Part shown: piece after piece, positions 1-64,000 of the stretch
Numbering within the stretch: the stretch's first letter is position 1
Layout of the letters: every line of letters begins with the position of its first letter
From: Gemmatimonadota bacterium
Lineage (GTDB): Bacteria; Gemmatimonadota; Gemmatimonadetes; Gemmatimonadales; GWC2-71-9
DNA length: 64,000 nucleotides
Assembly (NCBI GenBank): GCA_039588935.1
Contig: JBDGYW010000001.1
Span: forward strand, 13,659-77,658
Reading direction: 5' to 3'
Position numbers and translations under genes: made by a program
Notes under the pieces: generated by a model
Database searches by the model: none
What the model saw: the letters and a program-made list of their open reading frames with translations, nothing else
What the model was told of the DNA's origin: nothing

Positions 1-527
1 GCAAACCAGTCCAGATGCTCACGGAAGGGGGCAACCGTCCATTCGATCTGGCGACCGCTTTTGCCGCGGTAATTGAGAAGTCCCGTCCGCACACCCTCGC
101 GCACCGCCCGCTTCGTGAGCCGACAGACGTCGCCAACCCGGAAGCCACGCATGCAGATCATCATGAGCGCTGCTGCTTCTGCTTCCTTGAAGGGAAGTTC
201 GTCGACGGCTGCGATCACGCCGTCCCACTCATCGAGGGTCAGCGGGCGCTTCTCGTGTATCCGCTCCGGTGGCGGGAGCTTCAGGTCATCGAGCGTCTCG
301 AGCAGCGAGGTGTCTTTCGTGTACTTGGCCCAGGCCCGGAGTGCCGCAAGATTCGTGCGCTTGGTCTTTGGCGCGAGCCCGTCGCGGACGAGGCGGCCGG
401 TGAGGCCGCGCCGGTCGGCGAGGCAGTGCGCGACATTGTGTGCGTAGAGTTCCGCCGTCCCCTCCGTTCGGCCGCGGCCGATGAGCCAATCTGAAAACCG
501 CTGGATCTGCGCTTGTTTGGAGGGCAT
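1..527 (-). CDS. int: Tyrosine recombinase / phage integrase, N-terminal ~175 aa (3' end runs off the window)
   Basis: Absent from the ORF track because it has no stop in the window. ATG at 527-525. My translation is MPSKQAQIQRFSDWLIGRGRTEGTAELYAHNVAHCL...LTLDEWDGVIAAV...ALMMICMRGFRVGDVCRL, which gives a SAM-like N-domain followed by the first catalytic Arg box of phage integrases. Confidence 0.8.
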   Translation of the reverse strand, partial: MPSKQAQIQRFSDWLIGRGRTEGTAELYAHNVAHCLADRRGLTGRLVRDGLAPKTKRTNLAALRAWAKYTKDTSLLETLDDLKLPPPERIHEKRPLTLDEWDGVIAAVDELPFKEAEAAALMMICMRGFRVGDVCRLTKRAVREGVRTGLLNYRGKSGRQIEWTVAPFREHLDWF

Positions 528-544
528 CTGAGGATAAATATTGC

Positions 545-557
545 TTTAGATTCGCAA
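545..557. promoter_or_regulatory. 13-bp dyad copy TTTAGATTCGCAA
   Basis: Intergenic. Lies 17 nt upstream of the integrase ATG (opposite strand) and 6 nt upstream of the -35 of the candidate sRNA promoter. Confidence 0.7.
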
Positions 558-562
558 ACTGG

Positions 563-591
563 TTGACGAAAGGCAAGCCGAACCCTAGGAT
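563..591 (+). promoter_or_regulatory. Candidate sigma70-type promoter TTGACG-N17-TAGGAT
   Basis: -35 at 563-568, 17-nt spacer, -10 at 586-591. Divergent from int. A terminator lies about 60 nt downstream of the predicted transcription start. Confidence 0.35.
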
Positions 592-597
592 GTAGCT

Positions 598-684
598 GCA
601 GAACCCTTCGGGAACTCGGATCGTCCTCCTTGCTCCCACCCCGCTTGCGCCCCTGCTTCTTCGCCGTCGTAGGGGCGTTTTTTT
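598..684 (+). ncRNA. Candidate ~85-nt sRNA carrying an anti-RBS box UCGUCCUCCU
   Basis: Bounded by the promoter-like element (563-591) and the intrinsic terminator (648-684). No ORF. 621-630 TCGTCCTCCT is the exact complement of the AGGAGGACGA cassette found upstream of at least 14 genes here. Confidence 0.3.
648..684 (+). terminator. Rho-independent terminator (orphan, no upstream CDS)
   Basis: Stem CGCCCCT (648-654) pairs with AGGGGCG (671-677), 16-nt loop, followed by T7 (678-684). Confidence 0.55.
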
Positions 685-893
685 GCCTTGAAGTCGGCGG
701 CGCTCTTGGGTAGCCTCAATCTGCCGGGCCGATTGGGCGAGGGTTATCATCTTGACCATGAACGCCGAAAGGCATTTCCCTCCCCGCCACTTGCCCGGCA
801 TTGACAACCAGCTCTCCATTTGCCGAACAAAGGCAAAGGGCCCACCGCGAGCCTGAACGTTACAACGCGCGCAGTAGATCGCGAATCGCGGTA

Positions 894-934
894 GGGGACG
901 CCGGCACGTACAAGCAATCACGCACGGCGTCCCC
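894..934 (+). other. Strong hairpin in the int-tRNA spacer
   Basis: GGGGACGCCG (894-903) pairs with CGGCGTCCCC (925-934), a perfect 10-bp stem with a 21-nt loop. No T-run follows. Confidence 0.5.
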
Positions 935-941
935 GCCTTGA

Positions 942-1016
942 TGCGGTGAGGGACGATCCCCAGCTTGGGCTCATAACCCAATGCCCCTTCAGGTTTGACT
1001 CCTGGCGCCGCTACCA
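942..1016 (+). tRNA. tRNA-like element, anticodon CAU, encoded CCA, no canonical D-arm (pseudo- or non-canonical tRNA)
   Basis: Anticodon arm is TTGGG-CTCATAA-CCCAA, with the three G:C pairs next to the loop typical of initiator tRNA. T-arm is TCAGG-TTTGACT-CCTGG. Acceptor TGCGGTG/CGCCGCT pairs at 6 of 7 positions, then A-CCA. The D region is only 14 nt with no 4-bp stem, and the variable region is 7 nt. Confidence 0.35.
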
Positions 1017-1052
1017 AGACCGCGGCCTCTCGGTGGGGGCCTACACGCACCA

Positions 1053-1126
1053 TTCGACTTAGCTCAGCCTGGTAGAGCTCCGAACTAACACTTCGGTGGT
1101 CGAGAGTTCAATTCTCTCAGTCAAAA
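1053..1126 (+). tRNA. tRNA, anticodon AAC (Val by the code)
   Basis: Hand-folded cloverleaf. Acceptor TTCGACT/AGTCAAA pairs at 6 of 7 positions (C3:A70 mismatch). D-arm GCTC-AGCCTGGTA-GAGC. Anticodon arm CCGAA-CTAACAC-TTCGG with U33 and A37. T-arm GAGAG-TTCAATT-CTCTC. 74 nt, CCA not encoded. Confidence 0.75.
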
Positions 1127-1155
1127 CCGCCCCCACCACTCGGCCGCGGTTTTTC
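1125..1155 (+). terminator. Weak terminator-like hairpin after the tRNA
   Basis: AACCGC (1125-1130) pairs with GCGGTT (1146-1151), followed by TTTT. Short stem that overlaps the tRNA 3' end. Confidence 0.3.
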
Positions 1156-1168
1156 TGTTAGGCTCCCC

Positions 1169-1390
1169 GTGATGCGACTGATCGACGCCAACACGGGTTA
1201 CGAGCCTAAAGCAGGCGAGACCTTCAAAAACGTCCTCGGCTACGTGACGATCCTGAAGGTGCGCGAGGGCATCTTCTCGGCCAAGGTGCTGGTCTCGATC
1301 AATGGCGATGACCCGCAGTGGTGGCCGCTCACCGTGCGCTACCTACACCCCGGCTTCCCGTTTCAGAAGGTCGGCTTCCTCAACAGCTAA
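1169..1390 (+). CDS. Hypothetical protein (73 aa)
   Basis: ORF track. GTG 1169 or ATG 1172 start. First ORF after the tRNA and convergent with 1387..2091(-). No domain recognised. Confidence 0.5.
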   Translation: MMRLIDANTGYEPKAGETFKNVLGYVTILKVREGIFSAKVLVSINGDDPQWWPLTVRYLHPGFPFQKVGFLNS

Positions 1391-2091
1391 AGCTCGACGA
1401 CCGCGGCGGAGCCGATGATCCGGTAGGGCCGCCCGCGTGCCTGGCAGAACCTCTTGAAGACATGGTGGGGCAAAGCGTTCTGATTCCACTCGTCCGGCCA
1501 ATCCCAGTCATCGCAGATGATGAGGCCGTGCTCGACCAGGTGGTTGGCGGCGAACTCGAGCTCCCACCTCATATTCGCCGCGCCGTGGTCGGAATCGTGA
1601 ATGAAGAGATCCCACGGCCCAGTTAGAGCCGCAAGTTCTGGGAGCACCTTCTTGCTCTCGCCGGCCAGGAAGGTGAATCGGTCAAAGCCATTGAAGCCCA
1701 GGGTGTCGCGGATGGCATCCATGGCCTGCTTCTGGCTGTAGTGCCTCGGGTCGCAGCTATACAGTGCGCCGTGTCCATTCCGATCGAGCGCGCGAAGGAC
1801 CAGGGACGCGCCCACACCGAAGCGCGTCCCTGTCTCGATGACCTTCTCGGGCCGGAGGATGCGGCAGATCGCATAGACGTAGTCCTGGTAGAGCAACGGC
1901 CCGTGGCTGTGCAGTCGCTTGTGGTCCGGGATCGCCTTGGCCTCGGCGAGAATCGGGCCCGGGTCGACATTGTGGCGGACGGCTAGGTCGCGAACGTAAT
2001 CCCAGTCACGCATCCGGCGAGAATAGCGCACCTTCGAGCGGTGAGGCCTGATGCAGATCGCGAGTCGGTTCGCAAGGAAAATCAGTTGCAT
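1387..2091 (-). CDS. Class I SAM-dependent methyltransferase (CmcI / O-MTase-like)
   Basis: ORF track 1387..2181 trimmed to ATG 2091 (ATG 2013 also possible) so the DnaA-box spacer stays non-coding. Motif I VIETGTRFGVGAS, then LFIHDSDHGAANMRWELE, as in Methyltransf_24/CmcI-type enzymes. Confidence 0.7.
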   Translation of the reverse strand: MQLIFLANRLAICIRPHRSKVRYSRRMRDWDYVRDLAVRHNVDPGPILAEAKAIPDHKRLHSHGPLLYQDYVYAICRILRPEKVIETGTRFGVGASLVLRALDRNGHGALYSCDPRHYSQKQAMDAIRDTLGFNGFDRFTFLAGESKKVLPELAALTGPWDLFIHDSDHGAANMRWELEFAANHLVEHGLIICDDWDWPDEWNQNALPHHVFKRFCQARGRPYRIIGSAAVVEL

Positions 2092-2126
2092 CTCCCACCA
2101 CCTGGTCGTGGAATTTTTCACCAAAG

Positions 2127-2146
2127 TTATCCACAGGTTATCCACA
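2127..2146 (+). promoter_or_regulatory. Two tandem perfect DnaA boxes TTATCCACA
   Basis: 2127-2135 and 2138-2146, 11 bp start to start. Flanked by GGAATTTTT repeats at 2110 and 2164, in the divergent MTase/XRE spacer. Confidence 0.6.
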
Positions 2147-2234
2147 CGGAATTTCGCGCACTTGGAATTTTTTCCCTCCACGTCGGCAGATAACTTGACC
2201 GGCCGTCACGAACCGTGTGAGATTACTATCCGTC

Positions 2235-2489
2235 ATGGAGGACGAGCCGTTGACCCAAGAGGAAGCTGCCCGCCTGCTCCGCGCTGAGCGGAAGCGAGCG
2301 AACCTCACACAGGACGAGATGGCGAAGGCCCTCGGCATCGGCCAGAGCCACTACAGCCTGCTGGAGCGCGGCAAGAGGCGCTACACCGTCGTCTACCTGA
2401 TGAGGGCGAAACGGAGACTTGGCGTCAGCTACGAATCTCTGCTGGGAGAGACCGAGGGGGACGAACAGAAATGCCACGCAGACGGGTAG
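2235..2489 (+). CDS. XRE / Cro-CI family helix-turn-helix regulator
   Basis: ORF track 2217..2489 with the start moved to ATG 2235 (MEDEPL). LTQDEMAKALGIGQSHYSLLERGKR is a canonical HTH_3 motif. Confidence 0.8.
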   Translation: MEDEPLTQEEAARLLRAERKRANLTQDEMAKALGIGQSHYSLLERGKRRYTVVYLMRAKRRLGVSYESLLGETEGDEQKCHADG

Positions 2490-3643
2490 CGGTCCGGCCG
2501 GACAAGCTGTCGCACACGAAGATCACGCCGCGGCTGATGGAGTGGGGCCCCTGGGAGATGATGTCTCCGACCGCGCGCTGTCTATGGATAGGGCTCTACG
2601 CTAGCCCAGAGGCGCGCAGCGTCGCTCCAGGCCTCTGGAGGGGCGGTGTCGCAGTGATGGCCGAGTCCTCGTGCCTGGGAGTCACGGACACACAGAACGC
2701 ACTGAGCGAGCTGAAGGAGCGAGGCGTCCTTCTCTTCGATCCGGCGACCCGCGTCGCCATCTTCACGAGGCTTCCGGACCGTGCAATGCGCCCCGCAAAC
2801 GGCCGCTGCATCGTCCGCTACTACAAGCGATGGGCGGAGCTGCCGGATTGCCTGTTGGTGGATGCCTGGATTCATCTGCTGCTCTGGCTCTGTCACCCCA
2901 TGACGGGGGACCATGAGAAGCACTGGGACAGCACTTTTGGGGACGCGACAGGTGTAATGTCCAGCACAATCCCGATTTTCCCAATTGAAGGCGTCATTAC
3001 GAACTCCGAAAAACCTGTTGTTCTGGCCAGCACAAATGGTCATGACGAAGCCTCCCGTGGAGAACCTGAGGACAAGGTAGCACAAACATCAATGTTTCAG
3101 CAAGGATCCGATACGGTATCCGAGACTGTTGAGGATACCCTACTTATTACTTATAGCTTGTCCGGAGTAAGAGAAGGGGGTGTGGGGGAAGAGAGGACCC
3201 GGGGGCCAGCCAACGGGGCGGACTTCCTGGAGGGGCGCAGGCGGAAACCGCGGCGAAAGCCAGAGCGCCCCTTCGCCATCAAGGACCTCTTCGCGGCGCT
3301 GCGCGAGACCTCGGCCGGGCGGGTCGCAACGACGCCATGGGACGTGAGGATGGCGAAGCCCCTATGGGACGTCATCGAGGCTTGTGGCCAAGCTGAAGTA
3401 ACACTTGAGGACGTGCGGCTGGCCGGCGACTGGCTCGCGGCCGGCGGTCTCGGCTATCGCGATGACCTCGGCATCCCCTGGATCGCGAAGACTGGCGAGC
3501 TCCTCAACGCCGTCGCGAAGGCGCGGCTCTGGGGTGAGGCCGGCCGCGGAAAAGTTGAGAGTCACAAGAAGGGTTCTGGGCGAGGGGTGACGGCCCGCGA
3601 TCTTGCGGACCGAGCCGCCTCACTCGAGGCTGACGGACAGTAG
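2471..3643 (+). CDS. Hypothetical 390-aa protein; possible replication initiator/organiser (inference only)
   Basis: ORF track. GAGGGGGA RBS. Overlaps the XRE gene end. Winged-helix-like segment NALSELKERGVLLFDPATRVAIF. Sits next to the DnaA boxes. Confidence 0.65.
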   Translation: MPRRRVAVRPDKLSHTKITPRLMEWGPWEMMSPTARCLWIGLYASPEARSVAPGLWRGGVAVMAESSCLGVTDTQNALSELKERGVLLFDPATRVAIFTRLPDRAMRPANGRCIVRYYKRWAELPDCLLVDAWIHLLLWLCHPMTGDHEKHWDSTFGDATGVMSSTIPIFPIEGVITNSEKPVVLASTNGHDEASRGEPEDKVAQTSMFQQGSDTVSETVEDTLLITYSLSGVREGGVGEERTRGPANGADFLEGRRRKPRRKPERPFAIKDLFAALRETSAGRVATTPWDVRMAKPLWDVIEACGQAEVTLEDVRLAGDWLAAGGLGYRDDLGIPWIAKTGELLNAVAKARLWGEAGRGKVESHKKGSGRGVTARDLADRAASLEADGQ

Positions 3644-3657
3644 GAGGACGACGGGGC

Positions 3658-3825
3658 ATGATCTGGCACGATGGACCACGGTGTCCGCACTGCGGGCGAA
3701 GGTTTTGGACGGAGGCCGCGCTGTGGAAGCATTACGAGCGCGGATGTCGGAAGACACCAAAACAGAAGTGGGAGAAGCCGAAGGGCCCGCTGTCGCTCTA
3801 CCCTAACAATCGGCGATGTAGTTAG
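3658..3825 (+). CDS. Small zinc-finger protein (55 aa)
   Basis: Below the ORF-track size cutoff. TAGGAGGACGA cassette followed by ATG 3658. My translation is MIWHDGPRCPHCGRRFWTEAALWKHYERGCRK.... It fills the 3644-3834 gap. Confidence 0.55.
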   Translation: MIWHDGPRCPHCGRRFWTEAALWKHYERGCRKTPKQKWEKPKGPLSLYPNNRRCS

Positions 3826-3834
3826 GAGGACGAC

Positions 3835-4074
3835 ATGCGGGAACGAATAGGACGATCGGGATTGCGGCGCGCTGAGCTGGAGCAAGAGTGCGCGATGATT
3901 GGAAGCGCCCTTGGCGACGTACTCAAGGCAAGAACACCTGGCGCTGGGTTCGCGCTTCTTCTTTTCGACTTTGGCGAAAAAGGGAACATTGCCTACGTCT
4001 CGAATGCGAACCGCGAGGACATGATAGAGGCGCTGGGTGAGTTGTTGGGGAATCTGAAGGCGGAGACACGGTAG
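3835..4074 (+). CDS. Hypothetical protein (79 aa)
   Basis: ORF track. TTAGGAGGACGAC-ATG cassette. ORFan. Confidence 0.65.
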   Translation: MRERIGRSGLRRAELEQECAMIGSALGDVLKARTPGAGFALLLFDFGEKGNIAYVSNANREDMIEALGELLGNLKAETR

Positions 4075-4084
4075 GAGGAGGAGG

Positions 4085-4546
4085 ATGGAGGAAAAACCGA
4101 CCGATGCCGCGATCCTGAAAGAGCTTGCGATAAGGATTCGACAACGACTCGACGAGGTTGATGCGGCCGATCGTCGTGCCGAACGGGCGGAGGCCCAGCT
4201 CGAAGGATTCCATGACGCCCTCGCTGCTATTGCCCAGCACGGGCCACAGCCGAGATGCCAGTGTGGATGCAATGAGGTTGGCAACGAATGTGATGCGGAT
4301 TGTGCGGCCCAGATGGTCGGTTTTGCCATGACGGCACTCAGTAAAACTGACTGGAAGGGCGCCGCTGAGCGTCGTGACGAGTGGGAGCGCGGTATCATGG
4401 AACAGCTAAAGAAGCTGTTCGCAGAGGCCGGTGTGAAGATTCTCGTTGGCCCGCGAGCCCCACTTCAAAACCAGATGGAAGGCCGGCTTCAGAGCGAGGA
4501 CGTGAAGCTCTACTTCCGCCTTGAGTTTTCCAGGCGCGGATTCTAG
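4085..4546 (+). CDS. Hypothetical protein (153 aa)
   Basis: ORF track. TAGGAGGAGGAGG-ATG. Cys cluster CQCGCNEVGNECDADC. Confidence 0.7.
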   Translation: MEEKPTDAAILKELAIRIRQRLDEVDAADRRAERAEAQLEGFHDALAAIAQHGPQPRCQCGCNEVGNECDADCAAQMVGFAMTALSKTDWKGAAERRDEWERGIMEQLKKLFAEAGVKILVGPRAPLQNQMEGRLQSEDVKLYFRLEFSRRGF

Positions 4547-4559
4547 GAAGAAGGACGAG

Positions 4560-4889
4560 ATGAAAGAAAGACACACCTCACCGGAGCTGCTTCAGAGGCT
4601 AAACGCCGCGACAAGGGCTGCTGCAGACAAATTGGGCGACGACTGCGGTGCGGTCATCGTTGTCGGAGTAATGCGCGATCCGGACGGTGTCGCATTCCCA
4701 ATCAAGGATCTTTGGAACTCCGCCTTTACCGACGAGAACATCCGTGACATCTACCCGTTGGTTGGCGAGGTATTCAAGCGGTGGATTGCTGGGCAAGCGA
4801 AGGGTGAGCGTGGCGACGAATGCCCCGACTGCATCAATGCCATCAACAGCGGCGAATTGCTATGCAAGCGCCACCTGGATGAGTACTGA
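4560..4889 (+). CDS. Hypothetical protein (109 aa)
   Basis: ORF track 4521..4889 trimmed to ATG 4560 behind GAAGGACGAG. C-terminal CPDC...CKRH. Confidence 0.65.
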   Translation: MKERHTSPELLQRLNAATRAAADKLGDDCGAVIVVGVMRDPDGVAFPIKDLWNSAFTDENIRDIYPLVGEVFKRWIAGQAKGERGDECPDCINAINSGELLCKRHLDEY

Positions 4890-4890
4890 G

Positions 4891-4910
4891 AACAAACAGC
4901 TCTTTATCAT
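4891..4910 (+). promoter_or_regulatory. Early intercistronic motif copy AACAAACAGCTCTTTATCAT
   Basis: Starts right after stop TGA 4887-4889 and ends 1 nt before ATG 4912. Confidence 0.6.
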
Positions 4911-4911
4911 C

Positions 4912-5337
4912 ATGGCTACCAAGTACCCAACCCCATCACGGCAGCGACCAGACGTTTTCAACGTGTGCGTGAAATGCCTCTTCTCGATTCCGAGTACAGA
5001 ACCGATCGGCTTCGAGTTTCTATTTGGTGAGCACTGGGTTACCTGCCACGCCAGCGACAAGGACTGCTTAGACCGTCAGGATAAGTGCAGGGATCGCCAC
5101 AGGCGCGAGATAGCTCATCGCATGAAGTTTCTAGCCGGAGGTCACTTGGTGGTGATACGCGATCTGCTAGGCCACCACTTCGACACCTATGGGAACTACT
5201 ACCTGAAAGTCGAGGAGGGCGCGGACCCGCTTCAGCGAGCCGAACAGTTCATTCGCGCTCAGGATGAGACGTGGGGTTCTCTCGCGGGGAAGTGCGTTCT
5301 CATCGTCGAAGAGATCCTCTCGGACGGCGCTAGCTAA
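4912..5337 (+). CDS. Hypothetical protein (141 aa)
   Basis: ORF track 4687..5337 trimmed to ATG 4912, which directly follows the early motif. No SD. Confidence 0.6.
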   Translation: MATKYPTPSRQRPDVFNVCVKCLFSIPSTEPIGFEFLFGEHWVTCHASDKDCLDRQDKCRDRHRREIAHRMKFLAGGHLVVIRDLLGHHFDTYGNYYLKVEEGADPLQRAEQFIRAQDETWGSLAGKCVLIVEEILSDGAS

Positions 5338-5355
5338 ACCACAGTTTGTTATCAA
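5335..5355 (+). promoter_or_regulatory. Early intercistronic motif copy TAAACCACAGTTTGTTATCAA
   Basis: Begins with stop TAA 5335-5337. Followed by the GGAGGACGA RBS. Confidence 0.65.
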
Positions 5356-5368
5356 CGGAGGACGACAA

Positions 5369-5608
5369 ATGTCACAGCCAATGGATGAGCAAGAGGTGAG
5401 GCGCCGTCGTCAGCACGCCACCGCGGGCGCTCATATAGCTCAAGCTGTTGAGCATCTTGCGCGTGCCCAGGAAGCAGTGGCGGATCTTTGGGCCGGGGGC
5501 CATGCGATTAGCAGCTACTACCTCGACCAGCTCAGCCGCGCGGCGAACGCGCACCTACAGATTGCGGCTCACGGAGACGAGTTAGGAGGACGAGATGGCC
5601 AAGATTGA
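5369..5608 (+). CDS. Hypothetical protein (79 aa)
   Basis: ORF track 5264..5608 trimmed to ATG 5369 behind GGAGGACGA (5357-5365). Confidence 0.65.
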   Translation: MSQPMDEQEVRRRRQHATAGAHIAQAVEHLARAQEAVADLWAGGHAISSYYLDQLSRAANAHLQIAAHGDELGGRDGQD

Positions 5609-5873
5609 CCCCATACCATTCGCGCAGCACCTCGTCGGATACGCCTGCGGCGTGATGCGCGCAATCACCGAGGCGCTCGAGAGTGCCCAGACCAACGAGG
5701 CATACAGCTGCGAGCAGTTCGAGAAGGCTCGCGATTTCATCGATGAGTTTCTCGTGCAGCACAAGACGGAGAACTCCTCAGGGGAGCCCGTGGGGTACGG
5801 TCCGCTTCGATGTGGCGAGTGCCTCGCATGTCGAAAGAATGAACCGTGCTTTGATCCGCCGACGGCTCTTTGA
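5595..5873 (+). CDS. Hypothetical protein (92 aa)
   Basis: ORF track. GGAGGACGA at 5585-5593. Overlaps the previous gene end. Confidence 0.7.
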   Translation: MAKIDPIPFAQHLVGYACGVMRAITEALESAQTNEAYSCEQFEKARDFIDEFLVQHKTENSSGEPVGYGPLRCGECLACRKNEPCFDPPTAL

Positions 5874-5874
5874 G

Positions 5875-5896
5875 AACAAACAACGCTTTATTATCA
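5875..5896 (+). promoter_or_regulatory. Early intercistronic motif copy AACAAACAACGCTTTATTATCA
   Basis: Follows stop TGA 5871-5873 and precedes GGAGGACGA 5898-5906. Confidence 0.65.
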
Positions 5897-5907
5897 CGGA
5901 GGACGAT

Positions 5908-6336
5908 GTGACGGACGTAGAGCGAGAATGGGCGAAAACGATCATCGACGGAGATAGGCTGGCGCTGTGGGCGCTAGATAGCTGCGATGAGTTCGACACC
6001 GACATGTTCGGCGACGAACTTGAATGGCTCAGGTTTCGCTTTGGGGAAACGTGGTACGTCTGGAATCCAGATGACGACTGGGACGGCGAGGGTGTCGCTG
6101 TGGCTATGCTGATGGTGAAGGCGGTCGAGAACTCTCGCGCCGCCGCCGAAGCCGAAATCGAACACCATGTCAGGAAGCGGGTTGAGTTAACGCAGGCGGT
6201 GCGTCCGGCGGTTGAGTGGATGGAATGGTGGCTAGATCAGCAGGAGTGCGAGTGCGAGGGCATCGGCCATAATTGCGGGCGGGATGGCCGCCAGCGCGAA
6301 TACCGGGTGGCACGCGCCGCGCTAGACGGACGCTGA
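5908..6336 (+). CDS. Hypothetical protein (142 aa)
   Basis: ORF track 5683..6336 trimmed to the in-frame GTG 5908 behind GGAGGACGA. Acidic, Trp-rich ORFan. Confidence 0.65.
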   Translation: MTDVEREWAKTIIDGDRLALWALDSCDEFDTDMFGDELEWLRFRFGETWYVWNPDDDWDGEGVAVAMLMVKAVENSRAAAEAEIEHHVRKRVELTQAVRPAVEWMEWWLDQQECECEGIGHNCGRDGRQREYRVARAALDGR

Positions 6337-6349
6337 GTAGGAGGACGAG

Positions 6350-6751
6350 GTGGCTGAATCGAGTGACGAGGTTGCTGAGTGTGCAGGCTGTGGTGGTGAA
6401 GTCCCCTTCATTGACGCAATCGCCGAGAACAACCAGCAGTGGTGTAGTTACATCTGCATCGCGCGCGACGTTTCCACGAAGGCGATCGAACGCGCAGCAG
6501 AGAAGCCAACCCGACTTCGCAAGGGTTGGAGGAGCACCGCGATCGCCTACATTGAGGTCGTCGCGGACGCGGAGACGATCGGTGCGTTCCGCGACTGGAT
6601 GCGAGCGGAGAAGATAACGTTCTACCACAGCTGCTCGCCTTACAACCCCCTGGCCCACAGTGGCTACTTCCGTGAAGCGGAAGCGAAGCGCATCGAGGCG
6701 TGGCTGGGTGCCCACGTCGAGCAGACGTGGCCGCAAGCCGGCCGCGTCTGA
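6350..6751 (+). CDS. Hypothetical protein (133 aa)
   Basis: ORF track. GTG behind GGAGGACGA 6340-6348. N-terminal CAGCGG...C zinc-ribbon-like. Confidence 0.7.
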   Translation: MAESSDEVAECAGCGGEVPFIDAIAENNQQWCSYICIARDVSTKAIERAAEKPTRLRKGWRSTAIAYIEVVADAETIGAFRDWMRAEKITFYHSCSPYNPLAHSGYFREAEAKRIEAWLGAHVEQTWPQAGRV

Positions 6752-6752
6752 G

Positions 6753-6775
6753 AATAAACGACGGGTTTGTTATCA
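6753..6775 (+). promoter_or_regulatory. Early intercistronic motif copy AATAAACGACGGGTTTGTTATCA
   Basis: Follows stop TGA 6749-6751. Together with the stop it forms the imperfect dyad TGAGAATAAAC / GTTTGTTATCA. Confidence 0.65.
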
Positions 6776-6819
6776 GAGGAGGACGGGATGAGTGAGGTCG
6801 ATGAACAGCGAGAGGGGGA

Positions 6820-7086
6820 TTGACGGTGCAGCAAAGAACCAGGTGCCGCGAAATCCTATCGACGCACGCCGGTGCTGTCGAGTGTCGCCGCAACCGCGAC
6901 ACCGGGACCGTAATTACCCTCTATCGAGCCAGTGAGGCGGGCTTGGACGATGATCCATGGACGCCGTGGGCGACCGTTTGTGAGGATCATGGATCTATCG
7001 TGCTTCACCGGACACGAGCGGATGGCCGTTCCGCGATCGCACACCCGGATTGGTGTCGCGAGTGTGCCGAGCTGTACGGGCGGTGA
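6820..7086 (+). CDS. Hypothetical protein (88 aa)
   Basis: ORF track. TTG start behind GAGAGGGGGA (GTG 6826 is an alternative). Start uncertain. Confidence 0.5.
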   Translation: MTVQQRTRCREILSTHAGAVECRRNRDTGTVITLYRASEAGLDDDPWTPWATVCEDHGSIVLHRTRADGRSAIAHPDWCRECAELYGR

Positions 7087-7087
7087 G

Positions 7088-7110
7088 AATAAACGACGGT
7101 TTGTTATCAA
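7088..7110 (+). promoter_or_regulatory. Early intercistronic motif copy AATAAACGACGGTTTGTTATCAA
   Basis: Follows stop TGA 7084-7086. Confidence 0.65.
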
Positions 7111-7128
7111 CGAAAGGAAGGGAAAGAC

Positions 7129-7368
7129 ATGATCTTTAGAGTCGAAAACAAGTGGAGCGGTGCGAGGCTCGTCGAGGCGCATGCCCTGGACGAAGCGATC
7201 TCGAAGGCACGCGACGCAGAGATCGGCGAGTTCAAAACCTCCTACGCGGAGAACGCGATCCCAGGCAAGAACCTCGAGCCGAAGGATCTAGAAGAGGCAC
7301 TGGTAGACTTTCGGCCCGATCTCGAACCATTTCGGGCAGAACTTGTCGCGCAGGAGGTGCTCCGCTAG
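7129..7368 (+). CDS. Hypothetical protein (79 aa)
   Basis: ORF track. GGAAGGGAAAG RBS-like. Codons 3-7 carry a 13-bp dyad copy. Confidence 0.65.
   Translation: MIFRVENKWSGARLVEAHALDEAISKARDAEIGEFKTSYAENAIPGKNLEPKDLEEALVDFRPDLEPFRAELVAQEVLR
7135..7147. repeat. 13-bp dyad copy TTTAGAGTCGAAA
   Basis: Within codons 3-7 of CDS 7129..7368. Confidence 0.55.
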
Positions 7369-7391
7369 CTAAACGACGGGCGTGTTATCAG
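7369..7391 (+). promoter_or_regulatory. Early intercistronic motif copy CTAAACGACGGGCGTGTTATCAG
   Basis: Follows stop TAG 7366-7368. Confidence 0.6.
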
Positions 7392-7401
7392 TGAGGGAGA
7401 C

Positions 7402-7659
7402 ATGCCAGAGACTAAATCCGACGCCACCCAGCCGCTAAAGGCGTGGGCAGTACAGCACGACTCGCACGGGATCTGCGTTGACACGCTCTGTTTTCTGCAG
7501 GAGGGCGACAAACCTGAAGGCGACCTCGCGTGGGTGCGCCTCCCCTGGTTGGATGAGCCGGAGGGCGACGAGAGTCGGTGTTTCGAATGCCGGAGCACCA
7601 ACCTAGAGTTTGAGGAACGGGTCACATGTCGCACATGCGGCAAGGTCAGCCCGTACTAG
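7402..7659 (+). CDS. Hypothetical protein (85 aa), C-terminal zinc ribbon
   Basis: ORF track. GAGGGAGA RBS. CFECRS...CRTCG. Confidence 0.65.
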   Translation: MPETKSDATQPLKAWAVQHDSHGICVDTLCFLQEGDKPEGDLAWVRLPWLDEPEGDESRCFECRSTNLEFEERVTCRTCGKVSPY

Positions 7660-7668
7660 GAGGATGAC

Positions 7669-7962
7669 ATGTACGGGAAAACGGTGAGGAAAAGGGTCCG
7701 CGCGGTACTGGAGGAGACAACTCGCGCGGAGGCTCACGTTGAGGTGGACGTGCCGGTCTATGTCTGCCAAGCCTGCGAAGAGCAGGCGGAGGCGGAGGTT
7801 ACCTCGATGCGACGCCAGGCCGCAGACGAACAGCTCTACGTGAGCGGATGGAAAAAACCGGAGGGGTGGATTGACACGGTGGTGTCGGACGATAAGTCAC
7901 TTTGCCTCTGTGGGGGCTGTCTCTCGATTGCGCTTGCAGCCGTGAGCCTGGAGCTGGAATAG
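7669..7962 (+). CDS. Hypothetical protein (97 aa)
   Basis: ORF track. TAGGAGGATGAC-ATG. CQAC...CLCGGC. Confidence 0.65.
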   Translation: MYGKTVRKRVRAVLEETTRAEAHVEVDVPVYVCQACEEQAEAEVTSMRRQAADEQLYVSGWKKPEGWIDTVVSDDKSLCLCGGCLSIALAAVSLELE

Positions 7963-7971
7963 GAGAACTGG

Positions 7972-8478
7972 ATGAGCACCAAAGAACACCCATACCGGAA
8001 GATCGCCAGACAGGGGGTGAAGTACCGAGATGGTGAGGGGTGGATCGACTCGGGAAGTGGGAGGCTTCTCTGCCCGGGCAACTCTCGGCTTGTGACTCTC
8101 AATCTGAAACTTGGCGGTGTTGTCAACCACTGCGTGCCTATGCGAGATCTGCTCCACATCTTCCAGATATACGCCCTGCCTCCGCCCGGGTGGGAACCAC
8201 CACCGGCTCCCCCAGTCGACGCCTGCGAGGGTGAGATTGCGATTCAATCCGACGCGACAAACACGATCGTCTTTAGCCGATCCGTTCGCGGGCTTGTCGA
8301 CGATTATTGGTCGCGTCTCACGCGCGATGAAGTCCCAATCACGCTTCTACGCCCGCTTAGCTTTTGGCCAAGTGACTCGATCCGCCTCATCGGCCTCGGA
8401 GCACGCGACGGCACTGAGGTGGAACTGCACGGTTGCTTTGACCCCATCCCACCGCGCACAGGCGTGGGCTGGAGCTAA
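7972..8478 (+). CDS. Hypothetical protein (168 aa)
   Basis: ORF track. TAGGAGAACTGG-ATG. ORFan. Confidence 0.7.
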   Translation: MSTKEHPYRKIARQGVKYRDGEGWIDSGSGRLLCPGNSRLVTLNLKLGGVVNHCVPMRDLLHIFQIYALPPPGWEPPPAPPVDACEGEIAIQSDATNTIVFSRSVRGLVDDYWSRLTRDEVPITLLRPLSFWPSDSIRLIGLGARDGTEVELHGCFDPIPPRTGVGWS

Positions 8479-8500
8479 CTAAATACGAGTTTGTTATCAA
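8479..8500 (+). promoter_or_regulatory. Early intercistronic motif copy CTAAATACGAGTTTGTTATCAA
   Basis: Follows stop TAA 8476-8478. Part of the 225-bp duplicated segment. Confidence 0.65.
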
Positions 8501-8506
8501 CGGGGG

Positions 8507-8519
8507 TTGAGACTCTAAA
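8507..8519. promoter_or_regulatory. 13-bp dyad copy TTGAGACTCTAAA
   Basis: Intergenic. Fused to the AAAGGAGG RBS of 8530. Confidence 0.65.
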
Positions 8520-8529
8520 GGAGGTTGGC

Positions 8530-8742
8530 GTGAACGGAGCAATGGAACTGTTTTTCCGCGAGCTGGTAGACGAGTATGGCTCGGAGGGGGTGGCTCGCGT
8601 CCTACTCGAGCGTCTCTACAAAAATTGCCAGGAACAGTGGCCACTCAATACGACGTGGGCCGCCAGTGACGAGGGGATAATGACTCATGTTCGTGGGTGG
8701 CTACGCGAAGCAGCGCAGCGACGAACAGGGGCGGCCGGATGA
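8530..8742 (+). CDS. Hypothetical protein (70 aa), short paralog of the N-terminus of 11284..11880
   Basis: ORF track 8491..8742 trimmed to GTG 8530 behind GGAGG. NGAMELFFRELV...QEQWPLN..WAASDEGIMTHVRGWL is shared with 11284. Confidence 0.7.
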   Translation: MNGAMELFFRELVDEYGSEGVARVLLERLYKNCQEQWPLNTTWAASDEGIMTHVRGWLREAAQRRTGAAG

Positions 8743-8918
8743 CGGCACGCAAGACATTCCGCGGCGAGAAGCGGGCGACGAAGGCCGAACTTAAGAAGGA
8801 AGCACGGGAGATCGCGAAGTTCGTCGAGATGTTGTTGCAATTCTCGCACGAAGGCCGCTTCCGTATTCTCCGCGCGCTGTCGGCCTACTTTCGCAACTAC
8901 AACGGAGACGTGAAATAG
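8739..8918 (+). CDS. Hypothetical basic protein (59 aa)
   Basis: ORF track 8697..8918 trimmed to ATG 8739 (ATGA overlap with the previous stop). Confidence 0.55.
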   Translation: MTARKTFRGEKRATKAELKKEAREIAKFVEMLLQFSHEGRFRILRALSAYFRNYNGDVK

Positions 8919-8927
8919 GAGGACGAC

Positions 8928-9527
8928 GTGAGTTACGAACACTGCGAGAAACACGACGAGGATGCGACCAACGGCTGCATGGCGTGTGAGAAGGAGCGGG
9001 TTGCAGCGCTGACGGACGCTGATGTCATCAGCGAACTCTCCGCCATGGCCAGTGGCAACTATCGCCGGACGCCAGAGGAACCGATGTTTGTCCGCGCCAA
9101 CGAAATTCGGAAGCGCTTGAGCAAGGGGCTTGAGGAAAGCGTGGGTGAGTCGTGCGTCGAGTCGCTACGAAGAATGGCGAAGCAGGCGCGCGACAACCTC
9201 ACCGACAGGGAGCGCGAGATCCTCGACAAGCACTTTACACCTCCGCGTCGAGCGGACTCCACGGCCGCATTGCGCACGGAATTAGGGGAGGGGAAGTACA
9301 CCAGGTGGATGGCGCGGCTTTCGGACGGCGAACTCGTCGGCTTGCTATGGTTGGTCGGGGAGTACGCGGCGAGATCCGACTCCCAGGAGCACGACATCGC
9401 AAAGTTTGATCACCCAGGGGACCGCCGGAAGTATGGCGCGTTGAATGGCATCGCTGCCTTCAAGCGCAAGCCGATGAGCCTCGATCTGGTTCGTCTCTTC
9501 ATGCGCAACTGCGTGAATGGAGAGTAG
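8928..9527 (+). CDS. Hypothetical protein (199 aa)
   Basis: ORF track. GTG behind GGAGGACGA 8918-8926. Confidence 0.7.
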   Translation: MSYEHCEKHDEDATNGCMACEKERVAALTDADVISELSAMASGNYRRTPEEPMFVRANEIRKRLSKGLEESVGESCVESLRRMAKQARDNLTDREREILDKHFTPPRRADSTAALRTELGEGKYTRWMARLSDGELVGLLWLVGEYAARSDSQEHDIAKFDHPGDRRKYGALNGIAAFKRKPMSLDLVRLFMRNCVNGE

Positions 9528-9536
9528 AAGGACGTC

Positions 9537-9647
9537 ATGGAAAATGTCTATATCGCGATAGTCGTCGGCACGACCACGCTCCTGGGCGCGCTCATCGGCG
9601 TTCTCGGCGGGCACTTAGCCTCGCGGCGTCGGGACCGTGGAGACTGA
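9537..9647 (+). CDS. Small single-pass membrane peptide (36 aa)
   Basis: Below the ORF-track cutoff. ATG 9537 lies 10 nt after the previous stop. MENVYIAIVVGTTTLLGALIGVLGGHLASRRRDRGD gives a TM helix plus a basic tail. Confidence 0.4.
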   Translation: MENVYIAIVVGTTTLLGALIGVLGGHLASRRRDRGD

Positions 9648-9651
9648 GAGC

Positions 9652-9671
9652 AAAACATGAAGTTATCTTCA
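9652..9671 (+). promoter_or_regulatory. Degenerate early motif copy AAAACATGAAGTTATCTTCA
   Basis: AAAAC-N5-GTTATC upstream of the GGAGG RBS of 9683. Weaker match than the others. Confidence 0.35.
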
Positions 9672-9682
9672 CGGAGGTCACG

Positions 9683-9913
9683 ATGAAGATCCGCATAGTC
9701 AAGCCATCGCAGCGACTGCTCGACTACATCGGGTCGCTTGTGTCGCTCGAGGAACGGCGAACAATCACCGACGATGAACTGCTCAGGCGAGACCGCGCGT
9801 CCGACGACCTGTGGAACGACCTCTCGGACGAGGAACAGGAAGAGGTTCGATCTGGAACGGTGTCCGAAGCGGAAGCCGAGGGTCTCCTGGCCGCACTGAA
9901 GCGTCGACCTTGA
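9683..9913 (+). CDS. Hypothetical acidic protein (76 aa)
   Basis: ORF track. ACGGAGGTCACG-ATG. Confidence 0.65.
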   Translation: MKIRIVKPSQRLLDYIGSLVSLEERRTITDDELLRRDRASDDLWNDLSDEEQEEVRSGTVSEAEAEGLLAALKRRP

Positions 9914-9914
9914 G

Positions 9915-9937
9915 ACTAAACACCAATTTATTATCAG
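9915..9937 (+). promoter_or_regulatory. Early intercistronic motif copy ACTAAACACCAATTTATTATCAG
   Basis: Follows stop TGA 9911-9913. Confidence 0.6.
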
Positions 9938-9946
9938 GAGGCCGAG

Positions 9947-10411
9947 GTGAAGGAGATCATGAAAAAATCAACGCCACTGACGGTCTACGACTGGGTGGCC
10001 TGTGTCGCTCGAATCGTGCCTGAGGCAACCTTTTCAGCCGGGACTCGCATCAGGGACAATAAGCACCGCGTTGTCGTCGAAACTCCATGGATGAACCTGG
10101 AGTGCGTAGTAGAGGAGGATAAGGCGGAGGCTGTTCGCGATCACTTATACACGAAGCGCCCATGTATCGCATGTGAAGGAAAGGGATATGTGGGAACCGC
10201 ACGGGCTCGATGTGCGCACTGCAATGGGGCAGATCTTGAGAGTCGCAATCGCGAGAGCGAGTGCGGCGATGAGCCGGAGTTCGCGATTTGCAGTCAATGC
10301 GGGCTCGCCATCGTGCTTGCAGCCAAGGAGAGCGGGCGACTGGTCAAACACGAGGACCCGTGTTCGCGAAAGCCCTGCCTGGGCATGGCCTCAACGGGTT
10401 CGCCGAAGTAG
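9947..10411 (+). CDS. Cys-rich protein (154 aa) with DnaJ-type CxxCxGxG-like fingers
   Basis: ORF track. GTG 9947 (ATG 9959 is an alternative). CIACEGKGYV, CAHCNG, CSQCG. Confidence 0.65.
   Translation: MKEIMKKSTPLTVYDWVACVARIVPEATFSAGTRIRDNKHRVVVETPWMNLECVVEEDKAEAVRDHLYTKRPCIACEGKGYVGTARARCAHCNGADLESRNRESECGDEPEFAICSQCGLAIVLAAKESGRLVKHEDPCSRKPCLGMASTGSPK
10236..10248. repeat. 13-bp dyad copy TTGAGAGTCGCAA
   Basis: Inside CDS 9947..10411, read as cTT GAG AGT CGC AAt (LESRN). Confidence 0.7.
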
Positions 10412-10423
10412 GAGGACGACGGC

Positions 10424-10609
10424 ATGGACTGTTTGCTAACTTTGGACGAGTTTGTGGAGGAATTCGTCAGGGAAATGACTCGTGACGCAGATGCTTTCAA
10501 GTTGCACACAGAGGGACAGACGATGGCGCCAGGACGGATGTGCGTCGACGAATGGCATCGCCTGTATGTCGCCTTCCTGGACCAGCGTGGCGACGGTGTG
10601 CGCAACTAG
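10424..10609 (+). CDS. Hypothetical protein (61 aa)
   Basis: ORF track. GGAGGACGA at 10411-10419. Confidence 0.6.
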   Translation: MDCLLTLDEFVEEFVREMTRDADAFKLHTEGQTMAPGRMCVDEWHRLYVAFLDQRGDGVRN

Positions 10610-10618
10610 GAGGACAAC

Positions 10619-11236
10619 ATGGCACAACTAGACCAGGCATGGCCGGAGCCGAAGGAACGCCCAATTTTGTTCAGCGGACCGATGGTGCTGGCGATCCTTG
10701 CGGGCAAGAAGACGCAAACGCGGCGGGTGATTAAACCGTCGTGGTCACGATGTCTCGACTTGGACGATCCGGACGACCGCGAGAAAGCGCGGCTGGGTTG
10801 TCCACACGGCACATCTCGGGATCGGTTGTGGGTCCGTGAGACATTCTACTGCGACGACTACCGCTACCCGAACGCTCCACCAGGAGAACTCTTACAGCTG
10901 ATGGAGTATCGAGCTGACCATGATTGTCGGACGTGGGAGGCGGGTTGTCCATGCTGCGATGAGGAGGGGCGCGCGTCTTGGAGGCCGTCTATTCATATGC
11001 CCCGATGGGCCTCGCGGATCACACTTGAAGTGATCGCTGTGAGGGTTGAGCGAGTGCAGTCGATCAGCGAGCAAGGCGTGCTCGCCGAGGGCATCGAGCC
11101 CGCGATCGTTGCCGGTGCGGCCTGGCACTGGCGACCGTTCCAGCACCTCTGGGACTCGATAAACGCCAAGCGCGGATACCCGTGGGCGGAAAACCCGTGG
11201 GTCTGGGTCGTCGAATTCAAGGTCCAGCGAAACTAA
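10619..11236 (+). CDS. ASCH/PUA-like domain protein (205 aa)
   Basis: ORF track. TAGGAGGACAAC-ATG. The N-terminus PILFSGPMVLAILAGKKTQTRRV is typical of ASCH-type phage proteins. Confidence 0.65.
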   Translation: MAQLDQAWPEPKERPILFSGPMVLAILAGKKTQTRRVIKPSWSRCLDLDDPDDREKARLGCPHGTSRDRLWVRETFYCDDYRYPNAPPGELLQLMEYRADHDCRTWEAGCPCCDEEGRASWRPSIHMPRWASRITLEVIAVRVERVQSISEQGVLAEGIEPAIVAGAAWHWRPFQHLWDSINAKRGYPWAENPWVWVVEFKVQRN

Positions 11237-11254
11237 ACCACGGTTTGTTATCAG
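11233..11254 (+). promoter_or_regulatory. Early intercistronic motif copy CTAAACCACGGTTTGTTATCAG
   Basis: Overlaps stop TAA 11234-11236. Part of the 225-bp duplicated segment. Confidence 0.65.
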
Positions 11255-11260
11255 TTGGGA

Positions 11261-11273
11261 TTGAGACTCTAAA
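11261..11273. promoter_or_regulatory. 13-bp dyad copy TTGAGACTCTAAA
   Basis: Intergenic. Fused to the GGAGGACGA RBS (11274-11282) of 11284. Confidence 0.65.
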
Positions 11274-11283
11274 GGAGGACGAG

Positions 11284-11880
11284 ATGAATGGAGCAATGGA
11301 ACTATTTTTTCGCGAGCTAGTAGGCGAGTACGGCCCGGAGAGGGTAGCCCGTGTTTTACTCGAGCGCCTTTACAGGAATTGCCAGGAACAGTGGCCGCTC
11401 AATGCAACCTGGGCCGCCAGCGACGAGGGAATAATGACCCACGTTCGTGGCTGGCTATCCGAGGGCGACAGACCTGAGCGAGTGGGATGCCCCGGAGCCA
11501 CCCACGGGCAGAACAGAGGTGCGGACTGCGACGCGGGCAGCGGACCCGCACCTCAGCCGCCCGTCATCTTGTTCCATCCTGCAGGCAAGAAGCTGGTCAT
11601 CGACCACTCGACGCACCCAATCACGCTCCTCGGTGAGGATGCGTTGGGTGGCGAAGTCCAGCCAATCGTCAACATGCGGCCAATCAACAAGTATGGCCGC
11701 GTCGTCGAATCGCACATTGTTCTCATTCCGAACGCATCGTCGCTGCAGCTCTCATGGCACCCGGCTTACGTGTGGCCGGGAAACACGGTGTACATACCAA
11801 GTGACGGCATGGACATGGTGACCGTGGTGATGGATCGAGACGGGCGCATGCTTTCGACTGTCACGCGCGACTTTCAATAG
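11284..11880 (+). CDS. Hypothetical protein (198 aa), long paralog of 8530..8742
   Basis: ORF track 11182..11880 trimmed to ATG 11284 behind GGAGGACGA. The first ~58 aa are shared with 8530, followed by a unique C-terminal ~140 aa. Confidence 0.75.
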   Translation: MNGAMELFFRELVGEYGPERVARVLLERLYRNCQEQWPLNATWAASDEGIMTHVRGWLSEGDRPERVGCPGATHGQNRGADCDAGSGPAPQPPVILFHPAGKKLVIDHSTHPITLLGEDALGGEVQPIVNMRPINKYGRVVESHIVLIPNASSLQLSWHPAYVWPGNTVYIPSDGMDMVTVVMDRDGRMLSTVTRDFQ

Positions 11881-11889
11881 GAGAGGCTG

Positions 11890-12312
11890 ATGTCTACAGC
11901 GTGTTCATGTGTGGCCATCTCTGGAGAAGAAGGCTACGATCACTGGGGCGAGGAACTGTGCATCGCCGGCACCGAGCGCCAGTGTGTTGAGTGCAATCGC
12001 CAGATTGATCTCGGCGAAGAGTACGAGTACAGCTGGGGGGCGAGGCTCGACGATAACGAGGAGGTCGAGGAGTTCAACTCGTTCATTACCTGCGTTGACT
12101 GCACGTCGATGCGTCAGGCGTTCTTTTGCGAGAGCTGGTACGTGGGTAGAACCTGGGATGACCTGGAGGAGCACCTGGCCGAGGTCGTGCAGTACGGCGA
12201 CGGCGTGTCGAGCGAGTGCATGGCACAGCTGACGAAGTCCGCACGCGATGACGTGTGCGACATCGTCGAGAAACTCTGGAAGGAGTGGGACGATGATGAG
12301 GAGGCCGCATGA
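11890..12312 (+). CDS. Hypothetical Cys-rich acidic protein (140 aa)
   Basis: ORF track. TAGGAGAGGCTG-ATG. Confidence 0.7.
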   Translation: MSTACSCVAISGEEGYDHWGEELCIAGTERQCVECNRQIDLGEEYEYSWGARLDDNEEVEEFNSFITCVDCTSMRQAFFCESWYVGRTWDDLEEHLAEVVQYGDGVSSECMAQLTKSARDDVCDIVEKLWKEWDDDEEAA

Positions 12313-12569
12313 CCTGCACGCCATTCAAGAACAAGGACGGCAAGGTGATAGCGATCGTCTGCACGCGCGGTGACCGCGGACGCCGGTGCCGCGTGCCTGG
12401 CTGCGACCGCCGCGCGACCAAGCAGTGCGACTACCCGGTTACGAGTCACAAGTCGGGCACCTGCGATATGTACCTGTGCGATGCCCATGCGACCACGAAG
12501 GGCCCAGATTTGGACCACTGCCCGGCGCATGCCAGGGTCCACCAGCAGCAGGAGCTGTTTGCGCCATGA
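12309..12569 (+). CDS. Cys/His-rich small protein (86 aa)
   Basis: ORF track. ATGA overlap with the previous stop. CRVPGCDRRATKQCDY...CDMYLCDAH...CPAH. Confidence 0.7.
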   Translation: MTCTPFKNKDGKVIAIVCTRGDRGRRCRVPGCDRRATKQCDYPVTSHKSGTCDMYLCDAHATTKGPDLDHCPAHARVHQQQELFAP

Positions 12570-12778
12570 AACCGCCTAGAGACATTCAATTAGTCGTCAT
12601 GGGGATACTCGTGATTCTGATAGCCGTTTTCGTGATCGCCTACTCGACCTTCATCTGGAAGAAGCCACTCTGGGCGCGGATGCTTGTGTCTGGTGGCTAT
12701 GGACTATGGGTCTACATCGGGACGTTGTTTTTGCGCGAGGGGCTGCGAAGTGCGGAGGGATGGCATGAAAAAAAGTGA
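12566..12778 (+). CDS. Small membrane protein (70 aa, 2 TM)
   Basis: ORF track 12386..12778 trimmed to ATG 12566 (ATGA overlap). LVVMGILVILIAVFVIAY and GGYGLWVYIGTLFL. Confidence 0.6.
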   Translation: MKPPRDIQLVVMGILVILIAVFVIAYSTFIWKKPLWARMLVSGGYGLWVYIGTLFLREGLRSAEGWHEKK

Positions 12779-13226
12779 AATATCAAAAGTGCTCACAATG
12801 CTACTGGGTGCCTACCCGAACGCCAATGTCACCGAGGAGACGATCGTCGTCTACGAGACCATGTTGTCGGACCTTCCCTCGAATGACGTGGTGCAGATCG
12901 TCTTGGAGCACATCGCGAGCAGTAAGTGGTTCCCGGCGATCGCTGAGATCCGGGAGAAGGTCTTCGACAAACAGCTCGACTTGCCACCTGCCGAGGCAGT
13001 GCTGGCGTGGCTGAGTGATGGGTCAGTCCCAGAGGGCTCGATTCCTCGAGAGGCCGTGAGGCTTTGCGGCGGCTACCATTCCTACCGACACAGTACGAAG
13101 CCGGAGATCTGGCGCGCCGAGTTTCGCGCTACCTACGAAAAATTGCGCAAACGCGAGCGCGCGAAGCTATCGGATGCCGGCCTGAGGACTCTTGTCGAGT
13201 CGTCCTTCAGGGTGCTCAGTGGGTAG
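12765..13226 (+). CDS. G39P-like replicative-helicase loader/inhibitor
   Basis: ORF track 12684..13226 trimmed to ATG 12765. ISKVLTMLLGAYPNANVTEETIVVYETMLSDLP...KWFPAIAEIRE matches the pattern of the loader-and-inhibitor-of-G40P family. Confidence 0.6.
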   Translation: MKKSEISKVLTMLLGAYPNANVTEETIVVYETMLSDLPSNDVVQIVLEHIASSKWFPAIAEIREKVFDKQLDLPPAEAVLAWLSDGSVPEGSIPREAVRLCGGYHSYRHSTKPEIWRAEFRATYEKLRKRERAKLSDAGLRTLVESSFRVLSG

Positions 13227-13449
13227 ACGTCGACACAAGGAGTCGAAGATCCCATGCCACTGTTCGCGTTGCGGGTGTCGCATGGAGATCGAGGCGTGGC
13301 TGCTATCGGCCGCACGCGGATGGAACCAGAATTGGAAGCGCCGTGAGGAAATCACGGCTGATGACATCGCGCTTTGCGAGAAATGCCAGAAGGCCCTCGC
13401 CGAACCACCACATGAACAGCAGGCGCTGTTCAGGAAGGCAGGAGAATGA
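13219..13449 (+). CDS. Small zinc-ribbon-like protein (start uncertain)
   Basis: ORF track 13192..13449. GTG 13219 overlaps the previous TAG. CHCSRCGC...CEKC. Confidence 0.45.
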   Translation: MGRRRHKESKIPCHCSRCGCRMEIEAWLLSAARGWNQNWKRREEITADDIALCEKCQKALAEPPHEQQALFRKAGE

Positions 13450-13793
13450 GTTTTCGCTGTGAATGCTGCGGCGAGCCGCAGGCACCAAGAAAGCGACCGA
13501 ATCGAGTCGTGGTTGAGACTCGCAAGGTGTTCGAGGGTCACGGCTACGATCGAAAGATGCGAACGGAGATTGCCAAGGAGGAAGACCGCTGCGATGTCTG
13601 TGCGGTCGGCACCATCGCGGTCGGCCAAGGCGGTGAGGAGCAAGCATTCAAATCTGGCCTGGTGACGCTTGGCGACCGGATGCAGAATGGCGTGTTCGAC
13701 GCGGTCATGGATCCGGAGATCTTCACCTTCAAGGGACAGGAGGGGCCCGTTGTCGGCTCGCAAGGGACAAAGCTCGTGCCGAGTGAGTCCTAG
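13446..13793 (+). CDS. Hypothetical protein (115 aa)
   Basis: ORF track. ATGA overlap. CECCG...CDVC. Confidence 0.65.
   Translation: MSFRCECCGEPQAPRKRPNRVVVETRKVFEGHGYDRKMRTEIAKEEDRCDVCAVGTIAVGQGGEEQAFKSGLVTLGDRMQNGVFDAVMDPEIFTFKGQEGPVVGSQGTKLVPSES
13513..13525. repeat. 13-bp dyad copy TTGAGACTCGCAA
   Basis: Inside CDS 13446..13793, read as gTT GAG ACT CGC AAg (VETRK). Confidence 0.7.
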
Positions 13794-13806
13794 GAAGCGC
13801 CGGCCC

Positions 13807-13962
13807 GTGATCGACGAGGCTGACGAATTCCTCGGCAAGGTGTGGTGGAGTCCCGCCATCGACCATCGCTTCTGTAAGCGCTGCAAGCCGCATGCGATGG
13901 AGTTGGCCTCGATCGTCGGGCGGGCAATCGCTCTCATTGAGGGCCTGCGAGGTGTGCGATGA
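13807..13962 (+). CDS. Hypothetical small protein (51 aa, start uncertain)
   Basis: ORF track 13669..13962 trimmed to GTG 13807, after the stop of 13446..13793. CKRCKPH. Confidence 0.4.
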   Translation: MIDEADEFLGKVWWSPAIDHRFCKRCKPHAMELASIVGRAIALIEGLRGVR

Positions 13963-14657
13963 GTGACGAGAAAGCACTGGCGGAGCGCGTGGAGCGCGAG
14001 TATATCGAATGGCGCCGTGCAAACAACGCCTATCAGGCCGAGTTGGCAAGGGGCTTCAACGTCGTAGAGCGCGGTAAGGATGAGAAGCGCGCCCGAGATG
14101 TTTACGGACTAACCTCATTCGACGCCGCGCCCGAACTCGCCCGAGCCTACCTCGACCTGTACGAGGAAAGCATCAAGCTCAAATGTTGGCAGGACGGCCC
14201 AGCGACGCATAGGCTGATACGCCAAGAACGCGACTCCCTCCGCGAGCAGCTCGACGCGAAGCAGAAGGTGATCAACGCCAAGAACCGCGACCTCGACTAC
14301 AAGCTAGAGCAGCTCGCCACCGCCCGCGCCAAGGTCGAGCGCCTGGAGGCAGATGTCACCATGCGCATGGACAACCTCGATTCGCTCACACGCCACTGGG
14401 ATCAGCTTGAGAGCAAGTGGGCGCGCGAAAACGAGCGCCTGCGCGGGGCGTTGGAGGAAGGGTGCCATCGCGTCTCGCGTTACGTTTGCGTCGAAGACGA
14501 GGTGGACGAAACGCGCGTATGGCAAGGCGCATCGGAGGGTGACCGAGAGGCGTCGGAGCTCGAAACGCTGGAAGCAAAGGCCGATTGCTGGCCTGTCGGC
14601 TCCGTGATCGTGGCCTACGAACCAGACACCCGCGCCGCGCTCGGTGGGGAGGGGTAA
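13959..14657 (+). CDS. Coiled-coil protein (232 aa)
   Basis: ORF track. ATGA overlap. Long heptad-like stretch REQLDAKQKVINAKNRDLDYKLEQLATARAKVERLEADV. Confidence 0.7.
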   Translation: MSDEKALAERVEREYIEWRRANNAYQAELARGFNVVERGKDEKRARDVYGLTSFDAAPELARAYLDLYEESIKLKCWQDGPATHRLIRQERDSLREQLDAKQKVINAKNRDLDYKLEQLATARAKVERLEADVTMRMDNLDSLTRHWDQLESKWARENERLRGALEEGCHRVSRYVCVEDEVDETRVWQGASEGDREASELETLEAKADCWPVGSVIVAYEPDTRAALGGEG

Positions 14658-15403
14658 TGGTTGTGAGTCTCAAGACCTGCCAGGTCAACTGCTGCATGAA
14701 CGCGCCGCGCGTGGAGTTGGCGGTTGGCCCTGGCCTTGTGCTCGACGTCTGCCGAAAGTGCGCGACCGACGAGACCGCGAAGGCCTTCGAGTCGGGACAG
14801 AACATTGGGCTCTACACCTACAACGGGAAGCGTGTTGTGCTCCCGTGCGAGGGCGATCCGCCCGTACCGCGCGAGGTCGCCTTCGAGATGGGCATCCCGC
14901 GTTGGTGCGAGGCGCCCCCGACGTGGTCGGCCTACATGCTGCCCTGCTATCTCTGCCAGGAGGAGTTCGCGCACGACCCGACCGGCCGGCTGGGCCGTAG
15001 GTCGATCCTCTGCGCCGAGTGCGGCCAGCAGGAGGAGGCGCCCGCGATCACGCCGCCGATCACCGAGGAGCAGGCCGCGGCAGAGGCTCACGAGTACGCA
15101 AGTACGCAAGTACGCGAGTACGCAAGTACGCGAGAGGAGGAGTCCGTGAGCGCGAAGGACGACGTCGGTAATTTCGATCAGCACAAGCCGCCATGGGGTG
15201 AGAAGAAGCCGCTCTGGGAGCAGCTCGAGGACCCTCGGCACCGTCAGGCCGCGAAGGAGGCCTACGACGAACGCGCCGCGATCATGGAGCACGACGGCGA
15301 GCAGCCGAAGCTGGTCGCCGAAGATGAGGCCTACAGGGAGGTCGCCGACAAGGCGGTAGACGCCAAACTCGTAACACATGAGCAGCTCGGGCTGTTCGGC
15401 TAG
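14657..15403 (+). CDS. Hypothetical protein (248 aa) with an internal 8-bp tandem repeat
   Basis: ORF track 14585..15403 trimmed to ATG 14657 (TAATG overlap). Cys-rich N-half and acidic C-half. Confidence 0.7.
   Translation: MVVSLKTCQVNCCMNAPRVELAVGPGLVLDVCRKCATDETAKAFESGQNIGLYTYNGKRVVLPCEGDPPVPREVAFEMGIPRWCEAPPTWSAYMLPCYLCQEEFAHDPTGRLGRRSILCAECGQQEEAPAITPPITEEQAAAEAHEYASTQVREYASTREEESVSAKDDVGNFDQHKPPWGEKKPLWEQLEDPRHRQAAKEAYDERAAIMEHDGEQPKLVAEDEAYREVADKAVDAKLVTHEQLGLFG
14661..14673. repeat. 13-bp dyad variant TTGTGAGTCTCAA
   Basis: Codons 2-6 of CDS 14657..15403. Two deviations from the consensus. Confidence 0.45.
15092..15131 (+). repeat. Five tandem copies of the 8-mer RAGTACGC
   Basis: GAGTACGC AAGTACGC AAGTACGC GAGTACGC AAGTACGC inside CDS 14657..15403, encoding EYASTQVREYASTR. 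Confidence 0.85.
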
Positions 15404-15411
15404 GAGAAAAC

Positions 15412-15873
15412 ATGAGGATCATCGGGTACATCATCGGATTTCTGTGGTGCCTGCCACACACTCTGTTCGCGCTGTTGGTCATGCTCTGGTACCGGCCGCA
15501 CGGCATCCGCTGGAGTGACGGGTGCATCGAGTTCATTGCGGGTCGCAAGCGAGACAAGGACGGCAACGACCGCACGCGCATCTGGGGGAAATTTGCAGCG
15601 CAGTCATTCGCCTGTCCGGTGATCGGCTACGCCACGGAGGCCGACCGGGCGAATCCGGTCTACCGACGTCATGAGCGAACCCACACGCTCCAGGGCATGG
15701 TGCTAGGTCTCTTGTTCGGACCCATCTACGGCATCATCTGGGCGGCCATCGCCATCTTCGCGATGCCCGACGAGCCGACCCATTGGCCTGGGTGGAGACG
15801 CTCCTACTACGAGATCCCGTTCGAGCGGCAAGCGCGGCGGCGCGGCGATGACATTACGGCCTGGGGGACATAG
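15412..15873 (+). CDS. Integral membrane protein (153 aa)
   Basis: ORF track. TAGGAGAAAAC-ATG. Hydrophobic segments IIGYIIGFLWCLPHTLFALLVMLW and GMVLGLLFGPIYGIIWAAIAIFA. Confidence 0.7.
   Translation: MRIIGYIIGFLWCLPHTLFALLVMLWYRPHGIRWSDGCIEFIAGRKRDKDGNDRTRIWGKFAAQSFACPVIGYATEADRANPVYRRHERTHTLQGMVLGLLFGPIYGIIWAAIAIFAMPDEPTHWPGWRRSYYEIPFERQARRRGDDITAWGT
15536..15548. repeat. 13-bp dyad copy TTGCGGGTCGCAA
   Basis: Inside CDS 15412..15873, read as aTT GCG GGT CGC AAg (IAGRK). Confidence 0.6.
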
Positions 15874-16293
15874 GTGAGCGCAGTCGGCGAGCTGCTACGC
15901 GACGGGCGCCGGTGTGACCGCGGAGGGAAACTCTGGAAGGAGTTCCTTGCATTCCATGACGAGAACCCGTGGGTCTACACGCGACTCAAGCAGATTGTTC
16001 AGCAACTCCGCGAGAAGGGCTTCAAGCGCTACTCGACCAGGACCCTCATCGCAGTGCTGCGTTTCGAGTGGGATCTGCAGACGACGGGCGAGGACGTCAA
16101 GCTCGAGGGTGAGCTGCGGAAGGTGAAGCTGAATGATCACCACACGGCCTACTACGCCCGCATGCTCATCGAGGAACGGCCGGAGCTATGGGAGTTCTTC
16201 GAGCTGCGATCGGCCGAGGGGGATCCTGAAGACCCAGACATTCCCGAGGTGCTGCAGGCCGTATGGGACGGACGGCAGCGCGCACTTTTCTAG
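15874..16293 (+). CDS. Hypothetical protein (139 aa)
   Basis: ORF track. GTG immediately after the previous TAG. Confidence 0.65.
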   Translation: MSAVGELLRDGRRCDRGGKLWKEFLAFHDENPWVYTRLKQIVQQLREKGFKRYSTRTLIAVLRFEWDLQTTGEDVKLEGELRKVKLNDHHTAYYARMLIEERPELWEFFELRSAEGDPEDPDIPEVLQAVWDGRQRALF

Positions 16294-16309
16294 AACGGAG
16301 GACGAGAGA

Positions 16310-16750
16310 ATGCCAGGAGTAAACCCAAAAACTGGCCGACCAGGGCCAGCGCCAAATCCACCGCGCGATGGAGACAAAATCCAGGCGCGACAACGGATCA
16401 ACGTCGAAGTCAAGGGGGGAAGGCGACCGCACCCCAACGAACTTCCATGTGCCGACTGTGGACATGTTTGGTCGCCCGGCGAGCGCCGGCACGAATATGA
16501 CCACCACCTCGGATACTCACCCGAGCACCACTATGACGTGCAGTCCGTCTGCACGCTGTGCCATGCCAAAAGGGACAGTGGGAAGAAGGCGCAAACCCAC
16601 TGCGTTCATGGGCACGAGTTCACAGATGAGAACACCAAGTACAGGGCAAACGGAACCCGTGAGTGCATAGCGTGCCGAAGGAGAATAGACAGGGACCGGC
16701 GCGACGCGGCGTGGTGGCGGGAGTACAGAAGGAGGCGTCAAAATGGGTGA
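16310..16750 (+). CDS. HNH endonuclease-like protein
   Basis: ORF track 16133..16750 trimmed to ATG 16310 behind GGAGGACGA 16297-16305. CADCGH...HEYDHHLGY...VCTLCHAKRD plus a second Cys/His cluster. Confidence 0.65.
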   Translation: MPGVNPKTGRPGPAPNPPRDGDKIQARQRINVEVKGGRRPHPNELPCADCGHVWSPGERRHEYDHHLGYSPEHHYDVQSVCTLCHAKRDSGKKAQTHCVHGHEFTDENTKYRANGTRECIACRRRIDRDRRDAAWWREYRRRRQNG

Positions 16751-17546
16751 GAACAGCAATATTCCATGGACCGACGACACGTTTAACACGCACTGGGGAT
16801 GCACGAAGGTAGCCCCGGAATGTCAAAACTGCTACGCCGAGAAGGTGGGCAAGCGGTTCGGGACGTCATGGGGACCGAAGGCCTTCCGCCGCTTCTTCGG
16901 CGACAAGCACTGGAACGAGCCGCGTAAGTGGCAGCGTAGGGCCGAGAAGGAGGGTCGCCGACGCCGCGTCTTCTGCGGCTCGATGTGTGACGTCTTCGAG
17001 GGCCGCGACGACCTGAACGAGCACCGCGAGCGGCTCTGGACGTTGATCGAAGAGACGCCAAACCTAGACTGGCTCCTGCTCACGAAGAGGCCAGAGAACA
17101 TGCAGGCGATGCTGCCCGGCTCCTGGCTGGAGTACCCGCGCTACAACGTCTGGCTTGGCACCACGTCCGGAACGCAGAAGTCTGCAGACAAGAACATCCC
17201 GCATCTCTTGAACACGCCGGCCCTCGTCCACTTCGTCAGTTGCGAGCCGATTCTCGAACCAGTCAACTTCGAGGCTTACTTCGCGAGGGCCGAGGAGTTG
17301 ATCAAGCCGCACTACCCCTGGGTCATCGTCGGCGATGAGTCCGGCTACCACCGCCGGCCGGCGAAGATCGAGTGGGTGCGAGACATCCAAAAGCAGTGCG
17401 AGCAGGCCGGTGTGCCGTTCTTCTTCAAGCAATTCCACCGCCCGTCGATCATGCGCGGCGACCGCGACCTCGGAAACGTGATCAAGGTCGAGTGCCCAGA
17501 CCTGGACGGCAAGGCCTATCGAGAGTTCCCGCACGTCGTCGTCTGA
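16743..17546 (+). CDS. DUF5131 (phage Gp37/Gp68) family protein
   Basis: ORF track. NIPWTDDTFNTHWGCTKVAPECQNCYAEK carries the family-typical IxWTD...GC-x6-C-xx-CYA three-Cys N-terminus. Confidence 0.8.
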   Translation: MGENSNIPWTDDTFNTHWGCTKVAPECQNCYAEKVGKRFGTSWGPKAFRRFFGDKHWNEPRKWQRRAEKEGRRRRVFCGSMCDVFEGRDDLNEHRERLWTLIEETPNLDWLLLTKRPENMQAMLPGSWLEYPRYNVWLGTTSGTQKSADKNIPHLLNTPALVHFVSCEPILEPVNFEAYFARAEELIKPHYPWVIVGDESGYHRRPAKIEWVRDIQKQCEQAGVPFFFKQFHRPSIMRGDRDLGNVIKVECPDLDGKAYREFPHVVV

Positions 17547-18025
17547 TGGCCAGTCGGACCAAAGACCACTGGACGACGCCCGGGGTCGTCGTCGAGCTGC
17601 TCCACAAGTTCTGGGACGGCCCGCCGTTCCTGGACCCCTGCTCGAACCCGCGCTCGATCGTCGGCGCGAAGGTGGAGTGGTACGGGCCACCGCATGGCAA
17701 GGACGGCCTGGTCCTGCCCTGGACAGTGGGCGGTCTCGTCTACTGGAATCCGCCCTACTCCGACAAACCGAGCTGGGCGCGACGAGCCACTGAGCAGTTC
17801 ATCTACGCGAAGGTTGAGTCCATCGGACTGATCCCCGCGGACACCGATACCGACTGGTTCTTCCGCTACTGCTGGACCGCGCCCAGGCGCTCCTTCTGGA
17901 AAGGGCGTCTAAAATTTGGTGGTGATACGTCCTATGGTGCGAGATTTCCAAGCGTTTTGGTCTACCACGGGCGCCGCGTCTCCAGGTTCAACTCCTACTT
18001 TTGGAAGCTAGGCCACTGTTGCTAG
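17546..18025 (+). CDS. Phage-type DNA N6-adenine methyltransferase
   Basis: ORF track 17372..18025 trimmed to ATG 17546 (TGATG overlap). DHWTTP..., LDPCSN, catalytic NPPYS motif. Confidence 0.8.
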   Translation: MASRTKDHWTTPGVVVELLHKFWDGPPFLDPCSNPRSIVGAKVEWYGPPHGKDGLVLPWTVGGLVYWNPPYSDKPSWARRATEQFIYAKVESIGLIPADTDTDWFFRYCWTAPRRSFWKGRLKFGGDTSYGARFPSVLVYHGRRVSRFNSYFWKLGHCC

Positions 18026-18104
18026 GGCTTTGAATTTTGGTGTGGATCCGCTAACCTAGCGGACAACGCCCTGCCACAGAGGCTCTCCGGCTGCTGGTGC
18101 GGGC

Positions 18105-18767
18105 ATGGGGAGCACCAGCATGGCCAAGCGGACTGCCTCGAGCAAGCTATCCCGCAAAGTTGCGAGTCGCAAGAGCCGGAAGAAGCGGAACCTCAAGAAG
18201 CGCTCCAACCCGTCGGCGGTAGCCAAAGAGGCTGACGGCATTATCTCTCACACCTGGGCGGAGCTCGCCACCATGGCGCTTCCCGGACTCGGTGGTTATG
18301 CTGGCGGTCGTGCAGCCGGGTGGCTTACCTACCGCGTTCTGAAAAAGCGATCGCCGAGACTCGCCAAACACGCCGGACCACTCGGATCTGTGGCCTTCGC
18401 GATCGGCGCCTCCTACGCAACCCGTCGATTCGAGTCGCTGCAGAAGTACGACCTGCCGATCATCGTCGGCGCCTGGATCGCCGCGCTCCAAAGTGGTCTC
18501 CAGACCTACGCTCCAGCCATGTCCTGGGTTCTCGGCGACTGGAACATGACCGAGTTCCTCGCGCCGGCCAAGGCCGCAGCGAGAGCGAACGCCGCACAAG
18601 TCGAGCAGCTCGAGGGCTACGACCAGGCCTACGCGGAAGCCTTCGAGAGCGCGCCCGCGGCAGAGCCGCTGCCGGCAACCAGCGGCGAGGACACCTTCGA
18701 CGACATCCCTGGTCTCAATGACGAGGGGGTGAGGACGGGGATCTTTGCCGGCGGGCTGTCGAACTAG
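18105..18767 (+). CDS. Basic-hydrophobic-acidic protein (220 aa), short paralog of 48682..50211
   Basis: ORF track (ATG 18120 behind GGGAG is an alternative start). K/R-rich N-terminus, hydrophobic core, and a C-terminal TGIFAGG shared with the 509-aa basic protein. Confidence 0.7.
   Translation: MGSTSMAKRTASSKLSRKVASRKSRKKRNLKKRSNPSAVAKEADGIISHTWAELATMALPGLGGYAGGRAAGWLTYRVLKKRSPRLAKHAGPLGSVAFAIGASYATRRFESLQKYDLPIIVGAWIAALQSGLQTYAPAMSWVLGDWNMTEFLAPAKAAARANAAQVEQLEGYDQAYAEAFESAPAAEPLPATSGEDTFDDIPGLNDEGVRTGIFAGGLSN
18160..18172. repeat. 13-bp dyad, perfect palindrome TTGCGAGTCGCAA
   Basis: Inside the 5' part of CDS 18105..18767, read as gTT GCG AGT CGC AAg (VASRK). Confidence 0.75.
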
Positions 18768-18787
18768 CGGCCTCCCTTCCCGACTTC

Positions 18788-18800
18788 TTTAAAGCCGCAA
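18788..18800. promoter_or_regulatory. 13-bp dyad copy TTTAAAGCCGCAA
   Basis: Intergenic. Fused to the GGGAGGAG RBS of 18814. Confidence 0.6.
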
Positions 18801-18813
18801 GGGAGGAGAGCCG

Positions 18814-20076
18814 ATGGCCAACCTGTTCACGAATCTTGCCGTGCCGGCCGGCGACGGCGTGGGCGCGTCTGTAGACACGCGGGCCTACGGTCGCAAGCGG
18901 ACTATCACAATCCAAGGGAATTTTGTCGCGACGCTAACGATCGAGTTCTCGCAGGACAACACCAACTTCTTTCCGCTGATGAGCTTTACTAATGCCGGCC
19001 GAAAGACGGTTGACATCGCAGCTGCGTACATGCGCGTTCGCAGATCAGGTACGGTCGGCGGCACAGCAAACGTCGATGTCGGCTCCGACGATTCCGGTGG
19101 CGAGTACGTTGCTCTCCCGGTTCCGGCCAACGATGGCGCCGGCGCAGCCGTAGACGTGCTTGCCTTCGGCACGTTCAACACGGTAGTGGCATCGGGGACG
19201 TTCACCGGAACGATCACCATCGAGATCAGCGAGGACAATACCGTCTGGGCTCAGAAGATGTCGTTCAATGGCCCGGTCTCCTGGGCCTCGATGGAGTTCG
19301 TGGCGCGCTACATGAGGGTGCGCCGTGTTGGGACTGATCCCCTCCTCCTCGGCACAGGAACCGTTTTCGTCGGCGCTATCAACGACGACAAGGTCGCTGC
19401 CGCACTCGGTTGGCTCGCAGCAACCGACGAAAAGGACAGCGCCTACAACGCGGTCCTGAACGACCTCGTTCAGTGTGACACGAGCGGTGGCGCGTTCAAC
19501 GTCACGCTGCCCCTGGCCGCTGCTTCGGCCGTGGTGACGCCGACGCGCACCTATGGCGGCCACATAGCCGTCAAGGTGACAACGGGCACCAATGTTGTCA
19601 ACGTCGTCCGGTCCGGTGCAGACACCATCGACGGTGCAACCAGCGTGAGCATCCCGGAGGATGGCTGCGTCATCTTCGTATCTGATGGGGTAAGCGCCTG
19701 GCGCATGGTCGCGATCAACCGCGAGACCATGCTCAACCAGGCCAATAACTATAGCGGCGACCAGGGAAGCGGCCCGATCGATCTGGTTGACGAGAACAAC
19801 TTCGCCACCCCTTGCGTTCAGGGTAACTACTTCCGCCTCACGGCCACCGGCAGCCACACGATGGCGGCGCCGACTGGCCCGACCGCCGGCCATACGTACA
19901 TGTGGCGCTTCGTTAGCTCGGGGGCCGGCCGCGTGATCACCTTTCCAGGGGCATTCAAGTTCCCGAATGGAGCTGGTTTCACAACGGGTAGCGGTGGGGC
20001 TGGCAGCGTTGACATCGTTACCGCTGCCTATAACGGGACCAACTTCGACTGCGTCGGGCAGCCGAATATGTCGTAG
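18814..20076 (+). CDS. Fibre/adhesin family member A (420 aa): tandem N-terminal beta-domains plus a fibre-like C-terminus
   Basis: ORF track. N-terminus MANLFTNLAVPAGDGVGA. Two ~90-aa repeats, each ending in YMRVRR.G. The C-terminal part (CDTSGGAFNVTLP...) resembles phage tail-fibre distal domains. Confidence 0.8.
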   Translation: MANLFTNLAVPAGDGVGASVDTRAYGRKRTITIQGNFVATLTIEFSQDNTNFFPLMSFTNAGRKTVDIAAAYMRVRRSGTVGGTANVDVGSDDSGGEYVALPVPANDGAGAAVDVLAFGTFNTVVASGTFTGTITIEISEDNTVWAQKMSFNGPVSWASMEFVARYMRVRRVGTDPLLLGTGTVFVGAINDDKVAAALGWLAATDEKDSAYNAVLNDLVQCDTSGGAFNVTLPLAAASAVVTPTRTYGGHIAVKVTTGTNVVNVVRSGADTIDGATSVSIPEDGCVIFVSDGVSAWRMVAINRETMLNQANNYSGDQGSGPIDLVDENNFATPCVQGNYFRLTATGSHTMAAPTGPTAGHTYMWRFVSSGAGRVITFPGAFKFPNGAGFTTGSGGAGSVDIVTAAYNGTNFDCVGQPNMS

Positions 20077-20089
20077 TCGAGACTCGCAA
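20077..20089. promoter_or_regulatory. 13-bp dyad copy TCGAGACTCGCAA
   Basis: Starts 1 nt after stop TAG 20074-20076 and ends exactly at GTG 20090. No SD in between. Confidence 0.7.
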
Positions 20090-22096
20090 GTGTTTCTAAA
20101 CCCAGTTTGTCATTGGGCAGGTAGACAGGCTCCGTGCCAGGGCGATCTACTCACCCTCGATTACACCAACGGGCCACCGGTGCAGGTCTTTCCAGCAACG
20201 GCGGCTGCAATGGCGACGCAGCTCGGAATCCCGGCCGCGACCCCGTCGCACATTTGGAACTTTGAGGAGACGAGTGGGGACGCTCTCGATCTGGTCGGAT
20301 CCGTTGATCTGACGCCCAATGGCTATGGTGCGGTGCCGATTTTGCGCAACAGGAATGCGTCTGGGTTCGGCAACGGCGCCGGCATTCTCACGGGCAATAA
20401 GCGCGCAATCGAGATGCAGGCGAATACCAACCAGCGCTGGGAGGCCGGCAGCAACAACGACCTCGATCAGGGTTTGAACGACAGCTTCGCGTTCATCGTC
20501 GTGGTGCGTGCCGCCTGGGAAAACCAGGGCGAGTGGCAAATCTTCTCCAAGCACACCGGGGGCGCTAACCCGGGCTACCTCCTTGGACTTGGTACCGCTG
20601 GTCAGTTCTTCTGGAGGCTTTGGGGTGCGGCAGGTAGCGCGAACTCCAACACCCTCTCGCTGCACGGCCGAGGTGCCTGGCACTGCCTGATCATCAGCGT
20701 CAATCGCACCACGGACCAGATGTACATCCGTAGTAGCTACAGGGGCTACGACGTGGATGCTATTGGAGCGGTCACGTCTCCGTCGAATGCGACGACCTTT
20801 CGAGTCGGCGGTGGTCCAGCAAGCGGCGGCTCTCTGGCGAGTACCCGATGCCAGATTGCCTACTGCGCGGAATTCGAGGGGGCTGCGGCCGAGGCGCTCG
20901 GCGATGGCTCTGCGGCGATGGCCGCCCTCTGGACGCACGACGACGATCCGAACGGCAAGATCTCTAGCCTTGAGGTCATCAACAACGGCGTCATGTCGAT
21001 CATCGACGAGCAGGCGGACATCGGGGTCCGGATCCACGACTGGCACGTGAAGAGTTTCCCGTACGGTTACCACAGCCCCTTCCTGCACGGTGGAAAACTG
21101 GGCCTCTTCGTTCCGTATCTCGACACCACGCAGCACATCGTCAACACCGACCGCTTCACACAGCCTACTTGGACCAAGGTCAACATCGCCACTACCGCGT
21201 CCATCACACTCATGGACGACTCACCGCGCGACTGGAAGGAGGCCGAGCAGGTCAGCGCGACGGCGGATAACGGCTATCTCTACGACCAATTCAACTCGGT
21301 GGCCGGTCGTCTTTACTGCCTGTCGATTTTCGTCAAGAGGCACTCCACGCAGGGCAGCGACGTGGCTGGTCGGCTTATTTTCTGGAACGCTAGCGCCGCC
21401 GGGGAACGTGCCGGGCAAGATTTTCTAGCTACCGATCAGTGGAAGGAGATCCGCATCGTGACCACCGCCGCGGTTGGTCAGATCTCAAGCCAGCTTCGCG
21501 TACGCATAGACACGAACGGTGAAAAAATCTCCCTATCACGCTGCACGGCGACTGACAACACAAACTACCCGCAGGGTTGCTACGCTGGTGGCAGCGTAGC
21601 AACCCTCAACGGCTACCAGTTCGATGGTCTGATGCCATCGACGGAGGAGTGGTTCCACAGCGACGAGGGCGAGGTCTACATTCTGTTTGGCACCGTGACG
21701 AACGTCCAGGAGTACGTCGCCCAGCCGTTCAATGTGCGAGGAACCGCCAACAACAAGGACCGCCACTACGGAGTGATCAACACGAGTGAGCAGATCGGCT
21801 ACGTCATCTATGATGATGTTCCGGCGGTTGTTGCAAACTACTACACTGCCGCGGTCCCGGATCTCTCGGCCAGGCATGTGCTTCGCTACCAGTGGGATGC
21901 CGGGAGCGCCAGCCTCGGTGGCTTCCATGCGAGAACGATTCTCGACGGCGTGATCACGAATGGACCAGCCGTCGGCTGGACTCCCGACGGGAATGAGCTG
22001 GACCACTTCTATGTGGGCATGAGCTATGTCTACACCACACCGCTCGGAGGCTTCATCGCCGGTATCTGTGTCTATTCGACGCCGCAGCCCTTATGA
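20090..22096 (+). CDS. LamG/concanavalin-A-like lectin domain protein with a C-terminal CBM-like domain (668 aa)
   Basis: ORF track 19967..22096 trimmed to the in-frame GTG 20090, after the stop of 18814..20076 (ATG 20210 is an alternative). FAFIVVVRAAW...WQIFSK...GYLLGL...FFWRLWG...WHCLIISVN is a LamG-type signature. Confidence 0.7.
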   Translation: MFLNPVCHWAGRQAPCQGDLLTLDYTNGPPVQVFPATAAAMATQLGIPAATPSHIWNFEETSGDALDLVGSVDLTPNGYGAVPILRNRNASGFGNGAGILTGNKRAIEMQANTNQRWEAGSNNDLDQGLNDSFAFIVVVRAAWENQGEWQIFSKHTGGANPGYLLGLGTAGQFFWRLWGAAGSANSNTLSLHGRGAWHCLIISVNRTTDQMYIRSSYRGYDVDAIGAVTSPSNATTFRVGGGPASGGSLASTRCQIAYCAEFEGAAAEALGDGSAAMAALWTHDDDPNGKISSLEVINNGVMSIIDEQADIGVRIHDWHVKSFPYGYHSPFLHGGKLGLFVPYLDTTQHIVNTDRFTQPTWTKVNIATTASITLMDDSPRDWKEAEQVSATADNGYLYDQFNSVAGRLYCLSIFVKRHSTQGSDVAGRLIFWNASAAGERAGQDFLATDQWKEIRIVTTAAVGQISSQLRVRIDTNGEKISLSRCTATDNTNYPQGCYAGGSVATLNGYQFDGLMPSTEEWFHSDEGEVYILFGTVTNVQEYVAQPFNVRGTANNKDRHYGVINTSEQIGYVIYDDVPAVVANYYTAAVPDLSARHVLRYQWDAGSASLGGFHARTILDGVITNGPAVGWTPDGNELDHFYVGMSYVYTTPLGGFIAGICVYSTPQPL

Positions 22097-22109
22097 TCTA
22101 ACCAGGCTC

Positions 22110-22122
22110 TTTAGAGCCACAA
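22110..22122. promoter_or_regulatory. 13-bp dyad copy TTTAGAGCCACAA
   Basis: Intergenic. Embedded in the palindrome GGCTCTTTAGAGCC, 2 nt upstream of the GGAGGA RBS of 22136. Confidence 0.65.
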
Positions 22123-22135
22123 TCGGAGGAACCCA

Positions 22136-23518
22136 ATGGCAAATCTATTTTACAGTCTCGCCGTTCCTGCCGCCGATGGCGTAGGAGCCGGAACGAGCGT
22201 TTCAGCGGCCGGAAACAAGAAAACCATTTCCGTGACCGGCACCTGGGTCGGCACGATCACTGTCGAGGTGAGCATCGACGGTACCAACTACTTTCCCCTG
22301 AAGAGTTACACTCACCCGGACGAGATTACGGTGGATGCTCCGTGCGCAAATATGCGTGTTAGAAGATCCGGAACCCTGAGCGGCACCCCGGCCGTGGGGG
22401 TCTCCGCCGAAGACGACGGGACCGAGAGCAACACGCTGAACATGCCGGTTGCAGACGGGGTCGGAACGGCTATGGACGTCAGCGATTGGGGCAACACGGT
22501 TGGCCTGCTCTTGACTGGCACCTGGACCGGGACGGTGACGATCGAAATCAGCGAGGACGGCACGAGCTGGGCGCAGATCAAGAGTTTCACCGCGAATGAC
22601 TACGTGGTGATGACCTTCATCGCGAGGCGGATGCGCGTCCGTCGTTCGGGCAACAGCACCGGAACTCCGCAGGTGGACATTGCCGCTGGAAACGACGCGG
22701 ACACGCTCGTGAACATCTTCGGCGATGGCTCGGACGGCGACGTCACGCTCGGAAGCAACACCACGCTGACGCGCGATATGTACTACAACTCGCTGAGCAT
22801 GGCCGGCTACGACCTCACGACCGCTGGCTATCGGGTCTTTGTCAAGGAGTCTCTGCTCATCCCGGCGCTCTCGAGTATCCACAACTCGGGCGCTAGCGGC
22901 GTCGCTGACGCGGCCGGGGCTGCGGTCTCGGCCGCGATGCTCGGTGGCTCTGGTGCGGGTGGTGCAGGTCAGACAGGCGCTGGATCGGCCGGCGGTGCGA
23001 TCGCACAGTGCATTGGCGGCGCGGGCGGTGCAGGTGGCGCGGGCGGCGGCGGTGCCCAGGCTGGAGGCGCGGCCGGCGCCAAGACGGCGCCAACCGCCAC
23101 GGAGCCGCTCCCCCGTGCCCTTCCAGTCATTGCTCTCGGTCAGTACTTCACACCCGGTTCCAATCCCGACGTGCTCAAGGGTGGTACCGGAGGCGGCGGG
23201 GGTGGTGGTGACGGTGCGGCCGACGAAGGCGGCGGCGGCGGAAGCGGCGGCGGCGTCGTACTGGTCGCTGCCAACCGTATCGAGATCGCCGCGACTGGTT
23301 CAATCCAGTCGCGTGGTGGCAATGGCGCGGCTGGTACCGCGACGGGCTGTGGCGGCGGCGGTGGTGGTGGTGGCGGCAGCGTAATAGTCGTCTACCGCGC
23401 GCTTCAGAACGCCGGCTCGATCAACGCAACCGCCGGAAGTGGCGGAGCAAGCGGCGGCGGAACCGGAGCACAGGGTGCCTCAGGCAGCGACGGGAACATC
23501 TATCAGAATCAGGTCTAG
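22136..23518 (+). CDS. Fibre/adhesin family member B (460 aa) with a glycine-rich C-terminal domain
   Basis: ORF track. MANLFYSLAVPAADGVGA, two N-terminal repeats, then GDGSDGDVTL...YYNSL and long GGxGG tracts (glycine-rich beta-helix-like). Confidence 0.85.
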   Translation: MANLFYSLAVPAADGVGAGTSVSAAGNKKTISVTGTWVGTITVEVSIDGTNYFPLKSYTHPDEITVDAPCANMRVRRSGTLSGTPAVGVSAEDDGTESNTLNMPVADGVGTAMDVSDWGNTVGLLLTGTWTGTVTIEISEDGTSWAQIKSFTANDYVVMTFIARRMRVRRSGNSTGTPQVDIAAGNDADTLVNIFGDGSDGDVTLGSNTTLTRDMYYNSLSMAGYDLTTAGYRVFVKESLLIPALSSIHNSGASGVADAAGAAVSAAMLGGSGAGGAGQTGAGSAGGAIAQCIGGAGGAGGAGGGGAQAGGAAGAKTAPTATEPLPRALPVIALGQYFTPGSNPDVLKGGTGGGGGGGDGAADEGGGGGSGGGVVLVAANRIEIAATGSIQSRGGNGAAGTATGCGGGGGGGGGSVIVVYRALQNAGSINATAGSGGASGGGTGAQGASGSDGNIYQNQV

Positions 23519-23548
23519 CGACCCACCCTATCGACAGCAACCTGGCTC

Positions 23549-23561
23549 TTTAGAGCCACAA
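23549..23561. promoter_or_regulatory. 13-bp dyad copy TTTAGAGCCACAA
   Basis: Intergenic. Same GGCTCTTTAGAGCCACAA context as at 22110, upstream of 23576. Confidence 0.65.
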
Positions 23562-23575
23562 CCGGAGGAACAATA

Positions 23576-24958
23576 ATGGCAAATCTCTTCTATAGTCTCG
23601 CCGTTCCTGCCGCCGATGGCACGGGGGCCTGGACCAATGTCGCAGCGTCCGGAACGAAGAAGACCATCAACGTTCAGGGAACCTGGGTCGGCACGATTAC
23701 CGTCGAGGTGACCAACGACGCTGGCACCGGCTACCACGCTCTCAAGTCCTTTACTTCGCCTGGTGAAGTGACGCTCGATGCGCCATGTCAGTCCATGCGC
23801 GTTCGTCGCAGCGGGACCGTCAGCGGCACGCCGACTGTCGGTGTGTCCGCCGAGGACGATGGCACGGAAGTCGCGAACCTGCCGGTATCGGCCGGTGATG
23901 GTGTCGGCGCTGGTGTCGATGTCTCCGACTACGGCAACACAATGTCGATCCTGATCGCCGGCACCTGGACGGGAGTCGTTACGATCGAGATCAGCGAGGA
24001 TGGCACCAACTGGGCGCAGATCAAGAGTTTCACCGCGAATGACTACGTGGTGATGACCTTCATCGCGAGGCAGATGCGCGTTCGGCGTTCGGGCAATAGC
24101 GGTGGGACTCCCAATGTGGACGTCGCCGCTGGCAACGACGCCGACACGCTGGTGAACCTGTTCGGTGACGGCTCGGACGGTGACGTGACGCTGGGCGCGC
24201 CAACCACGCTGACCCGCGACATGTACTACAACTCGCTAAACACGGGGGCCTTCGCCCTCAACTGCGCGGGCTACAGGGTCTTCGTCAAGGAAACCCTGAC
24301 TGTCGCAGCGGGCGGATCGATTCACCGCAACGGCAACGCGGCTGCGGCCGAAGTTGCTGGCGCTGCCCTGGCCGCGGCCATGCTTGGCAACTCGGGCGCT
24401 GGCGGAACGGGCGTGAGCGGCAACGGCGCGGCCGGTGGCGCGATTGCCCAGTGCATCGGTGGTGCCGGTGGCGCTGGCGGTACTGGAAACGGTGGGGCGA
24501 CTACGTCTGGCGCTGCTGGGGCTGCGACTGTCCCGACCGCGACAGAGCCGCTCCCACGCGCTCTGCCCGTGATGCTGCTCGGCCAGTACTTCACGCCTGG
24601 CGCTGCGCCTGACGTCCTGAAGGGCGGCTGCGGCGGCGGTAGCGGCGGTGGTGACGGCGCTGCCAACGAAGGCGGTGGCGGTGGCGGTGGCGGTGGCGTT
24701 GTTTTGATCGCGGCCAATAAGATCGACATCGTCGCAACCGGCTCGATCTCTGCGCAAGGCGGCGCCGGCGCTGCCGGAACCGCGGCCAACTGCGGCGGTG
24801 GTGGTGGCGGCGGCGGCGGTGGCATCATCCTCGTCTACCGCGCTCTACAGAACGCGGGTACCATCACGGTGGCTGGTGGCGCTCTCGGTGCTGGCGTATC
24901 CAACGGAACGGACGGAACTGCCGGCGCTGTCGGCGACATCTACCAGAACCAGGTCTAG
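23576..24958 (+). CDS. Fibre/adhesin family member C (460 aa), tandem duplicate of B
   Basis: ORF track. Collinear with 22136..23518 over the full length and contains a 62-bp run identical to B. Confidence 0.85.
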   Translation: MANLFYSLAVPAADGTGAWTNVAASGTKKTINVQGTWVGTITVEVTNDAGTGYHALKSFTSPGEVTLDAPCQSMRVRRSGTVSGTPTVGVSAEDDGTEVANLPVSAGDGVGAGVDVSDYGNTMSILIAGTWTGVVTIEISEDGTNWAQIKSFTANDYVVMTFIARQMRVRRSGNSGGTPNVDVAAGNDADTLVNLFGDGSDGDVTLGAPTTLTRDMYYNSLNTGAFALNCAGYRVFVKETLTVAAGGSIHRNGNAAAAEVAGAALAAAMLGNSGAGGTGVSGNGAAGGAIAQCIGGAGGAGGTGNGGATTSGAAGAATVPTATEPLPRALPVMLLGQYFTPGAAPDVLKGGCGGGSGGGDGAANEGGGGGGGGGVVLIAANKIDIVATGSISAQGGAGAAGTAANCGGGGGGGGGGIILVYRALQNAGTITVAGGALGAGVSNGTDGTAGAVGDIYQNQV

Positions 24959-24982
24959 CAACCCACGCGACGGAGACGGGCG

Positions 24983-25216
24983 ATGAGCTACGTACCAACC
25001 GGCTTCAACCTTCAAGAGGAGACCGAGATTCTCACTGGTCAGCGGACCGCGAAGGACAAGCTGGACGAGATCATCGCACGTCTAAAGGCCGAGGAGAGGC
25101 AGCGCCGATGGACCTTGATTGTCGGGTCCATCGGCGTCCTCTTCGCCGCGATCAAGCTTGGGGTGCTCGTCATTCCGAGTGTGCGCGTGCGCAGCCGGAA
25201 GCTCGGCAGGCTCTAG
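24983..25216 (+). CDS. Small single-pass membrane protein (77 aa)
   Basis: ORF track. TM segment WTLIVGSIGVLFAAIKLGVLVIP followed by a basic tail. A holin-like role is speculation. Confidence 0.6.
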   Translation: MSYVPTGFNLQEETEILTGQRTAKDKLDEIIARLKAEERQRRWTLIVGSIGVLFAAIKLGVLVIPSVRVRSRKLGRL

Positions 25217-25218
25217 CT

Positions 25219-25446
25219 GTGATCAGCGTACCGAAGGGCGACAGCCCGACGCGCAAGGGCACCTGGTGGCCGCTCGGCCACAATAACGGCCGCTCAGCCA
25301 GCTTCTGCTGCCCGAGCTGCGGTCTGATGGGCGTACTCACTGAACACGAGATCGGCGATCGCGGCTCCGTGACACCAAGCGTGGTCTGTCCAGCCGATGA
25401 CTGCGACTTCCACGACTACATCTGCCTCGAGGACTGGGCTGCCTAG
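25219..25446 (+). CDS. Hypothetical Cys-rich protein (75 aa)
   Basis: ORF track 25108..25446 trimmed to GTG 25219, after the previous stop. CCPSCG...CPADDC. Confidence 0.5.
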   Translation: MISVPKGDSPTRKGTWWPLGHNNGRSASFCCPSCGLMGVLTEHEIGDRGSVTPSVVCPADDCDFHDYICLEDWAA

Positions 25447-25733
25447 TACAGCTCGCCCTTCAGCGCAGCTGCGGCCCACGGCAGAATGGTCGATGGGTGC
25501 TTCGTGAGGACATGCCGCTTGATCCGCGCCGCGGCCTCGACGAGGTGATCACCGCAGAACTGCACGGTGAACGGCTCCCCCTCCTTCTCGCCCTCTTCGA
25601 TCAGCGCTTCACAGACCTTGCAGTGGTGCATGAGCGCGCCGTTTTTGTGGCAGCCCTTCTTGAAGCAGGGGCCGTGGTGCGCCTTGGTGTCCGCGCGCTT
25701 GGGTTTGCCCTTCAGGGCCCGGGGCTTGCTCAC
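25443..25733 (-). CDS. Hypothetical Cys/His-rich protein (96 aa); last gene of the leftward array
   Basis: ORF track. GTG start 25733. Its stop shares the CTAG tetranucleotide with the stop of 25219..25446(+). Confidence 0.6.
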   Translation of the reverse strand: MSKPRALKGKPKRADTKAHHGPCFKKGCHKNGALMHHCKVCEALIEEGEKEGEPFTVQFCGDHLVEAAARIKRHVLTKHPSTILPWAAAALKGELY

Positions 25734-26389
25734 TGGCCATTCCTCCGCTTGAGACTCGAAAGTAGCAGGCCAGCCTGAAAGGGGCCGGCTGCGTGGTCCT
25801 GGACCTTGTCCGGCGCCTGGAAGTGGAGCACGATAGTTGTTTGCCTTCTCCCCGTGCCTTTCGTGACCACGCCCAGGACATCAGAGCGGACGACGAGGTC
25901 GTCCTTCTTCGGTTTGTATCTCGCACAGTCCACTAGGAACTCCGCAACCTGTTTCGGATCCTCCACGCGGGCACACTGGAACTCGAAGGCCTGGATGTCG
26001 AAGTCCGCGTACTTCATCTCGATGACGGCCTCGATCATCGCCTTCTGGAAGTCCTCGACGGTCTTGGGTTTGAGCTTCTCGACTGTGGGGAGCTCGACCA
26101 GGCGCGCCTCGCACGGCTCGAACCAGCCCGACTGCGGGTCGGTGTAGCGATTGCACTGGATTGCGTTGCCATTGAGGTAGCTGTGTCCGAGCACGTTGCC
26201 GGTCTTCCTGGCAACGATCTCCACGGACAGGTCGCCAGGCTTCGCGTAGACCCACGACGGCATGTCGGTCCGCATGTGCGGCTGCTCGCCCAGGCACGAC
26301 CTGGAGACCGCATGCTCAGTTGCGACCCGCAAGACCTGGCCACCGCGGCAATGGGTGCAACCGAACTTCTTCTCGAGGGAGAGTTTCAC
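25730..26389 (-). CDS. Hypothetical protein (219 aa)
   Basis: ORF track. GTG start. GTGA overlap with the downstream gene. Confidence 0.7.
   Translation of the reverse strand: MKLSLEKKFGCTHCRGGQVLRVATEHAVSRSCLGEQPHMRTDMPSWVYAKPGDLSVEIVARKTGNVLGHSYLNGNAIQCNRYTDPQSGWFEPCEARLVELPTVEKLKPKTVEDFQKAMIEAVIEMKYADFDIQAFEFQCARVEDPKQVAEFLVDCARYKPKKDDLVVRSDVLGVVTKGTGRRQTTIVLHFQAPDKVQDHAAGPFQAGLLLSSLKRRNGQ
25749..25761. repeat. 13-bp dyad copy TTGAGACTCGAAA
   Basis: In the last codons of 25730..26389, 16 nt upstream of the start of 25443..25733. Confidence 0.55.
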
Positions 26390-26401
26390 GTTGACGACTC
26401 C

Positions 26402-26653
26402 TTAGCTTGGCTCGCTTCGCTCGGCCTTGGAGGCCGCTTCCAGTATCTCATGTCCATAGGCAGGCGCCAGCTCAACGCCACGTAGAAGGATGCTCCACCT
26501 CTCGTCGTCGGTAGCGAGTTCGTTCATCGCCATGACCGCACTGCGAACGCAGCCTTCGCAGAACCCGAGTCGGAGTAGGCCCCCGATTGTCACCCCCAAA
26601 TACTCGTTGAGGGCGCGGAAGTCATCGGCGTGCTTCTCTTGGTCACTGCTCAT
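26402..26653 (-). CDS. Hypothetical protein (83 aa)
   Basis: ORF track 26402..26755 trimmed to ATG 26653 behind GGGAAGGAGA. Confidence 0.65.
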   Translation of the reverse strand: MSSDQEKHADDFRALNEYLGVTIGGLLRLGFCEGCVRSAVMAMNELATDDERWSILLRGVELAPAYGHEILEAASKAERSEPS

Positions 26654-26733
26654 AGCTGTCTCCTTCCCGCGGCCGAGACTAGCACGGCCGCCAGCACACG
26701 CGCGGCCGTGATGATGATGGCGGCCGTGGTCAT
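26650..26733 (-). CDS. Micro-ORF, hydrophobic peptide (27 aa)
   Basis: Tail of track ORF 26650..26865. MTTAAIIITAARVLAAVLVSAAGRRQL. ATGA-coupled to both neighbours. Confidence 0.35.
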   Translation of the reverse strand: MTTAAIIITAARVLAAVLVSAAGRRQL

Positions 26734-26810
26734 CGCCGCGAGCCGAGCACGCCAAGAAGAAACCCAGGCAGCACTGCGATTCCCGTGACGATCCAGGTGC
26801 CAGTGGTCAT
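26730..26810 (-). CDS. Micro-ORF, hydrophobic peptide (26 aa)
   Basis: Not in the ORF track. My translation is MTTGTWIVTGIAVLPGFLLGVLGSRR. ATGA-coupled to both neighbours. Confidence 0.35.
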   Translation of the reverse strand: MTTGTWIVTGIAVLPGFLLGVLGSRR

Positions 26811-27544
26811 ACCTTGATGCCCCCCTTGAGGGCGTTCCCGAGGATGCCGGCACCCAGCGCGCCAAGGCCGCTACCGATTGCGCTCACGGTGCCAGCACTC
26901 TTCGTGCGGCGCGCGAGCAGCCAGATCGCGGCAGCTAGCTCGGAAATACCAGCGACACCAGCGGTCGGCCCATAGTCTTCGGCGTCGGCTAGCATGTGCT
27001 CCGTCATTTTGCACAGGTGCTGGTCAACGCGCTCCTCCAGTTTGCCGAGGCGGATCTTCTCCAGCCTGAGCTGGTCGCAGCCGATGGCGACAGCGCGCAA
27101 ATGGTCACACACGGTCTGCTTCAGCGGAGGGTGATACGTCATCGGATCGCGCGCGGCGCTGTGGTCCCCTTGCGCCTCCAGCTTATCGGCGAGCTCCTCG
27201 AGGAACACGCGATCTTCACTCGGGTCTCCATCGAGGGGGTTGGAGTCGGCTTGCGACTCTGAACTCGGCTGCTCGCCCAGACCCTCGAAGTGCTGCTCGA
27301 CGATCGCAAGCATCTTGTCAGCCTCGGCGTAGTCGCTGGGCTTCTCGCTGCCGGGCAGGTCGGAAAACTTGGTCACCATCTGTCTACGCCAACGCACACA
27401 ACTTTCCGGTGCGATGGTCACGGCGCCATTGTCGTGGGTTTGAGAGCGCTCGCTCGAGAACATGTAGCGCATCCAGCCAGACCAGGCTTCGTGGGCATAG
27501 TCGGCCAGGGCGGTGCGGAGGTCTTGGTTTTTGAAATTAGGCAT
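26807..27544 (-). CDS. Hypothetical protein (245 aa) with a Gly-rich hydrophobic C-terminus
   Basis: ORF track. AGGAGAACCCTA-ATG-type RBS. C-terminal GISELAAAIWLLA...GSGLGALGAGILG. Confidence 0.7.
   Translation of the reverse strand: MPNFKNQDLRTALADYAHEAWSGWMRYMFSSERSQTHDNGAVTIAPESCVRWRRQMVTKFSDLPGSEKPSDYAEADKMLAIVEQHFEGLGEQPSSESQADSNPLDGDPSEDRVFLEELADKLEAQGDHSAARDPMTYHPPLKQTVCDHLRAVAIGCDQLRLEKIRLGKLEERVDQHLCKMTEHMLADAEDYGPTAGVAGISELAAAIWLLARRTKSAGTVSAIGSGLGALGAGILGNALKGGIKV
27251..27263. repeat. 13-bp dyad copy TTGCGACTCTGAA
   Basis: Inside CDS 26807..27544. Confidence 0.55.
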
Positions 27545-27569
27545 TAGGGTTCTCCTTTGTCGTGATTGG

Positions 27570-28001
27570 TTATTGAACGTTGCGTGCTATCAGGCCGCCG
27601 ATGCAGCGACGAACCATTTTTGCTTCCTCGGCTTTCTCTGCCGGCGACTTCCTCTCCCAGCGCTCCCGCGCCTCCTTTTGTTTCTGGAGCTGTTCGGCGT
27701 GGTAGGACTTGCAGGAATCACACTCCTCTTGGTAGTCGATGCGCAGCTCGCGCCGCGGCCGGGCGCAGTTGCAGCAGATGGCCGGTGGCGTTGGCAACCC
27801 GCGCTCGGCCAGGGCGCCCATGAGCATCGCTTCGATCTCGAGGCAACTCTCGTCGTCATCTCGCTCGTAGGCCCGTTCGTGCATGCGGACCAGCGGCAAG
27901 AAGAACGAAGTGCGGCGCAGACTTGCGAATCGCAACCGCAGGCGCTCGCTGACGCTCAGCGCGACGATGGTGGTGATGGCTGGGGTCAGTTCCTCGGACA
28001 T
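27570..28001 (-). CDS. Hypothetical protein (143 aa)
   Basis: ORF track 27570..28100 trimmed to ATG 28001 behind CAGGAGAAAG. CCNC...CDSC. Confidence 0.6.
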   Translation of the reverse strand: MSEELTPAITTIVALSVSERLRLRFASLRRTSFFLPLVRMHERAYERDDDESCLEIEAMLMGALAERGLPTPPAICCNCARPRRELRIDYQEECDSCKSYHAEQLQKQKEARERWERKSPAEKAEEAKMVRRCIGGLIARNVQ

Positions 28002-28300
28002 GGCTTTCTCCTGGCGTCGAATGCTGCGGTCTTCGCAGCCGTGCAATCTTCGCAGATCAACCCAGCGTCGTGGTCGTTTGTCCAGCCCGGAGGCATCCAC
28101 TCATTCCAGTCTGGGCCAGGCCAGAGGAACCCCCCGTCCAACCCCTCGGCCTGCTTCGCCTTCACATACTCGATCAGCACGTCGTGCGTGGGTCGCGGCG
28201 TCTCTTTGCCGCAGACGCCGCAGTCATGATAGCCGATGGTGACCCCCGAAGTGACCGTGTAGCTGACTTCGGTCGAGGTTTCTTCGAGCCGGTGCGCCAT
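27986..28300 (-). CDS. Hypothetical protein (104 aa)
   Basis: ORF track. CGVCG...CEDC. Confidence 0.65.
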   Translation of the reverse strand: MAHRLEETSTEVSYTVTSGVTIGYHDCGVCGKETPRPTHDVLIEYVKAKQAEGLDGGFLWPGPDWNEWMPPGWTNDHDAGLICEDCTAAKTAAFDARRKPCPRN

Positions 28301-28302
28301 CG

Positions 28303-28572
28303 CTAGACCCTCGGCGGCCAGGTCCAGTGCCCGCGCTTGAATTCGGACGAGAACGGCACATCGCGCATGTTGAACTCGCCGTCCTCGTAGAAAATGTGGA
28401 GCGAGACGGAGTAGTGCCGCTCATCCTCCTCTTTGTGACTGCCCTCCTCGACTCCGCGATCGAGATCAATGCGAACCTTGGTGATGATCGCGGCCTGCTG
28501 CGCGGGCGGGTAGCGTCCGTCCGCGTCGCCTAGATTGGTGTAGTGGACGATCCTTCCAACTGTCGGTTTCAT
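28303..28572 (-). CDS. Hypothetical protein (89 aa)
   Basis: ORF track 28303..28614 trimmed to ATG 28572 (ATGA overlap with the upstream stop). Confidence 0.65.
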   Translation of the reverse strand: MKPTVGRIVHYTNLGDADGRYPPAQQAAIITKVRIDLDRGVEEGSHKEEDERHYSVSLHIFYEDGEFNMRDVPFSSEFKRGHWTWPPRV

Positions 28573-28754
28573 GGCTGTCCTCTCTCTTCGAGTTTGCGCA
28601 CCTGACTGAGCCACCAGCGGGTGGCGTTGATCTTGGTCTCGACGAGCCTTCTACCGTCGTCGGTTATTTGGTGCGGTGGGTTCTCGTCTGCAAGCAGCTC
28701 CTTGAAGCGCTTGATGCTCTTCTCCATTTCGGCTTCTAGATCGCGGATTTTCAC
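28569..28754 (-). CDS. Hypothetical protein (61 aa)
   Basis: ORF track. GTG start. 4-nt overlap on both sides. Confidence 0.6.
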   Translation of the reverse strand: MKIRDLEAEMEKSIKRFKELLADENPPHQITDDGRRLVETKINATRWWLSQVRKLEERGQP

Positions 28755-29083
28755 GGCTTCGCTTCTCCCTTCAAGGCCTCAATGCGAGCGATCCAGCGCT
28801 CGGTTGCTTTGAGCGCCCTATTCAACACCTTCGCCTTGAAGGGGTTCCCCTCCAACTGGAGCAGCAGCTTGATGTCGGTGATTGAGGCTCTCATCTCCTT
28901 GACGAGCTCGTCGACTGGGAACGCGGGCAGCTCGGCCAGGTGCTCGGCCTCGGCGGCTTGCTTTGCGTGCCGGCGCATCGCCGCGTGTCGCTCCTCGCAC
29001 TCCGTGCACTCCCATGGAGGCTTCTCGTGGATGCAGATGCTCTGCAAGACCTGGACGGGCTCGACGCGCGGTTTGCCGCCCAT
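28751..29083 (-). CDS. Hypothetical protein (110 aa)
   Basis: ORF track. C-terminal segment (KATERWIARIEALKGE) similar to that of 28569..28754 (INATRWWLSQVRKLEE). Confidence 0.65.
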   Translation of the reverse strand: MGGKPRVEPVQVLQSICIHEKPPWECTECEERHAAMRRHAKQAAEAEHLAELPAFPVDELVKEMRASITDIKLLLQLEGNPFKAKVLNRALKATERWIARIEALKGEAKP

Positions 29084-29086
29084 GGC

Positions 29087-29548
29087 TTAGTCCTCTTGCG
29101 CTGCTTTCGAGTACCGGCCGCCGAAAACCGTGACTCGAATCGGCGCTGGCTGCCTGGGCTGGAAGAACGGATCGATGCGGACGTGCCACGGCCGTTCGGG
29201 CATAATCAGGATGGGCACGAATAGCTGGTGCCTGGACGCCGCGACCTCGATGGGGATCGGATCTGATGCGAACTGCTCGCCGACCACAATACTGACCAAT
29301 CCGTCGAAGAGGGCAGTTTCCTGGACGTAGATGCCCGTGAGAACGATCTTGCGCTCGGCAGGGACGTGGCCGTTCGGTTCGCAGACGCTGGTCTCGTGGC
29401 GCTTCCCCGTCTCGGCGCAACGTCGCACTCGAGCCTCGAATTCTTCGCCAGCGAACGCATAGGTCGCCAGGGACGCTCCGGGCCGGACGATCGGCGTGTC
29501 CCAGAAGGCGGTCGACCGAATCTTCCGTATAAAGTGCAGCTTCGGCAT
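29087..29548 (-). CDS. Hypothetical protein (153 aa)
   Basis: ORF track. Abuts its neighbours. Confidence 0.7.
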   Translation of the reverse strand: MPKLHFIRKIRSTAFWDTPIVRPGASLATYAFAGEEFEARVRRCAETGKRHETSVCEPNGHVPAERKIVLTGIYVQETALFDGLVSIVVGEQFASDPIPIEVAASRHQLFVPILIMPERPWHVRIDPFFQPRQPAPIRVTVFGGRYSKAAQED

Positions 29549-29551
29549 GGC

Positions 29552-29932
29552 TCAGCCCAGGGGCTCGAGGATGACGATCGCGCGGTAGCGCTGCTGGACG
29601 CGCACCCTTGCCCCGTTGTGGTTGCCGTGCTGGAGTGCCGGGTCCAAGCAGACGCGGTAGTTGATCGCCTGGAAGTTCAGGTAGGCGTCCACCTCGGTGT
29701 CCTTCTGGTCGAAGTGCTGCTGCGGCAGCTCGAACGTCGTCGCGAAGACGTGCTCGGCGCGCTCCAGGAGCGGTCCTGCGCCGCCCTGGAGCGCCTGGAT
29801 GCCTTCCTTGGCGTCTCTCAGGAGCGAGAGAGCGTCCTGGAGGGCGTTCTGGAGGCGCGTATCGGCCTCGGCCGCGGCGTTCTCCACGGCCTGGACGGCG
29901 ATCGCGGGGTCGAAGTTCTTCAGCTCGCACAT
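29552..29932 (-). CDS. Hypothetical protein (126 aa)
   Basis: ORF track. AAAGGAGAACCCG-ATG. First gene downstream of the 168-bp spacer 29933-30100. Confidence 0.7.
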   Translation of the reverse strand: MCELKNFDPAIAVQAVENAAAEADTRLQNALQDALSLLRDAKEGIQALQGGAGPLLERAEHVFATTFELPQQHFDQKDTEVDAYLNFQAINYRVCLDPALQHGNHNGARVRVQQRYRAIVILEPLG

Positions 29933-30085
29933 CGGGTTCTCCTTTAGATGGGTGCGCTCGCGCGCGGTGATGGGCTTCTCTCCCGGGGTTTTCGGCCGGT
30001 TTTATGCCGGCGCACGCCAATTTTGGCTCGAAACCCCCATTGAAACACGACGTAAGTACTTGAAATCATTAGGTTATGCGTGGGG

Positions 30086-30114
30086 TTTGATAACAAACTA
30101 CTATTTATTATCAA
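30086..30114. promoter_or_regulatory. Palindromic double copy of the early motif TTTGATAACAAAC-TACTA-TTTATTATCAA
   Basis: 11-bp arms match at 10 of 11 positions. It reads as an early motif on both strands, overlaps the stop codon of 30101..30427, and heads the only sizeable spacer inside the leftward array. Confidence 0.7.
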
Positions 30115-30427
30115 CGTGGTGAGCGCGCGATCGCGCCGAAATCGGCTCCAGAAGCACAGCCAGGGCGCGCAGCGGCGCGTCGCGCTCCACCCAGTCGGCC
30201 GCGGCGTCCAGGCGCGCCGGCTCCTCGTACCCGTGGTTCCACATGGTCCGGATGACGGTCTCCTGCCAGCAGTCAGGCTCCGCGGCGCCGGCCTCCCAGC
30301 GGCACACCTGTCCCTGGCTGGAGTGGACCATGAGGGCGAAGAAGCGCTGCGTGGCGCCGATCCGGCCGCGGAGCAGCCGCGTGATGCGCTGGATCGTCAT
30401 CCCGCCGCGGATGCGGGTCTCGGCCAC
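30101..30427 (-). CDS. XRE-family HTH regulator (108 aa)
   Basis: ORF track. MTIQRITRLLRGRIGATQRFFALMVHSSQGQVCRWEAG. Paralog of 30841..31149 (both end ...ALAVLL.P). Confidence 0.7.
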   Translation of the reverse strand: MAETRIRGGMTIQRITRLLRGRIGATQRFFALMVHSSQGQVCRWEAGAAEPDCWQETVIRTMWNHGYEEPARLDAAADWVERDAPLRALAVLLEPISARSRAHHVDNK

Positions 30428-30430
30428 GGC

Positions 30431-30844
30431 TCAGCCCCTCCTCCGATAGAGCTTCGAGCGGCCGTCCTGGGCGTCGAGAACCTCGACGAGGCCGTGATGA
30501 GCCATCGCGGCCAGACGCCGGCTTGCCGTCGAGATATGCGTTCCGGTCGCCGCGGCGACCTCGGTCGGACATTGAGGTCCCCTCGCGAGGCAGTCGAAGA
30601 CGTCCTCCCATCCGATTGGCCACCGTGCCGCGATCGCGTGCCACCCAGCCGAGAACGCGGCGACGACGTCCAGGAGCGCGTCGCGATAGCCCTCCGCGTA
30701 CTCGCTCACCGGATCTAGAGCCACCGCGCCAGCCCGGAACGCCGCCAGCTCCTCCTGGTTACGCTTCACCATGGCATGTCCGACGTCGCGGCCCGACCGC
30801 CTTTCTCCTTCGCGAACGCGCGGGAGTGTCCTATCGAGTTTCAT
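30431..30844 (-). CDS. Winged-helix (MarR/ArsR-like) regulator (137 aa)
   Basis: ORF track 30431..31018 trimmed to ATG 30844. CPTEVAAATGTHISTASRRLAAMAHHGLVEVLDAQDGRSKLY is a typical wHTH recognition helix plus wing. Confidence 0.65.
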   Translation of the reverse strand: MKLDRTLPRVREGERRSGRDVGHAMVKRNQEELAAFRAGAVALDPVSEYAEGYRDALLDVVAAFSAGWHAIAARWPIGWEDVFDCLARGPQCPTEVAAATGTHISTASRRLAAMAHHGLVEVLDAQDGRSKLYRRRG

Positions 30845-31149
30845 CGCGGCCCCCAATTCGAGGGCGCGAGCAGCACGGCCAGGGCCGCGTGGGGCTGCCC
30901 GGAGCGGACGAGCTCCTTGGCGACCTGCATGCGGTCTGGGTAGGTGACCAGGTTGCGGCTCGCAAGTCTGAGGGCGGCCGTCTGCCACTCGTCGGGGCGG
31001 CCGACGCCACGCTCCCACTTGCTGATCGTGACCCAGTGGGCATTCAGCATGCGGCCGAGCTGGCCCTGGGTGGCCTCGAGCGCGGTTCGAAGCCTCCTGA
31101 GGCGACGCCTGTTCATCGAATCGAGGTCTGTGTTCATGGATCGGGCCAT
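30841..31149 (-). CDS. XRE-family HTH regulator (102 aa)
   Basis: ORF track 30841..31293 trimmed to ATG 31149 behind AGGAGGGGGGA. LEATQGQLGRMLNAHWVTISKWERG. Confidence 0.75.
   Translation of the reverse strand: MARSMNTDLDSMNRRRLRRLRTALEATQGQLGRMLNAHWVTISKWERGVGRPDEWQTAALRLASRNLVTYPDRMQVAKELVRSGQPHAALAVLLAPSNWGPR
30953..30965. repeat. 13-bp dyad copy TTGCGGCTCGCAA
   Basis: Inside CDS 30841..31149 (coding strand CTT GCG AGC CGC AAC). Confidence 0.55.
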
Positions 31150-31153
31150 TTGT

Positions 31154-31372
31154 TCACCGATTCCCCCTCCTGTGCAGCCGCTTGGCGCGGATGACGAGAA
31201 CGTCGACCAGGTGCTGGCGTCCTGCCTGCTGAATGTCGTCGAGCTGGCGCCCGTCGAGCAGGTAGTAAAGTAGCGGGCCGTGAAGCGTCTCATACGTTTT
31301 GTCCGAGATGAGATCGGCAGCGCTGACCGTGAGGGTGCCCTCGCTGTCAGCGTCGGCGAAGACCTTGGTCAT
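31154..31372 (-). CDS. Hypothetical protein (72 aa)
   Basis: ORF track 31154..31531 trimmed to ATG 31372 (ATGA overlap with the upstream stop). Confidence 0.55.
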   Translation of the reverse strand: MTKVFADADSEGTLTVSAADLISDKTYETLHGPLLYYLLDGRQLDDIQQAGRQHLVDVLVIRAKRLHRRGNR

Positions 31373-31617
31373 ACGCCCTCCTTTCGCGCAGCATCCCAGC
31401 CAGCGTCGTAGCCGCGGTCGTACGCCTCCTGCACGGGCGACTTGAGACCCTCGACGCTGTCCATGTAGCAGCCGACGCAGGCCGTCCTGGTCATCGGCTG
31501 CTTGATGCGTCGCCACATCGCGTGGCCGCACTCAAGAACGTGAAGGATTAGCGTTCCTCCGCGCGGGCCGCTGAAGGTGCGCGCCTCAACGACGTCTCGC
31601 ATGGGGGTCTCGCTCAC
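31369..31617 (-). CDS. Hypothetical protein (82 aa)
   Basis: ORF track 31369..31998 trimmed to GTG 31617 (GTGA overlap; ATG 31602 is an alternative). CGH...CVGC. Confidence 0.5.
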   Translation of the reverse strand: MSETPMRDVVEARTFSGPRGGTLILHVLECGHAMWRRIKQPMTRTACVGCYMDSVEGLKSPVQEAYDRGYDAGWDAARKEGV

Positions 31618-31823
31618 AGCTCCGATCCGTGCTTTTGGGCGTAGTCGTCTGCCGCCTTGCAGCACACCGGACAGAGCCAGTTCCCGCACGGCTGTCGCTC
31701 CCAGCCAATGAACTGCGCCTCGACCAGTGTGATGCCGCCCTCCTCGTTGCCGGCGACGATCGCCTGCGACCGCTTGCACTCGGCGCAGACCACGTACTCT
31801 CCTGCCTTGTCGTCCATCGTCAT
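31614..31823 (-). CDS. Zinc-ribbon protein (69 aa)
   Basis: ORF track 31614..32030 trimmed to ATG 31823 (ATGA overlap). CAEC...CPVCC. Confidence 0.6.
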   Translation of the reverse strand: MTMDDKAGEYVVCAECKRSQAIVAGNEEGGITLVEAQFIGWERQPCGNWLCPVCCKAADDYAQKHGSEL

Positions 31824-32128
31824 CTCCACAGCGCCTGGCAGTCGGGGTGGTGGAAGGTTCGCTTGCCCTCTTCCCATGCGACTTTGAGATCGCGAGCGAC
31901 CATGCCGTAGACCGCGAGCCAAAGACTGCCTTCGCCGGCATCGAGTTCTCTGCACTTGCAGTTGAACCGCGGCGCCATGAGGCTGGCCATCTTCGCAATC
32001 GTGGCGAGAAGATTCGCTCGGTTCGGACACAACTTCTTTCGACCGAACGGCTCGATAATCACGTAGCTCCCGTCGTCGTAGGCGATGATGCCATCGCAGA
32101 TTGTCGTCTCCGTGTGTTCGTCACCCAT
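31820..32128 (-). CDS. Hypothetical protein (102 aa)
   Basis: ORF track. Confidence 0.65.
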   Translation of the reverse strand: MGDEHTETTICDGIIAYDDGSYVIIEPFGRKKLCPNRANLLATIAKMASLMAPRFNCKCRELDAGEGSLWLAVYGMVARDLKVAWEEGKRTFHHPDCQALWR

Positions 32129-32549
32129 TGTGCCAACCTGCCAAGAATCGCTCCCACCAGGGCTGGTTCGACTTCGCCTCGGCCTGGTTGAGCGACGTCG
32201 TTAGACTCGCAACCATCGACCTGAGTTCCCGGATGATCTCGAGGTGCTCGTTGATCACCTCGCGGGACTCATCGAGCTCGTCGCGTAGAGCGGCTGTTGG
32301 GTCATTCACCAGCTGCTCGAACAGACGAACCAGGTCTCCCTCCGGCTGCTTGTCCTCGATCGCAACGCGGAGAGCCCACAGCTCGTAGCCATCGAGCGAC
32401 TCGACGTAGTCGATCTGCTCTTGGAAATGTCCGTTGATGACGCGCTCGATCTTGTCGATCCGCGTCCGCAGCCTGTTCTCTTGCCGCTCGAACGTTCCAA
32501 GATCCTCCTTGGCCTTCTTCAGTTCCTGCTCCAGTGCCCTCACCATCAC
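32121..32549 (-). CDS. Coiled-coil protein (142 aa)
   Basis: ORF track. MMVRALEQELKKAKEDLGTFERQENRLRTRIDKIERV. Confidence 0.7.
   Translation of the reverse strand: MMVRALEQELKKAKEDLGTFERQENRLRTRIDKIERVINGHFQEQIDYVESLDGYELWALRVAIEDKQPEGDLVRLFEQLVNDPTAALRDELDESREVINEHLEIIRELRSMVASLTTSLNQAEAKSNQPWWERFLAGWHNG
32200..32212. repeat. 13-bp dyad variant GTTAGACTCGCAA
   Basis: Inside CDS 32121..32549. Confidence 0.5.
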
Positions 32550-32845
32550 TGTCCCCCTCTCGCTTCGCGCTCTTCCGCCTCGTGAGGCAGCCCGTTCTGG
32601 TTGAGGTACTCCTCCAGCGCGTCGGCCGTGGTTTCCTTCTCGTACATGTCGAGATGGTCGCGCCCCTCGTCGTCGAGGGCCCAGCGGCCCTCTTCCACGG
32701 TCAGCTCTCCGTAGAAGTGTGTGTCCTCTTGGCCGTTCTTTCGCGACTCCTCGACGTGGACCATGTCGTCGGTGTAGTAAGTGATCGCGAAGTCAACACC
32801 ATCGGCGGTGAAGTGCCAGGTGGTCTTTCGTCGGTAGGCCGCCAT
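32546..32845 (-). CDS. Hypothetical acidic protein (99 aa)
   Basis: ORF track. ATGA overlap. Confidence 0.7.
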   Translation of the reverse strand: MAAYRRKTTWHFTADGVDFAITYYTDDMVHVEESRKNGQEDTHFYGELTVEEGRWALDDEGRDHLDMYEKETTADALEEYLNQNGLPHEAEEREARGGQ

Positions 32846-33168
32846 TACATCTTCTCCACGATCAGTTTGACGAGCTCATCCAGCGTTCCGACGAACGCCG
32901 CCTTTCTGTCCGGGCCAATGGAGGGCTCCGCGAGTAGCTGTTCGCGTAGTTTTCCAGCTGTCTTGCACAGATTCTCGTCGCTCAGTTTTCCGAAGCCAGG
33001 GTGGATCCCTTGCTGCTTGAGAGTCGCAACAATTCCGTCGTACTGGTCCTTGACGAGGCGAACCAACTCCTTTCTGGTCACCCCGTACTCGATGTAGGAA
33101 CCGATACAGGTGCCCAGCATCATTCCGACGATGTGCGGGCCGAAGTTCTTCTCGTCCGATTTGCCCAT
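32845..33168 (-). CDS. Hypothetical protein (107 aa; longer forms up to 33309 possible)
   Basis: ORF track 32845..33309. I prefer ATG 33168 behind AAGGAGATACAAG. The in-frame upstream ATGs 33240 and 33309 lack an RBS. Confidence 0.55.
   Translation of the reverse strand: MGKSDEKNFGPHIVGMMLGTCIGSYIEYGVTRKELVRLVKDQYDGIVATLKQQGIHPGFGKLSDENLCKTAGKLREQLLAEPSIGPDRKAAFVGTLDELVKLIVEKM
33017..33029. repeat. 13-bp dyad copy TTGAGAGTCGCAA
   Basis: Inside CDS 32845..33168 (coding strand GTT GCG ACT CTC AAG). Confidence 0.7.
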
Positions 33169-33269
33169 CTTGTATCTCCTTGTCGTAAATTCGTCCTCGG
33201 TCATCGGACAACGCATGCAATGGCCGGTAGCGCCGAACATGTGGTAGTCCAAACAGAGGAACTGGATCT

Positions 33270-33437
33270 TCAGTCGCGGTGAACCGTCTTGCCGATCGCC
33301 TGCTGCCATGCTCTCAGTCCTCCTTGCAGGTTGTCGCAGCAGTCGAAATCATGGCAGCGGTGGCAGTTCTGGACGCCCTGTCGCACACAGAGAAACTTCA
33401 CGACGATGGCTTCCAGAACTGCCTGCAGCCAGCTCAT
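33270..33437 (-). CDS. Small Cys/His-rich protein (55 aa)
   Basis: ORF track 33270..33605 trimmed to ATG 33437, 2 nt after the upstream stop. CVRQGVQNCHRCHDFDCC. Confidence 0.45.
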   Translation of the reverse strand: MSWLQAVLEAIVVKFLCVRQGVQNCHRCHDFDCCDNLQGGLRAWQQAIGKTVHRD

Positions 33438-33439
33438 CC

Positions 33440-33823
33440 CTAGCTCGTGATCTTCTCGAGCTTTCGCCCGTTGTTCTTGTCCTCGACGATCTTGACGCCG
33501 GGCACGAAGGTGAGCGCCTCGGCGACCTGGTCGTCTTGCTGGGTCGTGACCTGCACGATGCAGCCGACGCGCTCGATGTACATCGCCTTGGTCGACTTCA
33601 TCCACCTCTCGCGCCTCGACGAAGCCTTACAGAGCAATTGGAACATGTCGGTGTTTCCAACCGCCTTGATGTCGGGCACTTGGTCCCTCGCGTGCGCCTG
33701 GGTGCTGCTGTCGAGCGTCTTGGCGTGTTCGACGTCCTCGGCGCTCGCGAGCCGCTCGGCTTTCATGTGAGCCGCGCTGGCTTCTCGATCGTAGACTGGT
33801 TTTCCATTGTTCTCGTCACCCAT
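33440..33823 (-). CDS. Hypothetical protein (127 aa)
   Basis: ORF track 33440..33907 trimmed to ATG 33823 behind GAAAGGAACATC. Confidence 0.65.
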   Translation of the reverse strand: MGDENNGKPVYDREASAAHMKAERLASAEDVEHAKTLDSSTQAHARDQVPDIKAVGNTDMFQLLCKASSRRERWMKSTKAMYIERVGCIVQVTTQQDDQVAEALTFVPGVKIVEDKNNGRKLEKITS

Positions 33824-33845
33824 GATGTTCCTTTCGGTTGTGGTT

Positions 33846-34085
33846 CTAAACTGCGTCGTAGGTGTGGTGGCACCGCGGGCAGCACCGTCGAGTGAGGGTT
33901 GACTCATCAGGATTTGGACAGCGCTTCCTCAGTTCCCGGATCGCGCGGTCGGCCGTGTCGAGCGACATCGCGAACGGCTCCGCGCAGTCCGGCTCCTTGA
34001 CCAGCGCGCAAAAAGCTGACTCGAAGCAACGTTCCCAGAAGGCCCTTTCGGCGGGGGTTAGGCAGAGTGGCTTCCGGTCGGCCAT
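33846..34085 (-). CDS. Hypothetical Cys-rich protein (79 aa)
   Basis: ORF track. Confidence 0.6.
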   Translation of the reverse strand: MADRKPLCLTPAERAFWERCFESAFCALVKEPDCAEPFAMSLDTADRAIRELRKRCPNPDESTLTRRCCPRCHHTYDAV

Positions 34086-34288
34086 CAGCTCACTTCCTTG
34101 ATGTCAACGGTTATCGAGACCGCGACTTTGCGCGCACCCTCGCTGCAGATGCCGGGGTCGGTGAAGACAACACTCGATGGATCGAACTCGACGCCGGCAG
34201 ACTTCGCGCCGTCGATCACCTTGTCGGTTGTGTCTTCGGAGACGGGCACGTAGCCAGTGGCCCTGAATGTTCGTCGCTTGAAGCCCAT
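34085..34288 (-). CDS. Hypothetical protein (67 aa)
   Basis: ORF track. 1-nt overlaps on both sides. Confidence 0.6.
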   Translation of the reverse strand: MGFKRRTFRATGYVPVSEDTTDKVIDGAKSAGVEFDPSSVVFTDPGICSEGARKVAVSITVDIKEVS

Positions 34289-34911
34289 CAGTCTTCTCCT
34301 CGCTCCAACTCGTCCAGGTACGCATCGTCCAGGCCCTCGCCGCCGATGCTGGATTCCGACAGGAAGCTCCGCTCCTCGCCGTCCTGGAGCGAGTCGAGCT
34401 GGGAGTTATCGGGGGCATCGAGCCGCGGCCTGGGCGGTTCGCGCATCTCGCCCTGGATCTGCGGGGCCTGCGGCGCTTGCAGTGCGAGCTGGTGACCCTT
34501 CTTCTTGAGACCCTTGATCTCCTCCAGGGTCGGCAGGTCGGCCGGGTCGGGCAGCGCCAGGAGCATCTCGTCCTCCGCGCGCAGGCCCAGGCGCTGGTCT
34601 CGGGCATCGGCCGCGGCCGAGAGTTTCAGCCGCATGTCCGCGAAGTCCGGTATGTCCAGATCTTCGGCGGCCGGATGGTCGACCACGCGAGCGCCGAGGC
34701 ATTCTGGGCAGGAGGTCCCGAGTGAGCCCGCGTAGATCGAGCCGGCGCCGCCGCACTCGGGGCAGGGCATCTTCATGGTTTTCAGGTAGGCCAGACGCTC
34801 CCAGATGGTCTGCGCCTCATGCAGGGCGCGTAGCCGATCATCGACGTCGTCGAGTTCGGAAAAATCGTCCTCGTCAGGGTCCTCCCCTGGGGTTCGGTAC
34901 GGATGGTCCAT
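34288..34911 (-). CDS. Acidic protein with a DnaJ-type zinc finger (207 aa)
   Basis: ORF track 34288..35115 trimmed to ATG 34911 behind GGAGGACGA (34913-34921). CPECGGAGS...CPECLGARV. Confidence 0.7.
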   Translation of the reverse strand: MDHPYRTPGEDPDEDDFSELDDVDDRLRALHEAQTIWERLAYLKTMKMPCPECGGAGSIYAGSLGTSCPECLGARVVDHPAAEDLDIPDFADMRLKLSAAADARDQRLGLRAEDEMLLALPDPADLPTLEEIKGLKKKGHQLALQAPQAPQIQGEMREPPRPRLDAPDNSQLDSLQDGEERSFLSESSIGGEGLDDAYLDELERGED

Positions 34912-35293
34912 GTCGTCCTCCTCTCGGCCGCGGCCGGTCAGGAATGTGAGGCGGGCGAGCCCGCCAGGGAACTGTACGCGCGACAGCATCGAGCGCACGT
35001 TGAATGTCGGTAGCTCGCTTATGGCAGACATCGATGTCCTCGGCCAGGACGGCGAGCTTGCCCTGGGACGCGGTGACGGCCACGCTGTTCTCTTCGACCG
35101 TCGTCTGCATGTCAATGTCGAGTAAGTCCTTTAGAGTCGCAACTTCAGCCTCGAGCCGCCTGGCCTTAGCCTTCAGCTCTCGGATCTCACCAGTGTTGTA
35201 GCCGATCGCATAGCCGAGAAAGACCACGCCAAGCACGTACCAGATCCAGAGCGGTCGAAGATCGCGAGGCGGCCGGCCGGCCCATTCATCCAT
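34874..35293 (-). CDS. Membrane-anchored coiled-coil protein (139 aa)
   Basis: ORF track 34874..35326 trimmed to ATG 35293, which overlaps the upstream stop. TM segment LWIWYVLGVVFLGYAIGY followed by ELKAKARRLEAEVATLKDLL. Confidence 0.6.
   Translation of the reverse strand: MDEWAGRPPRDLRPLWIWYVLGVVFLGYAIGYNTGEIRELKAKARRLEAEVATLKDLLDIDMQTTVEENSVAVTASQGKLAVLAEDIDVCHKRATDIQRALDAVARTVPWRARPPHIPDRPRPRGGRHGPSVPNPRGGP
35130..35142. repeat. 13-bp dyad copy TTTAGAGTCGCAA
   Basis: Inside CDS 34874..35293 (coding strand GTT GCG ACT CTA AAG). Confidence 0.7.
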
Positions 35294-36017
35294 CGATGAG
35301 CCCCGTATTCCGCTCGTCCCAGGCATGACGGTCTAACTCTGGCAAGAGGTCGCGGACGTCGGCGTCGGTGTCGATGTCGTTCGTCCAGTCGGAAATAACG
35401 GTCATCAGCTCCTCGGCGTACTCATGCAGGGTCGATGGCTTCAGGCCAAGGAACTGCATCCAGATCCAGAGCAAATTCCGAAGATGCCCAGCCTGCCCCC
35501 TGTCGAACTGAAGTTTTCGACACTCCACTCGCATGAGCAGCTCGGCCGTCGTGTTCACGGCCGCTCCGGCCATGGTGTAGGCGAATAGCTCTCCCGTGGC
35601 TCGGTTGAGGTCGTCCGTGCCGAAGAACATAACGTCTTCGTCGCAAGATAGGATGGTGTCCATCGCCGCGCGCGAGTAGACGACATCCCCAAGAAGGAAA
35701 ATGTTCCGGTGGGCACTCCAGTGCGGGTCGGTCCCGTGCATGCCGTCAAGGATGCAGGACCCGGCGTAGCGCAGCGTGAGTAGCTCGCAGCCGTACTCCT
35801 GTTCGACTAGCGTTGAGAAATCCGGCCAGCCCACGACAGTTGGCTCCATCGTCATCGACGTGGGTGCGTCGACGGGCATGTACCAGTGCGACCTGACAAG
35901 ACCGATCGTCCTGGCGAGGATCGGCTGGCCGCCAACGCGCAGGAGCTGCTTCCGGAACTTCAAGCCGGTCATGCGGGATTGCATCCCCTGCGCCATGATG
36001 AATATTCTGGTGCTCAT
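35286..36017 (-). CDS. Nucleotidyltransferase (NTP_transferase / MobA-like fold)
   Basis: ORF track. N-terminus IFIMAQGMQSRMTGLKFRKQLLRVGGQPILARTI matches the G-x-G-x-R...K signature of sugar-nucleotidyl/cytidylyl-transferases. Confidence 0.7.
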   Translation of the reverse strand: MSTRIFIMAQGMQSRMTGLKFRKQLLRVGGQPILARTIGLVRSHWYMPVDAPTSMTMEPTVVGWPDFSTLVEQEYGCELLTLRYAGSCILDGMHGTDPHWSAHRNIFLLGDVVYSRAAMDTILSCDEDVMFFGTDDLNRATGELFAYTMAGAAVNTTAELLMRVECRKLQFDRGQAGHLRNLLWIWMQFLGLKPSTLHEYAEELMTVISDWTNDIDTDADVRDLLPELDRHAWDERNTGLIDG

Positions 36018-36322
36018 GTCTTCAGGATCACCCCTCGCAGGTCTTCCTGCTTCGGAAGGAAGCCGCGCAGCCAGCCGAAGTAGAGAATGTTGGAGTGCGC
36101 ACCGAAGCAGCGCTGGCGTAGTCTCCGCTGGGCAGTATCGAAGTCGGGGCCGCGCTCCTTACTGAACAGGCACTGGCAAGTCCCCATGTTGATTTGGGTC
36201 ATTGGGTACTCGCTGCTGATGTCGGCTCGCTTCAAGAGTCCCGTCCGGATGTCGATGTGACCGACGAGGTAGGCCGTAGCCCTATTCTTCTTCAGTCGGA
36301 GTCTCGTCCACGTCTTCCTCAT
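36014..36322 (-). CDS. Hypothetical protein (102 aa)
   Basis: ORF track 36014..36355 trimmed to ATG 36322 behind GGAGGACGA (36325-36333). Overlaps the end of the upstream gene by 41 nt. Confidence 0.5.
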   Translation of the reverse strand: MRKTWTRLRLKKNRATAYLVGHIDIRTGLLKRADISSEYPMTQINMGTCQCLFSKERGPDFDTAQRRLRQRCFGAHSNILYFGWLRGFLPKQEDLRGVILKT

Positions 36323-36575
36323 CGTCGTCCTCCCCGATCGAGAAGTCCTCGGCATCCATCTCCTTCATGGCGTTCTGCGCCTTGGAGATCGCGATCGCCG
36401 CAGTGTGGCAGAAAAGGAATGACGTATCAATCTCATCGGCGCGCACCGCCCCATCTGCGTCCTCCTCGGGATCGCAGAAGTATGACTGCACTAGCTCGAT
36501 CGAGGCCCGCGCATCCCGCAGGTTCACGTCGGCCGCCACCAGCCGCGCCATGGCTTCATCCCGTTTGGTCGTCAT
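36282..36575 (-). CDS. Hypothetical acidic protein (97 aa)
   Basis: ORF track. TGATG overlap with the upstream gene. Confidence 0.6.
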   Translation of the reverse strand: MTTKRDEAMARLVAADVNLRDARASIELVQSYFCDPEEDADGAVRADEIDTSFLFCHTAAIAISKAQNAMKEMDAEDFSIGEDDDEEDVDETPTEEE

Positions 36576-36802
36576 CAGTTTTTCCTCACTATCTCTGCCT
36601 CAAGGCCCCGTGTGGTGAGTGTGATCTTCACGTCCGCGCGCGACCCGGAGGGTAATTCGACAGTTGTGAATCGCAATTGGCAGCTGGTGCTGACCAGCTT
36701 GCCCTTCTTGAGTTGCCCGCACTGCCGCCGCCGACGCACGAAACTCCCGTCCACGCGGGACTCGATCACGTGCGTCGGCGCACCGCAGCGCGGGCAGAGC
36801 AC
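36575..36802 (-). CDS. NrdR-like zinc-ribbon protein without an ATP-cone (75 aa)
   Basis: ORF track. MLCPRCGAPTHVIESRVDGSFVRRRRQC...CQLRFTTVE parallels the NrdR N-terminus (CPxC..T.V.DSR......RRRR.C..C..RFTT.E). Confidence 0.6.
   Translation of the reverse strand: MLCPRCGAPTHVIESRVDGSFVRRRRQCGQLKKGKLVSTSCQLRFTTVELPSGSRADVKITLTTRGLEAEIVRKN
36664..36676. repeat. 13-bp dyad variant TTGTGAATCGCAA
   Basis: Inside CDS 36575..36802. Confidence 0.45.
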
Positions 36803-37159
36803 CTACTTGCCCCGGTCCTTGTTCATCTCAGCCCAGACCTCGCCGGCCTCGAACTCAGCCCGCTCCTCGTCGGTCTGGACGTGCGTGAATTCCCCCGCAT
36901 CGGCCTTGGATTTCCGCAGCCGAACCAGGACGGGTCGATCGACGGCGACGATCTGAAACCGCTTGCCACAGCCGATGTCCTCCTCGTACTCATTGCCGAA
37001 CTCGTCCTTCTTCGGGACCTTGCGCTCACAGGCGAAAACCGGCTTCTGGTTGTCAGGAATCAGCAGGTAATCGAAGGCCGTCAGGTCGTTCGGCACACCG
37101 CAGTGGGGGCACTTGGCCTTCGCCCACCGCATCCACTTGGTCCACTTCTCGGGCATCAC
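36803..37159 (-). CDS. Hypothetical zinc-ribbon protein (118 aa)
   Basis: ORF track. CPHCG...C...CGKRF. Confidence 0.65.
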   Translation of the reverse strand: MMPEKWTKWMRWAKAKCPHCGVPNDLTAFDYLLIPDNQKPVFACERKVPKKDEFGNEYEEDIGCGKRFQIVAVDRPVLVRLRKSKADAGEFTHVQTDEERAEFEAGEVWAEMNKDRGK

Positions 37160-37485
37160 TGAGGCCTTTGCGGAATGTCCCCGGGGTGTGCGAGGGTGAT
37201 GTTGCTCTGCTCCTGCTCCTTCATGATCCGCTGGACCGCGTCGGCCTCGAAGAACATGGAGACGGCCAGCAGCTGCTCCTTGGGGAGTCGCTGAGCGATT
37301 TGCTGCGGCACATCGGCCGGCGCGCTCCAGGTCAGCATCTCGTAGAGACCATCGAAGCCCTTGACCCTGCGCACAGCTCCCGCGTTGGCGCCCATGCCGG
37401 GCTGGAAGATGATCTGCATCTCGACACCATCGCCACCTCCTTCATCGAGAAGATGGTCGAGGTAGGCCTTCATGGGTGTGCTCAT
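37156..37485 (-). CDS. Hypothetical protein (109 aa)
   Basis: ORF track. ATGA overlaps on both sides. Confidence 0.65.
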   Translation of the reverse strand: MSTPMKAYLDHLLDEGGGDGVEMQIIFQPGMGANAGAVRRVKGFDGLYEMLTWSAPADVPQQIAQRLPKEQLLAVSMFFEADAVQRIMKEQEQSNITLAHPGDIPQRPQ

Positions 37486-37631
37486 TTCCGGTTCTCCTTT
37501 CGTGGCCGCAGATAGCGCTCTAGCGCTCGACAGACGATCTTGGTTCGAGTGACCCCCTCGGCCTCGGCCTTGCGGCTCAGGCTGGCCCAGAGTTTCTCAG
37601 GTATCAGGATGTGTGTGTTGTGGAGTTTCAC
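37482..37631 (-). CDS. Ribbon-helix-helix (CopG/Arc-like) protein (49 aa)
   Basis: Below the ORF-track cutoff. GTG 37631 (GTGA overlap with the GT1 stop) and stop TGA overlapping the next ATG. My translation is MKLHNTHILIPEKLWASLSRKAEAEGVTRTKIVCRALERYLRPRKENRK, a typical RHH pattern. Confidence 0.65.
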   Translation of the reverse strand: MKLHNTHILIPEKLWASLSRKAEAEGVTRTKIVCRALERYLRPRKENRK

Positions 37632-38815
37632 AAAGCCTCCAAAAGGCGTCGAAATTCTGCTCCGATGCTCGCGTACGAGTACCGTTTCAGGAAGTCGGCC
37701 CTGGCCTGGCAGACCCGGTCGGCGCCCCAGGTCTCATCGGTCGGATCGCGACCGGCTCGGGACTCGAAGAGATGCCGCATCCGTGTCTGGAGCATGGCCA
37801 GGTCGGGCTCTAGCCAGTGCTGCGTAGCATCGACTCCCTTCGGTGCGATCGATTCGATCGCTTTGAGCTTCATGACCTGGCCGCCCATCGCGATCGTTTT
37901 GGCCGAGATCGACGCAGTCCAGATCGCAGGCGTTCGGAAGGTGCGAACCAGGTGCTTCTGTCCCTTGTAACTCGACAAAAACTCCACCTGGCCGCCCTCG
38001 CCAGGCGCGATCACAGGCGCCCCGAGCGCGCAGGCCTCGAAGGCCCCCAGGCCGAAGCCCTCCCCGCGGGTGGCGGTGACGTAGCAATCGCAGGCCTGGT
38101 GAAACTCCAGCAGCTCCGCCTCGGTCAGCCAGCTGTCATCGAAGCTGACCGCTGGGAACTCTCTCAGGTTGGTCCCGAGCTTTAGAGCCTCAAGCGTCGC
38201 CTTGTCCACCTGGTTGGTTTTCAGGTAGAGCTCGACGTTCTCGCGAATGGTGAACTCCGTCAGATAGGCCTTGAGCAGACCCAGTAGATTTTTCCGCTCG
38301 CCCCAGGCGCCGATAGAGTAGAAGGCATAGGGCTCATCGCTGCCGTAATTCCAATTACGGGTCTCGCCCCAGAGCGGCCCGATCGCGTGCGGCAGCACTT
38401 CGACCCGGACGTCCATGTCGGCCTCGACGGTCGCCGCCTTCGCATACGCGCTGGGCATAAGGACCAGGTCGAAGACCTCGCTGAGCGGTCCGGCGAGGGT
38501 AGTCGGCAATCGGCTCGTCTCCCAGGTGGTCACGCAGATCTTCGCGCGGCACTCTGGCATGTAGAGCTGGATGTCACGGACATCGGACGGCATCGCGTGG
38601 ACGATCCAGATGTCATCCGCGGTGTCCTTCGGCCAGCCCGGGGTTGTGATCGCAGCGAGCGGTTCGTAATGCGGCTCCAGGTCGTCGGTATCGCACTCGA
38701 ACATCGGGATGATCCGGAGATCGACCCCGGCCTCGAGAAGGGACATGCAGTAGTCCTGGGCGGCGCGGGCAACACCGTTCGGCTGTGCGAAGGGGCAGAG
38801 GTAGTTAACTTTCAC
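37628..38815 (-). CDS. GT-B fold glycosyltransferase (GT1/GT4-like)
   Basis: ORF track. CYVTATRGEGFGLGAFEACALGAPVIAPGEGGQVEF is the EX7E-type C-terminal sugar-donor motif. Confidence 0.8.
   Translation of the reverse strand: MKVNYLCPFAQPNGVARAAQDYCMSLLEAGVDLRIIPMFECDTDDLEPHYEPLAAITTPGWPKDTADDIWIVHAMPSDVRDIQLYMPECRAKICVTTWETSRLPTTLAGPLSEVFDLVLMPSAYAKAATVEADMDVRVEVLPHAIGPLWGETRNWNYGSDEPYAFYSIGAWGERKNLLGLLKAYLTEFTIRENVELYLKTNQVDKATLEALKLGTNLREFPAVSFDDSWLTEAELLEFHQACDCYVTATRGEGFGLGAFEACALGAPVIAPGEGGQVEFLSSYKGQKHLVRTFRTPAIWTASISAKTIAMGGQVMKLKAIESIAPKGVDATQHWLEPDLAMLQTRMRHLFESRAGRDPTDETWGADRVCQARADFLKRYSYASIGAEFRRLLEAL
38181..38193. repeat. 13-bp dyad copy TTTAGAGCCTCAA
   Basis: Inside the GT1 CDS (coding strand CTT GAG GCT CTA AAG). 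Confidence 0.5.
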
Positions 38816-39024
38816 TTGACTTTCCTGAGTGGCAGACCGAAGAAGTGTCTGGCGTTGCGTAGGCGTTTGCGCTGGGCGAGGTCTTCCCTGCGATACCTGT
38901 TCAGTGTTTCAAGAAGCGCGTCCGCTCGACGTCGCGCCTCATCGCGTTCTCGCCGAACCCGCGCATTGTCTCGGGTTAGTGTCTTGATCATCGCCTCGTA
39001 GACGCTTCCGAGCACCTTCGCCAT
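38812..39024 (-). CDS. Hypothetical basic coiled-coil protein (70 aa)
   Basis: ORF track 38812..39108 trimmed to ATG 39024 (overlaps the upstream stop). Confidence 0.55.
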   Translation of the reverse strand: MAKVLGSVYEAMIKTLTRDNARVRRERDEARRRADALLETLNRYRREDLAQRKRLRNARHFFGLPLRKVK

Positions 39025-39203
39025 CAGGCATCTCCAGCTTCCCGAGCGTGGGTGTCTTCGCTGGCTTGTGAATCTGAGTCGCAAACCGTACCAGTTTCGA
39101 GGTGGCACTCATCACAGTAATCGAACGGGCACAGGCAGTCCGGGGACATGCGCCGATAGCAGCGTTTGCAGCGCCGCCAGCGCTTCTTTTGCCGACTAGG
39201 CAT
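39024..39203 (-). CDS. Small Cys-rich protein (59 aa)
   Basis: ORF track 39024..39215 (ATG 39203 or 39215). CKRC...CLCPFDYCDEC. Confidence 0.45.
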   Translation of the reverse strand: MPSRQKKRWRRCKRCYRRMSPDCLCPFDYCDECHLETGTVCDSDSQASEDTHAREAGDA

Positions 39204-39789
39204 CCCCGCGTCCATCGATCATCGCGAGGACTTCCGCAACATCCCCCGTCAATTCCTCGGGTGACAGCGCGAAGGCCGAGACCCCAAGTGCAAGTAACTC
39301 GATGGCATCCTTCTTGGCGGGCGTGATCACCGTGTCATACCGCTTTAGAGCCGCAATTTCAGCGTTGTTTGGGGCCTTTGGCGCGGTGCCAGTGATTGCG
39401 ATGTTGCGCAGGCCTTCAGTCCAGTAGTGGCCGAGGGCGTAGCCAGGCTCGTAGACGATCTCGTCGGCGTTCTCGATCGGCGGTGCGTTGGCTGGCAGGA
39501 AGTTCCCACGTTTCATCTGCCGACCAGTCTCTATGCCGGCCGGACAGCAGACCACATTCAGAGGTCGCTCGCTGACCGGCACCTGCATGCAGTCGCTGAC
39601 GGCCTCCCAGTGTTTCCAGGCCGGGTCGTGGGTCTGGAAGTGGGCGAACCCAATCGGGATCAGTCGAACCTCGAAGCCGCGGCGGAAGGCCACCAGGTAC
39701 TCGTAGCTGAGATCTGGCCACCAGCGGTCCTGGCTTTGCGAGCGAGGGCCGATCAGGGCGAAGTAGCGAACCATCGCAGACATGTACAT
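39196..39789 (-). CDS. Hypothetical protein (197 aa)
   Basis: ORF track. Three candidate ATGs lie within the ATGTACAT palindrome. No domain recognised. Confidence 0.65.
   Translation of the reverse strand: MYMSAMVRYFALIGPRSQSQDRWWPDLSYEYLVAFRRGFEVRLIPIGFAHFQTHDPAWKHWEAVSDCMQVPVSERPLNVVCCPAGIETGRQMKRGNFLPANAPPIENADEIVYEPGYALGHYWTEGLRNIAITGTAPKAPNNAEIAALKRYDTVITPAKKDAIELLALGVSAFALSPEELTGDVAEVLAMIDGRGDA
39344..39356. repeat. 13-bp dyad copy TTTAGAGCCGCAA
   Basis: Inside CDS 39196..39789 (coding strand ATT GCG GCT CTA AAG). Confidence 0.6.
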
Positions 39790-39801
39790 AGTATGTACAT
39801 G
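39781..39801. promoter_or_regulatory. AT-rich palindrome CATGTACAT-AGT-ATGTACATG
   Basis: Perfect 9-bp inverted repeat (two copies of the self-complementary ATGTACAT) at the junction between the kinase-like gene and 39196..39789. Confidence 0.6.
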
Positions 39802-39817
39802 CTGCCGATCGACCGCG

Positions 39818-40504
39818 TCAACCCCTTTCGAGTCGAAACAGGCGCTTCACGATAGGTTTCGCGACCTTCTCATCGACCCGTTCCATCAGGATCTCCGTCT
39901 GTAGATCCATCGCTACGTCGCTCGGACTCCCCTGGTAGGGATCTCGCTTCCCGGAGGCGACGTCCCTGGCGTACTTGAGCATGCCGATCCCGATTCGGAT
40001 GGGGAAGCTGGCATCGACGAGCGTTGCGCTTCCGTCATCGCCGATGATGTAGGAGTCCGTCTTGAACTCGGGCATCTTCCAGCCGGCCTTCTCCATGGCC
40101 GGCGCCATCTCTTCATAGTGAAGCTCCTGAAGGCGCTTTGTGTCCGCCCAGCCGCCTGGCCGGCCGACTGGACAGGTTCTGACGATGACGAGCTCGTCGA
40201 GGTCCAGTTCAACCGGCTCGGAGACCGGAAGGCCGATGCTGAAGGCTTCCTCAAGCCACTCGAACTCGCGCTGGAACGTACCGCGGCTGTGGTCGTCCTG
40301 GTAGTGAGCGACCTTGTAGGCCAGCGATTGCGCGTCGCAAAACACGCTGCCGGTCATACCGCTGCCGACCCACTCCAGCGGCGGCTCGGCGCCTACATTG
40401 AGCGCACGCTGAACCTCATCCTGGAGGCGGTCGGTGCCGACGTGGTACCTGACGTCCTTTGGGATCTCGTCCCAGTTCTCGACGATGTCGAGGACCGTCG
40501 TCAT
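39818..40504 (-). CDS. Protein-kinase-like fold protein (tentative, 228 aa)
   Basis: ORF track. Gly-rich loop VGSGMTGSVF followed by AYKV (Lys). Later LVDASF is DFG-like. No clear HRD loop, so the call is weak. Confidence 0.45.
   Translation of the reverse strand: MTTVLDIVENWDEIPKDVRYHVGTDRLQDEVQRALNVGAEPPLEWVGSGMTGSVFCDAQSLAYKVAHYQDDHSRGTFQREFEWLEEAFSIGLPVSEPVELDLDELVIVRTCPVGRPGGWADTKRLQELHYEEMAPAMEKAGWKMPEFKTDSYIIGDDGSATLVDASFPIRIGIGMLKYARDVASGKRDPYQGSPSDVAMDLQTEILMERVDEKVAKPIVKRLFRLERG
40328..40340. repeat. 13-bp dyad copy TTGCGCGTCGCAA
   Basis: Inside CDS 39818..40504. Confidence 0.5.
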
Positions 40505-40896
40505 CAGCAGCGGCGCGGTTTCGGTGCTCCGAAGTCCTGGCCGAAGCAGGAGACCACCAGCGAGGTCTTTGGCAGAGCGAAGCCCATGCCGGCCCAGACG
40601 GCCGCCCAGAAGATGGACCGGTTGCGCTTGTAGCCGTGGTAGAGCATCGCGAGCGCCGTGAGGCGGCGCCCGAGCGGAGAGGTGAAGAACGCAATCAGCT
40701 CCTCACCCTCGTAGCCGAGACCGTCGAGGTCGCCGACCTTCATGAGCGTGTCCACGCCGCGCACCGGCTGCGGCTCGTACTCGAGGTCGAGGCCCAGGCC
40801 GGGCAAGTCCGCTCCGTACTCCTGCTCTGCCATGCGCTTCCAGGTCTCCCCGGAGTAGATGTTCATCTGCTGTGGTTTGGTGAGCATGCCTGCCAT
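40504..40896 (-). CDS. Hypothetical protein (130 aa) with a C-terminal hydrophobic segment
   Basis: ORF track. 1-nt overlap with the downstream gene. Confidence 0.65.
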   Translation of the reverse strand: MAGMLTKPQQMNIYSGETWKRMAEQEYGADLPGLGLDLEYEPQPVRGVDTLMKVGDLDGLGYEGEELIAFFTSPLGRRLTALAMLYHGYKRNRSIFWAAVWAGMGFALPKTSLVVSCFGQDFGAPKPRRC

Positions 40897-40911
40897 CGTA
40901 TCCTCCCAGGC

Positions 40912-41316
40912 TCAGCGGGAGCGCTTCTTGCGCTTGAGGCTCTTCTTGCCGGCCCTCTTCTCCATCGGCGTTCCGCGAGTCACTCTGATATTCTTGACCC
41001 CGCGCCCCTTGAACATCTTGCGAAGTTCCTCCGCCCTCTTCTTGCTGTAGACAATCCATCCCTTCCTATTGCCGTACGGCGTCGTGTAGGTGATGGACCA
41101 GGCCTGGCTTCTGCTTGTCTTCGCAGGAGCGGTCTTTTTTCGGCCAGGGTTTTTCCGCTTCTTCTTGCCGGTCAGCTTGATGGCCAGGAGGCCAATACCG
41201 ACAAGAACGACCATCGGGAGCCAGCCCTTCAGCTTCTCGCCGATGCTGACTGCGCCGGTTGGCAGCGGTGCGGTGAGTTCGGTGCCGCGGTAGGATCCTG
41301 TGCTGTGGTAACTCAT
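40912..41316 (-). CDS. Single-pass membrane protein with a K/R-rich C-domain (134 aa)
   Basis: ORF track 40912..41442 trimmed to ATG 41316 behind GGAGAAGCGCACC. TM segment WLPMVVLVGIGLLAI followed by KLTGKKKRKNPGRKK. Confidence 0.6.
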   Translation of the reverse strand: MSYHSTGSYRGTELTAPLPTGAVSIGEKLKGWLPMVVLVGIGLLAIKLTGKKKRKNPGRKKTAPAKTSRSQAWSITYTTPYGNRKGWIVYSKKRAEELRKMFKGRGVKNIRVTRGTPMEKRAGKKSLKRKKRSR

Positions 41317-41384
41317 GGTGCGCTTCTCCGAAAAGGCTTGGGGTCGATAGCTGGTCTTGGGTGGGAGCTCCGTGAAGTACGGAC

Positions 41385-41397
41385 TTGCGGGTCGCAA
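41385..41397. promoter_or_regulatory. 13-bp dyad copy TTGCGGGTCGCAA
   Basis: In the 122-nt spacer upstream of ATG 41316 (it would be coding only if the long form of the ORF were real). Confidence 0.55.
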
Positions 41398-41438
41398 CCT
41401 CGTCGCGTCCCAGGCGTAGCCCGCGTAGTGTCGACGCC

Positions 41439-41654
41439 TCACTTCTTCCGCCTCCGTCTGCGGAAGCCGAGGTACTCCTTGAAGCCGAAGAAGGTAAAGA
41501 GCGGGATGGCGACGGTCGCCACCTGGGCGGCCGTCTTCCAGAACGTGCTCTTCGAGGCCTCGTATTCCGCCAGGTCTACTTCGCGCTTCCGCAGTGCGAT
41601 GTACTCACTGCGGAATTCGTCCTCGGAGAGACCCTGTGCTATGTACCCCATCAT
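41439..41654 (-). CDS. C-terminally anchored small membrane protein (71 aa)
   Basis: ORF track. N-terminus MMGYIAQG. TM segment AAQVATVAIPLFTFFGF followed by RRRRRKK. Confidence 0.6.
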   Translation of the reverse strand: MMGYIAQGLSEDEFRSEYIALRKREVDLAEYEASKSTFWKTAAQVATVAIPLFTFFGFKEYLGFRRRRRKK

Positions 41655-41671
41655 GCCCCATCGGCTGGCGG

Positions 41672-42037
41672 CTAGACGTCAATCATCTGGTTCCGCTCGA
41701 CCCTGACATGGAGGCCGCAGCCATCCCAGGTGCAGCGGAATTCCTCGATGTTGATCTCGCCGCCGGTTCGGTCATTGCGCTGAAAGCGGATGGCCTTCAT
41801 CTTGTCGGTGATCCGCAGTGCATTGCTGCAGCGCGGACAGTAGAGGTGGAGAAACAGCTCCCCATCGGCGGCGTAGACATCTGGAGTGGTGATCCGGTCG
41901 CCGTAGCGGATGCGCGGATGGCCGATCGCCGTCTTCGTGAGGTCGACTTCGGCCGACACGCCCCTGGCTCCGCTGCCGGCAGGATCCGGAACGTCACCCT
42001 TGATCTCGTAAAGGTCTTCTGGTCGTGAATTGGTCAT
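41672..42037 (-). CDS. Hypothetical zinc-ribbon protein (121 aa)
   Basis: ORF track. CPRC...CTWDGC. Confidence 0.65.
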   Translation of the reverse strand: MTNSRPEDLYEIKGDVPDPAGSGARGVSAEVDLTKTAIGHPRIRYGDRITTPDVYAADGELFLHLYCPRCSNALRITDKMKAIRFQRNDRTGGEINIEEFRCTWDGCGLHVRVERNQMIDV

Positions 42038-42046
42038 GCGACCAGT

Positions 42047-42361
42047 CTACTTCTTTTTCTTGCCCTTGAGCACGACGGCGATGATGACGAGGCCGCCGCC
42101 GATGACGATGTAGGGCAGGTACTTCTCGACTGCCGAGGGAGGCCGGTAGGCGACGCCAGGCTGCTGGCCCTTCTGCGCCAGGCCGGCGCCGTAGGCTTTC
42201 GCGCCGCCCGTCAGAACGTCCTTGATGAAGCCGAAGACACCACTGTCTGTCTTCGGGGCCGGCGTAGCGGTTGCCGCTGGCTTCTTCTCTTCCGGCTTGG
42301 GCAGGTACTCATCCCAAAAGGCGCCGAGGCCATTGGTCGGGGTTCCGGTGAAGTAGGGCAT
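42047..42361 (-). CDS. C-terminally anchored membrane protein (104 aa)
   Basis: ORF track 42047..42637 trimmed to ATG 42361 behind AGGAGAACCC. TM segment YIVIGGGLVIIAVVL followed by KGKKKK. Confidence 0.65.
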   Translation of the reverse strand: MPYFTGTPTNGLGAFWDEYLPKPEEKKPAATATPAPKTDSGVFGFIKDVLTGGAKAYGAGLAQKGQQPGVAYRPPSAVEKYLPYIVIGGGLVIIAVVLKGKKKK

Positions 42362-42369
42362 GGGTTCTC

Positions 42370-42948
42370 CTATTTTGCTGCGGGCTTCTTGCGCCGCTTC
42401 TTCCAGATGATGAGCCCGGCCAGGGCAGCAGCACCCAGGCCTCCGAGAATGAGTAGTTTTCTGCGCTTGCGACTCGCAACTAGGGCTTGCTCCTGGGCGA
42501 TCTGCGCCTGTTCGGCCGCGCTGGCCTGGGCGGCGAGCTCCGCGATGACCTTGTCGATCTCGGAAAACGGGATCCCCTGCTTTCGACCGTCGATGCAGAC
42601 CTCGAGCGACTGGCCCGTGTAGCCTCGGTCGGCGCACAGCTTGGCGATGGCGAAGTCGTCGTAGGGCCTACCCGCTCCCACCCAGGAGATGCACTCCTTC
42701 CAGGCCTCCCCGCGGAAGGCGGAGCACTTCTTCCGCTCAGCGTCCGCAGGCGTCTCCCTAACGGTCACAGCGCCGTTGACCGGCCCGCACGGATTCTGCC
42801 CGTCAGCCCGCTTCCGGGCGCAGTAGCCTGCCTTACCGGCGGCTGGCGGGCACCAGACCTTGCCGGCCCCACAGAGTGTCGCGGCGATGCGCTCTGGGGT
42901 CATCACCGTGAATCCGGCTTTCGTTGCGCCTGTTCCCACGTATCCCAT
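42370..42948 (-). CDS. Cys-rich, C-terminally anchored membrane protein (192 aa)
   Basis: ORF track 42370..43128 trimmed to ATG 42948. N-terminus MGYVGTGA. 10 Cys. TM segment LLILGGLGAAALAGLIIW followed by KKRRKK. Confidence 0.7.
   Translation of the reverse strand: MGYVGTGATKAGFTVMTPERIAATLCGAGKVWCPPAAGKAGYCARKRADGQNPCGPVNGAVTVRETPADAERKKCSAFRGEAWKECISWVGAGRPYDDFAIAKLCADRGYTGQSLEVCIDGRKQGIPFSEIDKVIAELAAQASAAEQAQIAQEQALVASRKRRKLLILGGLGAAALAGLIIWKKRRKKPAAK
42467..42479. repeat. 13-bp dyad, perfect palindrome TTGCGACTCGCAA
   Basis: Inside CDS 42370..42948 (coding strand GTT GCG AGT CGC AAG). Confidence 0.75.
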
Positions 42949-42950
42949 GA

Positions 42951-43538
42951 CTAGCTCCCCCAGATGGCGTAGGCCGCGGCGAGGGCCGCTGCGCCAATAA
43001 GCGCTATAGTGCCAACCCCCGTTTTCTTCTTCGGCGGTGCGGCCGGCTCGATTTCCGCCTCGTCGAGAAGCTCGTCGACGATCTCCTGCGGTGATTTTGC
43101 CCCGGCCCAGCTCTCGTCGGTCCACCACTGGCTGGCTCCCGCGCCTGATGGGTCGATGACCGGCTGCGGCGGAGGGGCCACGGGCGGAGGAGGCGGAGGG
43201 GAAGGCGCGGTCGTGAACCGCGGAGGCTGGCTGATTATCCTTGGCTCCTTGGTAACGAGCGGCTCCTTCGTCGGCCGGATCGGCGCCGCCTCGAGGACGG
43301 TGATTCCACCCTTGTCCCTGGACACCTCGGGCGAGGGGAAGAGCGTTCTCGTACCAGTCGGGAGCGGGGGGGGCTTCTCCAGCACGAGGGCGCCACCTCC
43401 ATAGATGGGTCGAGTGACCCTGGTCGGGGAGACGATCCTCGGGCTCTTCTTGACGACACGCCCAGTGAGTTCCGTTTCCTGCGCACCGGTCCCGAAGGTC
43501 CGCGACCGCGTGATAGCACCTGTTGCGACGTAGCCCAT
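42951..43538 (-). CDS. Pro-rich, C-terminally anchored membrane protein (195 aa)
   Basis: ORF track. N-terminus MGYVATGA. SPPPPPPVAPPPQP linker. TM segment VGTIALIGAAALAAAYAIW. Confidence 0.7.
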   Translation of the reverse strand: MGYVATGAITRSRTFGTGAQETELTGRVVKKSPRIVSPTRVTRPIYGGGALVLEKPPPLPTGTRTLFPSPEVSRDKGGITVLEAAPIRPTKEPLVTKEPRIISQPPRFTTAPSPPPPPPVAPPPQPVIDPSGAGASQWWTDESWAGAKSPQEIVDELLDEAEIEPAAPPKKKTGVGTIALIGAAALAAAYAIWGS

Positions 43539-43546
43539 GTCGGCTC

Positions 43547-44176
43547 CTAGGATTCGAGTTTCTTGGCTACCTTCTTGAGCAGCGGTGGTCCGAGGATGAA
43601 GACAGCGACAGCGACAGCGCCCCAGATGAGGAGCTTCTTCACGCCGCTACCAACGACATCAGTCGCCAGCGCGATTCCGCCGGCAATGTTCTCCGGCAGC
43701 TCCGCGACGGACTCGATGATCGCTTCGCGCGCCATCGTCCACTTCCCCTGGACCATGCCGGCAGCATTGCGAGCCATCGCGTATCGATTCGCAGTCTCCC
43801 AGAACTCCGTGTTCCAGGGATACTCTTCGTTCATCGCAGACTTGGCCGCGAGCAGCGCCGGTGCGGTCATTGGGTTTTGCCGCCAGAGCTTCACGAACGG
43901 CAGTTGAGACTCGAAAGCCATCCGCGCCGATTTATAGGAGTGGGTCTCGACAAACTTCTTTGGACAGTCGAGATTCCTGTCGAGCTGCATCTCACGAACG
44001 TTGCACGCGAGAGATGCGTAGTTCGAGGTCTGCGCAAGAAAGGCAGCTCCAAACATGTAGACATCCCGCCAGGTCGTCTTCGGGATCGCCTTCCCGCGTG
44101 GGCCGCGCGTGCCGCCGCGCAGTCCGACGTAGCGACGCTTCTCACGGAGGAAGACATCTAGTGCGTTGAAGGCCAT
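43547..44176 (-). CDS. C-terminally anchored membrane protein (209 aa)
   Basis: ORF track. TM segment LLIWGAVAVAVFILGPPLL followed by KKVAKK. Confidence 0.7.
   Translation of the reverse strand: MAFNALDVFLREKRRYVGLRGGTRGPRGKAIPKTTWRDVYMFGAAFLAQTSNYASLACNVREMQLDRNLDCPKKFVETHSYKSARMAFESQLPFVKLWRQNPMTAPALLAAKSAMNEEYPWNTEFWETANRYAMARNAAGMVQGKWTMAREAIIESVAELPENIAGGIALATDVVGSGVKKLLIWGAVAVAVFILGPPLLKKVAKKLES
43904..43916. repeat. 13-bp dyad copy TTGAGACTCGAAA
   Basis: Inside CDS 43547..44176. Confidence 0.55.
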
Positions 44177-44194
44177 CGCGATCCCCTTCCGGCG

Positions 44195-44812
44195 CTAGCG
44201 CGCCATCCTCCTGGCGAGAAAGAGCCCGATTGTGCCGGCGATGCCGATATTGCGGAGCTTCGGCTTGTTCGTGAACCAGCCGAAGGCCATGAGGGCCATG
44301 GCGCCGAAGTTGGCGATGTCGATAGCATCGACCGTCGAAACACCCTGCACGGCGAATAGCTCGCCACGCTCCGTCCACGCGCGGGTGTCGCGGCCCTTGT
44401 GGCTGGGGCGTCCGACACGCTCGACACCCTTGTCGATGATGCAGTTCGTGCCGAAGATGCGCCGGCCGTTCATCTCGATCTCGCAGAGGCCGGTCTCGGC
44501 GCCCTCGGGAACCACGACGGACGCCATGGTCGGGCCCATCATCTGCGGGTAGAGCCAACTCGTGCCCTGGAACTTGACGCGGACCTGGCCCTGGCCGAAG
44601 CCACCGAACGGCCCGGTCACGTTAACCACGTCCCCAACCCGCGTGTGCGTTGGGAAGATGCCGCCAGGCGTGGTCGGGCCCGGGGCGCCGGGGTGGGGCG
44701 CGATCGGACCGGGTAGGCCTCCAGGGAAGCCCGGCCAGCCGCCGGGCAGATTGAACTGGCCCAGCTCGGTGAGGAGACCACGTTCGCCGCGGCCGGTTTG
44801 CTTGTAGCTCAT
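44195..44812 (-). CDS. Gly/Pro-rich protein with an IPT/TIG-like beta domain and a C-terminal anchor (205 aa)
   Basis: ORF track 44195..44920 trimmed to ATG 44812 behind GGAGGAAAGCGGC (ATGA overlap). GDVVNVTGPFGGFGQGQVRVKFQG...VVVPEGAETGLCEIEMNG. Confidence 0.65.
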   Translation of the reverse strand: MSYKQTGRGERGLLTELGQFNLPGGWPGFPGGLPGPIAPHPGAPGPTTPGGIFPTHTRVGDVVNVTGPFGGFGQGQVRVKFQGTSWLYPQMMGPTMASVVVPEGAETGLCEIEMNGRRIFGTNCIIDKGVERVGRPSHKGRDTRAWTERGELFAVQGVSTVDAIDIANFGAMALMAFGWFTNKPKLRNIGIAGTIGLFLARRMAR

Positions 44813-45162
44813 GCCGCTTTCCTCCGCTTGCCGGCCTTGTAGCCGACGAGAAAGGTCAAGCCCAGAACCCCGGCAACGACGGTCGGCAGGAGCCATGGGT
44901 GCTGGCGCTGGTAGATCCAAATCTTGAGTGGCGTCACGGCGAACCGAAGGCCGATTCCCCTCTTGACAGCCGCGGTGCTCAGACCCACCGTAGTTCTACA
45001 CGGAGCCCCGGGTGCCTGGCCGCGCTCGACCTTTGCGAGTCGCAACACCTCGCAGGTGAACTGCGGGAGATAGGGATCGTCCAGGACGTTCTTGCCGACC
45101 TCCAGTGCCGAGGCTACCTTGCCCCAATCTGCTCCGAGTGCTTGACGTTTCCTGTAACTCAC
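44809..45162 (-). CDS. C-terminally anchored membrane protein (117 aa)
   Basis: ORF track 44809..45243 trimmed to GTG 45162 behind AGGGGGG. TM segment LLPTVVAGVLGLTFLVGY followed by KAGKRRK. Confidence 0.55.
   Translation of the reverse strand: MSYRKRQALGADWGKVASALEVGKNVLDDPYLPQFTCEVLRLAKVERGQAPGAPCRTTVGLSTAAVKRGIGLRFAVTPLKIWIYQRQHPWLLPTVVAGVLGLTFLVGYKAGKRRKAA
45033..45045. repeat. 13-bp dyad, perfect palindrome TTGCGAGTCGCAA
   Basis: Inside CDS 44809..45162. Confidence 0.75.
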
Positions 45163-45369
45163 AATGGACCCCCCTGAGTCGCCCGCTGGCCTGCCTCGCG
45201 AGGCTTGTCGGTCGGACTCTCCGGTTGTTTCCGACCGCGGCAATCACGCCGTGAGCTGGCGGAAAGGAGTAAGCGCCAGCTGGGACTCGTTTGGTTGGCT
45301 CTGCAGACCATGGGTTTTGATGCCCCCCTCATGACTAGGCCAGCGGGCCACGCAGAGGGGTCCGTTGTG

Positions 45370-45522
45370 TCAGTCGCCCTTGAGCGCGCTCCAGATGAGG
45401 ATGCCGACCGCTGCGTAGATCCCAAGCTTCATGATATTGGAGAAGTCGGGGACCGCCGCGAGCGGTGCTGGTTTCCTCTTCGGTGCGTAGAGAGACGCAC
45501 CGCTGCAACCCGCGCAGGGCAT
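45370..45522 (-). CDS. Small membrane peptide (50 aa)
   Basis: Not in the ORF track. ATG 45522 lies 2 nt after the upstream stop. My translation is MPCAGCSGASLYAPKRKPAPLAAVPDFSNIMKLGIYAAVGILIWSALKGD. Confidence 0.4.
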   Translation of the reverse strand: MPCAGCSGASLYAPKRKPAPLAAVPDFSNIMKLGIYAAVGILIWSALKGD

Positions 45523-45524
45523 CG

Positions 45525-45749
45525 CTAGCAGAGGCTCCCGTAGCCGCAGCTACTGAGGCTTCCGAGGCTGCCACCGCCGAGCGTGCCCAGGCCGTCGCTC
45601 GAGAGCGAGCCCAGGCCGCTCGGGGCCTGCTTGCCCGCCGCGGGTGCCGGAAGCTTCGCTGCAGCCTTCTTCTTGTGGACCAAGAAGTAGTAGCCGAGCG
45701 CGAGGCCGGCGAGGCCCAGACCGATCTTGGTTTTCTTGCTGAGTTTCAT
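45525..45749 (-). CDS. N-terminally anchored Gly/Ser-rich small protein (74 aa)
   Basis: Tail of track ORF 45525..46409. ATG 45749 behind CAGGGAGTCAGCA. MKLSKKTKIGLGLAGLALGYYFLV... Confidence 0.6.
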   Translation of the reverse strand: MKLSKKTKIGLGLAGLALGYYFLVHKKKAAAKLPAPAAGKQAPSGLGSLSSDGLGTLGGGSLGSLSSCGYGSLC

Positions 45750-45776
45750 TGCTGACTCCCTGTTGAGCTGACTCGC

Positions 45777-45789
45777 TTGCGACTCGCAG
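45777..45789. promoter_or_regulatory. 13-bp dyad copy TTGCGACTCGCAG
   Basis: Intergenic, between stop 45796 and start 45749. Confidence 0.6.
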
Positions 45790-45795
45790 GCGGTG

Positions 45796-46440
45796 CTACA
45801 TGTTGACGATGCGATAGCCGGGGAAGCCGACGACCAGTGTTCCCTGCGTGGTGGCCGGCGTCTCGACCGAAAAGAGGATCCGCTGATAGATCGGCGTGAA
45901 GTTGACGACGGTGTTCGGCGTCCAGAGCGTCGGCACCGGCAGTGGGATCGCATTGCCCGGCATCGACAGGAGCGGAGGCCGCTCGGAGTTCTGGAAGTTC
46001 CGCTGCGAACCGCCATCGCTGATCTCATAGGAGATCGCGATGATGTCCTCATCGAAGTCGACCGCGCCGTTGGCCTGGTCGGGCAGCGGCCAGCCGGCCC
46101 AGACCGGACGCCAGAAGCCCCAGTAGACACCGTTGGACGGAAGCGACGGATACCACATGCAGACCGGGTAGTGCGTCCCAATGAACGGACCATCCTGCGA
46201 GACCTGCATGGGGATCGGGTTCCCGCGGAGCCCATTCTGGGCGATGGCGAAGGTCTGCTCACCGCAGAGCATGTACTCGACCCGGCGACCCGGGATCTTG
46301 TCGATCTCGTCGGTGATGCTCTTGGGGCCCTTGCGAAGCTCCTCGACCTGTTTGGAGAGCTGGTCGACCTCGGCATTGAGGTTCGCGATGCTCTGCATCG
46401 CCTTACCAATTACTGCTCTTACGTATTCCTGTAGTCCCAT
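45796..46440 (-). CDS. Coiled-coil plus beta-rich protein, candidate capsid/vertex component (214 aa)
   Basis: ORF track 45796..46491 trimmed to ATG 46440, whose first 22 nt match the start of 50389..50850 (MGLQE.V). The C-terminal ~150 aa are beta-rich (ISYEISDGGSQRNFQN...). Confidence 0.65.
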   Translation of the reverse strand: MGLQEYVRAVIGKAMQSIANLNAEVDQLSKQVEELRKGPKSITDEIDKIPGRRVEYMLCGEQTFAIAQNGLRGNPIPMQVSQDGPFIGTHYPVCMWYPSLPSNGVYWGFWRPVWAGWPLPDQANGAVDFDEDIIAISYEISDGGSQRNFQNSERPPLLSMPGNAIPLPVPTLWTPNTVVNFTPIYQRILFSVETPATTQGTLVVGFPGYRIVNM

Positions 46441-46521
46441 TGGGGTACCCCTTGGTCGGGCTTGGGTTGGGGTGGCTTTTGCCCTCGGCATGGCAGGCCC
46501 GAGCTACCTGGCCGGATTCAG

Positions 46522-46534
46522 TTGAGAGTCGTAA
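46522..46534. promoter_or_regulatory. 13-bp dyad copy TTGAGAGTCGTAA
   Basis: Intergenic, 3 nt from the stop codon of 46538..47893. Confidence 0.6.
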
Positions 46535-46537
46535 GTG

Positions 46538-47893
46538 CTAGTCGCTTAACTCCAGAATCGTGCCGAACCGTTGGGCTCGGTAGTGAAGGTCAGAGGAAAG
46601 AAGTGCCAGGTTCGCTGCTGGCGTCCCGGAACCCTTACCCGTGTCGTAGGTGTCCAGCACGTTGGTGCCTTCGCGGATCAAGTAAAGAAACAGGCAGGTC
46701 GATGGCGTTGGGCTGGCCGGCGCGTTGATCACTGCGATCTCCGCAATCTTGTGCTTGTAGATCTCGCCGTTAGCGACCGCCATCGTCGCTGTAAATGGCG
46801 TCCAACTAGCGACGGCTGGCACGGGTGAGAAGTTGACCGGTGCCCAGGTGTAGTAGCCGGAGAAGTAGGCGTTCTCAGTGGACGCTGGATCGGCAAGCGG
46901 CATGACGTGGAGATGGACGCGAACAGCAGTCGTTGTCCTCCACTTGTGGGGAAGCTGGTAGACGTAGTGCAGGCTGTCGTCCTGGTCATGCCGAAAATGG
47001 AGCAGGAGGAGCGCCGTGTCGCGAAACACCTCTTGCGTCAGCGCCGCAGCGCGGTTGCCGATGTCGGGAGCGCCTATGAGGTCGTCCCAGCGGCCCTGCG
47101 TCTGGGCGATCCAATAGCCACCGTCCTGGGCGGCGATGATCTCGAGCCCATCTGGCGTGTACGGGCCGCCGAGTTTGGTGAGCGTGTAGAGGTCGTCCAT
47201 GGTGCGAACGTAAGCGACCGAGCCGTCCTTGAGAGGGTCGGAGTTTACGTTTCCAAGCGCAGTCACGTCCTCGACATTGATGAGCGTCTCTCCGTCGTTG
47301 CCGGACACGGGCGGGTTGACGGCCACGGTGTAGACAACAGGCGTGCCGCTGCTTCCACCGCTTCGTCTGACGCGCATGTACTGCGCGACGATCGATCTAC
47401 TGAAGTGCCCGGGCTCTGCGAAGCTCTCGATTTCCTGCCATGCCGTGTTGTCCTGGCTGATCTCAATATGGACCGTGCCCGCAGTCAGGGTGCCCCCAAT
47501 GACAACCGTATTGAAGGTGCCGAGGGCACTCACGTCGGAAGCTGCGCCCGCACCGTCTCCGGCGGGCACGACGAGCTGGGCATACTGAGTGCCGTCGTTC
47601 GTTGCACCTACATCCACGTTCGCAGTCAGGACCATGCCGGTGCCGGCGAGAAATCCAGAGATGCGAACGCGCATGTAGCGCGCAGCGAGCTCAAAGGTCT
47701 TCTGCCCTGGTTTCGAGAAGGTCCAGAGCGGTCGCCAGTTCGCGTTGTCCGGCGAGAATTCGATCGTGAGCGCGGGGCCGGAGAGGCCGCCGCCGATTGT
47801 AATCGTCTTGACGCGCCCCATAATGGACACATCAGTCGACGCACCGACGCCATCGGCGGCGGGTACGGCGAGGTTGACGAAAACGTTCGACAC
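46538..47893 (-). CDS. Fibre/adhesin family member D (451 aa)
   Basis: ORF track. GTG start. MSNVFVNLAVPAADGVGAS, the same two N-terminal repeats (YMRVRISG / YMRVRRSG), and a unique C-terminal ~250 aa. Confidence 0.85.
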   Translation of the reverse strand: MSNVFVNLAVPAADGVGASTDVSIMGRVKTITIGGGLSGPALTIEFSPDNANWRPLWTFSKPGQKTFELAARYMRVRISGFLAGTGMVLTANVDVGATNDGTQYAQLVVPAGDGAGAASDVSALGTFNTVVIGGTLTAGTVHIEISQDNTAWQEIESFAEPGHFSRSIVAQYMRVRRSGGSSGTPVVYTVAVNPPVSGNDGETLINVEDVTALGNVNSDPLKDGSVAYVRTMDDLYTLTKLGGPYTPDGLEIIAAQDGGYWIAQTQGRWDDLIGAPDIGNRAAALTQEVFRDTALLLLHFRHDQDDSLHYVYQLPHKWRTTTAVRVHLHVMPLADPASTENAYFSGYYTWAPVNFSPVPAVASWTPFTATMAVANGEIYKHKIAEIAVINAPASPTPSTCLFLYLIREGTNVLDTYDTGKGSGTPAANLALLSSDLHYRAQRFGTILELSD

Positions 47894-47906
47894 TTGCGAC
47901 TCTCAA
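47894..47906. promoter_or_regulatory. 13-bp dyad copy (minus-strand reading TTGAGAGTCGCAA)
   Basis: Ends exactly at GTG start 47893. No SD. Confidence 0.7.
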
Positions 47907-47947
47907 TATAAGAACGGCCGCCCCTCCACCAAGGGAGAGGCGGCCGT
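47905..47947 (-). terminator. Rho-independent terminator downstream of the candidate major capsid gene
   Basis: 14-bp stem 47914-47927 / 47934-47947 with 1 mismatch and a 6-nt loop. On the minus strand it is followed by TCTTATATT. Confidence 0.6.
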
Positions 47948-47987
47948 GCCAGTCAGGTGGAGTGAACTAGCTGACCGACAGCAAGCT

Positions 47988-48569
47988 CTACTGGACGTCT
48001 CGGGTCTGGAGGCCGTCGATCATGAACATGATGACCTTCTGGTCATCGGTCGCACCGCTGTTCAGGATCGTCAGCGCGTTCGTCGCCCCGATCGCGAAGA
48101 ACTCCATGTTCACGTTGAAGTTCTGGCGCACGGGCACGACGATGGGACGGGCCAGCTTGAGGATCGCCTCCTGGCTCGGTTCACCGAGGTTGAAGATCGA
48201 AGTCGCGCTGGTGCCGTCGAAGCCCCAGAGGCCGCCGCCCGTCGGTACGTACCAGATGGGCGCCTGGAACTGAGGCTTATCGCCCAAATTCAAGGTGAAG
48301 TACAGCTGCGAGGTGACCTGCACGTAGTTCTGGCGATGGTTGGTGCCCTCGAAGAAGAGGTAGCAACGTAGCGACAGAATCACATATGTTTGATCCGATG
48401 CCAACTGGCCAGCCACCTGCAGATTGGTGAGTGCTAGCGTCCCCACGTTGGCGTTGCCAAACAGTCGGGTGCTCGCACCGATCGCGGTTGCGGGGTTGCC
48501 AGTGGTGCGGACGAGGGTGTCCCAGAAGGGCTGGTGGCGGCGTTCGCGTACGCCATGAAGTCTCGGCAT
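47988..48569 (-). CDS. Candidate major capsid protein, small beta-rich (193 aa)
   Basis: ORF track. AGGAGAGAAAA-ATG RBS. Dyad copy upstream and a strong terminator downstream. Beta-strand-like alternating pattern (TYVILSLRCYLFF, LYFTLNL, FNVNMEFFAIG). The function is inferred. Confidence 0.6.
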   Translation of the reverse strand: MPRLHGVRERRHQPFWDTLVRTTGNPATAIGASTRLFGNANVGTLALTNLQVAGQLASDQTYVILSLRCYLFFEGTNHRQNYVQVTSQLYFTLNLGDKPQFQAPIWYVPTGGGLWGFDGTSATSIFNLGEPSQEAILKLARPIVVPVRQNFNVNMEFFAIGATNALTILNSGATDDQKVIMFMIDGLQTRDVQ

Positions 48570-48590
48570 TTTTCTCTCCTGTACGTAGTG

Positions 48591-48603
48591 TTTCGGCTCT
48601 AAA
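48591..48603. promoter_or_regulatory. 13-bp dyad copy (minus-strand reading TTTAGAGCCGAAA)
   Basis: Intergenic, 21 nt upstream of ATG 48569 and just upstream of its RBS. Confidence 0.6.
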
Positions 48604-48681
48604 GCCAGGTCGGGTGTCGTCCCGCCTTGGGTTGATGGCGTGAGGGAGTCGAAAGGGAGGAGTCAGGAGGGAAACGCGAGC

Positions 48682-50211
48682 CTAGAAGCCGCCCGCGAAG
48701 ATTCCGGTGTAGAGGTTGGCCATCTTGTCGTAGCCGGGGCCGACCTTCGGCACCTGGCGCACGAAGCTGCGAGAGGGCACCGGGGCGACCATCGCGCGAC
48801 GCGGGACGGCCTTGAGCATGGCGGGGTTCTGCGTGCCGATGCCGGTGCCGATGTTGGAGCCGCCGAGCGCTTCCTCGAAGCCCTCGCCCATCTCCTCCAT
48901 CATGCCGAGCTCCTCTTCGGCGCCCATGTCGATGTACTCGCCCATCTCCTCCTCGTAGCCGCCGACATCGATGTACTCGCCGACGTCCACGTACTCGCCC
49001 ATGGCCGAGTCGTAGATGCCCTCGTCACCGGACAGACCGATGGTGCCGAGCCAGTTCGCCGGCACGTACGAGGTGAGGACGATCTCGATGAAGTTCAGGC
49101 CGAGGCCCATGAGGACTTCCTGCCGGTACTTCCGCAGGAGTGCCACCTTCTTGGTGGCGAAGCTGCCCGCGAGCAGCATCAGGCCGGCGCCGGCCGGCGC
49201 CGCGTGCTGGCCGAGGCTCGAGAGTCCGGGGACCATCGGGAGGACTTTGCGAGCCACAACCCGGCCACCGTACATCGCCGCGGCGACGGGGATCGCCTTC
49301 TTGACGGCATCGACGACGCCACCCTGGACGTTCGCGCGCATCTTGTAGCGGCGCATGAAGGCCTTGGAGCCGGAGCTGCCGTGAGCCTTCTGGAACTTGA
49401 TGGTCTTGCGAGCGCGCTTCACGCTCTTGGAGACGCGGCGCTTGCCCTTCCACTTCCGGCTCTTGAACTTCCGCTTCAGGCTCTTGCGATGGGCCTTGCG
49501 GGTGCGACGCCAGGACTTGATCGCCTTGGTTCCGCCTTTCCGCTTTCGCTTGCGCCATCCCTTGAGGGCCGCACGCCGACGAGCGGCCTTGGTCGTCTTG
49601 CTCTTCTTCTTGGCCACAGTCTTCCTCCTGGTGGTCTTGGCGGCGGTCTTCCTCTTGGTTGTCTTCCGCCTGGTCGTGGTGGTCTTGCGGGCCCGCTTCT
49701 TCGCGGTGGCTTTCCGCTTCCGGGTCGCGGCGGCCTTCTTGGCGGCGGCGCTCCGCTTGCGAGCCTTCGTGGCCCGGGTCGCGGCGGCCTTCTTGGCGGC
49801 GCGCTTCCGCATGGCGGAGATGGCGCGCGGCGTCTTGGCCTTCTTGGCGGTCTTCCGCTTCTTGGCCGGCTTCCGCTTCTTGCCTCCCCAAGTCGCGCCC
49901 TTCGTGATGCGCGGCTTGTACTTGGCCTTCATCTTCACGCCGACCGGGTTTTTGCGACGAGCCTTCGCGAGACTCTTGAGCCGGGCCTTGCGAGCAGCGC
50001 CGTGCAGCTTGCTCAGCGGGGTCTTCCGCTTGGCCACTTTTCGTTTGGCCTTGGGCATTCGCTTCCCTCCTGGGTTCTTGACAGACTGAGGAACTCCCGG
50101 CGGTCGACCTTTCCTAACGGGCTTGCGTCGGCCCGAGGCAGCCTTCTGCTTCGGGATGTACCGTTTCGTCGATCGTCGCGTAGTTCGCGGGTTGACGTAG
50201 AAAAGGGGCAT
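48682..50211 (-). CDS. Hyper-basic protein (509 aa): ~300-aa K/R/A/T low-complexity region, hydrophobic core, acidic tract, C-terminal TGIFAGGF
   Basis: ORF track. Repeated KKAA.TRK.K motifs. The C-terminal ~200 aa are paralogous to 18105..18767. Confidence 0.75.
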   Translation of the reverse strand: MPLFYVNPRTTRRSTKRYIPKQKAASGRRKPVRKGRPPGVPQSVKNPGGKRMPKAKRKVAKRKTPLSKLHGAARKARLKSLAKARRKNPVGVKMKAKYKPRITKGATWGGKKRKPAKKRKTAKKAKTPRAISAMRKRAAKKAAATRATKARKRSAAAKKAAATRKRKATAKKRARKTTTTRRKTTKRKTAAKTTRRKTVAKKKSKTTKAARRRAALKGWRKRKRKGGTKAIKSWRRTRKAHRKSLKRKFKSRKWKGKRRVSKSVKRARKTIKFQKAHGSSGSKAFMRRYKMRANVQGGVVDAVKKAIPVAAAMYGGRVVARKVLPMVPGLSSLGQHAAPAGAGLMLLAGSFATKKVALLRKYRQEVLMGLGLNFIEIVLTSYVPANWLGTIGLSGDEGIYDSAMGEYVDVGEYIDVGGYEEEMGEYIDMGAEEELGMMEEMGEGFEEALGGSNIGTGIGTQNPAMLKAVPRRAMVAPVPSRSFVRQVPKVGPGYDKMANLYTGIFAGGF

Positions 50212-50327
50212 TCGATCCGACTTGCGTTAGGTTGTGTCGTCCGAGCCGGAGAGCCCCCTGACGAGTAGCCTCGATGATGCGGGAGAAAGTCGTGACCTGT
50301 CAAGGACTTCGGGCGCGCCCGGGCGAC

Positions 50328-50340
50328 TTGCGACTCTCAA
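50328..50340. promoter_or_regulatory. 13-bp dyad copy (minus-strand reading TTGAGAGTCGCAA)
   Basis: In the 177-nt spacer upstream of 48682..50211. On the minus strand a TTGACA hexamer (50303-50298) follows about 24 nt downstream. Confidence 0.65.
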
Positions 50341-50388
50341 CAGGGCCAGCGTGTAGGCCCCGGAGTGAAACACCAGTGCTAGCGGTTT

Positions 50389-50850
50389 TCAGCGTCCGCG
50401 GCGCCGCAAAAGAAGGTCGAGTTTTTCAGTGTTGGTCTGCTGCGACTGTTTGATCAGGCCCTGTTCGGTCCTCACATCCTTTATAAGGCCCTTCTGCTCG
50501 CCGATCTCACCGCGCAGTTCACTGATATCCCGGCGCGTCGTCTCATGACCGTTTTTGTCGTGTTGGATCATCACGTCGCGGAGCTGCGAGGTGGTCGGCC
50601 TGTCCGCGAGCATGCTCGAGAGCGCCCACAGCGCGCCTGACAGAATCACGAAGGCACCGAAGGTGATCGACACGACCCGCAAGATCGATGGCGGCTTCGG
50701 TGTGGTCTTATGCTCCACTTCCGTGATCCTGGCGTCCTGCTTGGAGAAGACCTCGCTGCCGTTCTCAAGCCGGACTCGGTGCTCCACTGCGGCGTCTCGT
50801 AGTTTTCTAACTGCGAGCTGCAAACCAGCCACGTCTTCCTGTAGTCCCAT
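50389..50850 (-). CDS. Coiled-coil single-pass membrane protein (153 aa)
   Basis: ORF track. N-terminus MGLQEDV. TM segment ILRVVSITFGAFVILSGALWALSSML. Confidence 0.7.
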   Translation of the reverse strand: MGLQEDVAGLQLAVRKLRDAAVEHRVRLENGSEVFSKQDARITEVEHKTTPKPPSILRVVSITFGAFVILSGALWALSSMLADRPTTSQLRDVMIQHDKNGHETTRRDISELRGEIGEQKGLIKDVRTEQGLIKQSQQTNTEKLDLLLRRRGR

Positions 50851-50856
50851 TGACGA

Positions 50857-51345
50857 TCATCCCACGAGGCCCTGCGGTTTCCAATCGAGTTCTCCACCCC
50901 AGATGATCGCTACGAGTTTCCGGCGGTTGCGAATGAGCAAGAGGGCCTTCCCCTGTGGGTGCCAGTACCACTTGCAGCCTGCCGCCGTCGCGTCAACGAG
51001 CTCCCCGTCTCCCCCCCGATACCCAAATCCGAGAGCCTTCTTATTCAGACCCACCAGCGTCGTGTTGTCGCAGATTCGTTTCGGAACCCGACGCTTGCGA
51101 GAGGTTTTCTGACCTACCAGCCCAACAACGACGCGCGGAAAGGACTCGATGTCATGCACGTAGTCGTGCGTGCCGTCCTTCCACTTGTCGCTGCGGTAGG
51201 TCACATAGACACAGGGCCCTGCGTAGTAGACAGAAGTAGGGATCGCGACGCTCGACGGGAGGCGTTTGGCGTCCTTCACGTCGTAGGCGTGGAAGTCCTC
51301 GAACAGCCTAATAGCCCTGCGAAAGCCTGGCGGGCAGCTGGGCAT
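50857..51345 (-). CDS. Hypothetical protein (162 aa)
   Basis: ORF track. YVTYRSDKWKDGTHDYVHD motif. No family assigned. Confidence 0.7.
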   Translation of the reverse strand: MPSCPPGFRRAIRLFEDFHAYDVKDAKRLPSSVAIPTSVYYAGPCVYVTYRSDKWKDGTHDYVHDIESFPRVVVGLVGQKTSRKRRVPKRICDNTTLVGLNKKALGFGYRGGDGELVDATAAGCKWYWHPQGKALLLIRNRRKLVAIIWGGELDWKPQGLVG

Positions 51346-51678
51346 CTACTTCTTGGCTTCCTCGCTGAACACGTACTTCCAGAGGAGGTAGCCGGCGATC
51401 CCGAGCATAAGCAATTCCTTGTTGCTGATGTCGAGGGTGATTCCCGCGAGCGGATTGCCGCTCTTGCGAGTCGCAATCGAGCCCCTTGGATAGAGTCCTT
51501 TTCCGATCAAGACAGCCCCCATGGGTAGCGGTTGTGCGGCGTCGTCGGGCGCAACGCCCAGTTTTCCTCCGCCGCGGATCTTCGGTTTCTTGGCGAACAC
51601 TCCGTCGCGCAGCTCTCCAGAGGCGCGATAGTAATCGTAGCCCTTGCCATTCCAAACGGAGTAGTCGGCCATGATCAT
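51346..51678 (-). CDS. C-terminally anchored membrane protein (110 aa)
   Basis: Tail of track ORF 51346..52449. ATG 51678 (ATGA overlap). TM segment LLMLGIAGYLLWKYVF. Confidence 0.65.
   Translation of the reverse strand: MIMADYSVWNGKGYDYYRASGELRDGVFAKKPKIRGGGKLGVAPDDAAQPLPMGAVLIGKGLYPRGSIATRKSGNPLAGITLDISNKELLMLGIAGYLLWKYVFSEEAKK
51464..51476. repeat. 13-bp dyad, perfect palindrome TTGCGAGTCGCAA
   Basis: Inside CDS 51346..51678 (coding strand ATT GCG ACT CGC AAG). Confidence 0.75.
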
Positions 51679-51908
51679 CTCCCGCCGATCGCGTCGACGA
51701 CGGTTCGGTCGAAGAAGGTCTTCCCGCGCTTGTCCTTGCGGATGAAGACCAGGTAGGCGCCGATCCCGAGGAACGCGAGCGGCAGCACCGACCCTGCGAG
51801 CTTCGCATCCCCGAACTGCATCATCGGCGGCTTCGTCGATGGCATTGGGTAGCCCTTCCAGTTGTACTCGTATTGGTAGGGCTGGGCTCCGTATCTGTAG
51901 TAGCGCAT
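51675..51908 (-). CDS. Tyr-rich single-pass membrane protein (77 aa)
   Basis: ORF track. MRYYRYGAQPYQYEYNWKGY. TM segment LAGSVLPLAFLGIGAYLVFI. Confidence 0.65.
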   Translation of the reverse strand: MRYYRYGAQPYQYEYNWKGYPMPSTKPPMMQFGDAKLAGSVLPLAFLGIGAYLVFIRKDKRGKTFFDRTVVDAIGGR

Positions 51909-51917
51909 CGCGCCCTC

Positions 51918-52823
51918 CTAGAAGATGCCCTTGAGGAGCTTGGGTGGCTTGAGCTTCTTGCCCTTCTTCTTGGACTCGTAGTAGTAGAGACCACCGACGA
52001 CCGCCAGGCCGATGCCGACCAGGGCGAGGTTGCTCTGCTGCACGCGCTGGAGCAGCGGCAAACCCGCGACGATCTGATCGCGGGGCGGGTTCACGACACC
52101 GCCGGTGCCAGACGGGGGCGCCTTCGGCGGAGGCGACGGGACCTTGGTCGCGACGTTGAGCTGGTTGGCCTGACTGTGGAGTTTCTCCATCGCGAGGTCG
52201 GCCGTCAGTGCCAAACCATCGACATCGGAGAAGGTCGGCGCGGGGATCTTTGCCAGGCACTTGTTCACGAGCGACAGCGTACCGGACCCGAGGCGCCCAT
52301 CCACCGCGATGCGAGACCAACCATAGGAGCTGGCAACCCGATTGGCCTGATTCTGCACGGCCTTGAAGAGGTTCGCGGTCTCGATCGTCATCGGCAGAAC
52401 GATGCCGCGAATCGGTTTGCAGTTGCCCTGCGGGTTCTTCGTGCTGCACCAGTTGGGCTGCAAGACGAGGCCCATCGAAGAGTAGCCCATGCCCATTGCT
52501 CCAGTCGGCGACGCGGAGTGGTTGCCTCGGTACAGCACGTCGCCATAGAGCTGCAGCCAGGTTTTGGATTTCCAGTTCGGACCGCTGAGTTCCCGCATCG
52601 CAGCGGCAGTGGCCTTGTCTACGAAACCGTCCTGGCGGTTTGGGTAGCCAAGCGTCGCCAGCTTGTGCTGAAGCGTCTCCACGATCATGATCGTCACCGG
52701 ATTGTAGACGTCCGTGGTGGCAGCCATCAGCCAGAGCTGCGGGACGGCCATCCCGGCATTCACGCGATCCATCCCCATTTCCATGGCGACGGTCACGGCA
52801 TCGTAGGTGTCATAGTCGGACAT
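51918..52823 (-). CDS. Membrane-anchored protein with two peptidoglycan-binding-like repeats (301 aa)
   Basis: ORF track 51918..52850 trimmed to ATG 52823 behind AAGGAG. LQHKLATLGYPNRQDGFVDKATAAAMREL resembles PG_binding_1. C-terminal TM segment ALVGIGLAVVGGLYYY followed by KKKGKK. Confidence 0.65.
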   Translation of the reverse strand: MSDYDTYDAVTVAMEMGMDRVNAGMAVPQLWLMAATTDVYNPVTIMIVETLQHKLATLGYPNRQDGFVDKATAAAMRELSGPNWKSKTWLQLYGDVLYRGNHSASPTGAMGMGYSSMGLVLQPNWCSTKNPQGNCKPIRGIVLPMTIETANLFKAVQNQANRVASSYGWSRIAVDGRLGSGTLSLVNKCLAKIPAPTFSDVDGLALTADLAMEKLHSQANQLNVATKVPSPPPKAPPSGTGGVVNPPRDQIVAGLPLLQRVQQSNLALVGIGLAVVGGLYYYESKKKGKKLKPPKLLKGIF

Positions 52824-52833
52824 CGATTGCTCC

Positions 52834-53823
52834 TTACTTGAGAGCCACAACCGCGATCAGGAGGACCGCTCCGCCTGCCACCAGGACTGGAACGAGCGGG
52901 AAGGGTTTCGCCGGGGCGGCATAGGCAGCACCGGGCTGGTCCGCACAGGCCGACGCGACCAGGTTTGCACCCTTCTGGCCAACCTCCGGCGGTGCGCCGG
53001 CTGCCGCGGCACCTCCGGAAGCAGCGAGCTGGCCCACCCTCGAGCCAGCGACATTGCAGGCCAGGCTACCGATCGAGCTGATGACCCCCTTGCCCCATTC
53101 GGCGGCCTTCATACCGGCAGGCGCCGCGGTCGCGGTCGCCTTGCTTACGCCCTTCGCAACCCAGGACAGCGGGTTGTACCAGGCGCCGAGTGCGCCCTGC
53201 ATGCCCTCCAGGACGACGATCTCGGAGGCCTCCCCGTAGGCGGCCAGGCCGAGCATCGACTTGACCTCGACACGGCCGGTCTGGCCGGCCCGGATGAACT
53301 CCTCAAGAAGGCCCATCGAGGTACTCGCGGCGATCGCCTGGTGGAGCGCGTGCTTCGGCGGCAAACCTTGTCGCTCGAACTTCCTACCCTGTGCGGCGAC
53401 GCGGCCCCAGAGCTTCGGATCGAGCTGATCGAAGACTGCCTTGAGGGCTGGCTTTCGCTCCTCGACTGGAAGCTGCCGGATGCTCGACATGATGCGGCTG
53501 GCCACCTGCTGTCCAAAGTTGGCGATCGGGTCCTTGCCCTGAACTGCGCCGGGCTCGTCGTCGCCCAGATACTTCGGGACCAGGACGTCGATGGATTTCC
53601 GCGGGTAGTACTTCGTGCGGTGAACCCCACGCCCGATCGGCTCCTGGCCAACGTAGTTCGGATAGGCGTAGCCCGGCTGCCACGGTGTCGGGATCGCTGG
53701 GTTGTCGATGCTCTTGCGACGCCGATACTTCGTGGTCGCCGTGCCGCGGCCAGGTGGCTCTGCCATCACATAGTCGGGAATAGCGTACTGCCCATCCCAC
53801 GGGTGCGGTTTGCGAAAGAACAT
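52834..53823 (-). CDS. C-terminally anchored protein with an N-terminal duplicated 28-aa motif (329 aa)
   Basis: ORF track. YAIPDYVMAEPPGRGTATTKYRRRKSID / YAYPNYVGQEPIGRGVHRTKYYPRKSID. TM segment LVPVLVAGGAVLLIAVVAL. Confidence 0.7.
   Translation of the reverse strand: MFFRKPHPWDGQYAIPDYVMAEPPGRGTATTKYRRRKSIDNPAIPTPWQPGYAYPNYVGQEPIGRGVHRTKYYPRKSIDVLVPKYLGDDEPGAVQGKDPIANFGQQVASRIMSSIRQLPVEERKPALKAVFDQLDPKLWGRVAAQGRKFERQGLPPKHALHQAIAASTSMGLLEEFIRAGQTGRVEVKSMLGLAAYGEASEIVVLEGMQGALGAWYNPLSWVAKGVSKATATAAPAGMKAAEWGKGVISSIGSLACNVAGSRVGQLAASGGAAAAGAPPEVGQKGANLVASACADQPGAAYAAPAKPFPLVPVLVAGGAVLLIAVVALK
52838..52850. promoter_or_regulatory. 13-bp dyad copy TTGAGAGCCACAA
   Basis: In the last codons of 52834..53823. 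On the minus strand it reads TTGTGGCTCTCAA-GT-AAGGAG, directly upstream of the RBS of 51918..52823. Confidence 0.6.
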
Positions 53824-53831
53824 GGATCCTC

Positions 53832-54362
53832 CTAGGCGACCGGCCAGACTTTGGCGGCCACGACGCGGCTGAGCATACGCTTGGTTCGACTGGCGGCGAC
53901 TGGATCGAGCGCGATCCAGCGATTGGTTTGTGGCTCTAAAGCCTCGGTGAAGACGTGCGAGAACTGGCGCTGCCCATGATGGAACATGTGCCGAAACGCA
54001 ACGGTGACGATTCGCGCCCGGCCGCCCCCCATGAGCACCATGGCCGTGAGCAGCGCGCAGGAATCATCGCAGTCGAGGGACGGCTTCTTGCCACTCACAA
54101 GTTCGCGAGCGACCACGTAGGGAGCCCTGACGAGCTCGACGGTCCTGGGGTCCCGCATGTAGCGGGTGTTGCCCAGGACGAAGTAGTAGTAGGCGAGGTA
54201 CTCGTCGAGGTAGGCCTTTCCCGGCAGACCCGCGACGATCTGCTCGAGGAAGAGACGCAGGTTATAGTCACGCTGCGAGGAGAGCGCAGCGTCGATGATC
54301 ACGCCGACTGTCTGTGGAGCACCGCGGTACGGAAACTTCAGTACTCGATCGTGGCCTCGCAA
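53832..54362 (-). CDS. Transglutaminase-like cysteine peptidase fold protein (176 aa)
   Basis: ORF track. Cys-His-Asp arrangement SLDCDDSCALLTAMV ... FSHVFTEA ... IALDP, as in the transglutaminase core. Confidence 0.65.
   Translation of the reverse strand: MRGHDRVLKFPYRGAPQTVGVIIDAALSSQRDYNLRLFLEQIVAGLPGKAYLDEYLAYYYFVLGNTRYMRDPRTVELVRAPYVVARELVSGKKPSLDCDDSCALLTAMVLMGGGRARIVTVAFRHMFHHGQRQFSHVFTEALEPQTNRWIALDPVAASRTKRMLSRVVAAKVWPVA
53928..53940. repeat. 13-bp dyad copy (minus-strand reading TTTAGAGCCACAA)
   Basis: Inside CDS 53832..54362. Confidence 0.6.
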
Positions 54363-54363
54363 C

Positions 54364-56070
54364 TCATGTTTCTTCTACCGGAGAGTCGTCGGGAGGGGTC
54401 TCGGGGTCGCCGAGGTCGTCGGGAAGGTCGTCGGTCAGATCGTCTGGAGCCTCTTCGTCTGGCTCCTCCGCTGGCTCTGGCTCCTCACTGATTTCGCCAG
54501 TGAGCAGGAACTCGGCGACCTGCCTGACCCAAACTCGACCGGGTACCGTCGCAAGCGGCGAGCCCGTCTGTATTTTAGCCATCTTACCAAGGAAGACGTC
54601 AACCCCGAGCCGACGCAGGCCGTCGAGAATGTCGTCCGGCAGCATGTTGCGTGCCGTAGCGGCAAAGACGGCAGGAGGCGTGTTATTTCGGATAGCTGTC
54701 TCCATGAAGGCCACGGCCTTGGCCATGTCCTCGTCGGAAACCTCAGGGATTTCGGGCTCGCCGGCCGCGCGGCGCGCCTCCCTCTCGGCCTGTTTGGCAG
54801 CCTGCTGCTCGCGCATCTTGTCCACCACGCCCTTGGGCATCTCGACGACCCGACCGTCCTGGAGGCGCACCTGCACGAGCTGCTCGTCCTCTTCCCCCTC
54901 CGCCCCTACTCCGGCCGCCGCCCCTGCGACGCGCCCGGCGATGGCTCCGGCAATCGGCGAGTTCGTGACCATTTCCAGTGCGCGCTCCCATCCGGCCTTG
55001 TCGCCGCCGCCGCTTGGCACCAGGGCCTCGAAGGCTTCCTTGACGGTCACGAGATTCTGGATCTGATCGATTGGCCCCTGCTCCTTTCGCGTGCGGAGCG
55101 CGACTGTCTCGGTCTCGGCCTTGTTGACCTCGCGCTCCAGACGCTTCTGGATGTCCCTTAGTCCATCGATCCGCATCTCGAATCCGTGCCGCTGGGAGTC
55201 CATCGCCTGCTGGTGCGCCGACTTCAGAGTATGAACTTCTCGCTGGCAGGCCGATCGGACCTCAGCGAGTTCTCGCTCAAAGCGAGCCTCATAGCGCTTC
55301 AGCTCCTCGAGGTGGAAGTCTTCACGCCGCGCCATCCTCGCCTCGTACTGCTGGCGGATCGCTTCCAAATTGTTGGAGTGCGTGGCTTCCTTGCTCTCCA
55401 TGATCCCGAACAGGCGCTCCTGGCCGGTGTTGTCGGGCTCCTTGTTGAGAGCCTCAACCAGGCGGTCGTCCTTGTCGGCCAGGCGCTCGCGGAGTGCCTT
55501 CATCTCCTCGCGCATCGGGGCGAGGATCAACTCCAACATCTCCAGGTCCTTACCTCCGCTATCGGCGCGGCTATCACGGAGTTGTCGCGCTTCTTCGCGG
55601 GATTCACGTACTTGCTGGGTCATGACGTTCATCGCCTGGCTCGCGAGGCCCTGATTCTCGCCGTTGCTGCTCGCCTGCTGCTCGTCTTCTTCGTCGTCGG
55701 CGTTGAGTAGGGAGTCCAGTTTTGGCGCTCCGGCAACGTCGAAGGTCCGACCCTCGATGTAGCCCCACCGACGTTTCTTGGTCTTCGGGTCCCTGCGGTA
55801 GCCCTCGACCCGAATCTGGAACTTGCCACCACCGTGTTCTTCCTTGATGCGATCGACGGTGACCGGTTCCTGGTAGGTTTCGAGTGCGCCGTCGACCTTC
55901 ACGCCGCGGTGTTTCGTCGGCGACAGGCGTGCGAGCCGCACCTTGATTTCGCCCGTGGCCCCGAACTGCTGGATCCACTCGTAGAGATCCTTGTCGGTTT
56001 CGCGCTGGATGTCACCGATCGGGTCATCCTTCGCGTCTGGTTCGTCAGTCTTTTGCGTCGTCGCTGCCAT
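54364..56070 (-). CDS. Large coiled-coil protein with an acidic C-terminus (568 aa), scaffold-like (inference)
   Basis: ORF track 54364..56112. ATG 56070 (MAATTQ) preferred. About 250 aa of heptad-like E/R/K/L sequence and a D/E/P-rich tail. Confidence 0.7.
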   Translation of the reverse strand: MAATTQKTDEPDAKDDPIGDIQRETDKDLYEWIQQFGATGEIKVRLARLSPTKHRGVKVDGALETYQEPVTVDRIKEEHGGGKFQIRVEGYRRDPKTKKRRWGYIEGRTFDVAGAPKLDSLLNADDEEDEQQASSNGENQGLASQAMNVMTQQVRESREEARQLRDSRADSGGKDLEMLELILAPMREEMKALRERLADKDDRLVEALNKEPDNTGQERLFGIMESKEATHSNNLEAIRQQYEARMARREDFHLEELKRYEARFERELAEVRSACQREVHTLKSAHQQAMDSQRHGFEMRIDGLRDIQKRLEREVNKAETETVALRTRKEQGPIDQIQNLVTVKEAFEALVPSGGGDKAGWERALEMVTNSPIAGAIAGRVAGAAAGVGAEGEEDEQLVQVRLQDGRVVEMPKGVVDKMREQQAAKQAEREARRAAGEPEIPEVSDEDMAKAVAFMETAIRNNTPPAVFAATARNMLPDDILDGLRRLGVDVFLGKMAKIQTGSPLATVPGRVWVRQVAEFLLTGEISEEPEPAEEPDEEAPDDLTDDLPDDLGDPETPPDDSPVEET

Positions 56071-56497
56071 CGGGCTCCTCCTCCTCCTCGTCCTCTTCTT
56101 CCACCAGAACATCGTCGACCATCTGGATCATGACGGCCGCCGAGTCACGGAAGGTCTGGATGAGCATCATCAGCTCTGGCTCGGGTGGATTCTCTGGGCT
56201 CGCACCCTTGGTCGCGTACTCGCAGAGCTGCATGCCGAGCGCAACCGTTGTTTGAATTCGGGCCGCGAGCCGTTGATGGATTCGATCATCGCTGCCGGTG
56301 ATCATCTCCGCGACTGCTCCCTCGCAGAGGTCTAGCCGCTCATTGACGTTCTTCTCCAGCTTGGCTTGGCTCTGCGCGAGCAGTTTCAGGAGCGGGTAGA
56401 CATTTCCGAGAAACTCGGCCTTCTGATCGATGATCGCGGCGTTACTCAGCCTGCTGATCGACGCATCGATCTCCGTCTGAATCGTCTCTGCTTTCAT
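56045..56497 (-). CDS. Hypothetical acidic helical protein (150 aa)
   Basis: Tail of track ORF 56045..56785. ATG 56497 behind GGAGGACGA (56503-56511). Confidence 0.65.
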   Translation of the reverse strand: MKAETIQTEIDASISRLSNAAIIDQKAEFLGNVYPLLKLLAQSQAKLEKNVNERLDLCEGAVAEMITGSDDRIHQRLAARIQTTVALGMQLCEYATKGASPENPPEPELMMLIQTFRDSAAVMIQMVDDVLVEEEDEEEEEPDGSDDAKD

Positions 56498-57011
56498 TCT
56501 CGTCGTCCTCCTCCTCGTCGTCGTCCAGGTCGAGGTCGTCGTCCAGGTCGGGCAAGTCCGTTGGACGTACGGGTCGGTGTTTCGGGTGCTGGGCGAAGTA
56601 CTTCTTGCGCCGCTTCTCCAGCTTGCGCAGCTCGCGCTTGGTGAACGGATCCCAGCGGTCACAGTCCAGGACTGGCGAATCTCCTGATAGCTCCAGGTAG
56701 ACGCCTGGCTGGATGATGCAGCAGCGGTGATGTTCTTGTGGCCGGTAGTCCTCGAGCCCGAGGGCCTCGAAGGTACCGCCCGCATTGCCGTGATCGAAGT
56801 GCGACATGACGTGTAGGTAGTAGCGGCAGTTTCGCTCGCAGGGGCAGTTCTGTGGGGTGTGGGGTGGCCCTGGCTCCGGCGGACTGATGAGGTTCACGGC
56901 CTCCGGCGTTGGGCCTCCGTCCGGCGCGGGCGGTCCCCAGGTCGCTGGCTCCCCCTCTTCGAGTGCTCCGGCAGGTCGAGCTACCCCATCAGGATCATCG
57001 TGTCCCTTCAT
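56442..57011 (-). CDS. First gene of the leftward array: Cys/His-rich N-half, basic then poly-acidic C-half (189 aa)
   Basis: ORF track 56442..57032 trimmed to ATG 57011 behind GGAAGGAGATCC. Overlaps the next gene by 56 nt. Confidence 0.6.
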   Translation of the reverse strand: MKGHDDPDGVARPAGALEEGEPATWGPPAPDGGPTPEAVNLISPPEPGPPHTPQNCPCERNCRYYLHVMSHFDHGNAGGTFEALGLEDYRPQEHHRCCIIQPGVYLELSGDSPVLDCDRWDPFTKRELRKLEKRRKKYFAQHPKHRPVRPTDLPDLDDDLDLDDDEEEDDENESRDDSDGDRCVDQQAE

Positions 57012-57047
57012 GGATCTCCTTCCGCCGGCCAATGTACACGACCTGAG

Positions 57048-57060
57048 TTCAGACTCGCAA
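57048..57060. promoter_or_regulatory. 13-bp dyad copy TTCAGACTCGCAA
   Basis: 37 nt upstream of ATG 57011 (opposite strand). Confidence 0.6.
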
Positions 57061-57066
57061 GCACCC

Positions 57067-57122
57067 CCCGCAGTTCAGCCGCACATTATCTGCAAAAGAT
57101 CCGCAGATCACCCGCAGTTCAG
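57067..57122 (+). repeat. 12-bp direct repeat CCCGCAGTTCAG x2 flanking the small palindrome ATCTGC-N9-GCAGAT
   Basis: Copies at 57067-57078 and 57111-57122. Confidence 0.7.
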
Positions 57123-57208
57123 ATGACAGTCGGGCGTCTCTGACTTTGAAGACGACCGAGGGATGCGTCTCGCGCCGTTCCTGCGGGCCGCAAGACGCAC
57201 CTCTCCCG

Positions 57209-57638
57209 CCCGGTTTTGAGCCGTCTTACCGGGGCCCGCAACCACCGGAATCCGCAGGGTCAGCGGCCAGGGCCCGCGGTCGCACCGGGGACACCCCCAC
57301 CGGGAGGCACAAAAACCGACATGTCGGATACGCTCGCCCGGTGGCCACCCGTAGCAAGAACTATGCCAGCCCGGTTTAGACTCGCAATCGCCCCACACCA
57401 GCCTACACTGGCCCCGGTTGAGGATTCGTCACTTCCCGGTGAGAATTCACCACAAATCCGGTGAAAAGTTGACACCTACAGGTAGGCGCCCGGTGATTAC
57501 GCGGGGTTACCCGGTTGGTCCCCGGATTGCACTACCCTTGGTTGGACCCATGTCCCACCTTTACCGACAGCTGGCCCCGGTGGCCAGTTCCCGCCCCCCG
57601 GTAACGCGCTGCGTTACCCCTGGTGTGGGCCCCGGTGC
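57209..57638 (+). repeat. Array of 12 same-orientation CCCGGT-type hexamers, preceded by 4 inverted copies
   Basis: Direct copies start at 57209, 57337, 57370, 57413, 57435, 57457 (TCCGGT), 57489, 57510, 57521 (CCCGGA), 57576, 57597 and 57631. Inverted ACCGGR copies start at 57228, 57244, 57284 and 57299. Confidence 0.8.
57375..57387. promoter_or_regulatory. 13-bp dyad copy TTTAGACTCGCAA
   Basis: Inside the non-coding control region, overlapping CCCGGT copy 57370. Confidence 0.6.
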
Positions 57639-57670
57639 AATGGGTGGGGAATTGTCCTGCATCCCCGGGC

Positions 57671-57782
57671 GCGCCCCATGCGCCCCACGACGCGCCCCGA
57701 CCGACCGCCCCCCCGCGGTCAGCGGTCGGGCCCCGCGCGCGTCGTGGGGCCTGTGGGGGGCCCCACGGGGGCCTGTGGGGGG
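57671..57782 (+). repeat. G/C-rich direct repeats: GCGCCCC x3 and GGGGCCTGTGGGGGG x2
   Basis: GCGCCCC at 57671, 57680 and 57692. GGGGCCTGTGGGGGG at 57746-57760 and 57768-57782. A partial inverted copy CCCCCACAGG lies near 57861. Confidence 0.75.
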
Positions 57783-57896
57783 CGCGTTGCCCCCTACCCC
57801 TACCGCGCAACTCGACGCGACGCGGCAACTGTAGGGGTTTGTCATACATGCCGCAACCGTCCCCCACAGGGGGGCGGCGATAGGAGGGTTCTGCAA

Positions 57897-58160
57897 ATGT
57901 CCGATACCAAGAAGTCCGATACCAAGAAGTCCGACAGCGAGACTACCCTGGCAAAGGCTCCCGCTCTGTTGTCAGAGGTACGCCCGGCCCGCGTGATTGC
58001 CGCGGACGCGGTTCTTTTCGCCCCGGTGGGGGACGGTTCCGTTTCCGTCGAAATCAGCGGTTCCGACCTGAAACGGCTGACGCTGCGCGCCCTGTCGGCC
58101 GAATTCGTGCGGCCCGGCGTTCGCGCCGCTGTCGAAGCCTGGAAGGCCTCCAAGAAGTAG
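57897..58160 (+). CDS. Hypothetical protein (87 aa) with an N-terminal SDTKK tandem repeat
   Basis: ORF track 57678..58160 trimmed to ATG 57897 behind TAGGAGGG. Followed by a strong terminator. Confidence 0.6.
   Translation: MSDTKKSDTKKSDSETTLAKAPALLSEVRPARVIAADAVLFAPVGDGSVSVEISGSDLKRLTLRALSAEFVRPGVRAAVEAWKASKK
57900..57929 (+). repeat. Perfect 15-bp tandem duplication TCCGATACCAAGAAG x2
   Basis: Codons 2-11 of CDS 57897..58160. A third partial copy follows. Confidence 0.85.
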
Positions 58161-58200
58161 GCGCGCCTACATAGCCCGCGACCGGCCCGCTCCCGCGACT

Positions 58201-58232
58201 GGCCCGCCCCTTACCGGGGGGCGGGCCTTTTT
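58201..58232 (+). terminator. Rho-independent terminator
   Basis: GGCCCGCCCC (58201-58210) pairs with GGGGCGGGCC (58218-58227), followed by TTTTT (58228-58232). Confidence 0.75.
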
Positions 58233-58339
58233 CGTGGGCTAACGCCGGGGCGCGCCCGGGAATTGCACCGGGGCGCCCCGGGGTTGGCCCACCCGTGCGC
58301 CTATGGGGGGCGCACAAACGGCCGTTGGAGGGTTCTATC

Positions 58340-58522
58340 ATGGCGAAACTGCCCAAGAAAACCACGGTTGCGCGGGCGATTCAGGACTTCTTCGGCTGCA
58401 ACCGGCGCGAGATTCTTGCGCTCACGCGCCGCGAACGGCTGGATTTGGCACGCGCCGCTGCCGAGGTGCGCGGCGAGCTGCTCAAGGACGCGGACGAGTA
58501 CCCCGTTGCCGACCCGGCGTAG
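58340..58522 (+). CDS. Hypothetical protein (60 aa)
   Basis: ORF track 58295..58522 trimmed to ATG 58340 behind GGAGGGTTCT, the same leader as 57897. Confidence 0.6.
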   Translation: MAKLPKKTTVARAIQDFFGCNRREILALTRRERLDLARAAAEVRGELLKDADEYPVADPA

Positions 58523-58534
58523 TACCATCTGCGC

Positions 58535-59476
58535 ATGGCACGCCGCGACGACGACCCCCGCGCTCACCTGAAACGCATCCAACGGCAGCTGGCGCGCGGC
58601 GGCCGTCCGAAACTCAAGCCAGCCAGCAAGCTGGCGCGTCTCTACGATGACTTGCGCGACCAGGCCGTCGCCGATTGGGCCGAGTCCCAACGGAAACGCG
58701 CCCTCGACGGCCTCGAGCCGGAAGCCCCGGCCGCTGTGCGCGAGCGCCAGGAGGTGGAGCGGATCTCCGCCTCCGACTTCCTGGACGTGCTCGCCGACCA
58801 GGGCGAGGCAATCTCCGGCGCGCTGACGTCGGCGATGCTCGATCCCGAGGTGGCGGAGCTCTATCGGCCATGGGTCGAAAACGCCGAACACCCGGTGCTC
58901 GCTTTCGAGGCAGTGATCAGCCAGCCATTCGAGGCCTGGACGGGCGACATCGTACTCGGCGATCCGCCCGACCCCAATCGGCTCAAAGCCTACCTCTTGC
59001 AGCACGCGATCGAGTTGCGCGCGACTCTCGAAGAACGGCCCGCGAAGGAACTCGCCGCGGAGCTGTCCGCGATCCTCGCTGAACCGGAGTACGAACCGAA
59101 GCGTGGGCCATCGATGCTTGCGCCTGGACAGTGGCGCGGGCTTCCGTCAGGCATCGGCAAAGATCCGGGAACCTACTCCGTTTTCCTCGCCCCCGATGAC
59201 AAGCGCTTTTGGGCCTACGCCAAGCGAGTCCGCTCACGTGAGCAACGCCGCGCTCGCGACCGCCAGAAGGTCTTCGACAAGGCACTCGCGGAAATCCGCT
59301 CGAAGGGGGGCGACGAGCGGCGCGCGATCTTCTGGGTGCGCGTCCACAACCGCATGATGCAGCTCGCCGACAGGCTCGCCCGCAAGCGGCGTAAGCACAA
59401 GCGGGAGTACTTCGGAGGCATGTCGCGCGCTGGGACCTATCACGCAGGTCATCGCCGCAAACGCAAGCGGCGCTAA
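58535..59476 (+). CDS. Hypothetical protein (313 aa) with a very basic C-terminus
   Basis: ORF track. The C-terminal 60 aa are rich in R/K (KRRKHKREY...HRRKRKRR). Confidence 0.7.
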   Translation: MARRDDDPRAHLKRIQRQLARGGRPKLKPASKLARLYDDLRDQAVADWAESQRKRALDGLEPEAPAAVRERQEVERISASDFLDVLADQGEAISGALTSAMLDPEVAELYRPWVENAEHPVLAFEAVISQPFEAWTGDIVLGDPPDPNRLKAYLLQHAIELRATLEERPAKELAAELSAILAEPEYEPKRGPSMLAPGQWRGLPSGIGKDPGTYSVFLAPDDKRFWAYAKRVRSREQRRARDRQKVFDKALAEIRSKGGDERRAIFWVRVHNRMMQLADRLARKRRKHKREYFGGMSRAGTYHAGHRRKRKRR

Positions 59477-59567
59477 CGTTCGGCCGTGGTGGGCAGAACG
59501 GGCCCGCGAGCGCAGTCTAGCTCCTACTGCGTTCGCGGGCTCACTTGTGTCGACCAAGGAGGACAAA

Positions 59568-60044
59568 ATGGCAGAAAATAGAGGCTGGAAGGTGATCGGC
59601 CGTGGGAAGAACGGCTGGCACGCGGACAACGGGACCACATCGCTATCCGGCGCCTACGCGGAGGGACGTGGCATCGAGCTGGCCGCGGAGGCCGCCGAGG
59701 GCGCGCTGGTCTACGACGCGAAGGACGCCGACGAGGGCCAGTTCATCAGACTGGTCATGGCCGGACCGATGTGCTGCTGCAAGCTCGATCCCGACAGCTA
59801 CGACAAGCTCGACGGCAAGACGCGCAAGGCAGCCTTGCGCATGGCCCCGCTCATGGAGGGGTCGTTCAAACAGTACGCGCTCATGGCACAGAACCCCAGG
59901 TTCGGTGGGCTCGACCAGGTCGGCGTGCATATCTACGAGGGTCTGCTTCGCCAGGTCGACGGCATGCGTATCGGTCACGTCAAGAACGGCGAGATCGTCT
60001 GGGAAGAGCCAGGGCCGGAAGCGCAGTTGGAGCTTCTGTCATGA
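59568..60044 (+). CDS. Hypothetical protein (158 aa)
   Basis: ORF track 59547..60044 trimmed to ATG 59568 behind AAGGAGGACAAA. Confidence 0.7.
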   Translation: MAENRGWKVIGRGKNGWHADNGTTSLSGAYAEGRGIELAAEAAEGALVYDAKDADEGQFIRLVMAGPMCCCKLDPDSYDKLDGKTRKAALRMAPLMEGSFKQYALMAQNPRFGGLDQVGVHIYEGLLRQVDGMRIGHVKNGEIVWEEPGPEAQLELLS

Positions 60045-60241
60045 AGATGCACCCGTCGATCACGAGCGAGCGCGTCATGTCGGCTGTGCGCGAGTCGATG
60101 TTCGACCTTGCCAACCCGGGCTTCTGCATCAATTGCGGCGCGGACGCGGATGGATGCGAGCCGGACATGCGCCGAGGCAAGTGCGATAGCTGCAATACCT
60201 ACAAGGTGTACGGCGCGGAAGAACTGCTGATCTACATCTAG
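60041..60241 (+). CDS. Small zinc-ribbon protein (66 aa)
   Basis: Tail of track ORF 59771..60241. ATG 60041 (ATGA overlap). CINCG...CDSC. Confidence 0.6.
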   Translation: MKMHPSITSERVMSAVRESMFDLANPGFCINCGADADGCEPDMRRGKCDSCNTYKVYGAEELLIYI

Positions 60242-60258
60242 ACCGGGGTTGCGGGCAC

Positions 60259-60271
60259 TTGTGGCTCGCAA
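60259..60271. promoter_or_regulatory. 13-bp dyad copy TTGTGGCTCGCAA
   Basis: Intergenic. Its right half begins the left arm of a 21-bp inverted repeat. Confidence 0.55.
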
Positions 60272-60360
60272 CTGCGCGCGGGGCCCAAACTGACGATAGG
60301 CGTTGTGCCTGTTCGCCAGAATTTAAAGTTGGAATGAGATTGGGCCCCGCGCGGAGTTGC
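60268..60360 (+). other. Long inverted repeat (21-bp arms, 1 mismatch, 51-nt loop)
   Basis: GCAACTGCGCGCGGGGCCCAA (60268-60288) pairs with TTGGGCCCCGCGCGGAGTTGC (60340-60360). Ends 3 nt before the AAGGAGGAC RBS region of 60379. Confidence 0.7.
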
Positions 60361-60378
60361 GAAATCAAGGAGGACACC

Positions 60379-60822
60379 ATGAGAGAGTATGAGATACACG
60401 GCCGAATCGGCTGCTGGGATGATTTGCGAGGCCTCGGGATTCACGCACTGACCGGCGAAGCGTGCGGCTGGAGCCTGCGATTGCTCTGCGACGTGACCGC
60501 GCGCGGAAAACAGGTGGTCGAACGCTTCCTCGGTGGGAACGTGACGATCGCGGCCGAAAGCAACTGGAACGGCGGATCGGACGGCGAGGAGCACGTCGGA
60601 AGCGTCATGCTGCCCTGCAGCATCCTGCCGGAGCTGGCTGCGTTTGCGCTCGCGTTCCGCGGGCCCCACGGAGTTGTGATCACCAAGGACGGCGATGCAG
60701 TCGAGTACACGGGGCACTGGGACCAGGAGTTCTACCCGATTCGCCGCATCGTCCGCTTACCCGAGAAGCCCGCGCAGCTTGGCGACCGCAATGAGCACGC
60801 CATGAGCGGCCGGGTAATCTGA
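60379..60822 (+). CDS. Hypothetical protein (147 aa)
   Basis: ORF track 60259..60822 trimmed to ATG 60379 behind AAGGAGGACACC. Confidence 0.7.
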   Translation: MREYEIHGRIGCWDDLRGLGIHALTGEACGWSLRLLCDVTARGKQVVERFLGGNVTIAAESNWNGGSDGEEHVGSVMLPCSILPELAAFALAFRGPHGVVITKDGDAVEYTGHWDQEFYPIRRIVRLPEKPAQLGDRNEHAMSGRVI

Positions 60823-61118
60823 TGCCCTGGATCATCGATCGCGACTACATCTCGTCCGGCGAAGATCGCGTTCCGTCCAAGAAGGGAACGAATGCCTTCG
60901 CCGTTGGCGTCTGTTCGCGCTCCTGGCTGAAGCTCACTTCCGAGCAACGCAAGAAGGCGACCGCGCGGTTCCGCATGCTCGATGACGACGGCAACGTCTA
61001 CTACGGTGGGCGCTGCACTGCCGACGTTGAGTTTCAGCCGCTCGACGACTTTGGCATGCCGAATGCCGGCTGCACGACGATCCAATTTCGCGAAAACGGA
61101 GAGTGGAGGACACTGTAA
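60822..61118 (+). CDS. Hypothetical protein (98 aa)
   Basis: ORF track. 1-nt overlap (TGATG). Confidence 0.65.
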   Translation: MPWIIDRDYISSGEDRVPSKKGTNAFAVGVCSRSWLKLTSEQRKKATARFRMLDDDGNVYYGGRCTADVEFQPLDDFGMPNAGCTTIQFRENGEWRTL

Positions 61119-61315
61119 TGAAACGCTACTGGATCCTGTGGACTTACATTGCCAACTACAATTCGATTCCGCTGACGGTGACTGCGGATTCACCAATGCG
61201 CGCCGCCGAAGTGGTCTTCGAGGGCTTCAGTGAGGAATTTCGCGAGAAGGCAACCCTTCACATCTTCGATCGCCCCCCCGCGATGACCATTCGCAAAGGA
61301 GTGACCAATGGCTAG
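61118..61315 (+). CDS. Hypothetical protein (65 aa)
   Basis: ORF track 61103..61315 trimmed to ATG 61118 (TAATG overlap). Confidence 0.6.
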   Translation: MKRYWILWTYIANYNSIPLTVTADSPMRAAEVVFEGFSEEFREKATLHIFDRPPAMTIRKGVTNG

Positions 61316-61496
61316 TCGCCAATTCGCACTCACAATCAAGCTGGGCAACGATGCGATGCGGACCCTGGAGGATGTTGCCGATGCGCTCGAAAGCGTTGCC
61401 AGAAGCCTCCGGGTCGGAACCTGCTACGGACAAACGCGCCCCATCCACGACATCAACGGCAATCGGGTCGGTGAGTGGAAGTGGCCGGAGAGGTAG
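61308..61496 (+). CDS. Hypothetical protein (62 aa)
   Basis: ORF track. Overlaps the previous gene end by 8 nt. Confidence 0.6.
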   Translation: MASRQFALTIKLGNDAMRTLEDVADALESVARSLRVGTCYGQTRPIHDINGNRVGEWKWPER

Positions 61497-61507
61497 GGTG
61501 ACATCCA

Positions 61508-61870
61508 ATGATCGAATATCCATACGGCGATGACGCCTGGGTCAAGTGCTCCTGCTGCGGAGCGCTGATCGAGAACGATCCCGACCACAACGTCTACCTG
61601 CACGAACCAGACGGCTCGCCCTACCCGAGCGATGACGGCTTTGGGATGTGCATCCCCTGCGGCGGCGATCCCAAGGCCGATCGCAGCGACACCTCCGAGG
61701 CGAATCTCAGAAAACGCCTCGGCTGGGGCATGCAGTGCTTCTACGACACGCGCATCGAGACGCTGGAGAAGAGTCTCAACGAGAAGAACGCTGCCAAGTT
61801 CAAGGCGATGCCCTATGGGGAGAAGGTCGCGTTCATCATGGCCGCGATCGAAGACGGGATCATGTTCTGA
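61508..61870 (+). CDS. Hypothetical protein (120 aa)
   Basis: ORF track. CSCCG...CIPCGG. Confidence 0.65.
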   Translation: MIEYPYGDDAWVKCSCCGALIENDPDHNVYLHEPDGSPYPSDDGFGMCIPCGGDPKADRSDTSEANLRKRLGWGMQCFYDTRIETLEKSLNEKNAAKFKAMPYGEKVAFIMAAIEDGIMF

Positions 61871-61880
61871 GGAGGATTCC

Positions 61881-62108
61881 ATGGCCGACGTCTACAAGCC
61901 CGAAGCGAGCTACGAATTCATGCGCGAGCTTGCCCTCGTTGCCAAAAACAACGGCGACGCCTACCGCGATGGAAAGAACGCGGAGCGCGCGGTAGAGGAG
62001 GCCTTCCGTGATTACCAGCATCGCAAACGCGAGCAGGAGCGGGAGGATCTTTCCCTCTGCAGGGATGCTCTCATTCGCGAACTGGCCGACTACTGGTCAG
62101 AGCACTAA
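61881..62108 (+). CDS. Hypothetical protein (75 aa)
   Basis: Tail of track ORF 61632..62108. ATG 61881 behind GAGGAGGATTCC. Confidence 0.65.
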   Translation: MADVYKPEASYEFMRELALVAKNNGDAYRDGKNAERAVEEAFRDYQHRKREQEREDLSLCRDALIRELADYWSEH

Positions 62109-62115
62109 CCGCGAC

Positions 62116-62128
62116 TTGCGAGTCGCAA
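62116..62128. promoter_or_regulatory. 13-bp dyad, perfect palindrome TTGCGAGTCGCAA
   Basis: Intergenic, 4 nt upstream of the GGAGGACGA RBS (62133-62141) of 62143. Confidence 0.75.
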
Positions 62129-62142
62129 TCAAGGAGGACGAG

Positions 62143-62421
62143 ATGGGATCGAAACCACGGGCCGCACCGGGCCTACCCGACAAAGTGCGCGAGAATCTGC
62201 CGACCTACGTGCAGCTGCTGCTTGACAACCTGGGCGAGGAGGATCTCGCCGAGGGGAATTTCGAGGCGGCCAACGATGAGGACGACGATGATGTCAGCTA
62301 TGGCTTCGCAGTCGGCTACATCAACTGCTGCGCGGACATCTGCGGCGTTGCCTTCAACGAGTTCGTCGAGCAGATCGCCGTCGAGGCTGAGTTAATCGAG
62401 AAGGGCGACGGCGATGGGTAG
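62143..62421 (+). CDS. Hypothetical acidic protein (92 aa)
   Basis: Tail of track ORF 62008..62421. ATG 62143 behind GGAGGACGA. Confidence 0.65.
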   Translation: MGSKPRAAPGLPDKVRENLPTYVQLLLDNLGEEDLAEGNFEAANDEDDDDVSYGFAVGYINCCADICGVAFNEFVEQIAVEAELIEKGDGDG

Positions 62422-62761
62422 GGGCGACTTCGACATCCCGGACGGTCTGTCGGATCGCGGACACAAAGCAGCCGAGCAGATCGTCGCGCTTGCCCGCAAT
62501 CACTTCGGGGCGGATTCGTCCGGCGGCGGATGCCGCGCGTTCTACACGCCGGCTGAGTGGCGCGAGCGGAGCGAGGAGTACGGACTGGAGAGCGAGCTTA
62601 TCGTCGTCCATGACGGCGGCGATCTCGCGCCGTTCTTCAACTACGACTATCTCGTCTACACGCTCATTGAGAAGATGGACGGCCGTCTTCGCGCCATCGA
62701 CTGCTACGCACAGAACTGCACTTGCTGGTACACGGCGATCTATAGGAGTAGCGATGCCTGA
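62414..62761 (+). CDS. Hypothetical protein (115 aa)
   Basis: ORF track. Overlaps the previous gene end by 8 nt. Confidence 0.65.
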   Translation: MGRGDFDIPDGLSDRGHKAAEQIVALARNHFGADSSGGGCRAFYTPAEWRERSEEYGLESELIVVHDGGDLAPFFNYDYLVYTLIEKMDGRLRAIDCYAQNCTCWYTAIYRSSDA

Positions 62762-62945
62762 TCTGAAGAAGTTGACCCAGGAGGAGTTCGACGCGCTGCT
62801 TGAGGAGATCGTGAGCGAAGAGGGCCACAACCTCCTGTCTGTCCCCGGCGTCTACGAGATTGTGGCGGAGCACTTCAACAACGAGGTGCTCCGAAAATGG
62901 GAGGACAGCCAGGAGGACGAGGAGGACGAGGATGGCGATTCCTGA
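62754..62945 (+). CDS. Hypothetical acidic protein (63 aa)
   Basis: Tail of track ORF 62490..62945. ATG 62754 behind TAGGAGTAGCG. Confidence 0.6.
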   Translation: MPDLKKLTQEEFDALLEEIVSEEGHNLLSVPGVYEIVAEHFNNEVLRKWEDSQEDEEDEDGDS

Positions 62946-63192
62946 ACACCACCGAACCAACTTCGGCACGCTACAGACGGCATTCGACTCGCGCGACGTC
63001 GTCCTGGTCGAGTGCACCTCCACAAAGACGGGGGAGCCGGTCTACATGCTCTGCATCGCCTATCGCGACGGTGATGATCGCTACGTGCTCCGTCCATTCG
63101 CAAAGCTGATGGAGGATCCGTTCGAGGAGGTGGATCCTCCGGGGCTCAATCAGCCGCGTGTTCCCGATCGCGCGCTCGGGGAATCGCCATGA
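62932..63192 (+). CDS. Hypothetical protein (86 aa)
   Basis: Tail of track ORF 62860..63192. ATG 62932. Confidence 0.6.
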   Translation: MAIPEHHRTNFGTLQTAFDSRDVVLVECTSTKTGEPVYMLCIAYRDGDDRYVLRPFAKLMEDPFEEVDPPGLNQPRVPDRALGESP

Positions 63193-63509
63193 AGTGCTCC
63201 GTCTGCGGCGGCGAGCTCCAGCTGCTCGGTCAACTCGGCCGCGTGAAGCATCTGCGCTGTCGCCAGTGCGGCGGCGAGTGCAGCTACGAGCCAGCGGACT
63301 ACTACTGCGAGGCGTGCGGAGAAGACAAGCAGGTTTTCCCGATCACCTTTCGCGGGCAGAATGGCGAGCTGAAGAAGCACTATGACCCGTTCGGCTGGAT
63401 CGAGGGCTGGTGCATCCACTGTGAACACACCGCATTGAAGCGCAAAGGCGCAAGCGAGGAGGAGGAATGTACGACTTCCAAGGACCGCAAGGGCGTCCCT
63501 GCGGCGTAG
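63189..63509 (+). CDS. Multi-zinc-ribbon protein (106 aa)
   Basis: ORF track. ATGA overlap. CSVCGG...CRQCGGEC...CEACG...CIHC. Confidence 0.65.
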   Translation: MKCSVCGGELQLLGQLGRVKHLRCRQCGGECSYEPADYYCEACGEDKQVFPITFRGQNGELKKHYDPFGWIEGWCIHCEHTALKRKGASEEEECTTSKDRKGVPAA

Positions 63510-64000
63510 AAGCGCGCGATCTGCGTCGCAATCTCACGATTCCGGTTGCGGCTGCCATCATCGCTTCCCGGTTTCGACCGCTATCCAAACCGGGAAAGAT
63601 GCCGGGATTTGCATGGGGAATCCCTGCATTTCAGTGTAAGCGAGGTGAGCAACTAGCGCAGGAACCGGGAACGGTGTGCCATGCCTGCTATGCGCGAATC
63701 GGATGGTACTGTGCGCGCAATGTCGCCAAGACCCAGTACGCTCGCATGGAGGGTCTCGCGCATCCCCGCTGGGCCGACGCGATGACTTACCTCATCAAGC
63801 ATTGCGTCGATGGCTGGTTTCGCTGGTTCGATAGCGGAGATCTGCAGTCCCTCGGGCACCTGGCGCAAGTCGTTCGCATCTGCGAGGACACGCCGAAGAT
63901 CCGACACTGGCTTCCCACCCACGAGCCGTACATGATTGGCGACTTCCTGGACCAGGGCGGCGAGTTCCCGCCGAACCTCTGCATCAGGATTTCTGCCGAC
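63468..64000 (+). CDS. GP88-family protein, N-terminal 177 aa (runs off the right edge)
   Basis: Absent from the ORF track because it has no stop in the window. ATG 63468 behind GAGGAGGAGGA. My translation contains ...IPAFQCKRGEQLAQEPGTVCHACYARIGWYCARNV...FRWFDSGDLQSLGHL...RHWLPTHEP, the pattern I associate with the phage gene-product-88 domain. Confidence 0.6.

Follow-up and report, generated by a model that had tools for sequence, protein, structure and literature searches.

Gene organization of the glycosyltransferase locus

The locus described here lies within a 64-kb stretch of DNA (hereafter the window), which together with the remaining ~16.6 kb makes up an element of ~80.6 kb in total, and it was compared with at least seven related metagenomic virus contigs of ~70-100 kb (free contigs of 69-104 kb, given L numbers below). 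A preliminary description of the window had gathered six ORFs, all on the minus strand, into a single coupled island. All six were recovered where they had been placed, with coding-type GC3 values of 0.70-0.81, and the calls of a GT4 glycosyltransferase (GT) with an EX7E motif, an NrdR-type zinc ribbon and a ribbon-helix-helix (RHH) protein all exceeded curated cut-offs, whereas the nucleotidyltransferase (NTase) and kinase-like calls drew on weaker evidence but were consistent. Our analysis resolves the region into a real sugar-transfer cassette, made up of a half-enzyme, a full GT, a small DNA-binding regulator and a conserved control site, with the kinase-like and NTase genes as optional extras beside it. 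A single six-gene island did not survive this comparison, as the latter two genes are subclade-specific and the kinase-like gene is located upstream of the control site.

The full enzyme is a GT4-type GT-B glycosyltransferase (37628..38815, minus strand), which matched Pfam Glycos_transf_1 at 34.6 bits (cut-off 26.4) and the PHROG 2170 glycosyltransferase family at 7.7e-21, and for which 158 homologs were retrieved. Across 43 GT homologs the EX7E motif (E252...E260) and K175 were invariant, and the protein is a clade-wide core enzyme of the retaining type with its EX7E intact. The first gene of the cassette encodes the 197-aa protein H (39196..39789, minus strand), which had been listed as an unknown and for which we obtained zero matches across all family libraries searched, Pfam and PHROG included. 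Aligned to the GT family using hhalign, H scored Prob 90.6% (E 1.3e-6) with five sequences and Prob 96.4% (E 1.1e-9) with seven, H 1-169 corresponding to GT 1-141. These profile alignments identify H as half a GT: a free-standing paralog of the acceptor-side Rossmann domain found at the N terminus of the neighboring GT family, with no EX7E donor domain. AlphaFold models of H and of the kinase-like protein (pLDDT 46) were too poor for use.

Between H and the GT lies a variable slot that, depending on the relative, is empty or holds two small ORFs, a methyltransferase (Methyltransf_24 in L005) or a GT2 (L004). The window has two small ORFs in this position, both coupled and both overlooked in the original list of members. 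One is a 70-aa Arg-rich coiled-coil ORF (38812..39024, minus strand) that is among the gene calls of the public contig; its stop and the start of the GT overlap, and it gave no informative family match. The other, a possible 63-aa Cys-rich (zinc-finger-like) ORF (39024..39215, minus strand), was read from the sequence; it is absent from the public contig's gene calls and had no Pfam match, it ends in an overlap with the start of the ORF that follows, and it fills what appeared to be a gap.

A control site and a candidate regulator

Following the GT is a 49-aa RHH protein (37482..37631, minus strand), which matched RHH_1 at 20.8 bits (cut-off 20.5) and a PHROG Arc-like repressor at 9e-6. The stop/start overlaps that had been described between the GT and RHH genes and between RHH and the next gene are real, as judged from the ORF coordinates. 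The broader claim of one coupled block holds for these overlaps and not throughout, because the 28-nt gap between the kinase-like and 197-aa genes is a conserved promoter/operator-like site (39782..39821, minus strand). There, a TTGACG box (39821-39816) overlaps the kinase-like stop codon, and an 18-nt spacer separates the box from TACATA. The site also includes two ATGTACAT palindromes (39800-39793 and 39789-39782) with a TGTACA core and centres 11 bp apart, the second starting at the H start codon. The window contains four copies of ATGTACAT vs. 0.03 expected. The same layout was observed in L003, L007 and L013 where the corresponding gene starts, and a reduced form in L005 and L004. Local autoregulation, as suggested earlier, is favored by the tandem palindromes heading the same sub-operon and by the RHH gene, translationally coupled to the GT, being kept directly after it in at least six relatives (L002, L003, L004, L005, L007 and L013). 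The RHH protein is the candidate for regulator of the cassette, and its dimer would bind the tandem palindromes and set cassette expression. As RNA, the site folds as a hairpin (-18.3 kcal/mol, z -4.7) and could work in this form instead of as an operator.

Genes flanking the cassette

Downstream of RHH, all on the minus strand, we found a conserved 109-aa protein (37156..37485) that is coupled to RHH, is 44% identical in L003 and 31% in L007, and had no family matches; a zinc-ribbon-like 118-aa protein (36803..37159, 50% identity in L003) with a weak DUF7577 match (5e-4); a stand-alone NrdR-type zinc ribbon of 75 aa (36575..36802), which scored 36.6 bits against Zn_ribbon_NrdR (cut-off 27.2) and is 84% identical in L003 and 56% in L007; and two small ORFs (36014..36575), one 97-aa and acidic (36282-36575), the other of 102-113 aa (36014-36355), with 58% and 32% identity in L003 and no family matches. 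The NrdR-type protein indeed lacks an ATP-cone, since its 75 aa leave no space for one, and no NrdR-box-like site was present in the window.

The NTase (35286..36017, minus strand) is MobA/IspD-like (GT-A-fold), with an NTP_transf_3 match (E 1.3e-4, 22.6 bits) under the cut-off of 27, and matches of 1e-4 to 1e-3 to the same family recurred in three independent NTase homologs. The G-x-G-x-R signature ascribed to it is not clean: the motif reads AQGMQSRM...RKQLL, with two canonical glycines replaced by Gln, as is also the case in L003. The top PDB match was CTP:inositol-1-P cytidylyltransferase (2xme, E 0.024), aligned via a GDxVYS motif. In Streptomyces phages, NTase homologs belong to GT-NTase-FkbM methyltransferase cassettes with which the tail/lysis operon ends. 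The NTase is a subclade-specific accessory gene, whose product probably makes the activated donor.

The kinase-like protein (39818..40504, minus strand), with a Gly loop and Lys, had zero matches across all family libraries searched. Its family comprises 277 cluster representatives, and among 108 members G47, G49, E80 and P145 were invariant and K64, E146, K148, S151 and D164 nearly so. These motifs correspond one by one to those of PKA, with a non-significant hhalign score (E 0.13), and one of the 108 members gave a weak APH match (E 0.0025), so that a kinase fold here falls short of statistical support. The domain mostly occurs inside 600-1500-aa multidomain proteins, beside a polyvalent-type InPase or with ART-PolyVal, and its fusions extend to GNAT, transglutaminase and ParB_N domains. 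This agrees with the truncated protein-kinase domain described for polyvalent proteins (PMC5512222), and the protein is probably a stand-alone domain of that type. It looks like a separate effector because of its position upstream of the control site and its family's fusions to InPase, ART-PolyVal, GNAT and transglutaminase domains; as such it would act outside the glycosylation pathway, most likely phosphorylating host targets.

Conservation of the cassette in related viruses

The core order of TTGAC box and tandem TGTACA palindromes, H, variable slot, GT4 and ~50-aa RHH is conserved, and an H homolog is the first cassette gene in L003, L007, L005, L004, L013 and L017. In the relatives compared, the cassette always comes after, at the distal end of, a conserved, colinear 40-56 kb module that is rich in membrane proteins and is presumably the virion module, a label that we infer, since none of its proteins matched in Pfam, PHROGs or PDB. 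The element as a whole had no Walker-A motif and no recognisable gene for a terminase, portal or capsid protein. A 193-aa protein of the module shows 67-81% identity in most relatives, falling to 45-49% in the two that are farthest removed, in genomes where the GT is just ~35% identical.

In the closest subclade, L003 has the kinase-like gene, NTase and GT in the same order as the window. The database places the kinase-like homolog P0122 (62% identity) and the H homolog P0124 on one 16,002-nt contig, and the GT homolog P0002 (65% identity) on a contig likewise of 16,002 nt. L004-L007, L013 and L017 all retain the GT, and in their examined stretches neither the kinase-like nor the NTase gene was found. 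This pattern bears on a linear salvage pathway of the AmgK/MurU, NahK/GlmU or LicA/LicC type, in which the kinase-like protein would phosphorylate a free sugar, the NTase would make an NDP-sugar from the sugar-1-P and the GT would use it, the three enzymes forming one functional unit whichever the acceptor. The shared gene order in the window and L003 fits such a unit, as do the single APH (small-molecule kinase) match and the GNAT and pyrophosphatase fusions, which are also compatible with sugar-nucleotide chemistry, and there is a precedent in Shewanella phage Thanatos, where cytosine pentosylation involves a GT-phosphotransferase fusion and a sugar-1-P nucleotidyltransferase (PMC12838424). 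However, the conserved control site stands between the kinase-like gene and the cassette, the P0004 contig carries H, GT, RHH and NTase with no ~228-aa gene at the kinase position, and the kinase-like family is mostly found in polyvalent-type proteins and not in sugar operons, all of which makes this pathway unlikely.

Proposed function of the cassette

Sugar modification of phage DNA, one of three targets offered in the preliminary description, would have the same triad make an activated sugar and attach it to phage bases to evade restriction/CRISPR, as in T4, RB69, Thanatos and 5mYOX-associated GT clusters. Diverse GT-A and GT-B enzymes are known to glycosylate 5hmC in phage DNA (bioRxiv 10.1101/2023.12.21.572611). 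Among the element's own genes are those for a ParB_N protein and a C5 cytosine methylase, and in L005 the third gene past the GT is of the dCTP-deaminase family. To our knowledge, all DNA glycosylation pathways require a source of 5-hydroxymethylpyrimidine, and DNA glycosylation is disfavored here because a thymidylate-synthase-like hydroxymethylase and a TET/JBP dioxygenase are missing from both the window and the remaining ~16.6 kb. Moreover, the methylase gene is ~30 kb from the GT instead of adjoining it, most relatives that keep the GT lack the kinase-like and NTase genes, the GT profile did not match T4 beta-GT among solved structures, and the slot enzymes of the relatives (GT2, O-methyltransferase-type) resemble glycan tailoring. 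We therefore regard DNA as a highly improbable target.

A cytoplasmic target had been argued from the absence of TM helices. The enzymes do appear soluble and phage-encoded, with no Wzx/Wzy/Gtr-type partner, and a Kyte-Doolittle scan of the four enzyme-like proteins gave no hydrophobic TM-like segment. Nevertheless, the argument fails, because GT4 enzymes commonly have no TM helices yet use membrane-bound acceptors (PimA, WaaG, WbaZ-type). A takeover or anti-defense role, in which the GT would glycosylate a host protein, signalling nucleotide or metabolite and not a structural component, draws on the Pfam 'GT4-conflict' family, matched by many GT family members and weakly by the window GT, on the adjoining conflict-type kinase domain and on the existence of GT4 enzymes acting on small molecules (MshA, BshA). 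The window match is nonetheless limited to the generic EX7E region (23.4 bits vs. a cut-off of 26), the variable tailoring slot (GT2, methyltransferase) suggests the building of an oligosaccharide and not single capping, and no recognisable defense or anti-defense partner gene was found, leaving such a role distinctly unlikely.

The integrase and the promoter-like site of the cassette also fit a conversion module expressed by a lysogen, which would glycosylate a host envelope polymer (LPS core/O-antigen, teichoic acid, EPS or glycolipid) from the cytoplasmic face, alter the receptor surface and keep out superinfecting phages. Besides its tyrosine integrase, the element encodes cI-like HTH repressors, the cassette comes with a sigma-70-like TTGAC box of its own and with a small repressor-type protein dedicated to it, and GT4 enzymes of the WbaZ, EpsE and glycolipid-forming types are among the PDB and NCBIfam neighbors of the GT; in L006, sulfotransferase, epimerase and pyruvyl-transferase genes are close to the GT. 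Against this, the cassette is positionally fixed across lineages in which the GT is ~35% identical, unlike a sporadic moron, and it lies ~37 kb from the integrase within a long co-directional array that has no terminator signal above chance. Flippase, polymerase, GtrA/B and any other membrane partner are all missing, and the relatives are free contigs without flanking host DNA. We consider lysogenic conversion rather unlikely.

Glycosylation of virion proteins, another of the targets first offered, best fits the gene context, and our leading reading, which falls somewhat short of an even chance, is a self-contained cassette for virion glycoconjugate synthesis with the kinase-like protein outside the pathway. 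The virion target we infer solely from gene position and phyletic pattern; GT4 enzymes often use lipid-linked or small-molecule acceptors. The GT4 would move a nucleotide-activated sugar to an acceptor made by the virus, either in the cytoplasm or on the inner side of the membrane, the likeliest acceptors being virion or virion-membrane proteins. H, itself non-catalytic, would recognise the acceptor or act as a partner subunit, much like GtfB for GtfA or Alg14 for Alg13, and the slot enzyme would elaborate the glycan. In the subclade only, the MobA/IspD-like NTase ~1.6 kb downstream would probably provide a dedicated activated donor. B736L of chlorovirus (3oy2, E 2.6e-9), the nearest PDB match of the GT, comes from a virus group that glycosylates its own capsid, the chlorovirus capsid protein being modified by virus-encoded enzymes (PMC4691112), and virion glycosylation is an established phenomenon in phages (Freeman et al. 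2023, as cited in PMC12619734). From the sequence comparisons, the cassette is a clade-wide gene set of uncharacterised ~70-100 kb viruses, which may glycosylate their own virions.

A conserved cassette led by a half-glycosyltransferase

The six open reading frames (ORFs) that the preliminary description had placed in the island, encoding a nucleotidyltransferase-like protein (35286-36017), an NrdR-like zinc ribbon (36575-36802), a ribbon-helix-helix protein (37482-37631), a glycosyltransferase (37628-38815), a 197-aa protein (39196-39789) and a kinase-like protein (39818-40504), all lie on the minus strand at those coordinates. Their codon-position GC bias is that of true coding sequence (the sequence is 62% GC), the stop/start overlaps claimed between them are genuine, and a hydropathy scan gave no TM-like segment in any of the four enzyme-like proteins. 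Three amendments were needed, one of which concerns the nucleotidyltransferase signature (below). The gene list lacked two additional coupled small ORFs between the 197-aa gene and the glycosyltransferase gene and, within what had been taken for one coupled block, the kinase-like and 197-aa genes are separated by a 28-nt spacer that constitutes a conserved regulatory site.

The glycosyltransferase (hereafter GT, 395 aa) had been recognized by its EX7E motif, and it exceeds the cut-offs of both PF00534 (Glycos_transf_1; 34.6 bits vs. 26.4) and PF13692 (30.9 bits vs. 27), with a PHROG glycosyltransferase match at 7.7e-21. The EX7E pair (E252 and E260, in the C-terminal domain) is invariant across 43 homologs, and GT is predicted to be an ordinary GT4-type GT-B enzyme. 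We retrieved at least 158 homologs, many of them on contigs of 68-95 kb, while the IMG/VR scan gave no match to GT; the best solved relative of the family is the chlorovirus protein B736L (NY-2A).

Comparison with loci from related metagenomic virus contigs (numbered with L) revealed the same cassette order in every relative with readable DNA: a homolog of the 197-aa protein (H), a variable slot, the GT4 enzyme and a ribbon-helix-helix protein (RHH) of ~50 aa, usually coupled to one another by overlapping stop and start codons. In the window the order is H (197 aa), a 63-aa Cys-rich ORF, a 70-aa coiled coil, GT and a 49-aa RHH. The slot is empty in L003 (H of 208 aa, GT, and a 50-aa RHH that starts at TTG and is uncalled in the public record), in the contig of the database protein P0004 (H of 208 aa, GT, RHH of 50 aa), in L007 (H of 186 aa, GT, RHH of 50 aa) and in L013 (H, GT, RHH), and H is likewise followed directly by GT in L017, at the end of that locus. 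It holds a Methyltransf_24 gene in L005 (H of 190 aa, RHH of 51 aa) and a second glycosyltransferase, of the GT2 type, in L004 (H of 159 aa, RHH of 53 aa). Such contents (nothing, a methyltransferase or a second glycosyltransferase) are, judged by their predicted functions, what would be expected of glycan tailoring. A more distant phage, L006, is organized differently, its GT lying among sulfotransferase, epimerase/dehydratase and pyruvyl-transferase genes. Beside the integrase gene of the window we also observed a Methyltransf_24 gene (1387-2181, minus strand) whose product is 30% identical to the slot methyltransferase of L005, so this genome may encode the same tailoring enzyme outside the cassette.

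The 197-aa protein H had been listed as an unknown, a label that no longer applies, since its profile can be aligned with that of the GT family next to it, over the N-terminal Rossmann domain. Using hhalign, the H family matched the GT family with a probability of 90.6% (E 1.3e-6) when five sequences were used and 96.4% (E 1.1e-9) with seven, H 1-169 being aligned to GT 1-141. Corresponding motifs are VRY...Y-YL-A and VRY...HDYL-AL, NIAITGT and VA-TTWET, and YD-VVTP and FD-VIVPS (H and GT, respectively). The shorter H proteins of L005 (190 aa) and L004 (159 aa) matched the H profile at 97.4% (E 1e-11) and 90.4% (E 1.4e-6). H lacks EX7E because it ends where the donor-binding domain of GT would start, and invariant residues of the GT N-domain, H73 and the WET of TTWET, are changed in it (CCP and ITGT instead). 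On these grounds H is predicted to be a conserved, non-catalytic paralog of the acceptor-side domain of GT. Searches of H against Pfam, PHROGs and NCBIfam gave no match, and phmmer/hmmsearch against PDB sequences gave nothing significant. The alignment was shallow (three sequences), the AlphaFold2 model had a pLDDT of 46 and was unusable, and Foldseek with this model returned only matches at E > 0.1, which we disregarded.

A promoter- and operator-like site precedes H

The regulatory site at the head of the cassette (39782-39821, minus strand) reads TTGACG, 15 nt, ATGTACAT, ACT and ATGTACATG, where TTGACG shares bases with the stop codon of the kinase-like gene and H starts at the final ATG. 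Its counterparts keep this layout: TTGACT, 14 nt, ATGTACAT, AGC and ATGTACATG in L003; TTGACG, 15 nt, ATGTACAA, GG and ATGTACATG in L007; and TTGACG, 11 nt, TGTACAT, CACCT, TGTACAT, C and ATG in L013, with reduced versions in L005 and L004. MYM (ATG TAC ATG) is the start of every H protein from L005 and the closer relatives, which suggests that the nucleotide motif itself is what is conserved. The window contains four copies of ATGTACAT, where 0.03 would be expected. A scan for generic sigma-70 and terminator consensus sequences gave nothing above chance.

In classic RHH operators, such as those of Arc, CopG and MetJ, two short palindromes spaced by about one helical turn overlap a promoter-like element. 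The RHH protein at the end of the cassette, announced in the preliminary description, reaches the RHH_1 cut-off (20.8 bits vs. 20.5) and matches an Arc-like repressor PHROG (9e-6), and an alignment of five orthologs gives the pattern HNxHxLIP...LW...A..EG.S.T..V..AL..YL. It shares with the Arc/CopG/MetJ-type repressors a length of ~50 aa and the beta-strand-helix-helix pattern, and the candidate site shares with their operators two palindromes about one helical turn apart, here over a promoter and start codon. By this analogy the RHH protein is the obvious candidate binder of the tandem palindromes. A difference from these operators is that the motif also stands at a few other promoter-like sites (L010 6060; L005 11819). 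We observed these further copies of ATGTACAT at L010 6060-6067 and L005 11819-11826, 3' of TTGAAA or TTGACT boxes and just upstream of genes, in addition to two intragenic copies in the window (20720-20727 and 33576-33583); the motif may therefore mark a small regulon or promoter class, or belong to the -10 region. The palindromic site could also act as an RNA hairpin rather than as an operator, as its transcript is predicted to fold at -18.3 kcal/mol (z -4.7) in a structure that would bury the start codon of H.

Neighboring genes are separable from the cassette

Downstream of the cassette, the 75-aa zinc ribbon (36575-36802, minus strand) passes the NrdR-type zinc-ribbon model (36.6 bits vs. 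a cut-off of 27.2) and shares with the N-terminal zinc ribbon of NrdR the RRRR-x-C and RFTT-x-E signatures. As had been proposed, it differs from NrdR in lacking the ATP-cone, for which it is too short. Its second zinc knuckle carries a 12-residue insert, and NrdR-box-like palindromes were found nowhere in the window; for these three reasons we do not regard it as an NrdR orthologue. Its identity to its counterparts, 84% in L003 and 56% in L007, is unusually high for a small protein. Further small zinc-ribbon-like proteins cluster in the same part of the array (36803-37159, 39024-39215 and 41672-42037), and a protein at 34288-35115 (minus strand; 60% identical in L003 and 48% in L007) has acidic tails and a zinc-finger segment of the DnaJ type (CxxCxGxG).

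The 243-aa protein described as a nucleotidyltransferase (NTase; 35286-36017, minus strand) scores 22.6 bits with NTP_transf_3, below the cut-off of 27, and this family is matched at 1e-4 to 1e-3 in three independent homologs (the window, L003 and gp32 of Streptomyces phage Lizz). The G-x-G-x-R signature that had been reported is not clean, however: the loop reads AQGMQSRM...RKQLL, in which Arg and Lys are retained and two Gly are replaced by Gln. In the family profile search the best PDB matches were all nucleotidyltransferases, headed by CTP:inositol-1-phosphate cytidylyltransferase (IPCT) at E 0.024, while phmmer/hmmsearch of the protein itself against PDB sequences gave nothing significant and NCBIfam added only weak cytidylyltransferase N-terminal matches. 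A conserved LLGDVxYS segment aligns to GDHVYS of IPCT, and the conserved C-terminal DxTxDIDTxxD motif resembles the DIDTPEDL ending typical of MobA/LicC-type enzymes. A GT-A-fold nucleotidyltransferase of the MobA/IspD/IPCT-like type is therefore a plausible prediction. Within the clade the gene is confined to the closest relatives (L003 and the P0004 contig), and its only cultured-phage homologs are in Streptomyces phages of ~69 kb, where a translationally coupled cassette of GT, NTase and FkbM-methyltransferase ends the tail/lysis operon. The apparent 170-nt gap after the NTase gene (~35120-35293, minus strand) contains a coupled small ORF, uncalled in the public contig, whose ATG at 35293 overlaps the NTase stop codon and whose product has one TM helix and a coiled coil; a weak "terminator" after the NTase gene was rejected as it sits inside this ORF.

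Upstream of the control site, the kinase-like protein (228 aa; 39818-40504, minus strand) belongs to a family of 277 cluster representatives in which G47, G49, E80 and P145 are invariant and K64, E146, K148, S151 and D164 nearly so. Pfam, PHROGs and NCBIfam gave no match to it, phmmer/hmmsearch against PDB sequences gave nothing significant, and its AlphaFold2 model, from a shallow alignment of two sequences, was unusable (pLDDT 46). The hhalign match of the family to PKA is not significant (E 0.13), with an alignment that is in register at the Gly loop, AxK, alpha-C Glu, hinge, catalytic loop and DFG; an APH match was found in one of 108 members (0.0025). Other members are multidomain proteins of 600-1500 aa with GNAT (three members), ART-PolyVal, transglutaminase-like (Transglut_core3) or ParB_N domains, and in the database protein P0264 the kinase-like domain lies directly C-terminal to a polyvalent-type InPase (2.2e-33).

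A truncated protein-kinase domain has been described in phage polyvalent proteins by Iyer et al. 2017 (PMC5512222), in which the C-terminal subdomain is missing and an insert lies between the conserved His and Asp; the domain also occurs in stand-alone versions and was proposed to phosphorylate host proteins. Compared by the published description, our family resembles that domain in the short core devoid of the C-terminal subdomain, the conserved Gly loop, Lys, Glu and Asp, the long insert from the conserved His to the catalytic-loop Asp, and both fusions to InPase, ART-PolyVal and GNAT and stand-alone versions. It differs in its catalytic loop, which is PEFKxDS instead of HRDxKxxN, and in having Glu where the conserved Gln of the last N-lobe strand was reported.

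A sugar salvage pathway running from the kinase through NTase to GT was the reading that we favored at first, and we now consider it quite improbable given the phyletic pattern of the genes, the control site that intervenes and the polyvalent-type fusions. The kinase-like gene is carried by L003 and a second close relative (P0122, 62% identical); it was not found in the examined stretches of L004-L007 and L013, nor at the equivalent position in the P0004 contig. In view of these fusions, its location upstream of the cassette control site and its patchy presence, we take the kinase-like protein to be a putative effector of its own, a role as sugar kinase being the less likely reading.

The carrier is an ~80 kb temperate element with unrecognizable structural genes

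An identical copy of the region is present on contigs of run SRR34092662, the longest listed contig with GT being 80,611 nt, and no nucleotide-level relative of the island came up in a megablast search of 50,697 phage records. With L010 and L011, two overlapping loci that reach beyond the window at either end, the whole element of ~80.6 kb could be inspected. Its genes encode a tyrosine integrase, cI-like HTH proteins, ParB_N/RepB, a C5 DNA methylase, Dam, a beta-clamp-like protein, an SLT domain protein, two M23 peptidases and DUF5131, GP88 and HNH proteins. The integrase gene (1-527, minus strand) continues beyond the left edge of the window, as seen in L011, and the combination of a Phage_integrase gene with HTH repressors is that of a temperate carrier. 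Terminase, portal, HK97-type capsid and FtsK/HerA ATPase families were not detected across the ~80.6 kb, nor did a six-frame scan of the window, L010 and L011 (open frames of at least 90 aa, both strands) find a Walker-A motif; in phage Lizz, our positive control, that scan did pick up the helicase P-loop.

A conjugative element, as the integrase, ParB, SLT protein, M23 peptidases and many TM proteins might suggest, was rejected as the leading view because VirB4, VirD4, relaxase, FtsK-type ATPase and Walker-A motifs are absent and the unit size of ~80 kb recurs.

Upstream of the island lies a module (40504-56785, minus strand) that is colinear in all relatives and that we infer to be the virion module. 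Across 40.5-56 kb it has no Pfam or PHROG match at E <= 1e-3, and sub-threshold matches to PG_binding_1 and transglutaminase-like families only. At least nine of its small proteins finish with one hydrophobic helix and then a Lys/Arg tail (among them 40912-41442, 41439-41654, 42047-42637, 42370-43128, 43547-44176, 44809-45243, 51918-52850 and 52834-53823, all on the minus strand), and it also encodes beta-rich proteins of 193, 231 and 451 aa. Its appearance is closer to that of a virion module from a membrane-containing virus than from a tailed phage. No gene of the clade is nearly as conserved as that of the 193-aa beta-rich protein (47988-48569, minus strand), which has an identity of 67-81% in most relatives and 45-49% in L014 and L020, whereas GT reaches only ~35% in those genomes. 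We regard this protein as a candidate for the major capsid protein; it has no match in PDB sequences, PHROGs or cultured phages, and its relatives are on IMG/VR contigs of 55-104 kb.

Further proteins have features of their own. A 509-aa protein (48682-50211, minus strand; identity 36-43% in most relatives and 26% in L014) has a Lys/Arg/Ala/Thr-rich, histone-H1-like N-terminus of ~300 aa, then hydrophobic segments and an acidic C-terminus, and could serve to condense DNA while anchored in a membrane. Second in conservation within the module is the gene of a 176-aa protein (53832-54362, minus strand; 50-62% in four relatives and 32-37% in two more distant ones) with a Cys...His...Asp arrangement reminiscent of transglutaminase-like proteases, which is probably the source of the weak Transglut_core match. 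The 451-aa protein contains two internal repeats of ~110 aa. A C-terminal domain of ~190 aa is shared by four proteins (18814-20076, 22136-23518 and 23576-24958 on the plus strand and 46538-47893 on the minus strand), which may be alternative receptor-binding proteins; this domain is also found at the end of a 1015-aa protein of L006, a phage that is otherwise different, and again in L015 and L017-L019.

Five relatives (L016-L020), retrieved when integrated copies were looked for, are contigs of 69-89 kb, the size of a whole virus, within MAG bins from four unrelated phyla (assigned to Gemmatimonadota, Kiloniellales, Candidatus Peribacteria and Myxococcales), a placement that is probably a binning artefact and not host information. 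The carrier, being ~80 kb, temperate and rich in membrane proteins, with neither recognizable packaging or capsid genes nor a P-loop, is potentially more novel than the island itself.

What the cassette may glycosylate

We tentatively favor synthesis of a virion glycoconjugate, a reading that we hold to be somewhat short of even odds. A virion target is favored by the position of the cassette at the distal end of the conserved module, by its clade-wide retention combined with lineage-specific tailoring, by the chlorovirus enzyme being the best solved relative of GT, by the analogous late-operon cassettes in Streptomyces phages, and by the precedent of glycosylated mycobacteriophage capsids and tail tubes. 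The genes are those that virion glycosylation would call for, one or more soluble glycosyltransferases encoded by the virus, with tailoring enzymes that vary by lineage. Glycosylation of chlorovirus capsids by virus-encoded enzymes has been reviewed (PMC4691112), and the glycosylated mycobacteriophage capsids and tail tubes are those of Freeman et al. 2023, as cited in PMC12619734.

Sugar modification of the phage's own DNA, in which GT would decorate its bases, was among the functions first suggested for the island, and the grouping of NTase, kinase and GT has a real precedent in phage Thanatos, which encodes a GT-phosphotransferase fusion, a UDP-xylose pyrophosphorylase and a dCMP hydroxymethyltransferase (PMC12838424). 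Many phage glycosyltransferases decorate 5hmC made by a C5-MTase and a 5mYOX (bioRxiv 10.1101/2023.12.21.572611). No TS-like dCMP/dUMP hydroxymethylase or TET/JBP 5mYOX was found among the Pfam matches of the 109 window ORFs, nor a hydroxymethylase or TET/JBP protein in the flanking 16.6 kb (precomputed Pfam and hmmscan, E 0.1). To our knowledge, every DNA sugar-modification pathway of these kinds depends on a source of hydroxymethylpyrimidine, and inspection of the entire element detected none; the C5 DNA_methylase gene, moreover, is not adjacent to GT but lies ~30 kb away in the replication arm. We therefore regard this function as very unlikely.

Lysogenic conversion, in which the cassette would modify the host envelope, is in our view unlikely, if less so than DNA modification. 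It would fit the integrase and the promoter-like site that the cassette has of its own, but the cassette is a set of core genes whose position is fixed, unlike a sporadic moron; it lies within a long co-directional array and comes with no membrane partners. The absence of flippase- and polymerase-type O-antigen partners had been noted earlier, and indeed no GtrA, GtrB or GtrC/Wzy/acetyltransferase Pfam families occur within the window; partners of the GtrABC/Oac/Wzy type are not to be found in the cassette either, whose proteins have no TM segments.

Taken further, the favored virion target leads to a picture that we offer as a long shot: the cassette would be an autonomous virion-glycosylation system of an undescribed group of bacterial viruses that are temperate, ~80 kb in size, non-tailed and membrane-containing (possibly pleomorphic) and devoid of terminase, portal, HK97 capsid and Walker-A ATPase, in which H would serve as an acceptor adaptor that steers GT to envelope or capsid proteins, and the RHH protein and its TGTACA operator would time glycan synthesis.

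Relation to known systems and implications

Virus-encoded virion glycosylation has been recognized in phages only recently and affects immune recognition and host range. Its known examples, such as the mycobacteriophage Che8-type GT operons and the chlorovirus capsid-glycan glycosyltransferases, are the systems closest to the cassette, and they share with it soluble virus-encoded glycosyltransferases that work with no flippase or polymerase, and tailoring enzymes (methyltransferase, extra glycosyltransferases) that vary between lineages. They differ in that the cassette is known from its genes alone and its carrier has no recognizable tailed-phage structural genes. We know of no such system in which a stand-alone N-domain paralog always leads the operon, in which tailoring is confined to a single swap-in slot, or in which a coupled RHH gene is combined with a conserved tandem-palindrome site.

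A GT-B enzyme divided over two polypeptides is known from Alg13/Alg14 and Cps14F/Cps14G, and a catalytic glycosyltransferase with a non-catalytic, GT-B-like acceptor-binding partner from GtfA/GtfB. In all of these, as in the cassette, an acceptor-side GT-B half (or a lookalike of one) is encoded beside the catalytic enzyme, and by analogy H would resemble in function the GtfB-type non-catalytic partners or the split halves Alg14 and Cps14F. The catalytic GT is here full length, however, with its own N-domain, and H provides an additional, paralogous N-domain instead of a missing half. With DNA hypermodification clusters (T4 alpha/beta-GT, those associated with 5mYOX/C5-MT, and Thanatos/RB69 pentosylation) the element has in common a phage-encoded GT-B enzyme and, in this subclade and as in Thanatos, a nucleotidyltransferase and a kinase-like gene near GT; it differs from them in having no hydroxymethylase or TET/JBP protein, in a GT that is not adjacent to the C5-MTase, and in NTase and kinase-like genes that are not conserved along with GT.

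The triad of NTase, kinase and GT, which can be read as a DNA-modification signature, thus consists here of juxtaposed, separable modules, and a putative stand-alone kinase domain of the polyvalent type is set apart from the glycosylation genes. The analysis also flags a group of ~80 kb viruses whose structural and packaging genes are completely unrecognizable. What it defines is a compact, clade-wide cassette of a control site, a non-catalytic half-GT, a variable tailoring slot, a GT4 enzyme and an RHH protein, which offers a testable minimal system for how a soluble glycosyltransferase may be targeted to a viral acceptor and for how glycan diversity may be generated by the swapping of one slot gene.
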